This document shows positions 1 through 64,000 of a stretch of DNA of 64,000 nucleotides, piece by piece (positions within the stretch are counted from its first letter, which is position 1; each line of letters opens with the position of its first letter). The position numbers were made by a program, and so were the translations under genes. This DNA is from Amphiscolops sp. MND2022. Its lineage: Eukaryota. Below the pieces are notes generated by a model. The model made no database searches and was not told where the DNA came from. It worked only from the letters and a program-made list of their open reading frames with translations. The stretch spans positions 76,386,001-76,450,000 of the forward strand of contig OZ076409.1 of NCBI GenBank assembly GCA_964187785.1, read 5' to 3'.

Positions 1-3000
1 CCTCCACGTTTTACCGCTATTTCCGGTGTGAAGGTGTGGGAGTAGCGCGTCGGGTGCCATATATCAAAAGTAGGTTTAGACAAGGATCTATCAAAAACAT
101 GTGGTTTGGGACCCCCTGATCCAACCCGTTAGCGGGAAATGGGGCTTCCGCCTCCTTTTTTTTCGGTTAAAAACGGAAAATGGGCATTGAGGGGTAAATA
201 TCTCGTGAACGTGTGGAGCTACGGTGTCCTTCACTACTACAAGGTTTCATACCCATGATATGGTGCCTTCAGGGGGGCAAACAGATTTCCGCTATCTATC
301 ACCGTTACGGACTTGGCCCCCCAGCCTAACCGCTATGTGACCGGAAATGTCACTTTTTGAGCCCAAAGGGTCGGTCCCAGCCAGGGAACGTTAGATAACT
401 TTTTGTAGTACTCATTGAGACGAGTTGGGGGACATAGTTTCAGTCACCCCCCGTTACCCCTTGTGACCGGAAATGACCGTTATGTGAGTAAAATTGGGAT
501 TTTTGTACTTTTTGAAGGGCAATTAGGTGCGGAAGGAGTGGTAATAGGTGCTTGGACACTATATGATGGAATGGAGGACGTGAGGCGAACATTCAGACAT
601 AACCGTTATGTTGACCCTAAAGTCCCCCTGGTACCGTAAACGACCGGAAATGGTCAAATTTTGTGTCTATTGGGTACAAATGTTTGGTATTTTGTAAATA
701 AAAGTATCTATTAGGTGTTTCGACGGTCTGCAGTAGTGAACATAGTCATGAAACCTTGTGGGGGGTAACGGTATATAGCACCGGAAGTCCAAAACGTTAG
801 AGACGGGATAGGTTTTTCCGTTTTAAAATGTCTTTCGGCGTACTTTTGTCAACTAATATGGAATATTTTTTAAAATTAAAGTTTTTCCATATAGTTTCAG
901 AGACTCCCAAACCTCAAACAACATAACCGTTACCTTATGATAGCCTTTCAAGTTGGCCTGGTGTCAACTTGGAAGGGCTATCCTTCAAAAATCGTTGATC
1001 AAGTGTGTTTTTGGGTATGTTTGAATCATTTTAGAATCAATTAGAGCTTCAAGAAATGTTTGCCAACGACAAAAACTATGTCGTGATGATTCCGTTATTA
1101 GAGTGATAGTTAACAAAATATTGATTAAGTTGATTTTTTACATTTCAAAAGTGTCCTAAAAGCCAGAAAACCTCTTTACCAAACAAATGGTATTGATTGG
1201 ATTGTATATAACAGGTAATAAAAGTTCAAATTGATTATTACGTTTTATTATGTAAGCTGAAACGTCATATTATAGTTTAATTAACGTCAACGCCACATAC
1301 TTTACATCAACGCCCACCGTCTGTGGGCATGCCGAGGCATGCCCTTCGACGACGTATACCAAACACCTTTAATATCTACACCCACCCGCGGTAGCAGCTA
1401 GGTGCGGGGGGGTAACCCCAACAAAGATATTGGAGGATTCGGGTAGGGTCCTGAATCCGATCTTAGTACCGCCAGCTATCAGTAGAAAATTTCCCTCAAA
1501 AACCGGGATCTCGGGAACTAACCGTAGGATTTGAAAGTTGGAGCGGCCCCCGCCAGATTTTCCCGAATAGATCGCCCCCCACCGGGCTCCATACCCCGGA
1601 AAATTTTTTTTTGGCCACACGGGCGACAGTTAGGGGGTCATTTTAGGGGTAAAATTCATATTGGTCCATATAACTTTTTTCCTGTTGGTTTAAAAGTTTG
1701 GGAACCCTTCTAAAGGTTTTTCGACCATGTTGCAAGGGCTCCGGAGGTGCAAACCAAATTTTTCTATCTTGAAGCTATCTCCAAGTACCCCCCCGCTCAA
1801 ACCGTTATTTTTCCGGAAACGCAGGTTTTTGACCCGGAAGGAGTCGTCTGAGCGCGGGGTAGTTAGGTGATGTTTTGGGGACGGCCTTGAGACAAAGTGG
1901 GGGACAAGTAGTTTGCCAACCTCAATTTACCCCCCGGACGGGAAATGACCGTTATATGAGCGTGAAAAATGCCCCCCTCCACGTTTTAACGCTATTTCCG
2001 GTGTGAAGGTGTGGGAGTAGCGCGTCGGGTGCCATATATCAAAAGTAGGTTTAGACAAGGATCTATCAAAAACATGTGGTTTGGGACCCCCTGACCCAAC
2101 CCGTTAGCGGGAAATGGGGCTTCCGCCTCCTTTTTTTTCGGTTAAAAACGGAAAATGGGCATTGAGGGGTAAATATCTCGTGAACGCGTGGAGCTACGGT
2201 GTCCTTCACTACTACAAGGTTTCATACCCATGATATGGTGCCTTCAGGGGGGCAAACAGATTTCCGCTATCTATCACCGTTACGGACTTGGCCCCCCAGC
2301 CTAACCGCTATTTGACCGGAAATGTCACTTTTTGAGCCCAAAGGGTCGGTCCCAGCCAGGGAACGTTAGATAACTTTTTGTAGTACTCATTGAGACGAGT
2401 TGGGGGACATAGTTTCAGTCACCCCCCGTTACCCCTTGTGACCGGAAATGACCGTTATGTGGGTAAAATTCGGATTTTTGTACTTTTTGAAGGGCAATTA
2501 GGTGCGGAAGGAGTGGTAATAGGTGCTTGGACACTATATGATGGAATGGAGGACGTGAGGCGAACATTCAGACATAACCGTTATGTTGACCCTAAAGTCC
2601 CCCTGGTACCGTAAACGACCGGAAATGGTCAAATTTTGTGTCTATTGGGTACAAATGTTTGGTATTTTGTAAATAAAAGTATCTATTAGGTGTTTCGACG
2701 GTCTGCAGTAGTGAACATAGTCATGAAACCTTGTGGGGGGTAACGGTATATAGCACCGGAAGTCCAAAACGTTAGAGACGGGATAGGTTTTTCCGTTTTA
2801 AAATGTCTTTCGGCGTACTTTTGTCAACTAATATGGAATATTTTTTAAAATTAAAGTTTTTCCATATAGTTTCAGAGACTCCCAAACCTCAAACAACATA
2901 ACCGTTACCTTATGATAGCCTTTCAAGTTGGCCTGGTGTCAACTTGGAAGGGCTATCCTTCAAAAATCGTTGATCAAGTGTGTTTTTGGGTATGTTTGAA

Positions 3001-6000
3001 TCATTTTAGAATCAATTAGAGCTTCAAGAAATGTTTGCCAACGACAAAAACTATGTCGTGATGATTCCGTTATTAGAGTAATAGTTAACAAAATATTGAT
3101 TTAGTTGATTTTTTACATTTCAAAAGTGTCCTAAAGGCCAGAAAACCTCTTTACCAAACAAATGGTATTGATTGGATTGTATATAACAGGTAATAAAAGT
3201 TCAAATTGATTATTACGTTTTATTATGTAAGCTGAAACGTCATATTATAGTTTAATTAACGTCAACGCCACATACTTTACACCAACGCCCACCGTCTGTG
3301 GGCATGCCGAGGCATGCCCTTCGACGACGTATACCAAATACATTTCATATCTACACCCACCCGCGGTAGCAGCTAGGTGCGGGGGGGTAACCCCAACAAA
3401 GATATTGGAGGATTCGGGTAGGGTCCTGAATCCGATCTTAGTACCGCCAGCTATCAGTAGAAAATTTCCCTCAAAAACCGGGATCTCGGGAACTAACCGT
3501 AGGATTTGAAAGTTGGAGCGGCCCCCGCCAGATTTTCCCGAATAGATCGCCCCCCACCGGGCTCCATACCCCGGAAAATTTTTTTTTGGCCACACGGGCG
3601 ACAGTTAGGGGGTCATTTTAGGGGTAAAATTCATATTGGTCCATATAACTTTTTTCCTGTTGGTTTAAAAGTTTGGGAACCCTACTAAAGGTTTTTCGAC
3701 CATGTTGCAAGGGCTCCGGAGGTGCAAACCAAATTTTTCTATCTTGAAGCTATCTCCAAGTACCCCCCCGCTCAAACCGTTATTTTTCCGGAAACGCAGG
3801 TTTTTGACCCGGAAGGAGTCGTCTGAGCGCGGGGTCGTTAGGTGATGTTTTGGGGACGGCCTTGAGACGAAGTGGGGGACATGTAGTTTGCCAACCTCAG
3901 TTTACCCCCCGGACGGGAAATGACCGTTATATCAGCGGGAAAAATGCCCCCCTCCACGTTTTACCGCTATTTCCGGTGTGAAGGAGTGGGAGTAGCTCGT
4001 CGGGTGCCATATATCAAAAGTAGGTTCAGACAAGGACCTATCGGAAACATGTGGTTTGGGACCCCCTGACCCAACCCGTTAGCGGGAAATGGGGCTTCCG
4101 CCTCCTTTTTTTACGGTTAAAAACGGAAAATGGGCATTGAGGGATAAATATCTCGTGAACGCGTGGAGCTACGGTGTCCTTCACTACTTCAAGGTTTCAT
4201 ACCCATGATATGGTGCCTTCAGGGGGGCAAACAGATTTCCGCTATCTATCACCGTTACGGACTTGGCCCCCCAGCCTAACCGCTATGTGACCGGAAATGT
4301 CACTTTTTGAGCCCAAAGGGACGGTCCCAGCCAGGGAACGTTAGATAACTTATTGTAGTACTCATTGAGACGAGTTGGGGGACATAGTTTCAGTCACCCC
4401 CGTTACCCCTTGGGACCGGAAATGACCGTTATGTGGGTAAAATTGGGATTTTTGTACTTTTTGAAGGGCAATTAGGTGCGGAAGGAGTGGTAATAGGTGC
4501 TTGGACACTATATGATGGAATGGAGGACGTGAGGCGAACATTCAGACATAACCGTTATGTTGACCCTAAAGTCCCCCTGGTACCGTAAACGACCGGAAAT
4601 GGTCAAATTTTGTGTCTATTGGGTACAAATGTTTGGTATTTTGTAAATAAAAGTATCTATTAGGTGTTTCGACGGTCTGCAGTAGTGAACATAGTCATGA
4701 AACCTTGTGGGGGGTAACGGTATATAGCACCGGAAGTCCAAAACGTTAGAGACGGGATAGGTTTTTCCGTTTTAAAATGTCTTTCGGCGTACTTTTGTCA
4801 ACTAATATGGAATATTTTTTAAAATTAAAGTTTTTCCATATAGTTTCAGAGACTCCCAAACCTCAAACAACATAACCGTTACCTTATGATAGCCTTTCAA
4901 GTTGGCCTGGTGTCAACTTGGAAGGGCTATCCTTCAAAAATCGTTGATCAAGTGTGTTTTTGGGTATGTTTGAATCATTTTAGAATCAATTAGAGCTTCA
5001 AGAAAAATTTGCCAACGACAAAAACTATGTCGCGATGATTCCGTTATTAGAGTAATAGTTAACAAAATATTGATTAAGTTGATTTTTTACATTTCAAAAG
5101 TGTCCTAAAAGCCAGAAAACCTCTTTACCAAACAAATGGTATTGATTGGATTGTATATAACAGGTAATAAAAGTTCAAATTGATTATTACGTTTTATTAT
5201 GTAAGCTGAAACGTCATATTATAGTTTAATTAACGTCAACGCCACATACTTTACACCAACGCCCACCGTCTGTGGGCATGCCGAGGCATGCCCTTCGACG
5301 ACGTATACCAAATACATTTCATATCTACACCCACCCGCGGTAGCAGCTAGGTGCGGGGGGGTAACCCCAACAAAAATTTTGGAGGATTCGGGTAGGGTCC
5401 TGAATCCGATTTCAACTCTAATAGCTATCGATAGGAAATCTTGCAAAAATTTCGGGATCTCGTGATCTAACCATAGGATTTTAAAGTTGGAGCGGCCCCC
5501 ACCAGATTTTCCAAAATTGATCGCCCCCCACCGGGTTCCATACCCCGGAAAATTTTTTTCTGGCCACACGGGCGACCGTTAGGGGGTCATTTTAGGGGTA
5601 AAATTCATATTGGGCCACATAACTTTTTTTCTGTTGATTTAAAACTTTGGGACCCTGCTAAAAGTTTCTTGACCGTGTTGCAGTGGCTCCGGAGGTCCAA
5701 ACCAAATTTTTCTATCTTGAAGCTATCTCCAAGTACCCCCCCGCTCAAACCGTTATTTTCCCGGAAACGCAGGTTTTTGACCCGGAAGGAGTCGTCTGAG
5801 CGCGGGGTCGTTAGGTGATGTATTGGGGACGGCCTTGAGACGAAGTGGGGGACATGAAGTTTGCCAACCTCAGTTTACCCCCCGGACGGGAAATGACCGT
5901 TATATGAGCGGGAAAAATGCCCCCCTCCACGTTTTACCGCTATTTCCGGTGTGAAGGAGTGGGAGTAGCGCGTCGGGTGCCATATATCAAAAGTAGGTTT

Positions 6001-7321
6001 CGACAAGGATCTATCGGAAACATGTGGTTTGGGACCCCCTGGACCAACCCGTTAGCAGGAAATGGGGCTTCCGGCCCGTTTTTTTACGGTTAAAAACGGA
6101 AAATGGGCATTGAGGGGTAAATATCTCGTGAACGCGTGGAGCTACGGTGTCCATCACTACTACAAGGTTTCATACCCATGATATGGTGCCTTCAGGGGGG
6201 CAAACAGATTTCCGCTATCTATCACCGTTACCGACTTGGCCCCCCAGCCTAACCGCTATTTGACCGGAAATGTCACTTTTTGAGCCCAAAGGGTCGGTCC
6301 CAGCCAGGGAACGTTAGGTAACTTATTGTAGTACTCATTGAGACGAGTTGGGGGACATAGTTTCAGTCACCCCCCGTTACCCCTTAAGACCGGAAATGAC
6401 CGTTATGTGGGTAAAATTGCAATTTTTGTTCTTTTTGAAGGGCATTTAGGTGCGGAAGGAGTGGTAATAGGTGCTTGGACACTATATGAGGTAAGGGAGG
6501 ATATGAGGCGAGCATTCGGAAATAACCGTTATGTTGACCCTAAAGTCCCCCTGGTACCGTAAACGACCGGAAATGGTCAACTTTTGTGTTTATAAGGTAC
6601 AAATGTTTGGTATTTTGTAGATAAAAGTATCTATTAGGTGTTTCGACGGTCTGCAGTAGTGAACATAGTCATGAAACCTTGTGGGGGGTAACGGTATATA
6701 GCACCGGAAGTCCAAACCGTTGGAGACCGGATATGTTTTTGGTTTTAAAATGTCTTTCAGCGTACTTTTGTCGACTATTAAAGACTATTTTTATAAAATA
6801 AAATTTTTCCATATAGTTTCAGAGACTCCGAAACCTCAACCAACCTAACCGTTACCTCATGATAGCCTTTCAAGTTGGCCTGGTGTCAACTTGTAAGGGC
6901 TATCCTTCAAAAATCGTTAATCAAGTTTGTTTTTGGGTATGTTTGTATCATTTTACAATCAATTAGAGATTCAAGAAAAGTTTGCCATCGACAAAAACTA
7001 TGTCGTAGTGATTCCGTTATTAGAATAATAGTTAGCAAATTGTTGAGAAAAATGATTTTTTCCATATAAAATGTGTCCTAAATGCCAGGAAACCTATTTA
7101 CCTAACAAATGGTATTGATTCGAATGTATGTAACAGATTTATAAAAGTTCAAATTGATTATTACCTTTCATTATGGAAGCTGAAACGTAATATTTTAGTT
7201 TAATTAACGTCAACGCCACACACTTTACATCAACGCCCACCGTCTGTGGGCATGCCGAGGCATGCCCTTCGACGACGTATGACAAATCCATATCAAACGA
7301 CGCCCGTACATCCCGGGCTAG
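1..7321 (+). mobile_element. Four family-A non-autonomous units (~1.97 kb; first one partial)
   Basis: Units <1-1401, 1402-3376, 3377-5350 and 5351-7321 are highly similar. Complete units start GTGCGGGGGGGTAACCCC, contain repeated ACCGGAAATGACCGTTAT-like motifs, and end with the GGGCATGCCGAGGCATGCCC palindrome followed by CTAG. Confidence 0.85.
1325..1344. promoter_or_regulatory. Subterminal palindrome GGGCATGCCGAGGCATGCCC (representative of 26 copies); candidate p53-family response element or hairpin
   Basis: Perfect 9-bp inverted repeat and a 19/20 match to RRRCWWGYYY x2 with no spacer. Lies ~43-57 nt upstream of the CTAG end. Confidence 0.55.
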
Positions 7322-10300
7322 GTGGCCGGGAATTTTTTTTTCAGCAAAATCTTTGCCGCTGGGGGAGGGGCCCCGGGCGGCTGTTAACCGGAATTCATAC
7401 TATGCAAAACCTATCACAATTCTCAGATCTCAGGATCCAGCCTGTAGGATTCGCTCAAATTTGGCACAGAGCCTCCTTGAAAGATTATAAGAACTTTTTC
7501 CTATTGGCGTTTTTCGATTGAAATATTTTATGTTGACCAAAATTGCGTTTAAAATGCCCATTGTTGCGTTTTTATTGTCTTTTACGAATTTGACGGTCCA
7601 TAACTTTTTTTGAGGTGCTCGGAGCGGGTCGCACGTGGAGAGCAATAATACTCAGCACTAAAAGGGGAGTGCGTGAACAAAATTTCGTCCTAATCGGATG
7701 AAAATTGAATGAGTAATAGCCGCAAATTTGGCGCATTTTGTCGACTTTTTTCGAAAACCCAGTCTATCTCTGCCGTTTTTTGCCCAGATTTTTTTCCAGG
7801 TCCTCGCCTAAAGGCCTCCCCTGGCCTGTTTACATCCCAAAAAAGCCATTTGGCCCTTTTGCCGCAGTTTCAGCGTTCCAGCGTTTCCCGAATAAAAGAT
7901 AAATGACTTAGAATTTTTTCAAAAAAAGGTTCAAATATATTTTTTTCAATTTCAGGCCTCCCAAAGTCAAGAAACTTCCACACAACTAGTATTGCAAGTG
8001 AATGCATGTGGAAAGTGCTTGAATAGACGAGGAAAATGAGCTATTATAAAACTCTGTAGCTTAACCTGACGTTGACTTGTGACATTTTTAGTGTGAGCTT
8101 CCTATGTGCTAAAAAATCAAAAAACGTAAGTCTCTTTGAAAACAAATCGGAATACGTCCAGTCAACCCCAGAGCTGGTAAATTGCCGTTGTCTAGTGCAG
8201 CAACGCCATTTAGAGTCTTTTGACCCACTTTGATACCGTTTTGATACCGTCTTATTCATCCGATAGCACAAAACTGTTGCGTACATTCCATCTCCCCCTT
8301 TGTGGGGGAGATGAGAATGTACCCGCTAAATGACACGCACAATGGCGCAATTTTATTTTTATACAATGTTTTCTAGGCTGTCGCGCAAGCCCACTAATAT
8401 TTAGACTGGTTTCTTTCTCTTTCACTCCAAACTTTCCCTACTAACCACCTTACACACCATCAGCTCAACGTTACTTCTGTAACGTCAACGCCACATACTC
8501 GCATCAACGCCCACCGTCCGTGGGCATGCCGAGGCATGCCCTTCGACGACGTATGCCCATTAGCGCCACAGGGCGCCCAATTTTTTCTAGGTGGCCGTGT
8601 CTTTTCGACGTGCTTTTGCATTGAGGAGTGGGTAGGGCCCCGCGACGACCTAGAAGAATTGGATGCTCACCGAAACGTGCAGAATTCTACGAGATCTCAT
8701 AGTTTGAGCCATACGATTTTTCTGAAATTTGGCATGTGGCCTGGAATTGGTGAGTAGGTAAAACGTGTAGAAGGTAATTTTTCCCAAATTCCACTGTGAG
8801 AGGAGATATGGGCAAATAACGGACCCAAAAATGGCAAAAATGCACATTTTTCAACTTTGTCAGCCAATATCTCTTTTCCAGGTGCCCGTAGCGTTCCGCA
8901 CGTGGACATCAATATTGCTCAGCGCTGTTGGAGGAGTGCGTGGACAAATTTTGGTTTAAATCGGACTTGAACGTGACGAGAAATTAACGGTTTTTTGGGC
9001 GTTTCCGGGGTAAATTTTTTAACGGTCCAGCTTATCTTTGCCATTTTTTCGAAAATGTACATGCCTAAAGGCCTCCCCCTGGCCGAATTTACTCCCAGCA
9101 AACCCATTTGGCCCTAAATACGGAGTTTCAGCGTTCCAGCATTCCGGGGCGGAAAGTTGTGGGACTTGGAAAAATTTCAAAATTTTTTCAAAAAAATTTT
9201 TTTTCGTTTTCCGGCCCCCCAATGAAGGGGAACGACCCCCCAACCAGTATTTTGAGTGAATTTATGTGAAAAGACCATGTTTAGAGGAGAAAAATGCCGT
9301 TCAGAACGTCTTTTTATCTTAACTTGACATTAACTTATGGCGTTTTGATTGTGATGTTAGGATACATGAAGCATGTTAAAAGTTGAAGTTTTGAGTTTTT
9401 ATCTCAACGGAAAACCATTGAGATACAAGCAGTTTTGCTAAAAACATTTTTCGTCGTAGGTTCGCAGAGTATTAGTACACTTTGATGTCATTTGAACATT
9501 TTTTTCTTCTATGTAATAACTATCTTTATGTGTTTATTCCAATTTCTTTCATCTTTTAACTTCAAACATTTGAGTACATTTCATCTCCCTTTCGGGGGAG
9601 ATGAGAATGTACTCGCTAAAAACCCAGTGCTACGGCGCATTTTTGTTTTACAAGACACATTTTGCCAATAAACAAGACTTTTCCTAAATAGCTTTAACAA
9701 TGAACTATTAATTGACATGCATAATTTTACTTGACCTTATTACCAACATACATCTCTAACGTCAACGCCCCCTGCTTGCATCAACGCCCCATCGTCCGTG
9801 GGCATGCCGAGGCATGCCCTTCGACGACGTATGCCAAATGCCCAGTGCCACGCAGTCTTTCCCCGCTAGGTGGCCGCGTCTTTTGTCGAACTTTAACCAT
9901 GGAGGCGCGGGTAGGGTCCTGCGCCGACTTAGTGCCTTTACTATGATACAAAAATAGGTACCTGAGTAAACGATCTCGAAGATGAGCCGTCAGAAATTCC
10001 TGAAAATTTGCATGTGGCCCCCAATTGGCGAGCATATGAAAAGTGTAGGAGGTCATTTTCCCCAAATTCCACTGTGAGACGAGATAAACGCGAAAAATGA
10101 GGTAAAAAATGGACTCATTTTTGATAAATTTTGCAATATCTCGTTCCAGAGGCATCGGAGGTACCGTATACCTGACGTGGAAAATGCTCGGCATGTGAAG
10201 GGGGTTACGTGGACAAATTTTCGTCCAAATCGGATAAAAATTGACAGAGTAATAACAAATTTTTTTGTGCATTTTGGCGACTTTTTCAGAAAACCCAGTT

Positions 10301-13300
10301 TATCTCTGCCGTTTTTTGCCCAGATTTTTTTCTAGAACCTCTCCTAAAGGCCTCCCCTGGCCGGTTTACCTCCCAAAAAAACCATTTGGCCCTAAATACG
10401 AGGTTTCAGCGTTCCAGCATTATCGGGCGAAATTTTATATGACTTAGAAAATTTTCAAAAATTTTCAAAATTTTTCTAAAAAAGTTCAGGCCGCCCAAAG
10501 TGAAGAAACTTCCACACAACTAGTATTGCAAGTGAATGCACGTGGAAAGCCCTGCACTTGACGAGAAAAATGCCGTTTAGAACGTCTTTTTATCTTAACT
10601 TGATGTTGACTTATGATCTTTTGAGTAGCGTATAACACGTGATCACAGTAGTGAAGATCCTAATTTTCAATAATTTTCAAACAAAAACGCATGAAAAGAA
10701 CCTGGAAAAGGTTCCGATGGGTCAGTTGGGATGTCTGAAGCAAGTGTACATTCCCGTAGTGTATAGCGGATGTGTCTGGGACTTATTAGAAATTGTGATA
10801 TATTTTATACAAATCTTTGTTTCTCTTAGAATCTTATGCAGTTGAGTACATTCCATCTCCCTCTCAGGGGAGATGTGAATGTACGTTTGCCAAATGCCTT
10901 GTAAAGCTGACAATTTTGATGGTTTAAAATGATTAAACAAGTGTGACTTGCGTTTGCCGAATCACTGCAGCAAAAAATCTTGAAACTTTAGTGAGATTGA
11001 ATGCTTTTTGTCTCTAGTGTTTTTTCTTGTGTAGCCGACTTCCACATCCAAATATCAACGCCCACCGTCCGTGGGCATGCCGAGGCATGCCCTTCGACGA
11101 CGTATGCCAAAAACCATATGCCACGCAGTCTTTCCCCGCTAGGTGCCGGTGTTTTCTTCACTTTTGAGGAAGTTGCGCGTGTGGGTAGGGCCCCTGGCGC
11201 GCTCCGTTGTCCCCCTGTTTATATCTTCGTATTTTTGAACAATTTTTTGGGATCTCGAAAACTGGCCACACGATTTGGCTGAAATTTTGCATGCGGCTTC
11301 CTATAACACTTCTAAGAACTAATCCCTAGTGGCGTTTTGCTGGGAAAATTTTTTTTGTTGACTTATTCACATTTTTATGGTCGAAAAAAGGCGTTTTTTT
11401 GAAAAATTTTTTTTTCAGAGACAAATACTCGAAACTGGTGCACCCAGCGCAGTAACGCCTAGCTGATTTATTGTTGGGCATTTCATGAGGAGTCCGTATA
11501 CAAATTTTCGTCCAAATCGGATAAAAATTGATTGAGAAATAACTGAAAATTTGAGGAATTTTTTTGGAAATTTTCGAAAACCCAGTCTATCTCTGCCGTT
11601 TTTTGCCCAGATTTTTTTTGAGACCCTCTCCTAAAGACCTCCCCTGGCCGGTTTACCTCCCAGCAAAACCATTTGGCCCTAAATACGAAGTTTCAGCGTT
11701 CTAGCATTCCCGGGCGAAAAGTTGTGGGACTTAGAAAAATTTTTTCGAAAACGCAAAATGTGTAAAGTCAACTTCAGGCCTCCCAAAGACAAGAAACTTC
11801 CACACAACTAGTATTGCAAGTGAATGCATGTTGAAAGTACTCGAATAGACGAGGAAAATGAGCTATAGAACGTCTCTGTATCTTAACCTGACGTTGACTT
11901 ATGGTGTTTTGAATGTGGGCTTCCTGAGGGGTCTGAAAAGCAAAAATTAAAAATGGAAACTAAGTCTTATTGAAAAGTCACCGGATTTCGTGCAATCGAC
12001 CCCAGAGCGTGCTCAATTGTAGTTTCCTAATATATCAACGCCATTCAAGGTCTTTTGACTAATGTTGAAAAAATTGATATCGTATTATTCATCCGAGAGC
12101 ACGAAACAGTTGAGTACATTCCATCTCCCTTTCGGGGGAGATGAGAATGTACTCGCTAAAGTCCAGGTACTACAGCCCATATTTGTTTTTATGCGGCGCT
12201 CTTTATACTAGTGTGTACACGTATTAATCTTTTAACTGAATTTTCTTGTGTCTGTACTTTGAGTTATATACTGAAACATATACTGAAAGTTTTTGTCCTT
12301 ACAACATACACATGACTAACGTCAACGCCCCATCCTTGCATCAACGCCCACCGTCCGTGGGCATGCCGAGGCATGCCCTTCGACGACGTATAGCAAGATA
12401 TACCTTGAGCGCGTTAGCCTAGGTGCCGGGATTTCTATTCGTTCAAGTAAGTTGCGCGTGTGGGTAGGGCCCCTGGCGCGCTCTTTTATTTCGGGTACAC
12501 CTACTCCAAATTCACGATGTGATTTCGACGATCTCGTAAACTAGCCACACGATTTGGCTGAAATTTGGCACACGTACCCCCCTCGGCACGGTGAAGATGA
12601 TTCCCTACTGACGTTTTTCCCGCTAAACATTTTTTGTTGACCAAAATAACGGTTTTTGGGGTAAAATTTTGAACTTTTTTTAAATTTCATCTTATATCTC
12701 AACACGGGTACACGCTAGCGCTTCCAAACCTTGCTGACGAAAGTTTGCAAACTGTCTCAGGAATGCTGTGTGAAATTTTCAGCTCAATCGGACTTAAACT
12801 CGAGGAGATATAGCGTTTTTCCGGAGCGGGGGGGTTTCATTTTTCTAACGGTCCAGCTTATCTTTGCCATTTTTTCGAAAATGCACTCGCCTAAAGGCCT
12901 CCCCTGGCCGGTTTTACTCCCAGCAAAACCATTTGGCCCTAAATACGGAGTTTCAGCGTTCAAGCATTCCCGGGCGAAAAGTTGTGGGACTTAGAAAAGT
13001 TCAAAAATTTTCAAAAAAAATTTTTCCGTTATTTGGGCCCTCAAAGTGGGGGAAAAGACCCCCCAACCAGTAAAGGAAGTGAATGCATGTGCAAAGCCCT
13101 TGTTTAGAGGAGAAAAATGCCGTTTAGAACGTCTTTTTATCTTGGCTCAACGTTGACTTATGACGTTTTGAAGGTGATGTTTGGAGGTGTAAAGCACGTG
13201 AATAGTAAACGTTATGAGTATTTATCTGATCTGAAAGCCATTGAGATGCAATATGGTTTGCTCAAAACGTAATTCATGGCAGTTTGGCAATCAATCAACA

Positions 13301-14992
13301 CCCTTTGTTGTCGTTTGACATACTTTTTTGTTGTTATAATAAAAATTTTGTGTATTTGTTCATTTTTTATTCATCAAATAACTTGAAACAGTTGAGTACA
13401 TTCCATCCCCCCTTCCGGGGGAGATGAGAATGTACTCGCAAAAAGCAGCGAATTACGGCCCTTACCTTCCCGAGCTACGCAGTATAAAGATTACATATTG
13501 GTTCCGACATTTTCATAGAGTTAAATCTTGGTAATCTGTCTGGATATGCAGAAAAATCAGCACGTGCCTTTTAATACCAAGTTGCTTACAACGACAATTA
13601 TTTTTTATCAACGCCCCCATATTTATCAACGCCCCCCGTCCGTGGGCATGCCGAGGCATGCCCTTCGACGACGTATACCAAGATATGCGTTAACGCGTTA
13701 GCCTAGGTGCCGGGATTTCTATTCGATAAAGTATGTGGCGCGCCTTGGGTAGGGTCCCTTGCGCGCTCTTGGGTATGGTGTTCACCAGCTAGGAAACAGG
13801 GGTCGATTTTTCGGGATCTCCTAAACTAGCCACACGATTTGGCTGAAATTTGGCACACGTACCCCCCTTGGCACGGTGAAGATGATTTCCTACTGACGTT
13901 TTTCCCGCAAAATTTTTTTTGTTGTCCAAAATAACTGTTTTTGGGGTAAAATTTTGAACTTTTTTTAAATTTCAACTTATATCTCGCCACGGGTTTACGC
14001 TAGCGCTTCAAAACCCTGCTAAAGAAAGCTTGCAAACTGTCTCAGGAATGCGGTGTGAAAATTTCAGCTCAATCGGACTTGAACTCAGGGAGATATAGCG
14101 TTTTTCCGGAGCGGGGGGGTTTCATTTTTCTAACGGTCCAGCTTATCTTAGCCATTTTTTCGAAAATGTACTCGCCTAAAGACCTCCCCTGGCCGGTTTT
14201 ATTCCCAGCAAAACCATTTGGCCCTAAATACGGAGTTTCAGCGTTCCAGCATTCCCGGGCGAAAAGTTGTGGGACTTAGAAAAATTTCAAAATTTTTCAA
14301 AATTTTTTTTCCGTTTTCCGCCCTCCCCCCGAGGGGAAAAGACCCCCCAACCAGTAATTTGAGTGAATTCATGTGGAAAGGCCATGTTTAGAGGAGAAAA
14401 ATGCCGTTTAGATCGTCTTTTTATCTTTATTCAACGTTGACTTATGACGTTTTGAAGGTGATGTTTGGAGGTGTGAAGCACGTAAAAAGTAAACGTTATG
14501 AGTATTTATCTGATCTGAAAGCCATTGAGATGCAACCTGTTTAGCTCAAAACGTAATTCATATCAGTTTGGTAGTCAATCAACACCCTTTGTTGTCATTT
14601 GACATCTTTTTTTGTTGATATAAGAAAAAATTTCGTGTATTTATTCATTTTTTTCTCATCAAATAACTTGAAACAGTTGAGTACATTCCATCCCCCCTTC
14701 ACGGGGGAGATGAGAATGTACTCGCAAAAAGCCCCAAACTACGGCCCTTACCTTCCTGAGCTACGCAGTATAAAGATTGCATATTGGTTCCGACATTTTG
14801 ATATAGTTATATCTTGGTAATCTGTCTGGGTATGCAGAAAAACCAGCACGTGCTTTTTTATACCAAGTTGCTCACAACGACATTTATTTTATATCAACGC
14901 CCCCATATTTATCAACGCCCCCCGTCCGTGGGCATGCCGAGGCATGCCCTTCGACGACGTATACCAAGATATGTTCGAGCGCGTTAGCCTAG
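7322..14992 (+). mobile_element. Six family-B non-autonomous units (1269-1286 bp), divergent subtypes
   Basis: Units 7322-8590, 8591-9869, 9870-11142, 11143-12422, 12423-13706 and 13707-14992. They share the central block CCTAAAGRCCTCCCCTGGCC...AAACCATTTGGCCCT with the autonomous element's head, plus the bulged hairpin and the 3' palindrome. Confidence 0.85.
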
Positions 14993-16273
14993 GTGGTCCG
15001 GTACACTACCAACAAAACATTGTCGCGAGCAACGGGGAGGGTCCTGTAGCGAGCTTTATAGGAAAAAAACGGCGGAGCATATATACTAGGCAACATCGGC
15101 ACTTTTACCCACGATCTCTGAAATGAACCATACGATCCGGCTCAAAATTTGCATACGGCTTCCTCTAGCGATTCTAAGAACTTTTCCCTACTGGCATTTT
15201 GCCCGGAAAATTCAAAAAGTGGGTCAAAATCTTAGTTTTTTGGTCGAAAAATGGCGTTTTTTTGGAAAAAATTTTTTTAAGAGCCCATATCTCGCTCCCA
15301 GGTGCTCGGAGCGGGTCGCATGTGGACGTTGATATTGCTGGGCACTTCTTAAGGAGTCCGTAGACAAATTTTCGTACAGATCGGATGAAAATTGACTGAG
15401 TAATAGCCGCAAATCCGACGAATTTTTCAGAAAATTTTGGTACACCTAGTCTATCTCTGCCGTTTTTTGCCCAGATTTTTTTCCAGGACCTCTCCTAAAG
15501 GCCTCCCCTGGCCGGTTTACCTCCCAGAAAAACCATTTGGCCCTTTTGCCGCAGTTTCAGCGTTCCAGGATTCCCCGGGTAAAAGATAAATGACTTAGAA
15601 TTTTTTCGAAAATTTTTCAAAATTTTTTTTTTCAACTTCAGGCCCCCCAAAGTCAAGAAACTTCCACACAACTAGTATTGCAAGTGAATGCATGTGGAAA
15701 GTGCTCGAATAGACGAGAAAAATGAGCTATTATAAAGTTCTGTAGCTTAACCTGACGTTGACTTATGACAATTTTAGTGTGAGCTTGCTATGTGAGAAAA
15801 AAATTTCATAAATTGAAAATCGAAGCTAAGTCTCATCGGAATACGTTCAGTGGACCCCAGCGCTGTTTAAATGCCGCTGTTTAGTGCAGCAACGCCCTTT
15901 AAGGTCATTTGATCCATTTTTTACAGGTTTTGACACCGTCTTATCCATTCGAAAGTTCGAAAGAGTTGTGTACATTCCATCTCCCCCCTTCTATGGGGGA
16001 GATGGTAATGTACACGCAAAAAGCCAAGTACTACTGTTCTTTTTATACTTGGAGTGGCCTCGGCAATGCAGTAGCGGGAGCTCCAGGTCGTTTGCCGTAG
16101 CCTTATTGTCTGTTTAGACTTTGCTACAACAGAAACTATGTTACTGAACATGAAAAAGATTGTTTCAATCCAAATGTTTTTTCAAATAATAATACCAAAT
16201 AACACATGTCCATATATCCACTATTGCCACTAAATACTGGCGCATCGTCGCACAACGAAGCCTGCAGCGCTAG
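14993..16273 (+). mobile_element. Family-C1 non-autonomous unit (1281 bp)
   Basis: Starts GTGGTCCGGTACAC and ends GCCTGCAGCGCTAG. Lacks the GGGCATGCC palindrome. Near-identical to 34228-35506 and 54636-55916. Confidence 0.85.
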
Positions 16274-18242
16274 GTGCGGGGGGGTAACCCCAACAAATAT
16301 ATTGGAGGATTCGGGTAGGGTCCTGAATCCGATTTTAACTCTAATAGCTATCGATAGGAAATCTTGCAAAAATTTCGGGATCTCGTGATCTAACCATAGG
16401 ATTTTAAAGTTGGAGCGGCCCCCACCAGATTTTCCGAAAATTAGCGCCCCCCACCGGGTTCCATACCCCGGGAAATTTTTTTCTGGCCACACGGGCGACC
16501 GTTAGGGGGTCATTTTAGGGGTAAAATTCATATTGGGCCACATAACTTTTTTTCTGTTGATTTAAAACTTTGGAACCCTGCTAAAAGTTTCTTGACCGTG
16601 TTGCAGGGGCCCCGAAGGTCCAAACCAAATTTTTCTATCTTGAAGCTATCTCCAAGTACCCCCCCGCTCAAACCGTTATTTTTCCGGAAACGCAGGTTTT
16701 TGACCCGGAAGGAGTCGTCTGAGCGCGGGGTCGTTAGGTGATGTATTGGGGACGGCCTTGAGACGAAGTGGGGGACAAGTAGTTTGCCAACCTCAATTTA
16801 CCCCCCGGACGGGAAATGACCGTTATATGAGCGTGAAAAATGCCCCCCTCCACGTTTTACCGCTATTTCCGGTGTGAAGGAGTGGGAGTAGCGCGTCGGG
16901 TGTTATATAACAAAAGTAGGTTTAGACAAGGACCTATCGGAAACATGTAGTTTGGGACACACTGGACCAACCCGTTAGCGGGAAATGGGGCTTCCGCCTC
17001 CTTTTTTTAGTGCTAAAACCGTAAAATGGGCATTGAGGGGAAAATATCTCGTGAACGCGTGGAGCAATCGTGTCCATCACTACTACAAGGTTTCATACCC
17101 ATGATATGGTGCCTTCAGGGGGGCAAACAGATTTCCGCTATCTATCACCGTTACCGACTTGGCCCCCCAGCCTAACCGCTATGTGACCGGAAATGTCACT
17201 TTTTGAGCCCAAAGGGTCGGTCCCAGCCGGGGAACGTTAGGTAACTTATTGTAGTACTCAATGAGACGAGTTGGGGATATAGTTTTAGTCACCCCCCGTT
17301 ACCCCTTGGGACCGGAAATGACCGTTATGTGGGTAAAATTGCAATTTTTATACTTTTTCAAGTGTATTTAGGTGCGGAAGGAGTGGTAATAGGTGCTTGG
17401 ACACTATATGAGGTAAGGGAGGACGTGAGGCGTGCATTCGGAAATAACCGTTATGTTGACCCTAAAGTCCCCCTGGTACCGTAAACGACCGGAAATGGTC
17501 AAATTTTGTGTCTATTGGGTACAAATGTTTTGTATTTTGTAGATAAAAGTATCTATTAGGTGTTTCGACGGTCTACAGTAGTGAACATAGTCATGAAACC
17601 TTGTGGGGGGTAACGGTATATAGCACCGGAAGTCAAAACGTTGGAGACAGGATAGGTTTTTTGGTTTTAAAATGTCTTTCGGCGTAATTTTTCCGACTCT
17701 TGTGGACTATTTTTAAAAATTAAAGTTTTTCCATATAGTTTCAGAGACTCCGAAACCTCAACCAACATAACCGTTACCTTATGATAGCCTTTCAAGTTGG
17801 CCTGGTGTCAACTTGGAAGCGCTATCCTTCTGAAATCGTTAATCAAGAGTGTTTTTGGGTAGGTATATATTGCATTAGTACCAATTAGAGCTTCATCAAC
17901 AGTGTATCAACGACAAAAACTATGCCGTCATGATTCCGTTATTAGAATCATAGTGAGCAAATTGTTGAAAAAATGGTTTTTTCCATACAAAATGTGTCCT
18001 AAATGCCAGGCAACCTATTTACCTAACAAATGGTATTAATTGGAATGTTTGTAACAGATTTATAAAAGTTCAAATTGATAATTACATTTCATTATGGAAG
18101 CTGAAACGTCATATTTTAGTTTAATTAACGTCAACGCCACACACTTTACATCAACGCACACCGTCTGTGGGCATGCCGAGGCATGCCCTTCGACGACGTA
18201 TGACAAATCCATATCAAACGACGCCCGTACATCCCGGGCTAG
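16274..18242 (+). mobile_element. Family-A non-autonomous unit (1969 bp)
   Basis: Colinear with 5351-7321 and near-identical to 62448-64000. Confidence 0.85.
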
Positions 18243-19546
18243 GTGGCCACGACCATGGTTTCTTGCGTATCTTGTCGAATCCTTTGTCGTTGCCGGCCGG
18301 GGAGGGACCCGTTTGCCGGCGTGTGTAGTGTGGGGCCCCCATACCCAAAAAGTGGTATTTTTTTCAGAGATCTCAAAATCGGCCCATCAGAATTGCCTGA
18401 AATTTGGCATGAGGCTCCCAATTGGGGAAAAAATAAGAAGTGTAGGAGGCGACTTGTTCGGGTAAATATTGTATGTTGACTTTTGGCCAAAATAGTGTTC
18501 CCCCCCAACATGGGCAAAATCACATGAGTTGTAAAAATATGATCACAACTTTTGAACCTTTGGATTTAGGGGTACGGTCGTGGACCACATTAAGCAAGAG
18601 CTTTGGTGAGCGGGTAGGATAGATGGGTTTTGATCCCAGTACCTTCAACCACTTTTGAGAAATTAACGTTTCAAACAAACATCCGGGAGGTATCTGTTGC
18701 CCCTGAAGGCAGGTTTTTCGCCATTTTCAATGTGAAGGAGTGGGTTTAGCGTAACGTGTGTGGGGTGCTTTTTTGTTGCCCGTGTGCGGAGCGTTGTATA
18801 GAGGTGCTGGTTGTTGAAATTGGAAAAGCTGCTAAAAAGTTATACCTATACCCCCCCTACTGTCTCTGCCATTCAATTTTTTTTTCAACTTCAGGCCTCC
18901 CAAAGGTGAGAAACTTCCACACAACTAGTATTGCAAGTGAATGCATGTGGAAAGTACTCGGATAGACGAGAAAAATGAGCTATAGAACGACTCTGTAGCT
19001 TAACCTGACGTTGACTTATGACATTTTGAGTGTGAGCTTGCTACGAGAGAAAAAAATTCAAAATTGAAAATCGAAGCTAAGTCTCATCCAAAACTCATCG
19101 AAATACGTTCAATCCATACCAAAGCGGTCAAACTCCAGCTATATAGTGCAGCAACACTATTCAAGACCATTTGACACAATTTTACTAGTTTTGACATTGT
19201 ATTATTCATCCGAGAGCACAAAACAGTTGGGTACATTCCATCTCCCTTTCGGGGGAGATGAGAATGTACCCGCTAAATGACACGCACCATGGCCTAATTT
19301 TTACCTTTATGCAACGTTTTCTAGGCTTTCGCGCAAGCCCACTAATATTTAGACTGGTTTCTTTCTCTTTCACTCCAAACTTTCCGTCCGTACTAACCAC
19401 CTTACACACCACCAGCAGCTCAACGACACATCTGTAACGTCAACGCCACATACTCGCATCAACGCCCACCGTCCGTGGGCATGCCGAGGCATGCCCTTCG
19501 ACGACGTATGCCCGTTGTCACAACAGGGCGCCCCTACATTCTCTAG
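18243..19546 (+). mobile_element. Chimeric non-autonomous unit (1304 bp)
   Basis: The 5' ~620 bp is largely unique. The 3' half is family-B-like and its tail closely matches 8280-8550. Bounded by standard junctions. Confidence 0.8.
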
Positions 19547-22500
19547 GTGGTCAGTGCTGTTGCGTTCATTTTTTTCCGGCCGTGGGGGAGGGCCCCTCTG
19601 AGGCCGGTCATTTTTCAGGTAACAGCTTTCTTATACAAAAAAGCGGGAAAAAACCTCAGTGCTCAAATCCCTACCTGCCGAATGAGCTGAAATTTGGCAT
19701 GTAGCTAGTACATTGCAAATGATTAGGATGGGCTATAACGCTATGTTTGGCAAAATTGGTTTTGTTCCATTTTTTTTGTCATATAGGGCTAAAAATGGCC
19801 TTTTTTGCGTATTTTTTGCTTGACAAGCTAATAACTCGCGTTGGGTTGATACTAGCGATACGGGTGTGGTGTATGGAATTGTAAGATTACCAAGTACCTT
19901 GCTGATTACGTTATTTGATTTAAGCTCACATCACCCCCTACGCCGGAAATGCCCAATTTGTCACTTCCGGTCGCAATTTTTGAATTTTTTGGATGGAGTC
20001 AAAACCCATTTCCAGTGTGAAGGAGTGGGTTGAGCGCTCCGACCACGATATACTAAAAGTAGGTTTAGACAAAGTCCTTTAAAGAAAAAAGTAATGTGAG
20101 CCCGTACCTATCACCCCCTCACCGGAAATAGGGGTAACGCCTCCTTTTTCTGTGTTGCAAAAGTGACAAGTGCACATTTGTCCAACTCCGAAGCCCCGGA
20201 GCACCGTGGGACCCTGATACTTTCTAAACACCTATCCCACACGCTGCCGGAAGTGACCGGAAGTTTCACCGGAACTGACATCCTTGGACCGGAAATGGTC
20301 AAAAATTGATTTTTTCAATGCAGAATAGACACATCTGGTGCGATTTTTAGGCAAAAAGCATAATTCGTGAAACGCTTGTTGCAGTTGGAAGGCCATTGTT
20401 CAGCAAGAATGCGTACAGCCTTACGTAGCACATCAAGTAGTTGATAATTTTTCGTCCATAATATCCAAAGGACCGGAAATGGCCATTTTTGAATCGGAAA
20501 CTTCTTCAGCTTGATTTTTAACAGGTTTTTTTGCAGTAATAGCGTAGGAACTGCTCGTCGGATGCTGTAGGTCTATTTTAAAACTAGCTGACTGCTTCTT
20601 AGAAATGAATTTCAGAAGTCCCAACTAATTCCAGATTACCGGAAATGGGAGTAATTGCCTCCTTTATGACCTTTGAATGATAAATTGTTAAAATCCGCAA
20701 ATTATTTTATTCCACAATTGTTGCTCAGGTTATATCTAAGCAATAACATCTGCTTGTTATGAAGTGCTGTAATGTGGGAGATACAAATATTGATTTTTAA
20801 AAGTATTACATACGTGATATCCGCCGCAATAAGGGTTTTTCAAATCAAGCATTTTGAAGTCCTACTAGTGTTCCGCACACCCGAAGCAATTTAGGTTTCT
20901 AGTTTCGATTTTCAGGCTTCCGCGACTATTTAGTTGAGATGATAGTTTTCACGTTCTCTGCAAAACGGGCATTTCGTTGTGTATTTGACATTTATTGGGC
21001 TGTTTCACATTGTAATTCAAAACTAATTGATCATACAATTTGGAAGAATTGAAAATTTTCAATTGAACATTAAATGTTTTAATAATTTCTCTTTCGTTGA
21101 AGATCTCTTTTGTGGCCGTTAGAACAGGTTGAATTAGTTGAATAAGTAACCAGTGCGCTGAATCGTTTAATACATAGCGTTTGACATCGGTTTTTTTCGC
21201 GAACAAAGACAAGCATGATTTGTTGGAAGTTTTTACCATATTGCTTCAAATCGGGTGTGACAAACAATGAATTTCTCGTTTTAATTGCTACTTCGGAAGC
21301 AACCTGAAAACGCAAATCGATCTATTGAATTATGGAGATGAAACTAAGCATTTCAAGTCTGGGTTTCAATTTAATTCTATCACTCCGGACTATTTTCATG
21401 TCGCAAGAGTGATAAAGGGTGTTAGCAAGGTTAAAAACATCGAACAATTTTAATAATAAAGCCTCCGGAAAGGGAAGAAAAAATGAGTTTTCCTGTCAAA
21501 ACAATCATAACCACGTACGAAACATCAAGCTTTTGTATTGTTCAACAGTCCAAAACGTGAATGAAGTTTTTAAATAACCAAGAGTTTCTAATCAAGCATG
21601 CGTTTCAAATGTCTCACAGGGCAGCATCGTTTTCAAAAAACAGTGCTTTCAATGTGGTTTCATACCAGCAAAACGAACGCAGGCACAACCACATTCTCAA
21701 AATTCTTGCACAACAACCAATTTCTTTGAAAATCCTATTTGATTCCTCAGGGTATATGGTGAGAACCCTGTTGGGTTCCAAAGATGATGAGCTGTTTTCT
21801 TGGGTTTGCGAGATAAGTTACAACGGAAATCTGAAAGCAGGTCGTCTCAATAAAATACCTGTTGCTCTTTAAACGAATGGACTGAAGTAGTCGAAATTTA
21901 TTCTCAGACACTTTCGATCAGAGAATGTTTGAGTCCTAACGTTCGAATCAGGTTGGTTTCAGGTGGCTCGAAGTGCCAGCTGAACCAACCTTTCAAATAA
22001 AGAAAAACCCCACACCTCCCTTCACGCCACGCTACCCCGTATAGCGTTTCAACTTGACAGAAATTGGAACGTTTGATTTTGGCGTCTCTTGGGATTGACA
22101 CACCAGTGTTGAAACTAAATTTGGCAAAGAGAAATCGCAGAAATGATTGTTTCTGTTTTTTCTCTTTGATTTAGTCTGCCGAGCGTAAAAAGCAGTTTGG
22201 GAAACTAACTTGCATTTCCACTGAACGAAAAAAAGTAGTAGCCTTGCAAACTCCTGGAAAAGATTGAATCAGGTTTCCCTATTTGTGAGATCAGCTGTCA
22301 CTCAATTATCATTTACTTTTTAAACAATTTTCAAGAACAACTAATCTAACTCTGCTCGACTCTCTTGGATAATGCAACAGTAGTTTACTGATCTGTGCTC
22401 GTGGTAAAAAACTCAACTGCAGGTTCAAAAACAATCTATATGTATTTGGTTTATTCCGTGCAAAGCTTTTTTTCACACCATGTGACTCAACTATTACATG

Positions 22501-22617
22501 TATGTAATGAAACCAATAACACCTACAACTATCAACGCCCACCGTCCGTAGGCATGCCGAGGCATGCCTTTCGACGACGCGCGCCGGAAACAATCTAACG
22601 GCGCCACCCGCTTCTGG
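19547..22617 (+). mobile_element. Long divergent unit (3071 bp) with unique internal sequence
   Basis: Starts GTG, has the GAGGG-loop hairpin, an A-family-like patch near 20015-20070 and the variant palindrome at 22550-22569, and ends CTGG. Confidence 0.75.
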
Positions 22618-24006
22618 GTGGTCGGGTATTTTTTTTACTCGTAGATGGCGTTTGCGAGGCTTTGGGGAGGGCCCCGTGCCGAGCCTGTACCGAAATTTAC
22701 CACATACCAGAAGTGTCCGATTTAATCGAGATCTCAAAAACTAACCGTTAGAATTCTCTGAAATTTTGCATGTGGCCCCTAATCAATGAGTAATGAAAAA
22801 TTGTAGGAGTGACGGTTGCTGAAAAACTTGTCTTTGTTGCACTTTTTGCGCAATTTTTGCCGCATTGTTGCGTTTTTTATGTCATTTTCGACTTTTCAAG
22901 CAAAAAACTCATAGATGCTTTGTTCCTAGCGTATCAAGTGTGGAGCACGAAAAGTTGCAGCATCTTCCATTACGTATGCTGAGAAAATTTGGTTGCCCTC
23001 GGATTACCCCCCACAGAGATAGAGGGGTGCATCCGGGTATTTTTGACCCCTAAATTTGGTAAATTGCTAATTTTCGTAATAAAGCCGTAGATTTAGCGCG
23101 TGCACACCCTGCTGAAGATTTGTTAGGCATTTTGAGATAGATCCGATGACATGCGTTGAGTTCACCCCCATCACCCCCTTGACCGGAAATGAACGTTTTT
23201 GTGCACTTTCAGACCGGAAGTCTCCATTTTCACCGGTAAGCAGTCCTTGAACGAGCAACTAGCAGAACATCAAAAGTGATGTATAACCTGGGGTCAACTT
23301 AATGACCACGTGTTGTCCAGTCATGGGTTTCGCTATGACCGGAAATGGGCTTAAAACCCCCTTTTGGTAGTATTTTTATCAATTTTCCTTGTGCTTGGTC
23401 CACATTCAAGTTGCGTAAGTCAGTTGAACCAGTGAGAGCATAAAATATATATTCACTGCGTAGTCGTAACTGACACTGCCAGATACCGGAAGTAACCCCC
23501 TGTGACCGGAAGAGGTCAATTTTGACCGGAAACGGTCCAAAAAGTAGCGTAAATGCAGTTTTCAATGCTTTTTAAGGTCAAGTTATTAGTATTTTTCAAT
23601 TTGAATGCTTTTTTCCACGCAAAAAGCTAACATCGTTGCATGTTTTGCTGAAGATCGGAAAAGTGATCACCATTATCACCCCCGATAGCCTTTCAAGTTG
23701 ACCTTTGGTCAATCTTGAAGGCTATCTGTTCTGAAAACGAAAAATAGTGGAATTTTGTTTCCTCCTTTCTCTTGATATTTTTCCTTCAAGTCAATTTGTC
23801 AAAAGAAAGACATTTGTTCAACTGAGTGATCTGAAACCTGTCCAGAGGTGTCACCCGGACGAATACCATTTCAAGCTGAAGTACACAAATCAGGGTAGTA
23901 TTAGACATCACACACTCCTACCAACTCCCACCGTCTGTGGGCATGCCGAGGCATGCCCTTCGACGACGTATGCCAAATAGCGCTACAGCGCGCCCACATT
24001 TGCTAG
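22618..24006 (+). mobile_element. Divergent singleton unit (1389 bp)
   Basis: Standard termini, A-type hairpin GATAGCCTTTCAAG...CTTGAAGGCTATC at 23684-23726, ACCGGAART motifs and the 3' palindrome. Confidence 0.78.
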
Positions 24007-27000
24007 GTGCCGGGATTTCTATTCGATAAAGTATGTTGCGCGTGTGGGTAGGGCCCCTGGCGCGCTCTTGGGTATGGTGTTCACCAGCTAGGAAATAGGG
24101 GTCGATTTTTCGGGATCTCCTAAACTAGCCACACGATTTGGCTGAAATTTGGCACACGTACCCCCCTCGGCACGGTGAAGATGATTTCCTACTGACGTTT
24201 TTCCCGCAAAATTTTTTTTGTTGTCCAAAATAACGGTTTTTGGGGTAAAATTTTGAATTTTTTTTAAATTTTATCTTATATCTCGCCACCGGTTTACGCT
24301 AGCGCTTCAAAACCCTGCTAAAGAAAACTTGCAAACTGTCTCAGGAATGCTGTGTGAAAATTTCAGCTCAATCGGACTTAAACTCGGGGAGATATAGCGT
24401 TTTTCCGGAGCGGGGGGGTTTCATTTTTCTAACGGTCCAGCTTATCTTTGCCATTTTTTCGAAAATGCACTCGCCTAAAGACCTCCCCTGGCCGGTTTTA
24501 TTCCCAGCAAAACCATTTGGCCCTAAATACGGAGTTTCAGCGTTCCAGCATTCCCGGGCGAAAAGTTGTGGGACTTAGAAAATTTCAAAAATTTTCAAAA
24601 AATTTTTTTTCCGTTTTCCGCCCTCCCCCCCTAGGGGAAAAGACCCCCCAACCAGTAATTTGAGTGAATTCATGTGGAAAGGCCATGTTTAGAGGAGAAA
24701 AATGCCGTTTAGAACGTCTTTTTATCTTGGCTCAACGTTGACTTATGACGTTTTGAAGGTGATGTTTGGAGGTGTAAAGCACGTGAATAGTAAACGTTAT
24801 GAGTATTTATCTGATCTGAAAGCCATTGAGATGAATATGGTTTGCCCAAAACGTAATTCATGGCAGTTTGGCAATCAATCAACCACCTTTGTTGTCGTTT
24901 GACATACTTTTTTGTTGTTATAATAAAAAATTTTGTGTATTTATTCATTTTTTTCTCATCAAATAACTTGAAACAGTTGAGTACATTCCATCCCCCCCTT
25001 CCGGGGGAGATGAGAATGTACTCGCAAAAAGCACCGAACTACGGCCCTAACCTTCCCGAGCTACGCAGTATAAGGATTACATATTGGTTCCGACATTTTC
25101 ATAGAGTTAAATCTTGGTAATCTGTCTGGATATGCAGAAAAACCAGCACGTGCTTTTTTATACCAAGTTGCTTACAACGACAATTATTTTATATCAACGC
25201 CCCCATATTTATCAACGCCCCCCGTCCGTGGGCATGCCGAGGCATGCCCTTCGACGACGTATACCAAGATATTCCCGAGCGCGTTAGCCTAGGTGCCGGG
25301 ATTTCCATTCGATAAGGAATTCTGCGCGTGTGGGTAGGGCCCCTGGCGCGCTCCTGTGTTTTCGGTTTTCCTACTCCAAATTCACACCCCAGTTATCTCC
25401 GATCTCGTAAACTAGCCATACGATTTGGCTGAAATTTGGCACACGTACCCCCCTCGGCACGGTGAAGATGATTCCCTACTGACGTTTTGCCCGCTAAACT
25501 TTTTTTGTTGACCAAAATAACGGTTTTTGGTGGAAAATTTTCAACTTTTTTTAAATTTCATCTTATATCTCGCCCCAGGTTTACGCTAGCGCTTCAAAAC
25601 CTTGCTGACGAAAGTTTGCAAACTGTCTCAGGAATGCGGTGTGAAATTTTCAGCTCAATTGGACTCAAACTCGGGGAGATATAGCGTTTTTCCGGAGCGG
25701 GGGGGTTTCATTTTTCTAACGGTGCAGCTTATCTTTGCCATTTTTTCGAAAATGCACTCGCCTAAAGGCCTCCCCTGGCCGGTTTTACTCCCAAAAAAAC
25801 CATTTGGCCCTAAATACGGGGTTTCAGCGTTCTAGCATTCTCGGGCGAAAAGTTGTGGGACTTAGAAAATTTCAAAAATTTTCAAAAAATTTTTTTTCCG
25901 TTATTTGGGCCCCCAATGTGGGGGAAAGGACCCCCCAACCAGTAATTTGAGTGAATGCAGGTGAAAAGGCCATGTTTAGAGGAGAAAAATGCCGTTTAGA
26001 ACGTCTTTTTATTTTGACTCAACGTTGACTTATGTCGTTTTGAAGGTGACCGTTAGATATGGAAAATTGATGTTTTGAGTATTTATCTCATCTGAAAGCC
26101 ATTGAGATACAACATATTTTGCTCAAAACGTGTTTCATTGTAGTTTCGCTGTCCATTAACACCCTTTGGTGACTTTTGACATGTTTTTTTGTTTATATAA
26201 TAACAATTTTTCTTGCATTCTTTGTTTTTTTTCTCATCTATAATCTTGAAACAGTTGAGTACATTCCATCTCCCTTCCCGGGGGAGATGAGAATGTACTC
26301 GCTAAAGGCCATGAACTACGGCCTATACCTTCCCGAGCTACGCGCTACTAGTATTGCATATGCATGCAGACATTTTGATACATTTTTATCTTTGTAGATT
26401 GACTGGACAAATTGAAAACTCTGTCCTGATTATACAAAGTTACCTCACAACGACACAGGTTTACGTCAACGCCCCATACTTTACATCAACGCCCACCGTC
26501 CGTGGGCATGCCGAGGCATGCCCTTCGACGACGTATACCAAGATATACTCCCGAGCGCGGTAGCAGCTAGGTGCCGGGATTACTATTCGATAAGGAATTT
26601 TGCGCGGTTGGGTAGGGCCCCGTGAGCGCGCCAGGGGATAGTGTTAGAACAACAAGGATTTGGGCATCAGTTGGGAGCGATTTTCTAAACTATCCGTACG
26701 ATTTTGCTGAAATTTGGCACGAAGCTTCCTTGGAACATTCTAAGAACAAATCCCTACTGGCGTTTTGCTGGGAAAAATCAAAAAGTTGGTCAAAAATGCG
26801 ATTTTCCGACAAAATTTTGGGGTAAAATTTCTTTGAAACGTTATATCTCGCCACAGGGTCACGCTAGCGCCTCGCAACCTATGATCGTGTTTTGTTGGGC
26901 GTTGTCTGTAGAACACGTATGCCAAATTTGGTGGCGATCGGACTTAAACTCAGGGAGATATAGCGATTTTTTAGGTGCATTTTTTGACATTTTTTGCATT

Positions 27001-30000
27001 TGCCGATTTATCTCTGCCGTTTTTGCCCAAATTTTTTTTGAGACACTCTCCTAAAGACCTCCCCTGGCCGGTTTACCTCCCAGAAAAACCATTTGGCCCT
27101 AAATACGAAGTTTCAGCGTTCTAGCATTCCCGGGCAAAAAGTTGTGGGACTTAGAATAGTTTTTATGGTAACGCAAAATGTGTAAAGTCAACTTCAGGCC
27201 TCCCAAAGTCAAAGAACTTCCACACAACTAGGATTGCAAGTGGGTGCATGTGGAAAGTACTTGGATAGACGAGAAAAATGAGCTATAGAACGACTCTGTA
27301 GCTTAACTTGACGTTGACTTATGACAATTTTAGTGTGAGCTTGCTATTTGGTGTAAAAATTCAAATGATGAAAATCGAAGCTAAGTCTCATCCAAAACTC
27401 ATCGGAATACGTTCAATGCATCCCAAAGCGGATTAATTCGAGATGTTTAGTGCAGCAACACCATTCAAGACCATTTGACCCATTTTTATAAGTTTTGACA
27501 ACGTATTATTCATACGAGAGCACGAAACAGTTGAGTACATTCCATCTCCCTTTCGGGGGAGATGAGAATGTACTCGCTAAAGTCCAGGTACTACAGCCCA
27601 TATTTGCTTTTATGCGACGCTCTTATGCTAGTGCGCATACTTTTTAATCGTTTAACTGAATTTTCTTCTGTCTGCACTTTGACTTTGACTTGACATATAG
27701 TGAACGTTTTGTCTTACAACTTACAAATGAGTAACGTCAACGCCCCATCCTTGCATCAACGCCCACCGTCCGTGGGCATGCCGAGGCATGCCCTTCGACG
27801 ACGTATGCCAAGATATATCCCAAGCGCGGTAGCAGCTAGGTGCCGGGATTTCTATTCGATAAGGAATTTTGCGCGGTTGGGTAGGGCCCCGTGAGCGCGC
27901 CAGGGGATAGTGTTAGAACAACAAGGATTTGGGCATCAGTTGGGAGCGATTTTCTAAACTATCCGTACGATTTTGCTCAAATTTGGCACGAAGCTTCCTT
28001 GGAACTTTCTAAGAACAAATCCCTACTGGCGTTTTGCTGGGAAAAATCAAAAAGTTGGTCAAAAATGCGATTTTCCGACAAAATTTTGGGGTAAAATTTT
28101 TTTGAAACGTTATATCTCGCCACAGGGTCACGCTAGCGCCTCGCAACCTATGATCGTGTTTTGTTGGGCGTTGTCTGTAGAACACGTATGCCAAATTTGG
28201 TGGCGATCGGACTTAAACTCAGGGAGATATAGCGATTTTTTAGGTGCATTTTTTGACATTTTTTGCGTTTGCCGATTTATCTCTGCCGTTTTTTGCCCAG
28301 ATTTTTTTTGAGACCCTCTCCTAAAGACCTCCCCTGGCCGGTTTACCTCCCAGCAAAACCATTTGGCCCTAAATACGAAGTTTCAGCGTTCTAGCATTCC
28401 CGGGCGAAAAGTTGTGGGACTTAGAAAATTTTTTTGGAAACGCAAAATGTGTAAAGTCAACTTCTGGCCTCCCAAAGTCAAGGAACTTCCACACAACTAG
28501 TATTGCAAGTGAATGCATGTGGAGAGTACTTGAATAGACGAGGAAAATGGGCTGTAGAACGTCTCTCTAGCTTAACCTGACGTTGACTTATGACCTTTTG
28601 AGTGTGAGCTTGCTATGCGAGAAAAAATGCAAAACAAGAAAATGGAAGCAAAGTATCGTCGAAAACCCATCATAAGATGTTCAACTCATCCTAGAGCGGT
28701 TTATTTACAGTTGTTTAGTAGAGCAACACCATTTATGATCATGTGACCCATTTTTATGGGGAATGAGATTGTCTTATTCATCCGATAGCCCAAAGCAGTT
28801 GAGTACATTCCATCTCACCTCCGTGTGAGATGAGAATGTACTAGCTAAAGTCCAGGTACTACAGCCCATATTGGTTTTATGCGACGCTCTGTATGCAAAT
28901 GAGCATTCTTGAAATTTTTTTAGCTGATATTTTTTTAAACTGCACTTTGACTCTGACCTGACATACTGAATATTTAGTCCTTATAACATACACATAATTA
29001 ACGTCAACGCCCCATCCTTGCATCAACGCCCACCGTCCGTGGGCATGCCGAGGCATGCCCTTCGACGACGCGCACCAAAATATTCCCCGAGCGCGTTAGC
29101 CTAGGTGCCGGGATTTCTATTCGATAAAGTATTTTGCGCGGTTGGGTAGGGCCCCGTGAGCGCGCCAGGGGATTGTGTTAGAACAACCGGAAATTCGGCA
29201 TACGATTTTGGCGATTTTCTAAACTATCCATACGATTTGGCTGAAATTTGGCATACGGGTTCCTGAGACAGATATAAGAACTAATTCCTACTGGCGTTTT
29301 GCCCGGAAAATTTTTTTTGTTGCCCAAAATTGAAATTTTCGGCAAAAAAATGCGATTTTTTTTGAAAAATTTTTTTTGAGAGGCCATATCTTTTTTCAGG
29401 GTGCCCGGAGCGGGACGCGTTAAACTGATTATAAACTCTACGGTTCATGGGCTTTACGGAGAACCTAAGCTCGTTTCGCTCGGACAAATAGTCTTGGAGA
29501 TATAACGGGATTTTTCGGGAATTTTTTGAAAATTTTTCTAACGGTCCAGCTTATCTTTGCCATTTTTTCAAAAATGCACTCGCCTAAAGGCCTCCCCTGG
29601 CCGGTTTTATTCCCAGCAAAACCATTTGGCCCTAAATACGGAGTTTCAGCGTTCCAGCATTCCCGGGCGAAAAGTTGTGGGACTTAGAAAAATTTCAAAA
29701 TTTTTCAAAAAAATTTTTTCCGTTTTCCGCCCTCCCCCCCGAGGGGAAAAGACCCCCCAACCAGTAATTTGAGTGAATTCATGTGGAAAGGCCATGTTTA
29801 GAGGAGAAAAATGCCGTTTAGATCGTCTTTTTATTTTAACCTGTCGTTGACTTATGTTGTTTTGAAGGTGATGTTTGAATGTGTGAAGCATGTGAAAAGG
29901 TAATTTATTGTGTCTTTAGCTCTTCTAAAAGCCATTGAGATACAAGGTGTAGCACTCAGAACGTGTTTAATTCTAAATTAGCAATGCATCAACACTTTTT

Positions 30001-32972
30001 GTGTCTTTGGACTCTGTTAAAAAATTTTTTCCGACTAAAATCAAAAATTATTTATAATTATTCACATTTTTTTCTGATCTCATGACTCGAAACAGTTGAG
30101 TACATTCCATCTCCCTTCCCGGGGGAGATGAGAATGTACTCTCTAAAGACCAGGTACTACAGTACTTACCTTCCCCGAGCAACGCCCCATAAAAATTGCG
30201 TTTTGATCATTCTATTTTGACATAATTCTATCTTTGTAATTTAACTGGAAATGAAGAAAATCCGCACGTGCTCTTTTATATCAAGTATCTTAACAACGCC
30301 ATCTCTTTAACGTCAACGCCCCATAGTTCACATCAACGCCCACCGTCCGTGGGCATGCCGAGGCATGCCCTTCGACGACGTATGCCAAAGATATTCCCGA
30401 GCGCGTTAGCCTAGGTGCCGGGATTACTATTCGATAAGGAATTTTGCGCGGTTGGGTAGGGCCCCGTGAGCGCGCCAGGGGATAGTGTTAGAACAACAAG
30501 GATTTGGGCATCAGTTGGGAGCGATTTTCTAAACTATCCGTACGATTTTGCTGAAATTTGGCACGAAGCTTCCTTGGAACATTCTAAGAACAAATCCCTA
30601 CTGGCGTTTTGCTGGGAAAAATCAAAAAGTTGGTCAAAAATGCGATTTTCCGACAAAATTTTGGGGTAAAATTTTTTTGAAACGTTATATCTCGCCACAG
30701 GGTCACGCTAGCGCCTCGCAACCTATGATCGTGTTTTGTTGGGCGTTGTCTGTAGAACACGTATGCCAAATTTGGTGGCGATCGGACTTAAACTCAGGGA
30801 GATATAGCGATTTTTTAGGTGCATTTTTTGACATTTTTTGCATTTGCCGATTTATCTCTGCCGTTTTTGCCCAAATTTTTTTTGAGACACTCTCCTAAAG
30901 ACCTCCCCTGGCCGGTTTACCTCCCAAAAAAACCATTTGGCCCTAAATACGAAGTTTCAGCGTTCTAGCATTCCCGGGCAAAAAGTTGTGGGACTTAGAA
31001 TAGTTTTTATGGTAACGCAAAATGTGTAAAGTCAACTTCAGGCCTCCCAAAGTCAAAGAACTTCCACACAACTAGGATTGCAAGTGGGTGCATGTGGAAA
31101 GTACTCGGATAGACGAGAAAAATGAGCTATAGAACGACTCTGTAGCTTAACTTGACGTTGACTTATGACAATTTTAGTGTGAGCTTGCTATTTGGTGTAA
31201 AAATTCAAATGATGAAAATCGAAGCTAAGTCTCATCCAAAACTCATCGGAATACGTTCAATGCATCCCAAAGCGGATTAATTCGAGATGTTTAGTGCAGC
31301 AACACCATTCAAGACCATTTGACCCATTTTTATAAGTTTTGACAACGTATTATTCATACGAGAGCACGAAACAGTTGAGTACATTCCATCTCCCTTTCGG
31401 GGGAGATGAGAATGTACTCGCTAAAGTCCAGGTACTACAGCCCATATTTGCTTTTATGCGACGCTCTTATGCTAGTGCGCATACTTTTTAATCGTTTAAC
31501 TGAATTTTCTTCTGTCTGCACTTTGACTTTGACTTGACATATAGTGAACGTTTTGTCTTACAACTTACAAATGAGTAACGTCAACGCCCCATCCTTGCAT
31601 CAACGCCCACCGTCCGTGGGCATGCCGAGGCATGCCCTTCGACGACGTATGCCAAGATATATCCCAAGCGCGGTAGCAGCTAGGTGCCGGGATTTCTATT
31701 CGATAAAGTATGTGGCGCGCCTTGGGTAGGGTCCCTTGCGCGCTCTTGGGTATGGTGTTCACCAGCTAGGAAATAGGGGTCGATTTTTCGGGATCTCCTA
31801 AACTAGCCACACGATTTGGCTGAAATTTGGCACACGTACTCCCCTCGGCACGGTGAAGATGATTTCCTACTGACGTTTTTCCCGCAAAATTTTTTTTGTT
31901 GTCCAAAATAACGGTTTTTGGGGTAAAATTTTGAATTTTTTTTAAATTTTATCTTATATCTCGCCACGGGTTTACGCTAGCGCTTCAAAACCCTGCTAAA
32001 GAAAGCTTGCAAACTGTCTCAGGAATGCGGTGTGAAATTTTCAGCTCAATCGGACTCAAACTCGGGGAGATATAGCGTTTTTCCGGAGCGGGGGGGTTTC
32101 ATTTTTCTAACGGTCCAGCTTATCTTAGCCATTTTTTCGAAAATGTACTCGCCTAAAGACCTCCCCTGGCCGGTTTTATTCCCAGCAAAACCATTTGGCC
32201 CTAAATACGGAGTTTCAGCGTTCCAGCATTCCCGGGCGAAAAGTTGTGGGACTTAGAAAAATTCAAAAACTTTCAAAAAATTTTTTTTCGGTTTTCCGCC
32301 CTCCCCCCCGAGGGGAAAAGACCCCCCAACCAGTAATTTGAGTGAATTCATGTGGAAAGGCCATGTTTAGAGGAGAAAAATCCCGTTTAGATCGTCTTTT
32401 TATCTTTATTCAACGTTGACTTATGACGTTTTGAAGGTGATGTTTGGAGGTGTGAAGCACGTGAAAAGTAAACGTTATGAGTATTTATCTGATCTGAAAG
32501 CCATTGAGATGCAATCTGTTTTGCTCAAAATGTAATTCATTTCTGTTTGGTAGTCAATCAACACCCTTTGTTGTCATTTGACATCTTTTTTTGTTGATAT
32601 AAGAAAAAATTTTGTGTATTTATTCATTTTTTTCTCATCAAATAACTTGAAACAGTTGAGTACATTCCATCCCCCCTTCACGGGGGAGATGAGAATGTAC
32701 TCGCAAAAAGCCCCAAACTACGGCCCTTACCTTCCTGAGCTACGCAGTATAAAGATTGCATATTGGTTCCGACATTTTCATAGAGTTAAATCTTGGTAAT
32801 CTGTCTGGATATGCAGAAAAACCAGCACGTGCTTTTTTATACCAAGTTGCTCACAACGACAATTATTTTATATCAACGCCCCCATATTTATCAACGCCCC
32901 CCGTCCGTGGGCATGCCGAGGCATGCCCTTCGACGACGTATACCAAGATATACATCGAGCGCGTTAGCCTAG
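24007..32972 (+). mobile_element. Seven family-B non-autonomous units (1265-1310 bp)
   Basis: Units 24007-25292, 25293-26570, 26571-27839, 27840-29104, 29105-30414, 30415-31683 and 31684-32972. All start GTGCCGGGATT. 26571 and 30415 are near-identical; 24007 and 31684 match 13707 and 49282. Confidence 0.85.
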
Positions 32973-35506
32973 GTGGTCGGTATTCTTTACTACCTCATGC
33001 TCTGAGGGCGGGGTAGGGCCCCTCGCCCGATCCTAATCCTTAGGATTTTAAACATAAGGCCAATAATCCAGATATTGGCGATCTCGAAAACTAACCTTAC
33101 GATTTGGCTGAAATTTTGCATGCGGCTCCCTATGACAGATATAAGAACAAATCCCTTCTGGCATTTTGCTGGGAAAATTCAGTTTTTGGGTCAAAATCAC
33201 TATTTTAGGTCCAAAAAATGGCGTTTTTTCGGAAAATTTTTTTTCAAGAGCCAATATCTCGCTCCCAGGTGCTCGGAGCGGGTCGCATGTGGACGTCGAT
33301 ATTGCTAGGCACTTCGTAAGGAGTCCGTAGACAAATTTTCGTACAGATCGGATGAAAATTGACTTAGTAATAAAAAACTTTGATTTGCATTTTTTCGAAA
33401 ATTTATGAAATCCTAGTGTATCTCTGCCGTTTTTTGCCCAGATTTTTTTCCAGGACCTCTCCTAAAGGCCTCCCCTGGCCGGTTTACCTCCCAGAAAAAC
33501 CATTTGGCCCTTTTGCCGCAGTTTCAGCAATCCAGGATTCCCCGGGTAAAAGTAAAATGACTTAGAATTTTTTCGAAAAATTTTCAAATTTTTTTTTTCA
33601 ACTTTAGGCCTCCCAAAGTCAAGAAACGTCCACACAACTAGTATTGCAAGTGATTGCATGTGGAAAGTGCTCGAATAGACGAGAAAAATGAGCTATTATA
33701 AACCTCTGTAGGTCAACCTGACGTTGACTTATGACAATTTTAGTGTGAGCTTGCTAAGTGACAAAAAATTTCAAAAATTGAAAATCGAAGCATAGTCTCA
33801 TCCAAACTCCTCGGAATACGTTCAATCCAAGCCAGAGCGGATTAAATCCAGCTATATAGTGCAGCAACACCATTCAAGTTGTTTTTGACTCCTTTTAATA
33901 AGTTTTGACACTGTCTTATTCATCCGAATGTTCGAAACAGTCAAGTACATTCCATCTCCCTTTAGGGAGATGGTAATGTACTCACCAAAAACCAAGTAAT
34001 ATTGCCCTTTTTATACCTGGAAAGGCCCTAGAAATGCAGTAGCGTGAGCTCCAGGTCGTTTGCAGTAGCCTTCACGTGTGTTGTGACTTTGCTATAAAAC
34101 TAACTATGTTACTAAAAGTGAAAAAAATTTCTCTTCAAAAAACTATTATATTTACACGTTTTGTTGTCAAATACAACTACTAAACAAATAGCGCCCCCTT
34201 GTCTACTGTTCAACCGTGCACGTCTAGGTGGTCCGGTACACTACCAACAAAACATTGTCGCGAGCAACGGGGAGGGTCCTGTAGCGAGCTTTATAGGAAA
34301 AAAACGGCGGAGCATATATACTAGGCAACATCGGCACTTTTACCCACGATCTCTGAAATGAACCATACGATCCGGCTCAAAATTTGCATACGGCTTCCTC
34401 TAGCGATTCTAAGAACTTTTCCCTACTGGCATTTTGCCCGGAAAATTCAAAAAGTGGGTCAAAATCTTAGTTTTTTGGTCGAAAAATGGCGTTTTTTTGG
34501 AAAAAATTTTTTTAAGAGCCCATATCTCGCTCCCAGGTGCTCGGAGCGGGTCGCATGTGGACGTTGATATTGCTGGGCACTTCTTAAGGAGTCCGTAGAC
34601 AAATTTTCGTACAGATCGGATGAAAATTGACTGAGTAATAGCCGCAAATCCGACGAATTTTTCAGAAAATTTTGGTACACCTAGTCTATCTCTGCCGTTT
34701 TTTGCCCAGATTTTTTTCCAGGACCTCTCCTAAAGGCCTCCCCTGGCCGGTTTACCTCCCAGAAAAACCATTTGGCCCTTTTGCCGCAGTTTCAGCGTTC
34801 CAGGATTCCCCGGGTAAAAGATAAATGACTTAGAATTTTTTCGAAAATTTTTCAAAATTTTTTTTTCAACTTCAGGCCCCCCAAAGTCAAGAAACTTCCA
34901 CACAACTAGTATTGCAAGTGAATGCATGTGGAAAGTGCTCGAATAGACGAGAAAAATGAGCTATTATAAAGTTCTGTAGCTTAACCTGACGTTGACTTAT
35001 GACAATTTTAGTGTGAGCTTGCTATGTGAGAAAAAATTTCATAAATTGAAAATCGAAGCTAAGTCTCATCGGAATACGTTCAGTGGACCCCAGCGCTGTT
35101 TAAATGCCGCTGTTTAGTGCAGCAACGCCCTTTAAGGTCATTTGATCCATTTTTTACAGGTTTTGACACCGTCTTATCCATTCGAAAGTTCGAAAGAGTT
35201 GTGTACATTCCATCTCCCCCCTTCTATGGGGGAGATGGTAATGTACACGCAAAAAGCCAAGTACTACTGTTCTTTTTATACTTGGAGTGGCCTCGGCAAT
35301 GCAGTAGCGGGAGCTCCAGGTCGTTTGCCGTAGCCTTATTGTCTGTTTAGACTTTGCTACAACAGAAACTATGTTACTGATCATGAAAAAGATTGTTTCA
35401 ATCCAAATGTTTTTTCAAATAATAATACCAAATAACACATGTCCATATATCCACTATTGCCACTAAATACTGGCGCATCGTCGCACAACGAAGCCTGCAG
35501 CGCTAG
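32973..35506 (+). mobile_element. Two family-C non-autonomous units (1255 and 1279 bp)
   Basis: 32973-34227 ends GTTCAACCGTGCACGTCTAG, like the autonomous element. 34228-35506 is a C1 copy. Confidence 0.85.
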
Positions 35507-36321
35507 GTGCCAATCCCCCCCGGGATGCCACAACTTCGAGGGCGGGGTAGGGCCCCCTGCCCGAGTCCAAATCCAACGGCGCTAAACTTCGCGCCTATAA
35601 CGTAAGGCGTTTTCCATTTCTAGAGGCGATCTCGAAAACGGCCCCATAGAATTGGCTCAATAGAATTTGCATACGGCTTCCTCTAGCGATTCTAAGAACT
35701 TTTCCCTACTACCGTTTTGCCCAAAAAAATTTTTTTGTTGACTTATAGACAATTTTAGGTGCCGAAAATGGCGTTTTTTCGAAAAATTTTTTTTCAAGAG
35801 CCCATATCTCGCTCCCAGGTGCTCGGAGCGGGTCGCATGTGGACGTCGATATTGCTAGGCACTTCGTAAGGAGTCCGTAGACAAATTTTCGTACAGATCG
35901 GATGAAAATTGACTTAGTAATAAAAAACTTTGATTTGCATTTTTTCGAAAATTTATGAAATCCCAGTGTATCTCTGCCGTTTTTTGCCCAGATTTTTTCC
36001 AGGACCTCTCCTAAAGACCTCCCCTGGCCGGTTTACCTCCCAGAAAAACCATTTGGCCCTTTTGCCGCAGTTTCAGCGTTCCAGAATTCCCCGGGTAAAA
36101 GTAAAATGACTTAGAATTTTTTCGAAAAATTTTCAAAAAATTTTTTTTCAACTTCAAGCCTCCCAAAGTCAAGAAACTTCCACACAACTAATATTGCAAG
36201 TGGATGCATGTGGAAAGTGCTCGAATAGACGAGAAAAATGAGCTATTATAAAAGTCTGTAGCTTAACCTGACGTTGACTTATGACAATTTTGAGTATAAG
36301 TGAATTTTAAATTCATGGTAT

Positions 36322-36457
36322 TTCTAACTAATTTTTTTTCTTTTTCCAGGTGTCGGAGTTAACTTTTCTGCGTACAGGTAATGTTTAGTTACAGGTTACG
36401 TCTGGTAAGTTTGCGGTAGGGTTGTGAGCAGCGAATTATGTTTGAATGAATTTCCAG
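36322..36457 (+). other. Candidate 5'-UTR splice signals upstream of RepHel
   Basis: TTCTAAC branch-like site plus polypyrimidine tract and CAG ending at 36349. Donors GTAATG at 36378 and GTAAGT at 36405. Acceptor TTTCCAG ending at 36457. Confidence 0.5.
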
Positions 36458-36544
36458 TTATCCTTAATCTTTGTCATGAAGCGATGCCTTTCTCTGGTGA
36501 TGTCTAACACAACAGCGTTTTTTAAGATTTGATTTGCATTGATT

Positions 36545-39500
36545 ATGTCGCGTGGTCGACCAACTGGAAGCAGAGGTAGAGGCAGGCGTGCCACCAATCG
36601 GAATCGATGCCCAATTCACAATATCTTTCTCTCTGGCGAAGTATGCAGAAGATGCGAGGAGATACAGCAGTTTGAGGAACAGCAAGAGATGCGCGTAGAA
36701 GCAGCTACAGATGAAATTGAAGACAGTGTCCCCTTTCCCCCAGATGTCCCCAACGGTGCTGAGACGAGACAGGAGATGTGCGCAAAGTGTTGCAGGACGA
36801 CAACGGACAATTACAGACTTGACTTTCAAACTTTACACCGTGACTCACTTCATACAACTATGTTTGGTAAAACAGTGGCAGAGATGACTGGTGAAACAGC
36901 TACTCTCTGTCAAGAATGTGTTACTTACAACAACAATGCGACTCGTCATACTGATTGGCCTAATGCCTGGCCAAGCGTTATGTATACTTTACTTTTCGAA
37001 ACTCATAGGTTTAGTTCTGACGCCGAAAAACTGTTTTACTTACTACCACATGAAATTAGACAATCTTATAAAAATCACTTCAATGTAATTCATCCAACGG
37101 TGTCTACTGATACGACTGTTTCTACTTTCAGGGATATAACAAAAGAAAAAGAACATTTTTGGCAACTTATTAACAACCGAAAAGCTAAGACTTTAGTACA
37201 AGCTCTCACTAATTTCTGTTTCCCGAATGTTAGGTGTCCCGCGGGTTGCTTTGAATTCGTCGAGAAAGCTAATGGAATTTGCTTTGCTCATTTTCTAAAC
37301 TACCTGTACCCTACTTTTACCAGTTTTAATGCCAACAGTAGGAAATTTTTGAATGGAACACGTGATGACTTTTTGGAACCAGTTACACTTTTGCAAAAAT
37401 TTAAAATTTCTCCATGTATTATCAAAAACGAAAAAGGGTTGCAGCTTGTTACGTGTTCTGACCATAGTAAAGGCGTTCCTTTGAAATACGTACATGTACC
37501 AACTAACCCAGTTTCAGCTAATATAAGTCCGAAATTCGCAGACAGGTTAGCTCCAATGGTGTCCAGTGTTAGGACTTTTCGACCACTGAAGATCGGGTCA
37601 AAAAGTTGCACTTTCACAATGTGCCGCGTTGACAGTGGAAGGGTCAGCGGCGTAAGTTCAACTGTTCTGCACAAGTACAGGTACTTCGAGGCTCCTTATA
37701 ATAAGCTTTTGATAAAACTAGAGAAACTTTTGATAAACTTTCGCGGTGACATCAAAGACGTGATTAGAACATGTTGTAAAAATGAGGAGCTTAGTGAGAG
37801 TGCGGCTGAGCATTATTTGAATTCTTTACCACCGGTTACTTCTGCTCTTGTTGAAAAACATTGTTCAAACGCTGTTGTGTTCGACATGAACACTCTGATG
37901 AGAATGAAAGACTTTGTAGAAAGCTGTCCTGATGACATAGTAAGACAAGAAGACTTAAAAATACCTTTAGTTTTGGGACACAAGTTTGATGACTACGGGC
38001 AAGAACCCCCTTGTTTTCCTAAAGCTTTCATCGATGATACCAACATTTTTCCATTCGTTGCGGCTTTCTCCACAAACAGTTCACTCTTTCATAAACTTGT
38101 TAGCTCAGCAACAGATGATGAACATTCACAGGTTGTTTTGAGAATGTTACAAAAACTTAGACAAAACACTCGTTTACCTAAAACTAGAACCATTGAAGCA
38201 AACCTAAATCAATTTAAAAATGCTATCGTTCATCTTGTTGAAACGGAAAATGATCTATTTCTAGCCTTTTGTGAAAAATTAGAGGGTTGTTTGGTTGTAA
38301 AATGTCGACAAGCTGAAGTATCCAATTTCCTAATAGACTGCTCGAGGTATGATGTAATTTTGTTCGCTTCCTCTGCTTCCCACGGAAGAGAACATCAGAT
38401 ACCTTTCCAGTTGACTTCGATTAATGGTAAAACTTTTGATCTTACTTTAGTATCTGCTGAAGGCAAAGCTAGTGTCAGATATGGGGAGCCTTTTTACGGA
38501 TTTTGGACTTTAAAAGAAAATGGTAACAAGTTTGTAAAAGATCCAATGCTCGAATATCAATATAACCGAAACTGGAAGTTCCTAGTTTACACCTGTAGAA
38601 CCGACTTGGAAGAAAAAACAAAACTGCGTTACTTGAAATACATGGGTGGTCAAGGTATTTTCTTTTGCCGGGAACATAATTTGCCTTTAACAACTGATTA
38701 CCTTAGGAGCAATAGGAAATGTAGTGTTCCGAGAAACACCATTGGTATTTGTACTCGTAAGTCTGCGTGGCGCTGTCCTGAAAAAGAGTGCTGTGCCTCT
38801 GTTTGCAAAACTCACTTTGCCGAGTTCTGCGATAGCACCGATCGTGTTCTCGTCGATAACACACCGTCTGTTGAACCGATCAATGACAGCAGTGACGAAG
38901 AACATGATGTGCCAGCAGCTGAGGTTGACGAGCCGGTCGTGGGACACGACAACTTGTTTAATTTGGACTCTGTTCAAAGACCAGAAGAAGACCCAGAAGC
39001 AAATATGAACGAGTTCGACTGCCCTGAGTTAATTGTCGATGCGGGAGTACAGGAATCCGGCAATTTTGCTACAGACTCCGGCTGCGAACCTGTTTACTTA
39101 TGTAATGACTCCAAATTTGTGCCAATGCACGTTTTATTAAATGGTGAATGTCAGCTAATGAAACGGTTGAAGTATCCTAAGCACGTAGGCAAAAAATTTC
39201 AACGATTTTTTCAAAATTTTGTATCAACACTACCAGGTAGGTCAATTCCTTTACTTCAACCTGAGGCTTGTTTGTTCCCTAGCATTTTTTATAAACAATT
39301 AGAAGATGGGTCTTTTCCCGGCGCTTTGCCGTTTTTCCTTTACGACGACAAAAAGGCGAATTCCAAATTTGATTATGATGGCTTGCACGAACACTTAAGG
39401 TTAAGACTTAAAGACGGAACACTTCTAACATCATCAAACTTGTCATACATCATGCACGCATTCGATGCCGTTTTAAATTTATCCTTAACAAAATGCCACA

Positions 39501-42500
39501 CAAACCAGTTTTTCAAAAGAGGTTTGCAGACAATTTCTATTGGTAAGTATAGACCACACCAGCTAACGTCAACAGAAAGTGTTTTAAAAATGGACAGTGT
39601 CGATAGCGATGTACATGTTAACCGGTTGGGAACAGCTTGCGCATCTGAAACACCTGATTTGTTTGTAACATTCACTTGTAATCAAAAAGAACATCCGGGA
39701 GTAGCAGAAGTAGTACAGGCTATTTACGAACTTTTTGGGTCAGCAACAACAGAAGAGCTAAAAGAAATACTCCAAGCGTACATGGTAATTATTGTGCGAT
39801 GTTGGACCAGAACCATCGAATTTTTACTAGACTACCTCAGGTTCTCTGACGAACACATTTTAGGCGAAATTTTGAAAGTGTGGGGTAGGGCTGAATTCCA
39901 GAGTGCTGCCGGAAATTTACAGCATTACCACATTCTTTTTTGGTTGAAACCTTCAGACGAAGACGTTTTGGAAAAAATTCAATGTGCTCAGAAACATGTT
40001 CTGCACCATTTTAAAAAACTGTTTGAAATCAATTTTGGGACTGTCAATAGTGAAGAACACGCAGGTAGATTGTACGATGACTGTGTTCGTATTCAAACAC
40101 ATGACTGTGAAAAAGGCCACTGTTTGAAAAAAGTTAGGTTAAACGGAGAACGTAAATGTCGCTTTCCTGCTTACCCGCAAAGTCACGTCCCGTGGTACAA
40201 AGAGTTCCACCAGCCCCATTCCAGAGAAGCATTGGAAGCCTTGCAGGAACTTGGCTTGGCTGAGGCAAGGCCGGGTTACAGTAATGAACTGCAGGTTACG
40301 TCGACTTTGATGGCAGGTAAGTATATGTACGCTGCCCAAAAAGGAGAGCACATGTCACCTCTTAATGTAGCTTTGTGGAGCATTACGAAGTCCAGTTTAA
40401 ATGTTCTTAAAGTTTGCAAATCAGTTGCTTCAAGGTATTTAACATCTTACGCAGCTGGTAAAGAGGAACATGCTGATGTCTCCATAAATCCCGCGAACGC
40501 CCAAAATGTTTTAAATGTGCAGGTTCAAAAAATTGAAAATAAAAAACTAGGAGGAGTTAGGAAAATTTTGGCTAGAGAAACTAAAGAACAAAAAACGCAA
40601 GGTTTAATTGATTCGACAACAATTGCGAGCACTGAATGTGTCTCGTGGATGTTACAACTGCCAACTGTAATAACCACGATGGACTTTGTGTCTGTTCCTT
40701 CCGTTCCCTTAGAAAATCGAGGGGGTGTCATACTGAAGAGGAAGAACAACACCCAATCAAGGGAAAACCGGCCAGGAATCGCAAATGAGGGTCCGGCGGA
40801 AGTGAGACAGCAAGTGCTTGGTCTCCCAAATCATCGTTGTTTCACAAATCCTCAAAAAACTGTTTTAGAAAGTGCTTGCAACACTCCTTTCAGCACTGAC
40901 AAAGTTACTGTGTTTTCATTGCGTGCACCAGAATTACTTTTTGTTGACAATTTAAAGTTTTACTTTAGGTGGTTTGTTAGGGAAAAAATTTCGAAAAAAA
41001 GGAGGGAAAATGTTTACACCAGGTTCATAAAAGTAGACATGATACAATCGCATTGGCTAGACGGCGAAGGTTACGCTACAAAATTGAGACCCTCGGCTAT
41101 TGAAGAATTCATAACTTTTGTACAGGAAAAGTTGCTTGAAAATCCTACGGATAATCGAATTTTAGATGCTCAATTGGTTGTTTCACAGGTAGTTCAAGAT
41201 CCTTCTCATGTAAACTATCACAATTTTGTTTCCGCAGATGTAAAATTGTCCAACACTCCTGCTGAAGTTGTTTTTTCAAAAGTGTATCCGCGAAATCCAT
41301 CTAACTTTTTGATTCATTTTTTACTCTCCACTGGTCGGTTTGAAACTGAGCTTGAACTTTTCGACGTACCTTCTTTGAGAGACGCGTACATTCGAGGAAA
41401 GGTTATTCCAGATAAACAGGTTTACGACAATGCTGATGTTAACCGATTACTTGAAAAGTACATTTTGGAACAACTGCGTTATTTACCAGGAGGTACACGA
41501 TCCTTTGACGCCCATTTGCTGGCTGCTAAATCTGTTTTTCACGGTCTTTTAATAAATAATGACATATACAGTGAAAGTATGCCAATAACGTTGATGAACA
41601 CGTTAACTGAAGCTCTGGAGGATAAGGCTAAAAAAATGTTGAGGCAGTCTCAAGTGAATATAGTCAAGTCTTTAGTTCAAAAACACCTGCCTTCATTTCC
41701 TTCATTGAGCACTTTTGAAACTGTAAGTAAGGAAACACCTTCAGATTGGCCCGCTGATCTTGTGCCTAATTCTTTTCAATCAGCAGAGTCGCTACAGGAA
41801 CAAAGTTTCATTTTAGAAGAACTAAAAAGTCTTATAGCTGAATGTATCTTTGTCGATCATAAGTTCAGACATCATCAATTGATTTTAGGTCCTCCAGGGA
41901 CAGGTAAAACTTATGTTTTGACTATGGCATTAGGCTACGCTCTTTCGAAAGGTTTGTTTTGTTTGGTGACCAGTTTAGCATCTAGAAGAGCGATGCAGTT
42001 TGGGGGTGAGCACATCCACAAATTGTTTTGTTTACCTCCCTCCTCGACAGGGTCACCCATTAAAATGGCTGAACAAGCGTTAGTAAAACTGGACCATAGG
42101 AATGACAAGAAAATGCTCCTTCTTGCTCTCGAAGTGCTGTTTGTTGAAGAAATCAGTCTGATCAGTGCTGAGCAATGGGCTGCAATGGACATCGTTTTGC
42201 AAGAGTTGAAAGAATCGAAATTGCCCTTTGGTGGTATACTCGTAATTGCAAGTGGTGACCAAATGCAGCTACCCGCAATAGACGGCAACGACATTTTCTT
42301 GAGTCCGGTTTTGCTCACGAATTTCGCTTTGTTTTTTTTACAGCATTTTGTTAGGATGACTGATGAAGAGGGTCAAAAGGTGCTGCGTCACATGTGGAAA
42401 CGTCCAATCGATCCCCAAGCCATTGAAGAGATTCTCGAGATTCTCAGTTCCAAGTGTATTTTTAAGGACAACTGGGACGATTTGGACGATCCTTGCGTGA

Positions 42501-43663
42501 TGCGTGTTTTTGGTAAACGGAAAGCTGAGCAGAAGGAATTTGAGAACCACATTCAGCGAGTACGTTCGTCGGGTACGTCGCACCGAATTTTTGAAGCCAC
42601 GGACGAAATCTGTCTTAGTAAGAGCTCGGTTTGGAGTCAGACGGACTCTCGTCAAGTCGGTAACTACCTGAGCGACAAGGTAAACGAACCGAAGCAGCTA
42701 GTTGTTTACCATAAGGCTTTGGTTAGGGTCACAGTCAATTTGGAATCTGAGCAGTTGTCTCAAGGACAGGTCGGAGTTGTTCATGACGTTCCTACAGGTG
42801 ACTCGGTCACAATTTACGTCCCAGACACTAGCGGTGGTGAGGTAAGCATTACCCCTGAGATGTTGCAACGCGAAGAATACTTGACCTGGAGGACTGTGAC
42901 TTTGACCAGGCAAACTGGGTTTGTTCAAGCTTTCAAGAAAAACTCCGTGAGACGAACCCAGATTCCGCTAATGAACTTTGTTGCTCTAACAACTCACAAA
43001 TTAATGGGTGATACGTTTGATAAGCTGGCAACGTCCATCTCGGCAACGGATAACAGCTATGCTTTGTGGATGACGTCGCAAATTTTCGTCATTGTTAGTC
43101 GTGTAAAACAATTGAAAAAACTAACTTTTGTCGGAGATAAAACAGCTACGTTGAGCGCCATTAAAACACTTTTGCAGGAGAGGGATCGAAAAGAAGAACA
43201 TATGTTTACTTTACTTGATAAAATAAGAAGAAATTCAAGGTCAGGATCTGTTGTGGAACCCATCAACGTTTCGAGAATGTCTTACGTTCCTTTTAATAAA
43301 ACAATCCCTGAAACACCTAATGGTTTTGTGTACTTGTTAATTAGTGTCAATCAGTGCTCCCCCCAAACATTTTACGTTGGCCAAACTAAACGCGCCCTTT
43401 TGGTACGTCTCTCGGAGCATAACAGCGGAAATGGATCAGACTTTACAAACGTATCGCATCGATTACCTTGGGCCATTGCCGCGTTTGTTTGTAACTTTGA
43501 TTCCGATAGTTCCCGTGTAGACTTAGAGCGAGACTTACATAATGCGATGTTCGAGCGACGAGCCAATCTTAAGACATTAAACGACATGACAGCTCTTTTC
43601 CAGGAAAAAATAAACGAGAAAAATTGTAACCTGTACTTTTGTGTTTGCGGTCGTACTAGTTAG
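36545..43663 (+). CDS. Helitron-like RepHel transposase: Cys/His-rich N-terminus, HUH Rep domain, PIF1-family SF1B helicase, C-terminal GIY-YIG (SLX1-like) endonuclease
   Basis: The track ORF opens at TTG 36539; the first ATG is at 36545 (2372 aa). Rep motif 1 PDLFVTFTCN (~39650), motif 2 AEFQSAAGNLQHYHILFW (~39890-39945) and motif 3 YLTSY (~40436). Walker A GPPGTGKT (~41888), Walker B region LFVEEISLI, then PFGGILVIASGDQMQLPAI, RTQIPL..ALTTHK and IVSRVK. GIY-YIG region GFVYLL...FYVGQT..L..RL.EHN.G.G..FT....PW (~43320-43600). Confidence 0.95.
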   Translation: MSRGRPTGSRGRGRRATNRNRCPIHNIFLSGEVCRRCEEIQQFEEQQEMRVEAATDEIEDSVPFPPDVPNGAETRQEMCAKCCRTTTDNYRLDFQTLHRDSLHTTMFGKTVAEMTGETATLCQECVTYNNNATRHTDWPNAWPSVMYTLLFETHRFSSDAEKLFYLLPHEIRQSYKNHFNVIHPTVSTDTTVSTFRDITKEKEHFWQLINNRKAKTLVQALTNFCFPNVRCPAGCFEFVEKANGICFAHFLNYLYPTFTSFNANSRKFLNGTRDDFLEPVTLLQKFKISPCIIKNEKGLQLVTCSDHSKGVPLKYVHVPTNPVSANISPKFADRLAPMVSSVRTFRPLKIGSKSCTFTMCRVDSGRVSGVSSTVLHKYRYFEAPYNKLLIKLEKLLINFRGDIKDVIRTCCKNEELSESAAEHYLNSLPPVTSALVEKHCSNAVVFDMNTLMRMKDFVESCPDDIVRQEDLKIPLVLGHKFDDYGQEPPCFPKAFIDDTNIFPFVAAFSTNSSLFHKLVSSATDDEHSQVVLRMLQKLRQNTRLPKTRTIEANLNQFKNAIVHLVETENDLFLAFCEKLEGCLVVKCRQAEVSNFLIDCSRYDVILFASSASHGREHQIPFQLTSINGKTFDLTLVSAEGKASVRYGEPFYGFWTLKENGNKFVKDPMLEYQYNRNWKFLVYTCRTDLEEKTKLRYLKYMGGQGIFFCREHNLPLTTDYLRSNRKCSVPRNTIGICTRKSAWRCPEKECCASVCKTHFAEFCDSTDRVLVDNTPSVEPINDSSDEEHDVPAAEVDEPVVGHDNLFNLDSVQRPEEDPEANMNEFDCPELIVDAGVQESGNFATDSGCEPVYLCNDSKFVPMHVLLNGECQLMKRLKYPKHVGKKFQRFFQNFVSTLPGRSIPLLQPEACLFPSIFYKQLEDGSFPGALPFFLYDDKKANSKFDYDGLHEHLRLRLKDGTLLTSSNLSYIMHAFDAVLNLSLTKCHTNQFFKRGLQTISIGKYRPHQLTSTESVLKMDSVDSDVHVNRLGTACASETPDLFVTFTCNQKEHPGVAEVVQAIYELFGSATTEELKEILQAYMVIIVRCWTRTIEFLLDYLRFSDEHILGEILKVWGRAEFQSAAGNLQHYHILFWLKPSDEDVLEKIQCAQKHVLHHFKKLFEINFGTVNSEEHAGRLYDDCVRIQTHDCEKGHCLKKVRLNGERKCRFPAYPQSHVPWYKEFHQPHSREALEALQELGLAEARPGYSNELQVTSTLMAGKYMYAAQKGEHMSPLNVALWSITKSSLNVLKVCKSVASRYLTSYAAGKEEHADVSINPANAQNVLNVQVQKIENKKLGGVRKILARETKEQKTQGLIDSTTIASTECVSWMLQLPTVITTMDFVSVPSVPLENRGGVILKRKNNTQSRENRPGIANEGPAEVRQQVLGLPNHRCFTNPQKTVLESACNTPFSTDKVTVFSLRAPELLFVDNLKFYFRWFVREKISKKRRENVYTRFIKVDMIQSHWLDGEGYATKLRPSAIEEFITFVQEKLLENPTDNRILDAQLVVSQVVQDPSHVNYHNFVSADVKLSNTPAEVVFSKVYPRNPSNFLIHFLLSTGRFETELELFDVPSLRDAYIRGKVIPDKQVYDNADVNRLLEKYILEQLRYLPGGTRSFDAHLLAAKSVFHGLLINNDIYSESMPITLMNTLTEALEDKAKKMLRQSQVNIVKSLVQKHLPSFPSLSTFETVSKETPSDWPADLVPNSFQSAESLQEQSFILEELKSLIAECIFVDHKFRHHQLILGPPGTGKTYVLTMALGYALSKGLFCLVTSLASRRAMQFGGEHIHKLFCLPPSSTGSPIKMAEQALVKLDHRNDKKMLLLALEVLFVEEISLISAEQWAAMDIVLQELKESKLPFGGILVIASGDQMQLPAIDGNDIFLSPVLLTNFALFFLQHFVRMTDEEGQKVLRHMWKRPIDPQAIEEILEILSSKCIFKDNWDDLDDPCVMRVFGKRKAEQKEFENHIQRVRSSGTSHRIFEATDEICLSKSSVWSQTDSRQVGNYLSDKVNEPKQLVVYHKALVRVTVNLESEQLSQGQVGVVHDVPTGDSVTIYVPDTSGGEVSITPEMLQREEYLTWRTVTLTRQTGFVQAFKKNSVRRTQIPLMNFVALTTHKLMGDTFDKLATSISATDNSYALWMTSQIFVIVSRVKQLKKLTFVGDKTATLSAIKTLLQERDRKEEHMFTLLDKIRRNSRSGSVVEPINVSRMSYVPFNKTIPETPNGFVYLLISVNQCSPQTFYVGQTKRALLVRLSEHNSGNGSDFTNVSHRLPWAIAAFVCNFDSDSSRVDLERDLHNAMFERRANLKTLNDMTALFQEKINEKNCNLYFCVCGRTS

Positions 43664-43825
43664 GGTAAAAAATCATGTAAACTTCGAGGTATGTTGCCCT
43701 TTTGAGCCATCTGCCTCTTTAAATTGGAATGTAAAATCTAGGAAGATAGGTTAACGTGTATTGCCGTGCAGTTACCATCAAATGAAGACCACCAGAAGTG
43801 ACAGTGGATGATGAAGAAGAATCCA

Positions 43826-44030
43826 TTGTGTATGATCTTGTGTGGACCTTGTGAGTCTTCGAAGTTCATACACAAACTAATAAATGATACAATACAACGG
43901 TGTCTGAGCTTGTGTGGACCTTTTGAGTCTTCGGAGTTCATACACCAACCCATAAACTAATAAATGAAAATTTAATAAAATGGTGTCTGAGCTTGTGTGG
44001 ACCTTTTGAGTCTTCGGAGTTCATACACCA
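43826..44030 (+). repeat. Three copies of a ~50-nt stem-loop motif in the RepHel 3' UTR, each followed by AATAAA
   Basis: Copies at 43826-43875, 43899-43946 and 43981-44030, with core TGTGTGGAC-CTTKTGA-GTCTTCG and paired flanks. A fourth related copy lies at 47510-47559. Confidence 0.75.
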
Positions 44031-44303
44031 ACCCATAAATAAAAAAATATATATCACTGGACGGACAATTGACTCCGATTTTGACTTTTTTGACATGACT
44101 TTTCGACTTTTTGACTGTTTTTGACAGAAAAGAACTAAAACTACCCCTAATGACTGACTGAATTCAACTCTTTTTCTACTCTTACATTTGGTTTTCCCTG
44201 AGATGAGCTAGAAGGTTGAGATGAAGAAAGATAAAATAGACTTCAGAGTAACAGCAACCGCAGTAGTTTTCTAATTACATTGTTTGCAGTAATAGAGACA
44301 GCC

Positions 44304-44590
44304 GACGACGAAGAAGAAAGAAGATGAGCATATGTACTATTTATATTCGTAATATTTATAATAAAAGAGACAACGGACGACGATGAAGAAAGAAGATGAG
44401 CATATGTACTATATATATTCGTAATATTTGTGATAAAAGGGACAACGGACGACGATGAAGAAAGAAGATGAGCATATGTACTATTTATATTCGTAATATT
44501 TATAATAAAAGAGATAACGGACGACGATGAAGAAAGAAATTGAGCATATGTACTATATATATTCGTAATATTTGTGATAAAAGGGACAAC
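44304..44590 (+). repeat. 72-bp minisatellite, 4 copies, two alternating variants
   Basis: GACGACGA(T/A)GAAGAAAGAAGATGAGCATATGTACTAT... recurs at ~44304, 44376, 44448 and 44520. Confidence 0.9.
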
Positions 44591-44774
44591 CTGATCTTAA
44601 TAAATGGAGTTGCCTGCTAGGGATACTTTGACTATTAGCCACATGTCGTTACCGTAGTTGTAGCATACTCTTTCAGAGCTTAATACTTGTACTGTTTTCA
44701 TTCATGTAACAGTTCATTCATGTTACCTCCACTTATGCGAAAAACATCAACCTTTGTATTTGTCTTCAGATCAA

Positions 44775-45437
44775 ATGGAAGCTCCAAAAATTGTCGTCGT
44801 CGGTGCCAGCAACCTCGTTTCTCTTCAGAAGCTGCCCCTGGTTGCCTGCAACTGCGACACTCCAACTTGTTGTCAACCTCAAAATCACATCAGTGGAATA
44901 CCTTCAAACATCAATTTTAAAGTTTTTGCAAAGCCGGGAGCTAAGTTTATCCACAACAATTGGGAAAAAGATGCGAATAATTTGTTCAAACAGGCTTTAA
45001 ATTGCAACCCTACTACAATCGTGTTCTATATGGATATTTTGATGAACTCCCTTACCGTTCCCCCGTGGCTAAATCCTGCTCTTCATAAACCTCTGTCCCC
45101 CGCTAGAGTTATTCATTGCCTGAAGTTAATAGAGAGAAAAGCCAACGCTAGAGACTGTCGTTTTGTTGTAGTACTTTGTAGGAGGAGAAAAAGCGATGAA
45201 AGAAAACTTGAGCCAGGAACGTCTTCGAATAACACGACATCCCCTGAAACGTCTTTAGATAATGAGTTTAACCGTTTATTAAAGGATAATTTCTTTGTTT
45301 ATTTCGATCTCAAACTTAGTAATTCCGCTTTTAAAGTAAATGATAGTGCCCATCAAACGCAATTGTCATTGAACTTGTCCCTCGGAAGAATTATTCGCTT
45401 CTTTTACAAGCAAGATCAACTTCTTCAAGATTCCTAA
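44775..45437 (+). CDS. SGNH/GDSL hydrolase-like protein (220 aa)
   Basis: Block I IVVVGASN (GDS-like), block II PGAK, block III-like DILMNSL and block V DSAH (DxxH), in the correct order and spacing. The ATG at 44775 follows a TCTTCAG acceptor-like site; the track ORF starts at TTG 44754. Confidence 0.75.
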   Translation: MEAPKIVVVGASNLVSLQKLPLVACNCDTPTCCQPQNHISGIPSNINFKVFAKPGAKFIHNNWEKDANNLFKQALNCNPTTIVFYMDILMNSLTVPPWLNPALHKPLSPARVIHCLKLIERKANARDCRFVVVLCRRRKSDERKLEPGTSSNNTTSPETSLDNEFNRLLKDNFFVYFDLKLSNSAFKVNDSAHQTQLSLNLSLGRIIRFFYKQDQLLQDS

Positions 45438-45779
45438 AACTTGCGCTTTGTCAGTTTAAGCCCTTTAGGTGCTTAAACTGACTTTTTTCCTCTCTTTTCT
45501 CTTCTTTTCCGCCTTTTTCTTTTTTAGGGTTCTGGCGACGTGGAAGAGTGGAGAGGAAACTTGGCCTGCTTGCAGGATTGCCAGCTGTCTTCGTGGAAAA
45601 AGTTGTGCTTGTCTACGTCCTTGCTTCAACTTGGACCCGAAGCAGCTGTCTCACAAATTGCGCCCAGTTTGCCAAGTTTTCTGGGTTGAAACAAAAAACC
45701 AGAAATTCCAAAAAAAAAACAAAAAAAGGCTGTTTACCAGCCTACAAAACATAAAAAAAATATGTATAACCCTGTAAAA

Positions 45780-45860
45780 CCCAAAAAAAAACAAAAAAAA
45801 ACAACAAAAAAACAAAAAAAACAAAAAAAAAAACAAAAATCCAAAAAAAAACAAAAACAC
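45780..45860 (+). repeat. A-rich low-complexity tract (CAAAAAAA-like repeats)
   Basis: Directly visible A/C tract between the two accessory ORFs. Confidence 0.85.
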
Positions 45861-46457
45861 TTTCAATAATGGAAAGTGTGGATTGTTTTTACTTTTTAAG
45901 CTTTTTCATCAACATTTTTAAAATTTTCATAGTTTTTTAATACGAAAATCTTTTTACTCAATTCTGAATATTTTTAAAATTTTCCATTTTTTCCAATCTA
46001 ATCCGAATTTTTCTAATTCATCCAACTTTTCTGCAACTCGAACGTAGTTAATTGGCTCGACTCCACTATCTTTACTAATGTAATTTACTACACTAACAAA
46101 GAGGAGTTAAGCTCCTAATTTTACATTATCTTAAGCTTTTAATTGTACATAAACCTGTATATATTGAACTTGTCGATAGTGTTTTATTTGTATTATAATC
46201 ATTAGCGTACAGTTCAGCAAGATTGGTGGTATGGACTTTTCAATGACTTCCCGGTTTCCATTAAAACAGGTGTCAATTTAATCCGTTCTAAACAATCGTA
46301 ACTTGTATATGGTGTAAAACTGTACATATACATTTCCTTTTCACTGGTTTACTGACTCGTTTCGGACAATTCAAGAGTATTTTGAGACCAAAACTAATTG
46401 TGACCCGGCTTAGACGAACGCTTCCATTTGCTTGGTGAAAAATAACATTTTGAAAAC

Positions 46458-47474
46458 ATGACTTATGTTTTCAGATTTCTTGTGAATATGCCGAGCTTCC
46501 TTGAAGCTAAATTGAATCTTGCCAGTGCGCAATTGAAAACCGCGAAGTTTACCACAATTGATCCATCAAAGTTTGAAGGTCAGGACAACCTTCCAAGGCT
46601 CTTCAAACTGTCAGTCACCTTCTTGTATGCATCTCAGCCCGCCAAAAAGATAGGTTACTCCAAAACGACAAAGAATTATGGACAGGCCTCGAGGAAGTTG
46701 GAAGTTGACAAGTATCATCGGTTCTTCCTCTTGAACGCAGCAGGTTCGTCATGCTGCTATGCCTTATTTTCCGAGAACTCAGAAGAATCACGAAAAATGT
46801 TAAGATATGCCGCGTACTTTGGTCCGGGCACACAGCTCAATTTGTTAAAGCCGGAGTTGATTGGGCATCTGTCACGTGGGCAAACGATGCTGCTCAAAAC
46901 AAATGAGCCCCTAGTACCGGTTGCCACGCCAACTCAAATTCCAGTTCCGCCGCCTTTCGACGTCGAGAGCAGTAATTACTGCGGTTTCCTGTTCACTACC
47001 AAAGCCCTGAAGTTAGACTCCGCTTTGGTGGCTGAGAATGTCTGTCCCTCCACGCTTTGTGACGGGCAGACATATCACGAAGCGTGCCCATGCCTAGAAA
47101 CAAGTCAGGACAAAACTTGGGTTATCTCCCTGGCGTTCACTTGTCCCGAATTAACAACCGAAATCAACAATACCGGGGATGTTTTCAGAGTGACGTCAAA
47201 CGCCCTAACCAATTTCTTTGTTACCCCAACTGCCCGTTGCTTAAAAGGTGACAATGAAAAGCTCGACAGGTTCGAGTTGGACGACGCTGTGGAAAAATTA
47301 ATTGAAAGCGTGAACGGATCACAAGGGTTCACAATCCAAGGGTGGTTTAAGCCAGCAATCGATGAGGAGGGGGTTGCTGTTGAGAATAAGAAATTCCATA
47401 TTTGCAACATCGCGCCAGCAACTGCCCTCTCCGACACGCAGCTAGCCCTACGCTACAACGGAAAATCAACTTGA
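46458..47474 (+). CDS. Hypothetical protein, possibly tandem OB-fold plus Zn-ribbon ssDNA-binding (RPA70-like architecture)
   Basis: Clean 338-aa ORF; the true start may be ATG 46488, after the TTTTCAG acceptor ending at 46474. Shows a beta-rich pattern with an OB-like FGPGTQLNLLKP segment, a Pro-rich linker and CPSTLC-x8-CPC. The fold assignment is inference. Confidence 0.7.
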   Translation: MTYVFRFLVNMPSFLEAKLNLASAQLKTAKFTTIDPSKFEGQDNLPRLFKLSVTFLYASQPAKKIGYSKTTKNYGQASRKLEVDKYHRFFLLNAAGSSCCYALFSENSEESRKMLRYAAYFGPGTQLNLLKPELIGHLSRGQTMLLKTNEPLVPVATPTQIPVPPPFDVESSNYCGFLFTTKALKLDSALVAENVCPSTLCDGQTYHEACPCLETSQDKTWVISLAFTCPELTTEINNTGDVFRVTSNALTNFFVTPTARCLKGDNEKLDRFELDDAVEKLIESVNGSQGFTIQGWFKPAIDEEGVAVENKKFHICNIAPATALSDTQLALRYNGKST

Positions 47475-47988
47475 TGTGATGCAGAAAATACTAGCTACAT
47501 TCAGCGCTGTTGTGGTGAATAGTGTGTGGTCCTTTTGAGACCTCGGCTATTCACCACAATTTAAACTCAAAATACTCTTGCTTGTTGTTGATAACATGTT
47601 ATCGGTTATTTCTGTTTTAATTGAAACGAAATCCACAGGTAATGGGAAAATTGGAAAGGTAGATAAGAACTAATAGCATTTTTTCTACCTGGTACTTTTT
47701 TTTCAAATAAGCCACTGAGTGAGCAGTTAGGAGGTTGACATGAAATCAAAGTAGGATTTTAAGAGAATTAAAAAAAACTCTAGTGTAAATTCTAAAACTC
47801 AATTGGAATATGTGCGAACATTTATGTAACGACAACACTACCGCATTCTTGAACATCATTAACCACTAATTAACCTATCAACCAACACCCGACTGAAGAC
47901 GACCCTTCTCCAATCACGTAAGTAACTTTTACCTTTTTAAACAGTTTCCTGCCTTCTTGACTCTCTCCGTTCAACCGTGCACGTCTAG

Positions 47989-49281
47989 GTGCCGATCCCC
48001 CCCGGGATGCCACAACTTCGAGGGCGGGGTAGGGCCGCCTGCCCGAGTCCAAAACCAACGGCGCTAAACTTCGCGCCAGAAACGTAAGGCGATTCGCATT
48101 TCCAGAGGCGATCTCGAAAACGGCCCATTCGATTTGGCTCAAATTTTGCATGCGGCTTCCTCTAGCGATTCTAAGAACTTTTCCCTACTACCGTTTTGCC
48201 CGGAAAATTTTTTTTGTTGACTTATACACAATTTTAGGTGCCGAAAATGGCGTTTTTTCAAAAAATTTTTTTTCAAGAGCCCATATCTCGCTCCCAGGTG
48301 CTCGGAGCGGTTCGCATGTGGACGTCGATATTGCTGGGCACTTCGTAAGGAGTCCGTAGACAAATTTTCGTTCAAATCGGATCAAAATTGACTGAGTAAT
48401 AGAAAACTTTGAAAGTGATTTTGACGACATTTTTCGAAAACCTAGTCTATCTCTGCCGTTTTTTGCCCAGATTTTTTTCCAGGACCTCTCCTAAAGGCCT
48501 CCCCTGGCCGGTTTACATCCCAGAAAAACCATTTGGCCCTTTTGCCGCAGTTTCAGCGTTCCAGGATTCCCCGGGTAAAAGTAAAATGACTTAGAATTTT
48601 TTCGAAAAATTTTCAAAAGTTTTTTTTTCAACTTCAAGCCCCCCAAAGTCAGGAAACGTCCACACAACTAGTATTGCAAGTGAATGCATGTGGAAAGTGC
48701 TCGAATAGACGAGAAAAATGAGCTATTATAAACCTCTGTAGCTCAACCTGACGTTGACTTATGACAATTTTAGTGTGAGCTTGCTATATGGTAAAAAATT
48801 TCAAAAATTGAAAATCGAAGCTAAGTCTCATCCAAAACTCATCGGAATACGTTCAATCCATCCCAAAGCGGTTCAATTCCAGTTGTATAGTGCAGCAACA
48901 CCATTCAAGGTCATTTGACCCATTTTAATAGGTTTTGATTATGTCTTATCCATCCGAAAATTCGAAACAGTTAAGTACATTCCATCTCCCCTCCGTGGGA
49001 GATGGTAATGTACTCGCAAAAAGCCACGTACTACCGCCCTATTCTACCCGTAGTGGTGCTAGAACTGCAGTAGCGGGAGCGCCAGGCTGTTTAAAGTAGC
49101 CTTTACGGGTGTTGTGACTATGCATTACAAGTCTAACTATGTTACTGAACGTGAAAAAAATGTTTCACTCCAAAATTTTTTTCAACTATTTTATGTCATC
49201 AATAAAGATATATCCATCCATTTACTATTACCTACCCCATCACCCGCCCCCTCCACTATCTGTTCAACCGTACACGTCTAG
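47989..49281 (+). mobile_element. Family-C2 non-autonomous unit (1293 bp), closest relative of the autonomous element
   Basis: Head GTGCCGATCCCCCCCGGGATGCCACAAC nearly matches 35507. Ends GTTCAACCGTACACGTCTAG. Confidence 0.88.
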
Positions 49282-51843
49282 GTGCCGGGATTTCTATTCG
49301 ATAAAGTATGTGGCGCGTGTGGGTAGGGTCCCTGGCGCGCTCTTGGGTATGGTGTTCACCAGCTAGGAAATAGGGGTCGATTTTTCGGGATCTCCTAAAC
49401 TAGCCACACGATTTGGCTGAAATTTGGCACACGTACTCCCCTCGGCACGGTGAAGATGATTTCCTACTGACGTTTTTCCCGCAAAATTTTTTTTGTTGTC
49501 CAAAATAACGGTTTTTGGGGTAAAATTTTGAATTTTTTTTAAATTTTATCTTATATCTCGCCACCGGTTTACGCTAGCGCTTCAGTACCCTGCTAAAGAA
49601 AGCTTGCAAACTGTCTCAGGAATGCGGTGTGAAATTTTCAGCTCAATCGGACTTGAACTCAGGGAGATATAACGTTTTTCCGGAGCGGGGGGGTTTCAGT
49701 TTTCTAACGGTCCAGCTTATCTTAGCCATTTTTTCGAAAATGTACTCGCCTAAAGACCTCCCCTGGCCGGTTTTATTCCCAGCAAAACCATTTGGCCCTA
49801 AATACGGAGTTTCAGCGTTCCAGCATTCCCGGGCGAAAAGTTGTGGGACTTAGAAAAGTTCAAAAACTTTCAAAAAAATTTTTTTCCGTTTTCCGCCCTC
49901 CCCCCCTAGGGGAAAAGACCCCCCAACCAGTAATTTGAGTGAATTCATGTGGAAAGGCCATGTTTAGAGGAGAAAAATACCGTTTAGATCGTCTTTCTAT
50001 CTTGGCTCAACGTTGACTTATGACGTTTTGAAGGTGATGTTTGGAGGTGTAAAGCACGTGAATAGTAAACGTTATGAGTATTTATCTGATCTGAAAGCCA
50101 TTGAGATGCAATATGGTTTGCTCAAAACGTAATTCATGGCATTTTGGGAATCAATCAACACCCTTTGTTGTCGTTTGACTTACTTTTTTGTTGTTATAAT
50201 AAAAAATTTTGTGTATTTATTCATTTTTTTCTCATCAAATAACTTGAAACAGTTGAGTACATTCCATCCCCCCCTTCCGGGGGAGATGAGAATGTACTCG
50301 CAAAAAGCACCGAACTACGGGCCTTACCTTCCCGAGCTACGCAGTATAAGGTTTACATATTGGTTCCGACATTTTCATAGAGTTAAATCTTGGTAATCTG
50401 TCTGGATATGCAGAAAAATCAGCACGTGCTTTTTTATACCAAGTTGCTTACAACGACAATTATTTTATATCAACGCCCCCATATTTATCAACGCCCCCCG
50501 TCCGTGGGCATGCCGAGGCATGCCCTTCGACGACGTATACCAAGATATGTTCGAGCGCGTTAGCCGCTAGGTGGCCGCGTCTTTTGTCGAACTTTAACCA
50601 TGGAGGCGCGGGTAGGGTCCTGCGCCGACTTAGTGCCTTTACTATGATACAAAAATAGGTACCTGAGTAAACGATCTCGAAGATGAGCCGTCAGAAATTC
50701 CTGAAAATTTGCATGTGGCCCCCAATTGGCGAGCATATGAAAAGTGTAGGAGGTCATTTTTCCCAAATTCCACTGTGAGACGAGATAAACGCGAAAAATG
50801 AGGTAAAAAATGGACCCATTTTTGATAAATTTTGCAATATCTCGTTCCAGAGGCATCGGAGGTACCGTATACCTGACGTGGAAAATGCTCGGCATGTGAA
50901 GGGGGTTACGTGGACAAATTTTCGTCCAAATCGGATAAAAATTGACAGAGTAATAACAAATTTTTTTGTGCATTTTGGCGACTTTTTCAGAAAACCCAGT
51001 TTATCTCTGCCGTTTTTTGCCCAGATTTTTTTCTAGAACCTCTCCTAAAGGCCTCCCCTGGCCGGTTTACATCCCAAAAAAACCATTTGGCCCTAAATAC
51101 GAGGTTTCAGCGTTCCAGCATTATCGGGCGAAATTTTATATGACTTAGAAAATTTTCAAAAATTTTCAAAATTTTTCTAAAAAAGTTCAGGCCGCCCAAA
51201 GTGAAGAAACTTCCACACAACTAGTATTGCAAGTGAATGCATGTGGAAAGCCCTGCACTTGACGAGAAAAATGCCGTTTAGAACGTCTTTTTATGTTAAC
51301 TTGATGTTGACTTATGATCTTTTGAGTAGCGTATAACACGTGATCACAGTAGTGAAAATCCTAATTTTCAATAATTTTCCAACAAAAACGCATGAAAAAA
51401 ACCTGGAAAAGGTTCCGATGGGTCAATTGGGATGTCTGAAGCATGTGTACATTCCCGTAGTGTATAGCGGATGTATTTGGGACTTATTAGAAATTGTGAT
51501 ATATTTTATACAAGTCTTTGTTTCTCTTAGAATCTTATGCAGTTGAGTACATTCCATCTCCCTCTCAGGGGAGATGTGAATGTACGTTTGCCAAATGCCT
51601 TGTAAAGCTGACAATTTTGATGGTTTAAAATGATTAAACAAGTGTGACTTGCGTTTGCCGAATCACTGCAGCAAAAAATCTTGAAACTTTAGTGAGATTG
51701 AATGCTTTTTGTCTCTAGTGTTTTTTCTTGTGTAGCCGACTTCCACATCCAAATATCAACGCCCACCGTCCGTGGGCATGCCGAGGCATGCCCTTCGACG
51801 ACGTATGCCAAATACCATATGCCACGCAGTCTTTCCCCGCTAG
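49282..51843 (+). mobile_element. Two family-B units (1289 and 1273 bp)
   Basis: 49282-50570 matches the 13707/24007 subtype. 50571-51843 is near-identical to 9870-11142. Confidence 0.85.
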
Positions 51844-54635
51844 GTGGCGGGGGGCTGTCCCCAATAGAATATAGTGAGGTAGGGTAGGGTTCCCTACCGA
51901 ACATTCAGTACTGAAAGACTCTTGTAGTATGAAAATTTTTCGATGTTTTGAGACCGATTTCGGATTCCACCCGTCAGAAGTTTATGATTTTTTGGCCCCC
52001 ACCCAGATTTTGGGCACTGATCGCCCCCCACCAGGTTCCATACCCGTGGTTTCGTTGTGACGGGTACACGAGCGACCGTTAGGGGTAAATCAGGGGGTAA
52101 AATTTATAAAAGTGTGAATAACTTTTCCCCCCGTCGTTTTAGCAGGTTCGGTTGCTAGTAAAAGTTTGTTGGGCATCATGCAGTGGGTCCGGGGGGCCAA
52201 ACAAAAATTTTCTATCTTGCACCGTTACGGACTTGGCCCCCTGCCCAAACCGCTATTTTACCGGAAATTGCACTTTTTGAACGGGAAGGAGTCGTCTGAG
52301 CGCGGAGTCGTTTGGTAATGTTTTGAAGAGCATCTGGAGACGTGGTGGGGGACATGTAGTTTGCCGACCCCAGTTTACCCCTCGGACAGGAAATGACCGT
52401 TATGTTAGTTTTAAAATTGCCCCCCGTCAACTTTAACCGCTATTTCTGGTGTGAAGGAGTCGGAATAGCGTGTCGAGTGCTATATATCAAAAGTAGCTTT
52501 AAACAAGGACCTATCAGAAACATGTGGTTTGGGACCCTTTGAACGGACCCGTTAGCCGGAAATAGGGTGACCGCCTCCTTTTTTTGGTGGTAAAACCGTA
52601 AAACGGGCATTAAAGTGTAATTATCTCGTGAACGCGTGGAGCAATCGTGTCCATCACTCCTACAAGGTTTCATACCCATGACATGGTGCCTTCAGGGGGG
52701 CAAACAGATCAGCGCTATCTATCACCGTTACGGACTTTGCCCCCCAGCCTAACCGCTATATTACCGGAAATTGCCCTTTTTGACCGGGAAGGAGTCGTCT
52801 GAGAGTGGAGTCGTTAAGTAATGTTTTGTAGAGCATCTAGAGACGTGTTGGGGGACATGTAGTTTGCCGACCCCGGTTTACCCCTCGGACGGGAAATTAC
52901 CGTTATGTGAGTTTTAAAATTGACCCCCTTCAACTTTCCCCGTTATTTCCGATGTGAAGGAGTGAGGGTAGCGCGTCGGGTGTCATATATCAAAAGTAGG
53001 TTAAGACAAGGACCAACCGGGAACATGTTGTTTGGGACCCTCTGGCCCAACCCGTTAGCCGTTATAAGGGTGATCGCCTCCTTTTTTTACTGCTAAAACC
53101 GGAAAACGGGCATTGAGGGGTAAATATCTCGTGAACGCGTGGAGCAATCGTGTCCATCACTACTACAAGGTTTCATACCCATGATACGGTGCCTTCAGGG
53201 GGGAAAACAGATTACCGCTATATATCACCGTTACGGACTTGGCCCCCCAGCCTAACCGCTATGTGACCGAAAATGTCATTTTTTGAGCCAAAAGGGTTGG
53301 TCCCAGCGTGGGAACGTCAGGTAACTTTATGTAGAACTCAATGAGACGAGTTGGGGGATATAGTTTCAGTCACCCCCCGTTGACCCGTTAGACCGGAAAC
53401 GACCGTTATGTAGTGAAAAATGTTATTTTTATACTTTTTGAAGGCCATTTAGGGCAGGAAGTATCGGTAATATGTCTTTGGACAGTATACAATGAAAGTT
53501 TTGGTGTGAAACGAGCAATCTGAAATAACCGTTATTATGATTCGGAAGTCACACTAACAGCGAAAATGACCGTTATGTAGTGAAAATTTTTTTCACATTT
53601 TTTTTATTTTCGATAGGTCCTTCAAGCCAGGAAGTAGCTGTATTAGGTCTTTGGTCACTTTATGATGATTGTGGTGTTGTGAGATGACCGTACGAACTTG
53701 ACCGTTATAATGCCCATGAAGTTGCGGCGGCACGAGAAATTTCAGAAAGTTTGTCTTTTCTGTGTTTTTGTTGGAATAAACGTGTAATTTCATCAAACCA
53801 AAGTGCATTCAGGGTGTCAGAAAGCTTCAAGAAAAGAATTTGACAGGAAACATGAGGTGAGAAATACGAAAATGCCACGGAAATCCAACCCGTTGGGGAG
53901 TAAAGATACTAAATTGGTTTGGAAGTGCCAATCGACGTGTAATTGCGGATCATAGCTACAATATTGTCTCTTTTTGTTTGTTTTTGAAGACTTTGAACAT
54001 CTTTACTTTATCAGCTTGAAGTTTCGACTCTATATACTTAATAACCGTTACAATGTGATAGCCCTCAAGTTGACCTTGTGTCAACTTGAAAGGGCTATCC
54101 TTTCACAACTGCGCAGCGACAGTGTGATTGAGTTTTTTTGTTATTATCCATAGCCAATTTGAACTTCAACAAAAATTTAACCATAGGTAAAAAATTTCAT
54201 ATGATTCTTTTAAAAGGATAAGTAAGAAACAAATGTTTGACAAAAAACTTTCAACCTTTAGTTTGTGGACTGAATATCAGGAAAACCATGTCTCCTAACG
54301 TTGTTGGATGAAATTCAACATGATTCTTTTAATAGGATAACAAAGTTTGACAAAATATTTTTTTATATTCTTTCGTTGGTGCTCTACATTTTAGGAAAAC
54401 GAATTTTCCAACAAATATTGTTGGCTGATGCCCGTTCATAGTGGCTTGAAAATTTCACTAACTGTAATGCTTTTTATCAAAGCTGAAACCGCACCTTACC
54501 GTCGCATAATGTAACTCAACCCGACGCCCACATTGCAACATCAACGTCCACCGTCTGTGGGCATGCCGAGGCATGCCCTTCGACGACGTATGCCAAATAA
54601 GCCTTACCCGCACTCTGGAGTGCGGTAGCGGCTAG
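51844..54635 (+). mobile_element. Divergent family-A-related unit (2792 bp) with an internal ~503-bp tandem duplication
   Basis: CACCGTTACGGACTT recurs at 52220, 52723 and 53226. A-type hairpin at 54057-54099, 3' palindrome at 54559-54578 and a terminal CCGCACTC-TG-GAGTGCGG hairpin. Confidence 0.82.
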
Positions 54636-57600
54636 GTGGTCCGGTACACTACCAACAAAACATTGTCGCGAGCAACGGGGAGGGTCCTGTAGCGAGCTTT
54701 ATAGGAAAAAAACGGCGGAGCATATATACTAGGCAACATCGGCACTTTTACCCACGATCTCTGAAATGAACCATACGATCCGGCTCAAAATTTGCATACG
54801 GCTTCCTCTAGCGATTCTAAGAACTTTTCCCTACTGGCATTTTGCCCGGAAAATTCAAAAAGTGGGTCAAAATCTTAGTTTTTTGGTCGAAAAATGGCGT
54901 TTTTTTGGAAAAAAATTTTTTAAGAGCCCATATCTCGCTCCCAGGTGCTCGGAGCGGGTCGCATGTGGACGTTGATATTGCTGGGCACTTCTTAAGGAGT
55001 CCGTAGACAAATTTTCGTACAGATCGGATGAAAATTGACTGAGTAATAGCCGCAAATCCGACGAATTTTTCAGAAAATTTTGGTACACCTAGTCTATCTC
55101 TGCCGTTTTTTGCCCAGATTTTTTTCCAGGACCTCTCCTAAAGGCCTCCCCTGGCCGGTTTACCTCCCAGAAAAACCATTTGGCCCTTTTGCCGCAGTTT
55201 CAGCGTTCCAGGATTCCCCGGGTAAAAGATAAATGACTTAGAATTTTTTCGAAAATTTTTCAAAATTTTTTTTTTCAACTTCAGGCCCCCCAAAGTCAAG
55301 AAACTTCCACACAACTAGTATTGCAAGTGAATGCATGTGGAAAGTGCTCGAATAGACGAGAAAAATGAGCTATTATAAAGTTCTGTAGCTTAACCTGACG
55401 TTGACTTATGACAATTTTAGTGTGAGCTTGCTATGTGAGAAAAAAATTTCATAAATTGAAAATCGAAGCTAAGTCTCATCGGAATACGTTCAGTGGACCC
55501 CAGCGCTGTTTAAATGCCGCTGTTTAGTGCAGCAACGCCCTTTAAGGTCATTTGATCCATTTTTTACAGGTTTTGACACCGTCTTATCCATTCGAAAGTT
55601 CGAAAGAGTTGTGTACATTCCATCTCCCCCCTTCTATGGGGGAGATGGTAATGTACACGCAAAAAGCCAAGTACTACTGTTCTTTTTATACTTGGAGTGG
55701 CCTCGGCAATGCAGTAGCGGGAGCTCCAGGTCGTTTGCCGTAGCCTTATTGTCTGTTTAGACTTTGCTACAACAGAAACTATGTTACTGAACATGAAAAA
55801 GATTGTTTCAATCCAAATGTTTTTTCAAATAATAATACCAAATAACACATGTCCATATATCCACTATTGCCACTAAATACTGGCGCATCGTCGCACAACG
55901 AAGCCTGCAGCGCTAGGTGCCAAAACCCAATGGTTTGCCAAACACTTCGAGGGCGGGGTAGGGCCCCCAGCCCGAGTCAAAAGTCGAAGACAAACAACTT
56001 AAGGCGATTGCTGGGATCTCCTATCGATTTTCTAAACGAGCCGTCAGATTTGGCTGAAATTTTGCATACGGCTTCCTATAACAATCCTAAGAACTAATCC
56101 CTACTGGCGTTTTGCCCGGAAAATTCAAAAAGTGGGTCAAAATCTTAGTTTTTTGGTCGAAAAATGGCGTTTTTTTGGAAAAATTTTTTTTAAGAGCCCA
56201 TATCTCGCTCCCAGGTGCCCGTAGCGACCAGACCTCGGACGGTACTATTGCTGGGCACTTCGTAAGGAGTCCGTAGACAAATTTTCGTCCAGATCGGATA
56301 AAAATTGATAGAGTAATAGCCGCCGATTTGGCGAATTTTTTCGACATTTTTCGAAATCCCAGTCTATCTCTGCCGTTTTTTGCCCAGATTTTTTTCCAGG
56401 ACCTCTCCTAAAGGCCTCCCCTGGCCGGTTTACCTCCCAGAAAAACCATTTGGCCCTTTTGCCGCAGTTTCAGCGTTCCAGGATTCCTTGAGTAAAAGTA
56501 AAATGACTTAGAATTTTCTCAAAAAATTTTCAAAATTTTTTTTTTCAACTTCAGACCTCCCAAAGTCAGGAAACTTCCACACAACTAGTATTGCAAGTGA
56601 ATGCATGTGGAAAGTGCTCGAATAGACGAGAAAAATGAGCTATTATAAACCTCTGTAGCTTAACCTGACGTTGACTTATGACAATTTTAGTGTGAGCTTG
56701 CTATGTGAGAAAAAATTTCAAAAATTGAAAATCGAGCTAAGTCTCATCCAAAACTCATCGGAATACGTTCAATCCACCCTAAAGCGGTTTAATTCCAGTT
56801 ACTAAGTGCAGCAACACCATTCAAGGTCATTTAACCCATATTTATAATTTTTGACACCGTCTTATCCATTTGAAAGTTCGAAACAGTTGAGTACATTCCA
56901 TCTCCCCTACGTGGGAGATGGTAATGTACTCGCAAAAAGCCAAGGTCCTACCGCCCTATTCTATCCGGCGTTGCATCAGAAATGCAGTAGCATGAGCTCC
57001 AGGTTGTTTGCAGTAGCCTTTACGTATGTTGTGACCATGTATTACAATTCTAACTCTGTTACTAAACATGAAAAAATTGTTTCAATCCCAAAAATTTTCA
57101 TTTCAACTTTAGTATGTCACCAATAAACATATATGCATCTTTCCTACTACAACCACCCTACCACCCGGCCCCTTGTCCACTGTTCAACCGTGCACGTCTA
57201 GGTGCCCAAATCCATCGATTTACCTTCACTTTGAGGGCGGGGTAGGGCCCCCGACCGGCTCCTCAGGCTTTAGACTGACAACTTAAGGCGCTTTTCAGTT
57301 GTAGAGACGATCTCGAAAATGGCCCATACGATTTGGCTCAAATTTTGCATACGGCTTCCTCTAGCGATTCTAAGAACTAATCCCTACTGGCGTTTTGCCC
57401 GGAAAAATCGAAAAGTTGGTCAAAATCACTATTTTAGGTGCCGAAAATGGCGTTTTTTCGAAAAATTTTTTTTCAAGAGCCCATATCTCGCTTCCAGGTG
57501 CTCGTAGCGGGTCGCATGTGGACGTTGATATTGCTAGGCACTTCGTAAGGAGTCCGTATACAAATTTTCGTTCCGATCGGATAAAAATTGATGGAGTAAT

Positions 57601-58481
57601 AGCCGCAAATCCGACGAATTTCTCAGAAAATTTTGGTACACCTAGTCTATCTCTGCCGTTTTTTGCCCAGATTTTTTTCCAGGACCTCTCCTAAAGGCCT
57701 CCCCTGGCCGGTTTACCTCCCAGAAAAACCATTTGGCCCTTTTGCCGCAGTTTCAGCGTTCCAGGATTCCCCGGGTAAAAGATAAATGACTTAGAATTTT
57801 TTCAAAAATTTTTCAAAATTTTTTTTTCAACTTCAGGCCTCCCAAAGTCAAGAAACGTCCACACAACTAGTATTGCAAGTGAATGCATGTGGAAAGTGCT
57901 CGAATAGACGAGAAAAATGAGCTATTATAAACCTCTGTAGCTTAACCTGACGTTGACTTATGACAATTTTAGTGTGAGCTTGCTATATGGTAAAAAAATT
58001 CAAAAATTGAAAATCGAAGTTAAGTCTCATCCAAAACTCATCGGAATACGTTCAATCCATCCCAAAGCGGTTTATTTCCAGCTATAGAGTGCAGCAACAC
58101 CGTTCAAGGTCATTTGACCCATTTTAATAGGTTTTGACTCTGTCTTATCCATCCGATAGTTCGAAACAGTTGAGTACATTCCATCTCCCCTCCGTGGGAG
58201 ATGGTAATGTACTCGCAAAAAGTCAAGGTCCTACCACCCTATTCTACCCGGAGTGGTGCTAGCAATGCAGTAGCGTGAGCTCCAGGTTGTTTGCAGTAGC
58301 CTTTACGTATGTTGTGACTATGTATTACAATTCTAACTCTGTTACTAAACATTAAAAAATTGTTTCAATCTCAATTTTTTTTTCAACTTTAGTATGTCAC
58401 CAATAAACATATATGCATCTTTCCTACTACAACCACCCTACCACCCGGCCCCTTGTCCACTGTTCAACCGTACACGTCTAG
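54636..58481 (+). mobile_element. Three family-C units (1281, 1285, 1280 bp)
   Basis: 54636-55916 is C1. 55917-57201 and 57202-58481 are C2, ending CAACCGTRCACGTCTAG. Confidence 0.85.
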
Positions 58482-61400
58482 GTGCGGGGGGGTAACCCCA
58501 ACAAATATATTGGAGGATTCGGGTAGGGTCCTGAATCCGATTTTAACTCTAATAGCTATCGATAGGAAATCGTGCAAAAATTTCGGGATCTCGTGATCTA
58601 ACCATAGGATTTTAAAGTTGGAGCGGCCCCCACCAGATTTTCCAAAGTTATTCGCCCCCCACCGGGTTCCAGCGTGATTGAAATATTCTGACGGGGTACA
58701 CGGGCGACCGTTAGGGGTCATTTTGGGGGTAAAATTTATATCCGGTCGCATAACTTTTTTCCTGTTGGTTTAAAACTTTGGGACCCTGCTAAAAGTTTCT
58801 TGACCTTGTTGCAGTGGCTCCGGATGTCCAAACCAAATTTTTCTATCTTGAAGCTATCTCCAAGTACCCCCCCGCCCAAACCGTTATTTTTCCGGAAACG
58901 CAGGTTTTTGACCCGGAAGGAGTCGTCTGAGCGCGGGGTCGTTAGGTGATGTATTGGGGACGGCCTTGAGACGAAGCGGGGGATATATAGTTTGCCGACC
59001 CCAGTTCACCCCCCGCACGGGAAATGACCGTTATATGAGCGGGAAAAATGCCCCCCTCCACGTTTTACCGCTATTTCCGGTGTGAAGGAGTGGGAGTAGC
59101 GCGTCGGGTGTTATATAACAAAAGTAGGTTTAGACAAGGACCTATCGGAAACATGTAGTTTGGGACCCCCTGGACCAACCCGTTAGCGGGAAATGGGGCT
59201 TCCGCCTGCTTTTTTTACTGCTAAAACCGTAAAATGGGCATTGAGGGGTAAATATCTCGTGAACGCGTGGAGCAATCGTGTCCATCACTACTACAAGGTT
59301 TCATACCCATGATATGGTGCCTTCAGGGGGGCAAACAGATTTCCGCTATCTATCACCGTTACCGACTTGGCCCCCCAGCCTAACCGCTATGTGACCGGAA
59401 ATGTCACTTTTTGAGCCTAAAGGGTCGGTCCCAGCCGGGGAACGTTAGGTAACTTATTGTAGTACTCAATGAGACGAGTAGGGGGATACAGTTTCAGTCA
59501 CCCCCCGTTACCCCTTGGGACCGGAAATGACCGTTATGTGGGTAAAATTGCGATTTTTGTACTTTTTGAAGGGCAATTAGGTGCGGAAGGAGTGGTAATA
59601 GGTGCTTGGACACTATTTGAGGTAAGGGAGGACGTGAGGCGAGCATTCGGAAATAACCGTTATGTTGACCCCAAAGTCCCCCTGGTACCGTAAACGACCG
59701 GAAATGGTCAAATTTTGTGTCTATTGGGTACAAATGTTTATTATTTTGTAGATAAAAGTTTCTTTTAGGTGTTTCGACGGTCTGCAATAGTGAACATAGT
59801 CATGAAACCTTGTGGGGGGTAACGGGGTATATAGCACCGGAAGTCCAAACCGTTGGACACAGGATAGGTTTTTGGTTTGAAAATGTCTTTCGGCGTACTT
59901 TTGTCGACTATTATGGACTATTATTAAAAATTAAAGTTTTTCCATATAGTTTCAGAGACTCCGAAACCTCAACCAACATAACCGTTACATTTTGATAGCC
60001 TTTCAAGTTGGCCTGGTGTCAACTTGGAAGCGCTATCCTTCTGAAATCGTTAATCAAGAGTGTTTTTGGGTAGGTATATATTGCATTAGTACCAATTAGA
60101 GCTTCATCAACAGTGTATCAACGACAAAAACTATGCCGTCATGATTCCGTTATCAGAATCATAGTGAGCAAATTGTTGAAAAAAATGGTTTTTTCCATAC
60201 AAAATGTGTCCTAAATGCCAGGAAACCTATTTACCTAACAAATGGTATTAATTGGAATGTATGTAACAGAGTTATAAAAGTTCAAATTGAATATTACATT
60301 TCATTATGGAAGCTGAAACGTCATATTTTAGTTTAATTAACGTCAACGCCACACACTTTACATCAACGCCCACCGTCTGTGGGCATGCCGAGGCATGCCC
60401 TTCGACGACGTATACCAAATACATACCCAAACGACGCCCGTACATCCCGGGCTAGGTGCGGGGGGGAAACCCCATCCCTTATCTTGGAGGATTCGGGTAG
60501 GGTCCTGAATCCGAGTTCAGTGCCGCCAGCTCTCAGTAGAAATCTGGGAAATTTTTTGCGATCTCGTGATCTAACCATAGGATTTTAAAGTTGGAGCGGC
60601 CCCCACCAGATTTTCCAAAGTTATTCGCCCCCCACCGGGTTCCAGCGTGATTGAAATATTTTGTCGGGGTACACGGGCGACCGTTAGGGGTCATTTTGGG
60701 GGTAAAATTTATATCCGGTCGCATAACTTTTTTCCTGTTGGATTAAAACTTTGGGACCCTGCTAAAAGTTTCTTGACCGTGTTGCGGGGGCTCCGGAGGT
60801 CCAAACCAAATTTTTCTATCTTGAAGCTATCTCCAAGTACCCCCCCGCCCAAACCGTTATTTTTCCGGAAACGCAGGTTTTTGACCCGGAAGGAGTCGTC
60901 TGAGCGCGGGGTCGTTAGGTGATGTATTGGGGACGGCCTTGAGACGAAGCGGGGGATATATAGTTTGCCGACCCCAGTTTACCCCCCGGACGGAAAATGA
61001 CCGTTATATGAGCGGGAAAAATGCCCCCCTCCACGTTTTACCGCTATTTCCGGTGTGAAGGAGTGGGAGTAGCGCTTCGGGTGCCATATATCAAAAATAA
61101 GTTTAGACAAGGACCTATCGGAAACATGTAGTTTGGGACCCCCTGGACCAACCCGTTAGCGGGAAATGGGGCTTCCGCCTCCTTTTTTTACTGCTAAAAC
61201 CGTAAAATGGGCATTGAGGGGTAAATATCTCGTGAACGCGTGGAGCAATCGTGTCCATCACTACTACAAGGTTTCATACCCATGATATGGTGCCTTCAGG
61301 GGGGCAAACAGATTTCCGCTATCTATCACCGTTACCGACTTGGCCCCCCAGCCTAACCGCTATGTGACCGGAAATGTCACTTTTTGAGCCCAAAGGGTCG

Positions 61401-64000
61401 GTCCCAGCCGGGGAACGTTAGGTAACTTATTGTAGTACTCAATGCGACGAGTTGGGGGATATAGTTTCAGTCAACCCCCGTTACCCCTTGGGACCGGAAA
61501 TGGCCGTTATGTGGGTAAAATTGCAATTTTTATACTTTTTCAAGTGTATTTAGGTGCGGAAGGAGTGGTAATAGGTGCTTGGACACTATATGATGTAATG
61601 GAGGTCGTGAGGAGAGCATTCGGAAATAACCGTTATGTTGACCCCAAAGTCCCCCTGGTACCGTTAACGACCGGAACTGGCCAAATTTTGTGTCTATTGG
61701 GTACAAATGTTTCGTATTTTATGGATAAAAGTACCTGGAAGGTGTTTTAAAGGCCTCCAGAAGTGAACATAGTCATGAAACCTTGTGGGGGGTAACGGTA
61801 TATAGCACCGGAAGTCCAAACCGTTAGTTACAGAATATGTTTTTTGGTTTCAAAATGTCTTTAGGCGTAGTTTTGTGGGTTGAATCGTCATAATATCAAC
61901 TAATACGGACTTTTTTCGGAAATAAAATTTTTTCACATTAGTTTCAGGGACCTCCAATGTTTCAGTCAACATAACCGTTACATTTTGATAGCCTTTCAAG
62001 TTGGCCTGGTGTCAACTTGGAAGGGCTATCCTTCTAAAATCGTTAATCAAGAGTGTTTTTGGGTAGGTATATGTTGCATTAGTACCAATTAGAGCTTCAT
62101 CAACAGTTTGCCAACGGCAAAAACGATGTCGTGATAATTCCGTTATAAGAATATTAATTAACAAATTGTTTCCAAAGTTGATTTTTTCCATTCGAAATGT
62201 GTCCTAATGCCACCAAATTGAATAAAATAATAAATGGTATTGACTAAACCTAAATAACATTGAAAAAGAAGCTCAACATTTTTAATAGGTCTCATTATGG
62301 AAGCTGAAACCTCACGTTTTAACTTAATTAACGTCAACGCCACATACTTTACATCAACGCCCACCGTCTGTGGGCATGCCGAGGCATGCCCTTCGACGAC
62401 GTATACCAATTACATATATATCTACACCCACCCGCGGTAGCCGCTAGGTGCGGGGGGGTAACCCCAACAAATATATTGGAGGATTCGGGTAGGGTCCTGA
62501 ATCCGATTTTAACTCTAATAGCTATCGATAGGAAATCTTGCAAAAATTTCGGGATCTCGTGATCTAACCATAGGATTTTAAAGTTGGAGCGGCCCCCACC
62601 AGATTTTCCGAAAATTAGCGCCCCCCACCGGGTTCCATACCCCGGAAAATTTTTTTCTGGCCACACGGGCAACCGTTAGGGGGTCATTTTAGGGGTAAAA
62701 TTCATATTGGGCCACATAACTTTTTTTCTGTTGATTTAAAACTTTGGAACCCTGCTAAAAGTTTCTTGACCGTGTTGCAGGGGCCCCGAAGGTCCAAACC
62801 AAATTTTTCTATCTTGAAGCTATCTCCAAGTACCCCCCCGCTCAAACCGTTATTTTTCCGGAAACGCAGGTTTTTGACCCGGAAGGAGTCGTCTGAGCGC
62901 GGGGTCGTTAGGTGATGTATTGGGGACGGCCTTGAGACGAAGTGGGGGACAAGTAGTTTGCCAACCTCAATTTACCCCCCGGACGGGAAATGACCGTTAT
63001 ATGAGCGTGAAAAATGCCCCCCTCCACGTTTTACCGCTATTTCCGGTGTGAAGGAGTGGGAGTAGCGCGTCGGGTGTTATATAACAAAAGTAGGTTTAGA
63101 CAAGGACCTATCGGAAACATGTAGTTTGGGACCCCCTGGACCAACCCGTTAGCGGGAAATGGGGCTTCCGCCTCCTTTTTTTAGTGCTAAAACCGTAAAA
63201 TGGGCATTGAGGGGTAAATATCTCGTGAACGCGTGGAGCAATCGTGTCCATCACTACTACAAGGTTTCATACCCATGATATGGTGCCTTCAGGGGGGCAA
63301 ACAGATTTCCGCTATCTATCACCGTTACCGACTTGGCCCCCCAGCCTAACCGCTATGTGACCGGAAATGTCACTTTTTGAGCCCAAAGGGTCGGTCCCAG
63401 CCGGGGAACGTTAGGTAACTTATTGTAGTACTCAATGAGACGAGTTGAGGGATATAGTTTCAGTCACCCCCCGTTACCCCTTGGGACCGGAAATGACCGT
63501 TATGTGGGTAAAATTGCAATTTTTATACTTTTCAAGTGTATTTAGGTGCGGAAGGAGTGGTAATAGGTGCTTGGACACTATATGAGGTAAGGGAGGACGT
63601 GAGGCGAGCATTCGGAAATAACCGTTATGTTGACCCTAAAGTCCCCCTGGTACCGTAAACGACCGGAAATGGTCAAATTTTATGTCTATTGGGTACAAAT
63701 GTTTTGTATTTTGTAGATAAAAGTATCTATTAGGTGTTTCGACGGTCTACAGTAGTGAACATAGTCATGAAACCTTGTGGGGGGTAACGGTATATAGCAC
63801 CGGAAGTCAAACCGTTGGAGACAGGATAGGTTTTTTGGTTTTAAAATGTCTTTCGGCGTAATTTTTTCGACTCTTGTGGACTATTTTTAAAAATTAAAGT
63901 TTTTCCATATAGTTTCAGAGACTCCGAAACCTCAACCAACATAACCGTTACCTTATGATAGCCTTTCAAGTTGGCCTGGTGTCAACTTGGAAGCGCTATC
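58482..64000 (+). mobile_element. Three family-A units (1974 bp, 1992 bp, last one partial)
   Basis: Units 58482-60455, 60456-62447 and 62448->64000, colinear with 1402-3376. Confidence 0.85.

Follow-up and report, generated by a model that had tools for sequence, protein, structure and literature searches.

A divergent Helitron-like transposase with a fused SLX1-like GIY-YIG domain, encoded within a one-directional mosaic array

How Helitrons choose and join their targets, and what role the additional endonuclease plays in Helentrons, are unsettled questions. Both could be approached through the RepHel-GIY-YIG system of the locus described here, a 64-kb stretch of DNA from Amphiscolops sp. 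(hereafter the window). It encodes a Rep-helicase protein (RepHel) with a C-terminal GIY-YIG domain, surrounded by non-coding units. Is this protein a decayed relative of known transposases or a member of a lineage of its own, and what links it to the units around it? We consider it probable that this is a Helitron-like transposase from a deeply divergent clade, carrying a fused GIY-YIG nuclease of SLX1 type, and that the element likely inserts, with non-autonomous partners, at CTAG/GTG junctions (the slash marks the unit boundary) where existing elements meet, which would build the one-directional mosaic.

Table 1. Features mapped in the 64-kb window
Feature	Coordinates	Strand	Basis
Upstream mosaic array; non-coding units of 1.25-1.39 kb, 1.97 kb and one of 3.07 kb, single orientation	1..35506	+	unit mapping
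Variant junction CTGG/GTG, then hairpin	22614..22620	+	fits CTRG 3' end
Left junction core CTAG/GTG	35503..35509	+	junction mapping, pattern scan
Putative autonomous element, 12,482 bp	35507..47988	+	two delimiting junctions
5' subterminal hairpin, G-rich loop, GGG-[T/G]AGGGN-YCC	35540..35562	+	conservation and stem covariation
RepHel-GIY-YIG ORF, 2372 aa	36545..43663	+	single ORF, zero internal stops
RepHel N-terminal region, aa 1-855, conserved Cys/His clusters	36545..39110	+	invariant Cys/His columns in alignment
HUH Rep domain: motif 1 F1040-T1044, E1117, H1127/H1129, Y1298/Y1302	39605..40474	+	Pfam, invariance, model alignment to Helraiser 7lcc from aa 1021
PIF1-family SF1B helicase: K1788, E1868-E1869, Q1908, R1937, R2186	41867..43141	+	Pfam, clade alignments, structural alignment
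SLX1-like GIY-YIG nuclease domain, all catalytic residues retained in this copy	43322..43537	+	Pfam, profile search, residue scoring
Internal 83-bp and 72-bp tandem repeats	43828..44591	.	repeat detection
ORF2, 220 aa, possible SGNH/GDSL-hydrolase-like protein	44775..45437	+	Atlas feature score 0.94
ORF3, 328 aa, RPA/CST-like OB-fold protein predicted to bind single-stranded DNA	46488..47474	+	structure model
Right junction core CTAG/GTG	47985..47991	+	junction mapping, pattern scan
Downstream mosaic array; units of 1.27-1.29 kb, 1.97-1.99 kb and one of 2.79 kb	47989..64000	+	unit mapping

Domain anatomy and clade-wide fusion of the RepHel-GIY-YIG protein

The initial annotation reported an intact single ORF, which is borne out (Table 1), and the motifs that it quoted are all present in the translation: EFQSAAGNLQHYH (aa 1117-1129) and YLTSYAAG (with Y1298 and Y1302) in the Rep, EEISL (1868), HKLMG (2151) and FVIVSR (R2186) in the helicase, and Y2263, Y2277, G2279, R2288, H2292 and E2328 in the GIY-YIG pattern. 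Three Pfam families match above their gathering scores, namely Helitron_like_N (aa 1034-1131, E 2.2e-9), PIF1 (aa 1779-1912, E 2.2e-11) and GIY-YIG (aa 2260-2331, E 7.1e-6); an NCBIfam search gave no useful match. The N-terminal region retrieves no Pfam family at E 0.1 and lacks the OTU domain annotated in 5 of 38 homologues. Helraiser (PDB 7lcc) is the top Foldseek match of the model of aa 1000-2199 (E 2e-24), with 739 residues aligned (VIA; Z 19.6, rmsd 12.8, 17% identity), and the spacing of the Rep Tyr pair Y1298/Y1302 is that of Helraiser Y727/Y731. The single ORF carries an HUH Rep, with two His and a pair of catalytic Tyr, followed by a PIF1 helicase, the arrangement expected of the Helitron superfamily.

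Relatives were surveyed as 345 cluster representatives (50% identity, E<=1e-30), and motif counts refer to 144 newly added members of the top 150 of these 345. The canonical QxRGxxHxH occurs in 0/144. The two positions before xxHxH are G and N, each in 86 of 96 relatives of the same set. The first Walker B residue is D in 87, E in 47 and Q in one of the 135 (of 144) relatives which span this column, and the "EE" of the window's protein is the trait of a subclade. The catalytic motifs had been called atypical. This holds for their sequence but not for their chemistry, which is ordinary: all catalytic Rep residues are kept, and E1117, H1127, H1129, Y1298 and Y1302 are unchanged throughout 24 aligned members. 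A dead-enzyme reading was ruled out by this invariance and by the clade-wide occurrence of the motifs in the 144 relatives. Judged from the alignments, the odd Rep and helicase motifs mark the clade and are no sign of decay.

Two motif scans of viral contigs and a scan based on P0261 returned no canonical RepHel; a helicase-only search returned one, the fungal P0261 itself. This protein carries the canonical Rep motif 2 (positive control) and scores 199 and 240 bits on Helitron_like_N and PIF1, against 38 and 44 for the window's RepHel. As the sole canonical reference of the helicase tree, it sits on a 3.5-substitution branch apart from 39 clade helicases. This long branch, together with a motif 2 that is non-canonical in 144/144 relatives, supports the distinct Helitron-like clade proposed earlier, the HLE2 and Paramecium groups being compared by description only. 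A prokaryotic or viral origin was rejected: no relatives were found in viral contigs or GTDB genomes, and in three matching plasmid records the similarity is confined to the helicase (23-31% identity). RepHel families are often multi-copy, with clusters reaching 58 members. The clade is large (the 345 clusters above), yet its scores with the Pfam Helitron models are about one fifth those of a canonical RepHel, and such arrays are therefore probably mis-annotated as satellite DNA. Among the matches listed in searches of the openly accessible literature, no description of the clade or of such arrays was found.

The assignment of the C-terminus to an SLX1/UPF0213-type GIY-YIG domain is strengthened by a profile search against solved structures. 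The query, built from eight C-terminal domains, ranked SLX1 structures first (4xlg, 9e-14; 7cq2, 2e-13), above UPF0213 proteins (4e-10 and 1e-5), with UvrC at merely 0.28. Cutting by SLX1 proteins is guided by structure, not by sequence. The Y..YxG..R..HN..PW..E pattern of SLX1 and UPF0213 aligns with the window's domain, whose nuclease core (two Tyr, Gly, Arg, His and the metal-binding Glu) is complete and closest to SLX1. Unlike SLX1 proteins, it consists only of a nuclease domain of ~90 aa joined to a transposase, and no RING or SLX4 partner was identified for it. GIY-YIG is present in 103 of the 112 relatives reaching helicase motif VI, and the Y,Y,G,R,H set is complete in 77 of 102 such domains (both among the best 150 of 345). 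The catalytic residues are missing in 6/26 homologues and in 7/11 scorable loci, with losses in at least two lineages of the near family. These include locus L003 and the protein P0014, whose cluster has 34 members. A sister lineage without GIY-YIG was considered and rejected: several proteins end at the helicase, but L003 has the domain on its next exon, after a predicted GT-AG intron at the helicase end (about 7892-7976). The domain would probably trim branched intermediates, and their resolution by it is plausible.

A mosaic array with conserved junctions and hairpins

Throughout the window, 33 complete units from 18 families form a mosaic that runs in one direction, with 34 junctions; no non-array DNA was seen in its 64 kb. 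The junction-conserved array to which the initial annotation alluded is real: a pattern combining junction and hairpin occurs at 33 sites on the + strand and at none on the other, and 100 shuffled sequences contained no match. The 18 families abut without spacer. A 7-nt core is found at both ends of each unit, compatible with either a joint or a duplicated target, and the exact boundary within this core was set from the 3' CTRR rule. Unit length varies little, 24 units spanning 1.25-1.39 kb although identities fall to about 65%. The 5' hairpin is present in 33/33 complete units, its core lying 39-42 nt from the start in most of them. Among the 18 distinct hairpins, 71.6% of cells are paired against 60.1% when shuffled (0/500), and the stem register outperforms all six slid registers. 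An array of RNA genes was rejected, since no Rfam family matched at its gathering threshold and no tRNA was found. Five viral matches to the junction pattern are regarded as chance, being single matches without DNA or protein similarity.

The unit encoding the RepHel is the putative autonomous element and has termini in common with non-autonomous partners. Over the first ~790 nt it shares 92.5% identity with unit 47989-49281, and its last 19 nt recur in four 1.3-kb units with 0-1 mismatch. A 20-nt 3' hairpin block found in 25/33 units is missing from it; other partners must therefore exist. Two further ORFs follow the RepHel. ORF2 is possibly an SGNH/GDSL-like protein, a lead only, given its feature score (Table 1) and matched clusters with 21-30% Lipase_GDSL_2; it has no Pfam match and no PDB sequence match and was not found in loci L001-L015. 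ORF3 is predicted to be an RPA-like OB-fold single-stranded-DNA-binding protein. Its model (pLDDT 68.5) has MCM10 (Z 10.1) and RPA70 (Z 8.8) as top folds, and Foldseek returns CST/RPA at E ~1e-4. It has 13 homologues, and a homologue lies 3' of the RepHel in locus L006.

The idea that homologues also sit in junction-conserved arrays gained no support from 15 related loci, none of which shows a complete junction. L003, whose protein is 33% identical, opens with the same hairpin, its stem fully compensated, and its DNA is 72% identical to the unit 5' regions across 130 nt. No hairpin of this type lies upstream of the match in L006 (2.8 kb) or L005 (2.6 kb), where the ends may lie further out.

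Near-identical units with unrelated neighbours show that the units are the blocks being reshuffled. Three 99%-identical copies (14993, 34228 and 54636) differ in all their left and right neighbours. Among 561 junction pairs compared at >=93%, 22 match on the left, 20 on the right and 1 on both sides (permutation mean 0.79); 15 of the 17 unit pairs alike at the 5' end are also alike at the 3' end. Sequence identity mostly stops 0-4 nt from the core. Recombination within the array also occurs, and internal chimeras are found among the units. Units of one family adjoin each other more often than expected (6 vs 2.0, P=0.0075), one tandem pair reaching 98% identity, and when the threshold is lowered to 85%, junctions that match on both sides are slightly in excess (6 vs 2.3, P=0.03), five of them in the 2-kb family.

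A separate observation, spotted post hoc, concerns the unit tips. Among 26 mixed neighbours are 4 in which the final 9-20 nt of the upstream unit are those that end the downstream unit (permutation mean 1.75, P=0.08). This is only a hint of an incoming unit leaving its own 3' tip on its upstream neighbour.

A proposed route to the array and its alternatives

According to excerpts of PMC5876387, Helraiser makes a precise + strand cut at the junction of its own circle; therefore a chromosomal end-to-end junction would be a natural Rep substrate. In the scheme that we propose, the Rep would recognise the junction core jointly with the G-loop hairpin that follows it, and would nick the + strand at the core. 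The helicase would peel off one unit, the OB-fold protein coating the peeled strand, and a second cut at the next CTAG would close a circle whose joint is again CTAG/GTG plus hairpin. By swapping strands between this joint and a chromosomal junction, the Rep would turn one junction into two, without target duplication or spacer. Replication would finish the branched product, aided in most lineages by GIY-YIG flap or branch cutting, the domain having decayed in some.

The array might instead derive from a rolling-circle transposon that belongs to a new clade but is dispersed in the ordinary way, its concatemers being scrambled in satellite fashion by unequal crossover and gene conversion. Tandem Helitron arrays are indeed reported for plants and bats (PMC5876387 and PMC5148889, in excerpt), and the excess of same-family neighbours, the 98% tandem pair, the internal chimeras and the 9-20-nt ends shared by mixed neighbours agree with such an origin. 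However, homologous recombination should favour long unit interiors, yet linkage is kept across units of 1.3-2 kb (15/17) and lost across the 7-nt core (1 vs 0.79). The abutting of 18 families without spacer, at identities down to about 65% among 1.3-kb units, also argues against this origin, which we regard as unlikely. The evidence for junction targeting comes from one 64-kb window, and dispersed insertions, which would count against it, may exist elsewhere.

Clearly less likely still are two readings that shift the role of the host or of the nuclease. The initial annotation had suggested that the nuclease may open the junction target; GIY-YIG would then be a sequence-specific junction opener, with the Rep mobilising the donor strand only. 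Its closest solved relatives, the structure-guided SLX1 proteins, weigh against this. Because its catalytic residues have been lost at least twice, with P0014 and L003 among the cases and the terminal hairpin retained in L003, the domain is probably not a target opener, although complementation in trans may occur. In favour of an opener are the near-universal fusion (103/112), the domains that remain intact (77/102; both among the best 150 of 345) and the location of the domain where Helentrons have their AP endonuclease (PMC4067079, in excerpt). It is equally improbable that the array is a host-maintained chromosomal structure (a centromeric, subtelomeric or amplified locus) with units turned over by a partly domesticated RepHel. 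The strikingly uniform length of the 24 units would fit, and excerpts link Helitrons to centromeres in Meloidogyne (PMC13404089) and to chromosome ends in Paramecium (PMC13085455); the multi-copy RepHel families rather point to selfish elements. Host maintenance can coexist with junction targeting.

If the RepHel does target junctions, its elements would have made their own safe harbour; the system would also be a way for a transposon to become a heterogeneous satellite, and would offer a candidate for a site-specific single-strand integrase. Both opening questions can be tested directly here, given a defined 7-nt site with its hairpin, a second, unrelated fused nuclease that occurs naturally in intact as well as dead forms, and an enzyme encoded intact in a single exon.

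Comparison with known Helitron groups and other arrays

The window's protein and HLE1 (Helraiser, PDB 7lcc) have in common the Rep-helicase architecture, the fold and the HUH with two Tyr four residues apart. Excerpts of the HELIANO work place an RPA-like accessory ORF 3' of the HLE1 RepHel, and ORF3 holds this place in the window's unit. The 3' ends agree with the CTRR of HLE1 (33 CTAG and 1 CTGG, with the boundary set after the fourth base). In contrast to the 5' TC of HLE1 and its insertion between A and T, GTG stands at 34/34 junctions, the invariant core holds no TC and an A-T host target was found at 0/34 junctions. The HLE1 Rep motif 2 reads ExQxRGLPHxH (PMC4067079, in excerpt); its RG(L)P is missing in the window's RepHel and in 144/144 relatives (best 150 of 345). 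HLE1 has a hairpin of 16-20 nt about 11 nt before the 3' end; in the window, a 20-nt hairpin ends 43-57 nt before the end in 25/33 units, and no stable 3' hairpin occurs in the autonomous unit. The constant hairpin near the 5' end and the fused C-terminal GIY-YIG are unlike HLE1. The sequence match of the RepHel to Helraiser is merely E 1.5e-4, in the helicase.

HLE2 (Helentron, Helitron2, proto-Helentron) resembles the clade in its fused C-terminal endonuclease, AP endonuclease occupying the same position at the end of the Helentron RepHel (PMC4067079, in excerpt), in the OTU of some clade members and in the hairpins at both ends of many units. The presence of GIY-YIG in one HLE2 family is already published: a captured GIY-YIG is reported in HelenSM92, which has TT ends. 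This one precedent in a Helitron-like element was compared by its brief description. Pfam scans of 22 proteins found neither AP endonuclease nor DUF6570, and the RGSP motif occurs in 0/144 relatives (best 150 of 345). HLE2-type ends were rejected, with no T-T target, no starting T and no asymmetric terminal inverted repeats (8-15 bp). The longest perfect inverted match is 4-6 nt in 33/33 units, with a mean of 5.0 within units against 5.1 between unrelated units.

The third-clade Helitrons of Paramecium lie outside HLE1 and HLE2 and show absolute orientation bias, a proposed target specificity and internal satellites; they terminate in CCAA, and their flanks consist of telomeric repeats (PMC13085455, in excerpt). 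Compared by description only, they resemble the present clade in their divergence outside HLE1/HLE2, their orientation bias, the proposed target specificity and the internal satellites, but differ in their ends and flanks from the CTAG/GTG joints of the window.

Integron cassette arrays and arrays of site-specific retroelements also consist of mixed units in one orientation with a regenerated site. Unlike them, the present array involves a eukaryotic HUH Rep-helicase and non-coding units, and its site is seemingly the element's own end-to-end joint. We tentatively suggest, at somewhat less than even confidence, a fourth major Helitron-like group in addition to HLE1, HLE2 and that of Paramecium, comprising hundreds of lineages barely detected by standard Helitron profiles. 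Its elements would take their own joint as only target and so avoid host genes, building integron-like, self-growing cassette arrays in which an SLX1-type nuclease would resolve the strand exchange.

Coding content and affinities of the RepHel element

The window contains four stop-to-stop frames of at least 150 aa, the largest being that of RepHel, which encodes 2372 aa from its first ATG (see table). All the motifs quoted in the initial annotation were found in its translation. Three Pfam domains exceed their gathering scores: Helitron_like_N (aa 1034-1131, 38 bits), PIF1 (aa 1779-1912, 44 bits) and GIY-YIG (aa 2260-2331, 27 bits). The first 1000 residues have no Pfam match. In sequence searches, solved bacterial Pif1 helicases (E 8e-12) score better than Helraiser (1.5e-4), whose match is confined to the helicase. 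For aa 1000-2199, an AlphaFold model (pLDDT 77.9, pTM 0.57) retrieves Helraiser as top Foldseek match (E 2e-24, 12% identity). In a VIA-align comparison ordered by Z, Helraiser comes 13th (19.6), below Pif1 helicases; it alone among the top matches extends over Rep as well as helicase (739 residues, rmsd 12.8). This faint sequence match, combined with the Foldseek rank and the two-domain coverage, shows the ORF to be a RepHel very distant from the canonical ones.

The autonomous unit, which carries RepHel, also includes two smaller ORFs. The model of ORF3, tested mainly over its first 150 residues, resembles OB folds of MCM10, RPA70 and CST proteins (Z 8-10). ORF3 has 13 homologues. A homologue lies 3' of the RepHel of a metagenome locus (L006), and several are on contigs equal in length to those of RepHel homologues, from which co-location may be inferred. 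The last 19 nt of the unit are common to four 1.3-kb units and its first 790 nt are 92.5% identical in one unit. Splice-acceptor-like and donor-like sites lie where the autonomous unit diverges from the non-autonomous ones, which suggests that a 5' leader begins in the shared region and is spliced. Acceptor-like sites also precede ORF2 and ORF3.

Coordinates of features (window positions unless a metagenome locus is named)
Feature	Position	Length	Remark
Autonomous unit	35507-47988	12,482 bp	contains RepHel ORF
RepHel ORF	36545-43663	2372 aa	
Splice-like sites	~36350, 36370		within 36292-36544
Tandem repeats, 83-bp and 72-bp			3' of RepHel ORF, autonomous unit
ORF2	44775-45437	220 aa	SGNH-hydrolase-like features (score 0.94), lead only
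A-rich tract	45690-45860		between ORF2 and ORF3
ORF3	46488-47474	328 aa	last of three ORFs in autonomous unit
Stop-to-stop frame	9781-10299 (-)	172 aa	spans a junction
Units joined by variant junction	19547-22617, 22618-24006		
Long unit	51844-54635	2.8 kb	kin to 2-kb family
Duplication in long unit	52212-52908, 52715-53411		83% identity
Unit ends with downstream neighbour's tip	9846-9869, 12410-12422, 26554-26570, 29086-29104		
Predicted introns, related RepHel genes	L003:7892-7976, L006:8473-8527		
OTU-like cysteine-protease coding sequence	L006:1980-2345, L005:1700-2070		5' of RepHel match

A word-indexed search identified 38 homologues (33-100% identity). When aa 1000-2199 were searched exhaustively, 345 cluster representatives passed E<=1e-30 and 1048 passed 1e-10. 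Motifs were counted in the 144 new relatives among the best 150 of these 1048. The QxRGxxHxH motif, which defines Helitrons and Helentrons in the available part of PMC4067079, is found in none of the 144. Among the relatives covering each position, E1117 (94/94), H1127 (96/96), H1129 (95/96), Y1298 (107/108), Y1302 (108/110), the Walker A Lys (134/134) and the arginine finger (112/112) are nearly or fully conserved. At the first position of Walker B, 87 relatives have D and 47 have E, and the "EE" form therefore marks a subclade. The helicase is followed by GIY-YIG in 103 of the 112 relatives of this sample that extend to motif VI, and the five core nuclease residues tested are all kept in 77/102. 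Neither DUF6570 nor AP endonuclease was detected in the 22 clade proteins scanned; some clade proteins include an OTU domain. OTU-like coding sequences occur in two related loci and are absent from the window protein.

The one canonical fungal RepHel found carries the canonical motifs and reaches 199 bits with the Helitron_like_N model and 240 with PIF1. In a FastTree phylogeny, 3.5 substitutions per site separate it from the 39 clade helicases sampled (a long branch to a single reference). On these grounds the clade appears to separate from HLE1-type proteins (canonical Helitrons). Its separation from HLE2 (Helentron/Helitron2) and from the Paramecium clade rests on motifs and ends, not on a tree. 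The predicted GT-AG introns of related loci point to eukaryotic hosts, and no relative was found in the GTDB genomes or viral contigs searched. Members of three homologue clusters (P0003, P0014 and P0037; identity to the query ~31-48%) are on equal-sized contigs, suggesting several distant RepHel families in one genome, even on one contig.

Affinity and decay of the GIY-YIG nuclease

A profile built from eight C-terminal domains, picked among those with an intact motif, was compared with solved structures. SLX1 proteins rank first (9e-14 to 2e-9), UPF0213 proteins are interleaved with and below them (4e-10, 1e-5), and UvrC (0.28) and T4 endonuclease II (0.45) fall far below. The SLX1 assignment initially proposed thus stands at the sequence level.

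The domain is present in 26 of the 38 near homologues, the other 12 being fragments or ending at a likely intron; the six catalytic positions are kept in 20 of these 26 and not in 6. In the 15 metagenome loci the nuclease is intact in 4, degenerate in 7 and cut short in 1, and 3 loci do not reach it. In a tree built from 39 Rep-helicase cores (eleven rows unlabelled), two changes are needed to explain the degenerate state, and intact forms fall to either side of the midpoint. The nuclease can therefore decay within this clade. Related RepHel genes contain predicted introns, whereas the window ORF is uninterrupted, and gene callers cut such proteins at the helicase end.

Junction-bounded units and their reshuffling

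Self-comparison reduces the window outside the autonomous unit to repeats. CTAGGTG has 33 copies on the + strand and 4 on the - strand, against ~3 expected per strand, and all 33 + strand copies are followed by a GGG[T/G]AGGG core; the combined pattern has no match in 100 shuffles. With a single variant junction, CTGG|GTG, the total is 34 junctions delimiting 33 complete units, which group into 18 families when the cut-off is 88% identity. The GGG[T/G]AGGG core forms the loop of a hairpin with a covarying stem (paired cells 71.6%, versus 60.1% when shuffled, 0 of 500, all slid registers being worse), in a test whose structure was derived from one of its sequences and where one of five measures was not above shuffles. 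The units have no terminal inverted repeats. A 20-nt hairpin block lies 43-57 nt before the end of 25/33 units and is missing from the autonomous unit and seven others.

Several units are unusual. The interiors of the two joined by the variant junction match no other window unit, and both keep the usual junction, 5' hairpin and 3' hairpin block. The long unit includes an internal duplication. The 1.3-kb units remain at 1255-1389 bp though identity between families drops to ~65%, a constraint on length. The 172-aa frame has no Pfam match and is probably due to chance.

The end structure extends beyond this genome. Locus L003 encodes a RepHel relative (33% identity) and its contig starts 22 nt upstream of the same GGG[T/G]AGGG loop, whose stem there differs in sequence and is fully paired. 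Over the following 130 nt, identity to the 5' regions of window units is 72%, and the contig stops just short of the expected junction position. Because so distant a relative keeps the hairpin with a GIY-YIG lacking Arg and Glu, the end structure is old and does not depend on an active nuclease in the element that bears it. Neither junction nor hairpin was found in the other 14 loci, all short (1.4-12 kb).

To identify what is reshuffled, the 200-nt flanks to the left and right of the junctions were compared in all 561 junction pairs, a match being 93% or more. Twenty-two pairs match on the left, 20 on the right and one on both sides, where random re-pairing gives 0.79. By contrast with this loss of linkage across junctions, 15 of 17 unit pairs alike at the 5' end are also alike at the 3' end, 1.3-2 kb away, and identity mostly breaks off 0-4 nt from the core. 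Single junction-bounded units, not blocks, are therefore reshuffled. Pure insertion does not account for everything: same-family neighbours are in excess (6 versus 2.0 expected, P=0.0075), as are, slightly, both-sided matches at 85% (6 versus 2.3, P=0.03), some units are chimeric, and the last 9-20 nt of four units exactly match the tip of the different unit that follows (P=0.08). A crossover just 5' of the junction could account for these shared tips. The array thus also undergoes some tandem copying or conversion, besides the reshuffling of single units.

Candidate mechanism and comparison with known systems

According to the available sections of PMC4778049 and PMC5876387, Helraiser produces circles whose ends meet in a precise joint, and cuts this joint on the + strand. 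The chromosomal CTAG|GTG-hairpin is identical in sequence to the joint that a circled unit would carry. In the simplest model, Rep would take it as target and swap strands between circle and chromosome, converting one junction into two without spacer; the branched product would suit an SLX1-type domain. The nick could lie anywhere within the 7-nt core, the CTRR rule and the CTGG variant favouring a position after CTAG.

The accessible text of PMC11417382 divides HELIANO classes into HLE1, HLE2 (marked by DUF6570) and a few unclassified clusters, and describes one HLE2 family of Sphagnum, with TT ends, that has captured a GIY-YIG. For the Paramecium third clade, orientation bias and proposed telomeric-repeat targeting appear in the sections available (PMC13085455). 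Tandem Helitrons, occasional self-insertion and centromeric association are likewise already known from portions of PMC5148889, PMC13404089 and PMC5876387. The parts available of PMC6431247, PMC8788227, PMC11662393 and bioRxiv 10.64898/2026.09.17.752431 hold nothing on a RepHel-SLX1 clade; neither this clade nor mosaic junction arrays were found in the literature searched, and single families may be catalogued in Repbase/Dfam. The window element is a member of the Helitron superfamily. Its ends and motifs differ from those of HLE1 and from those of HLE2, the Helitron2 and Helentron features compared being those in the accessible portions of PMC3627910 and PMC4067079. It belongs to a broad clade with its own defining motifs and an SLX1-type fusion. 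This fusion alone would be a moderate finding; the array, to which the initial annotation made only an allusion, is the more surprising part.
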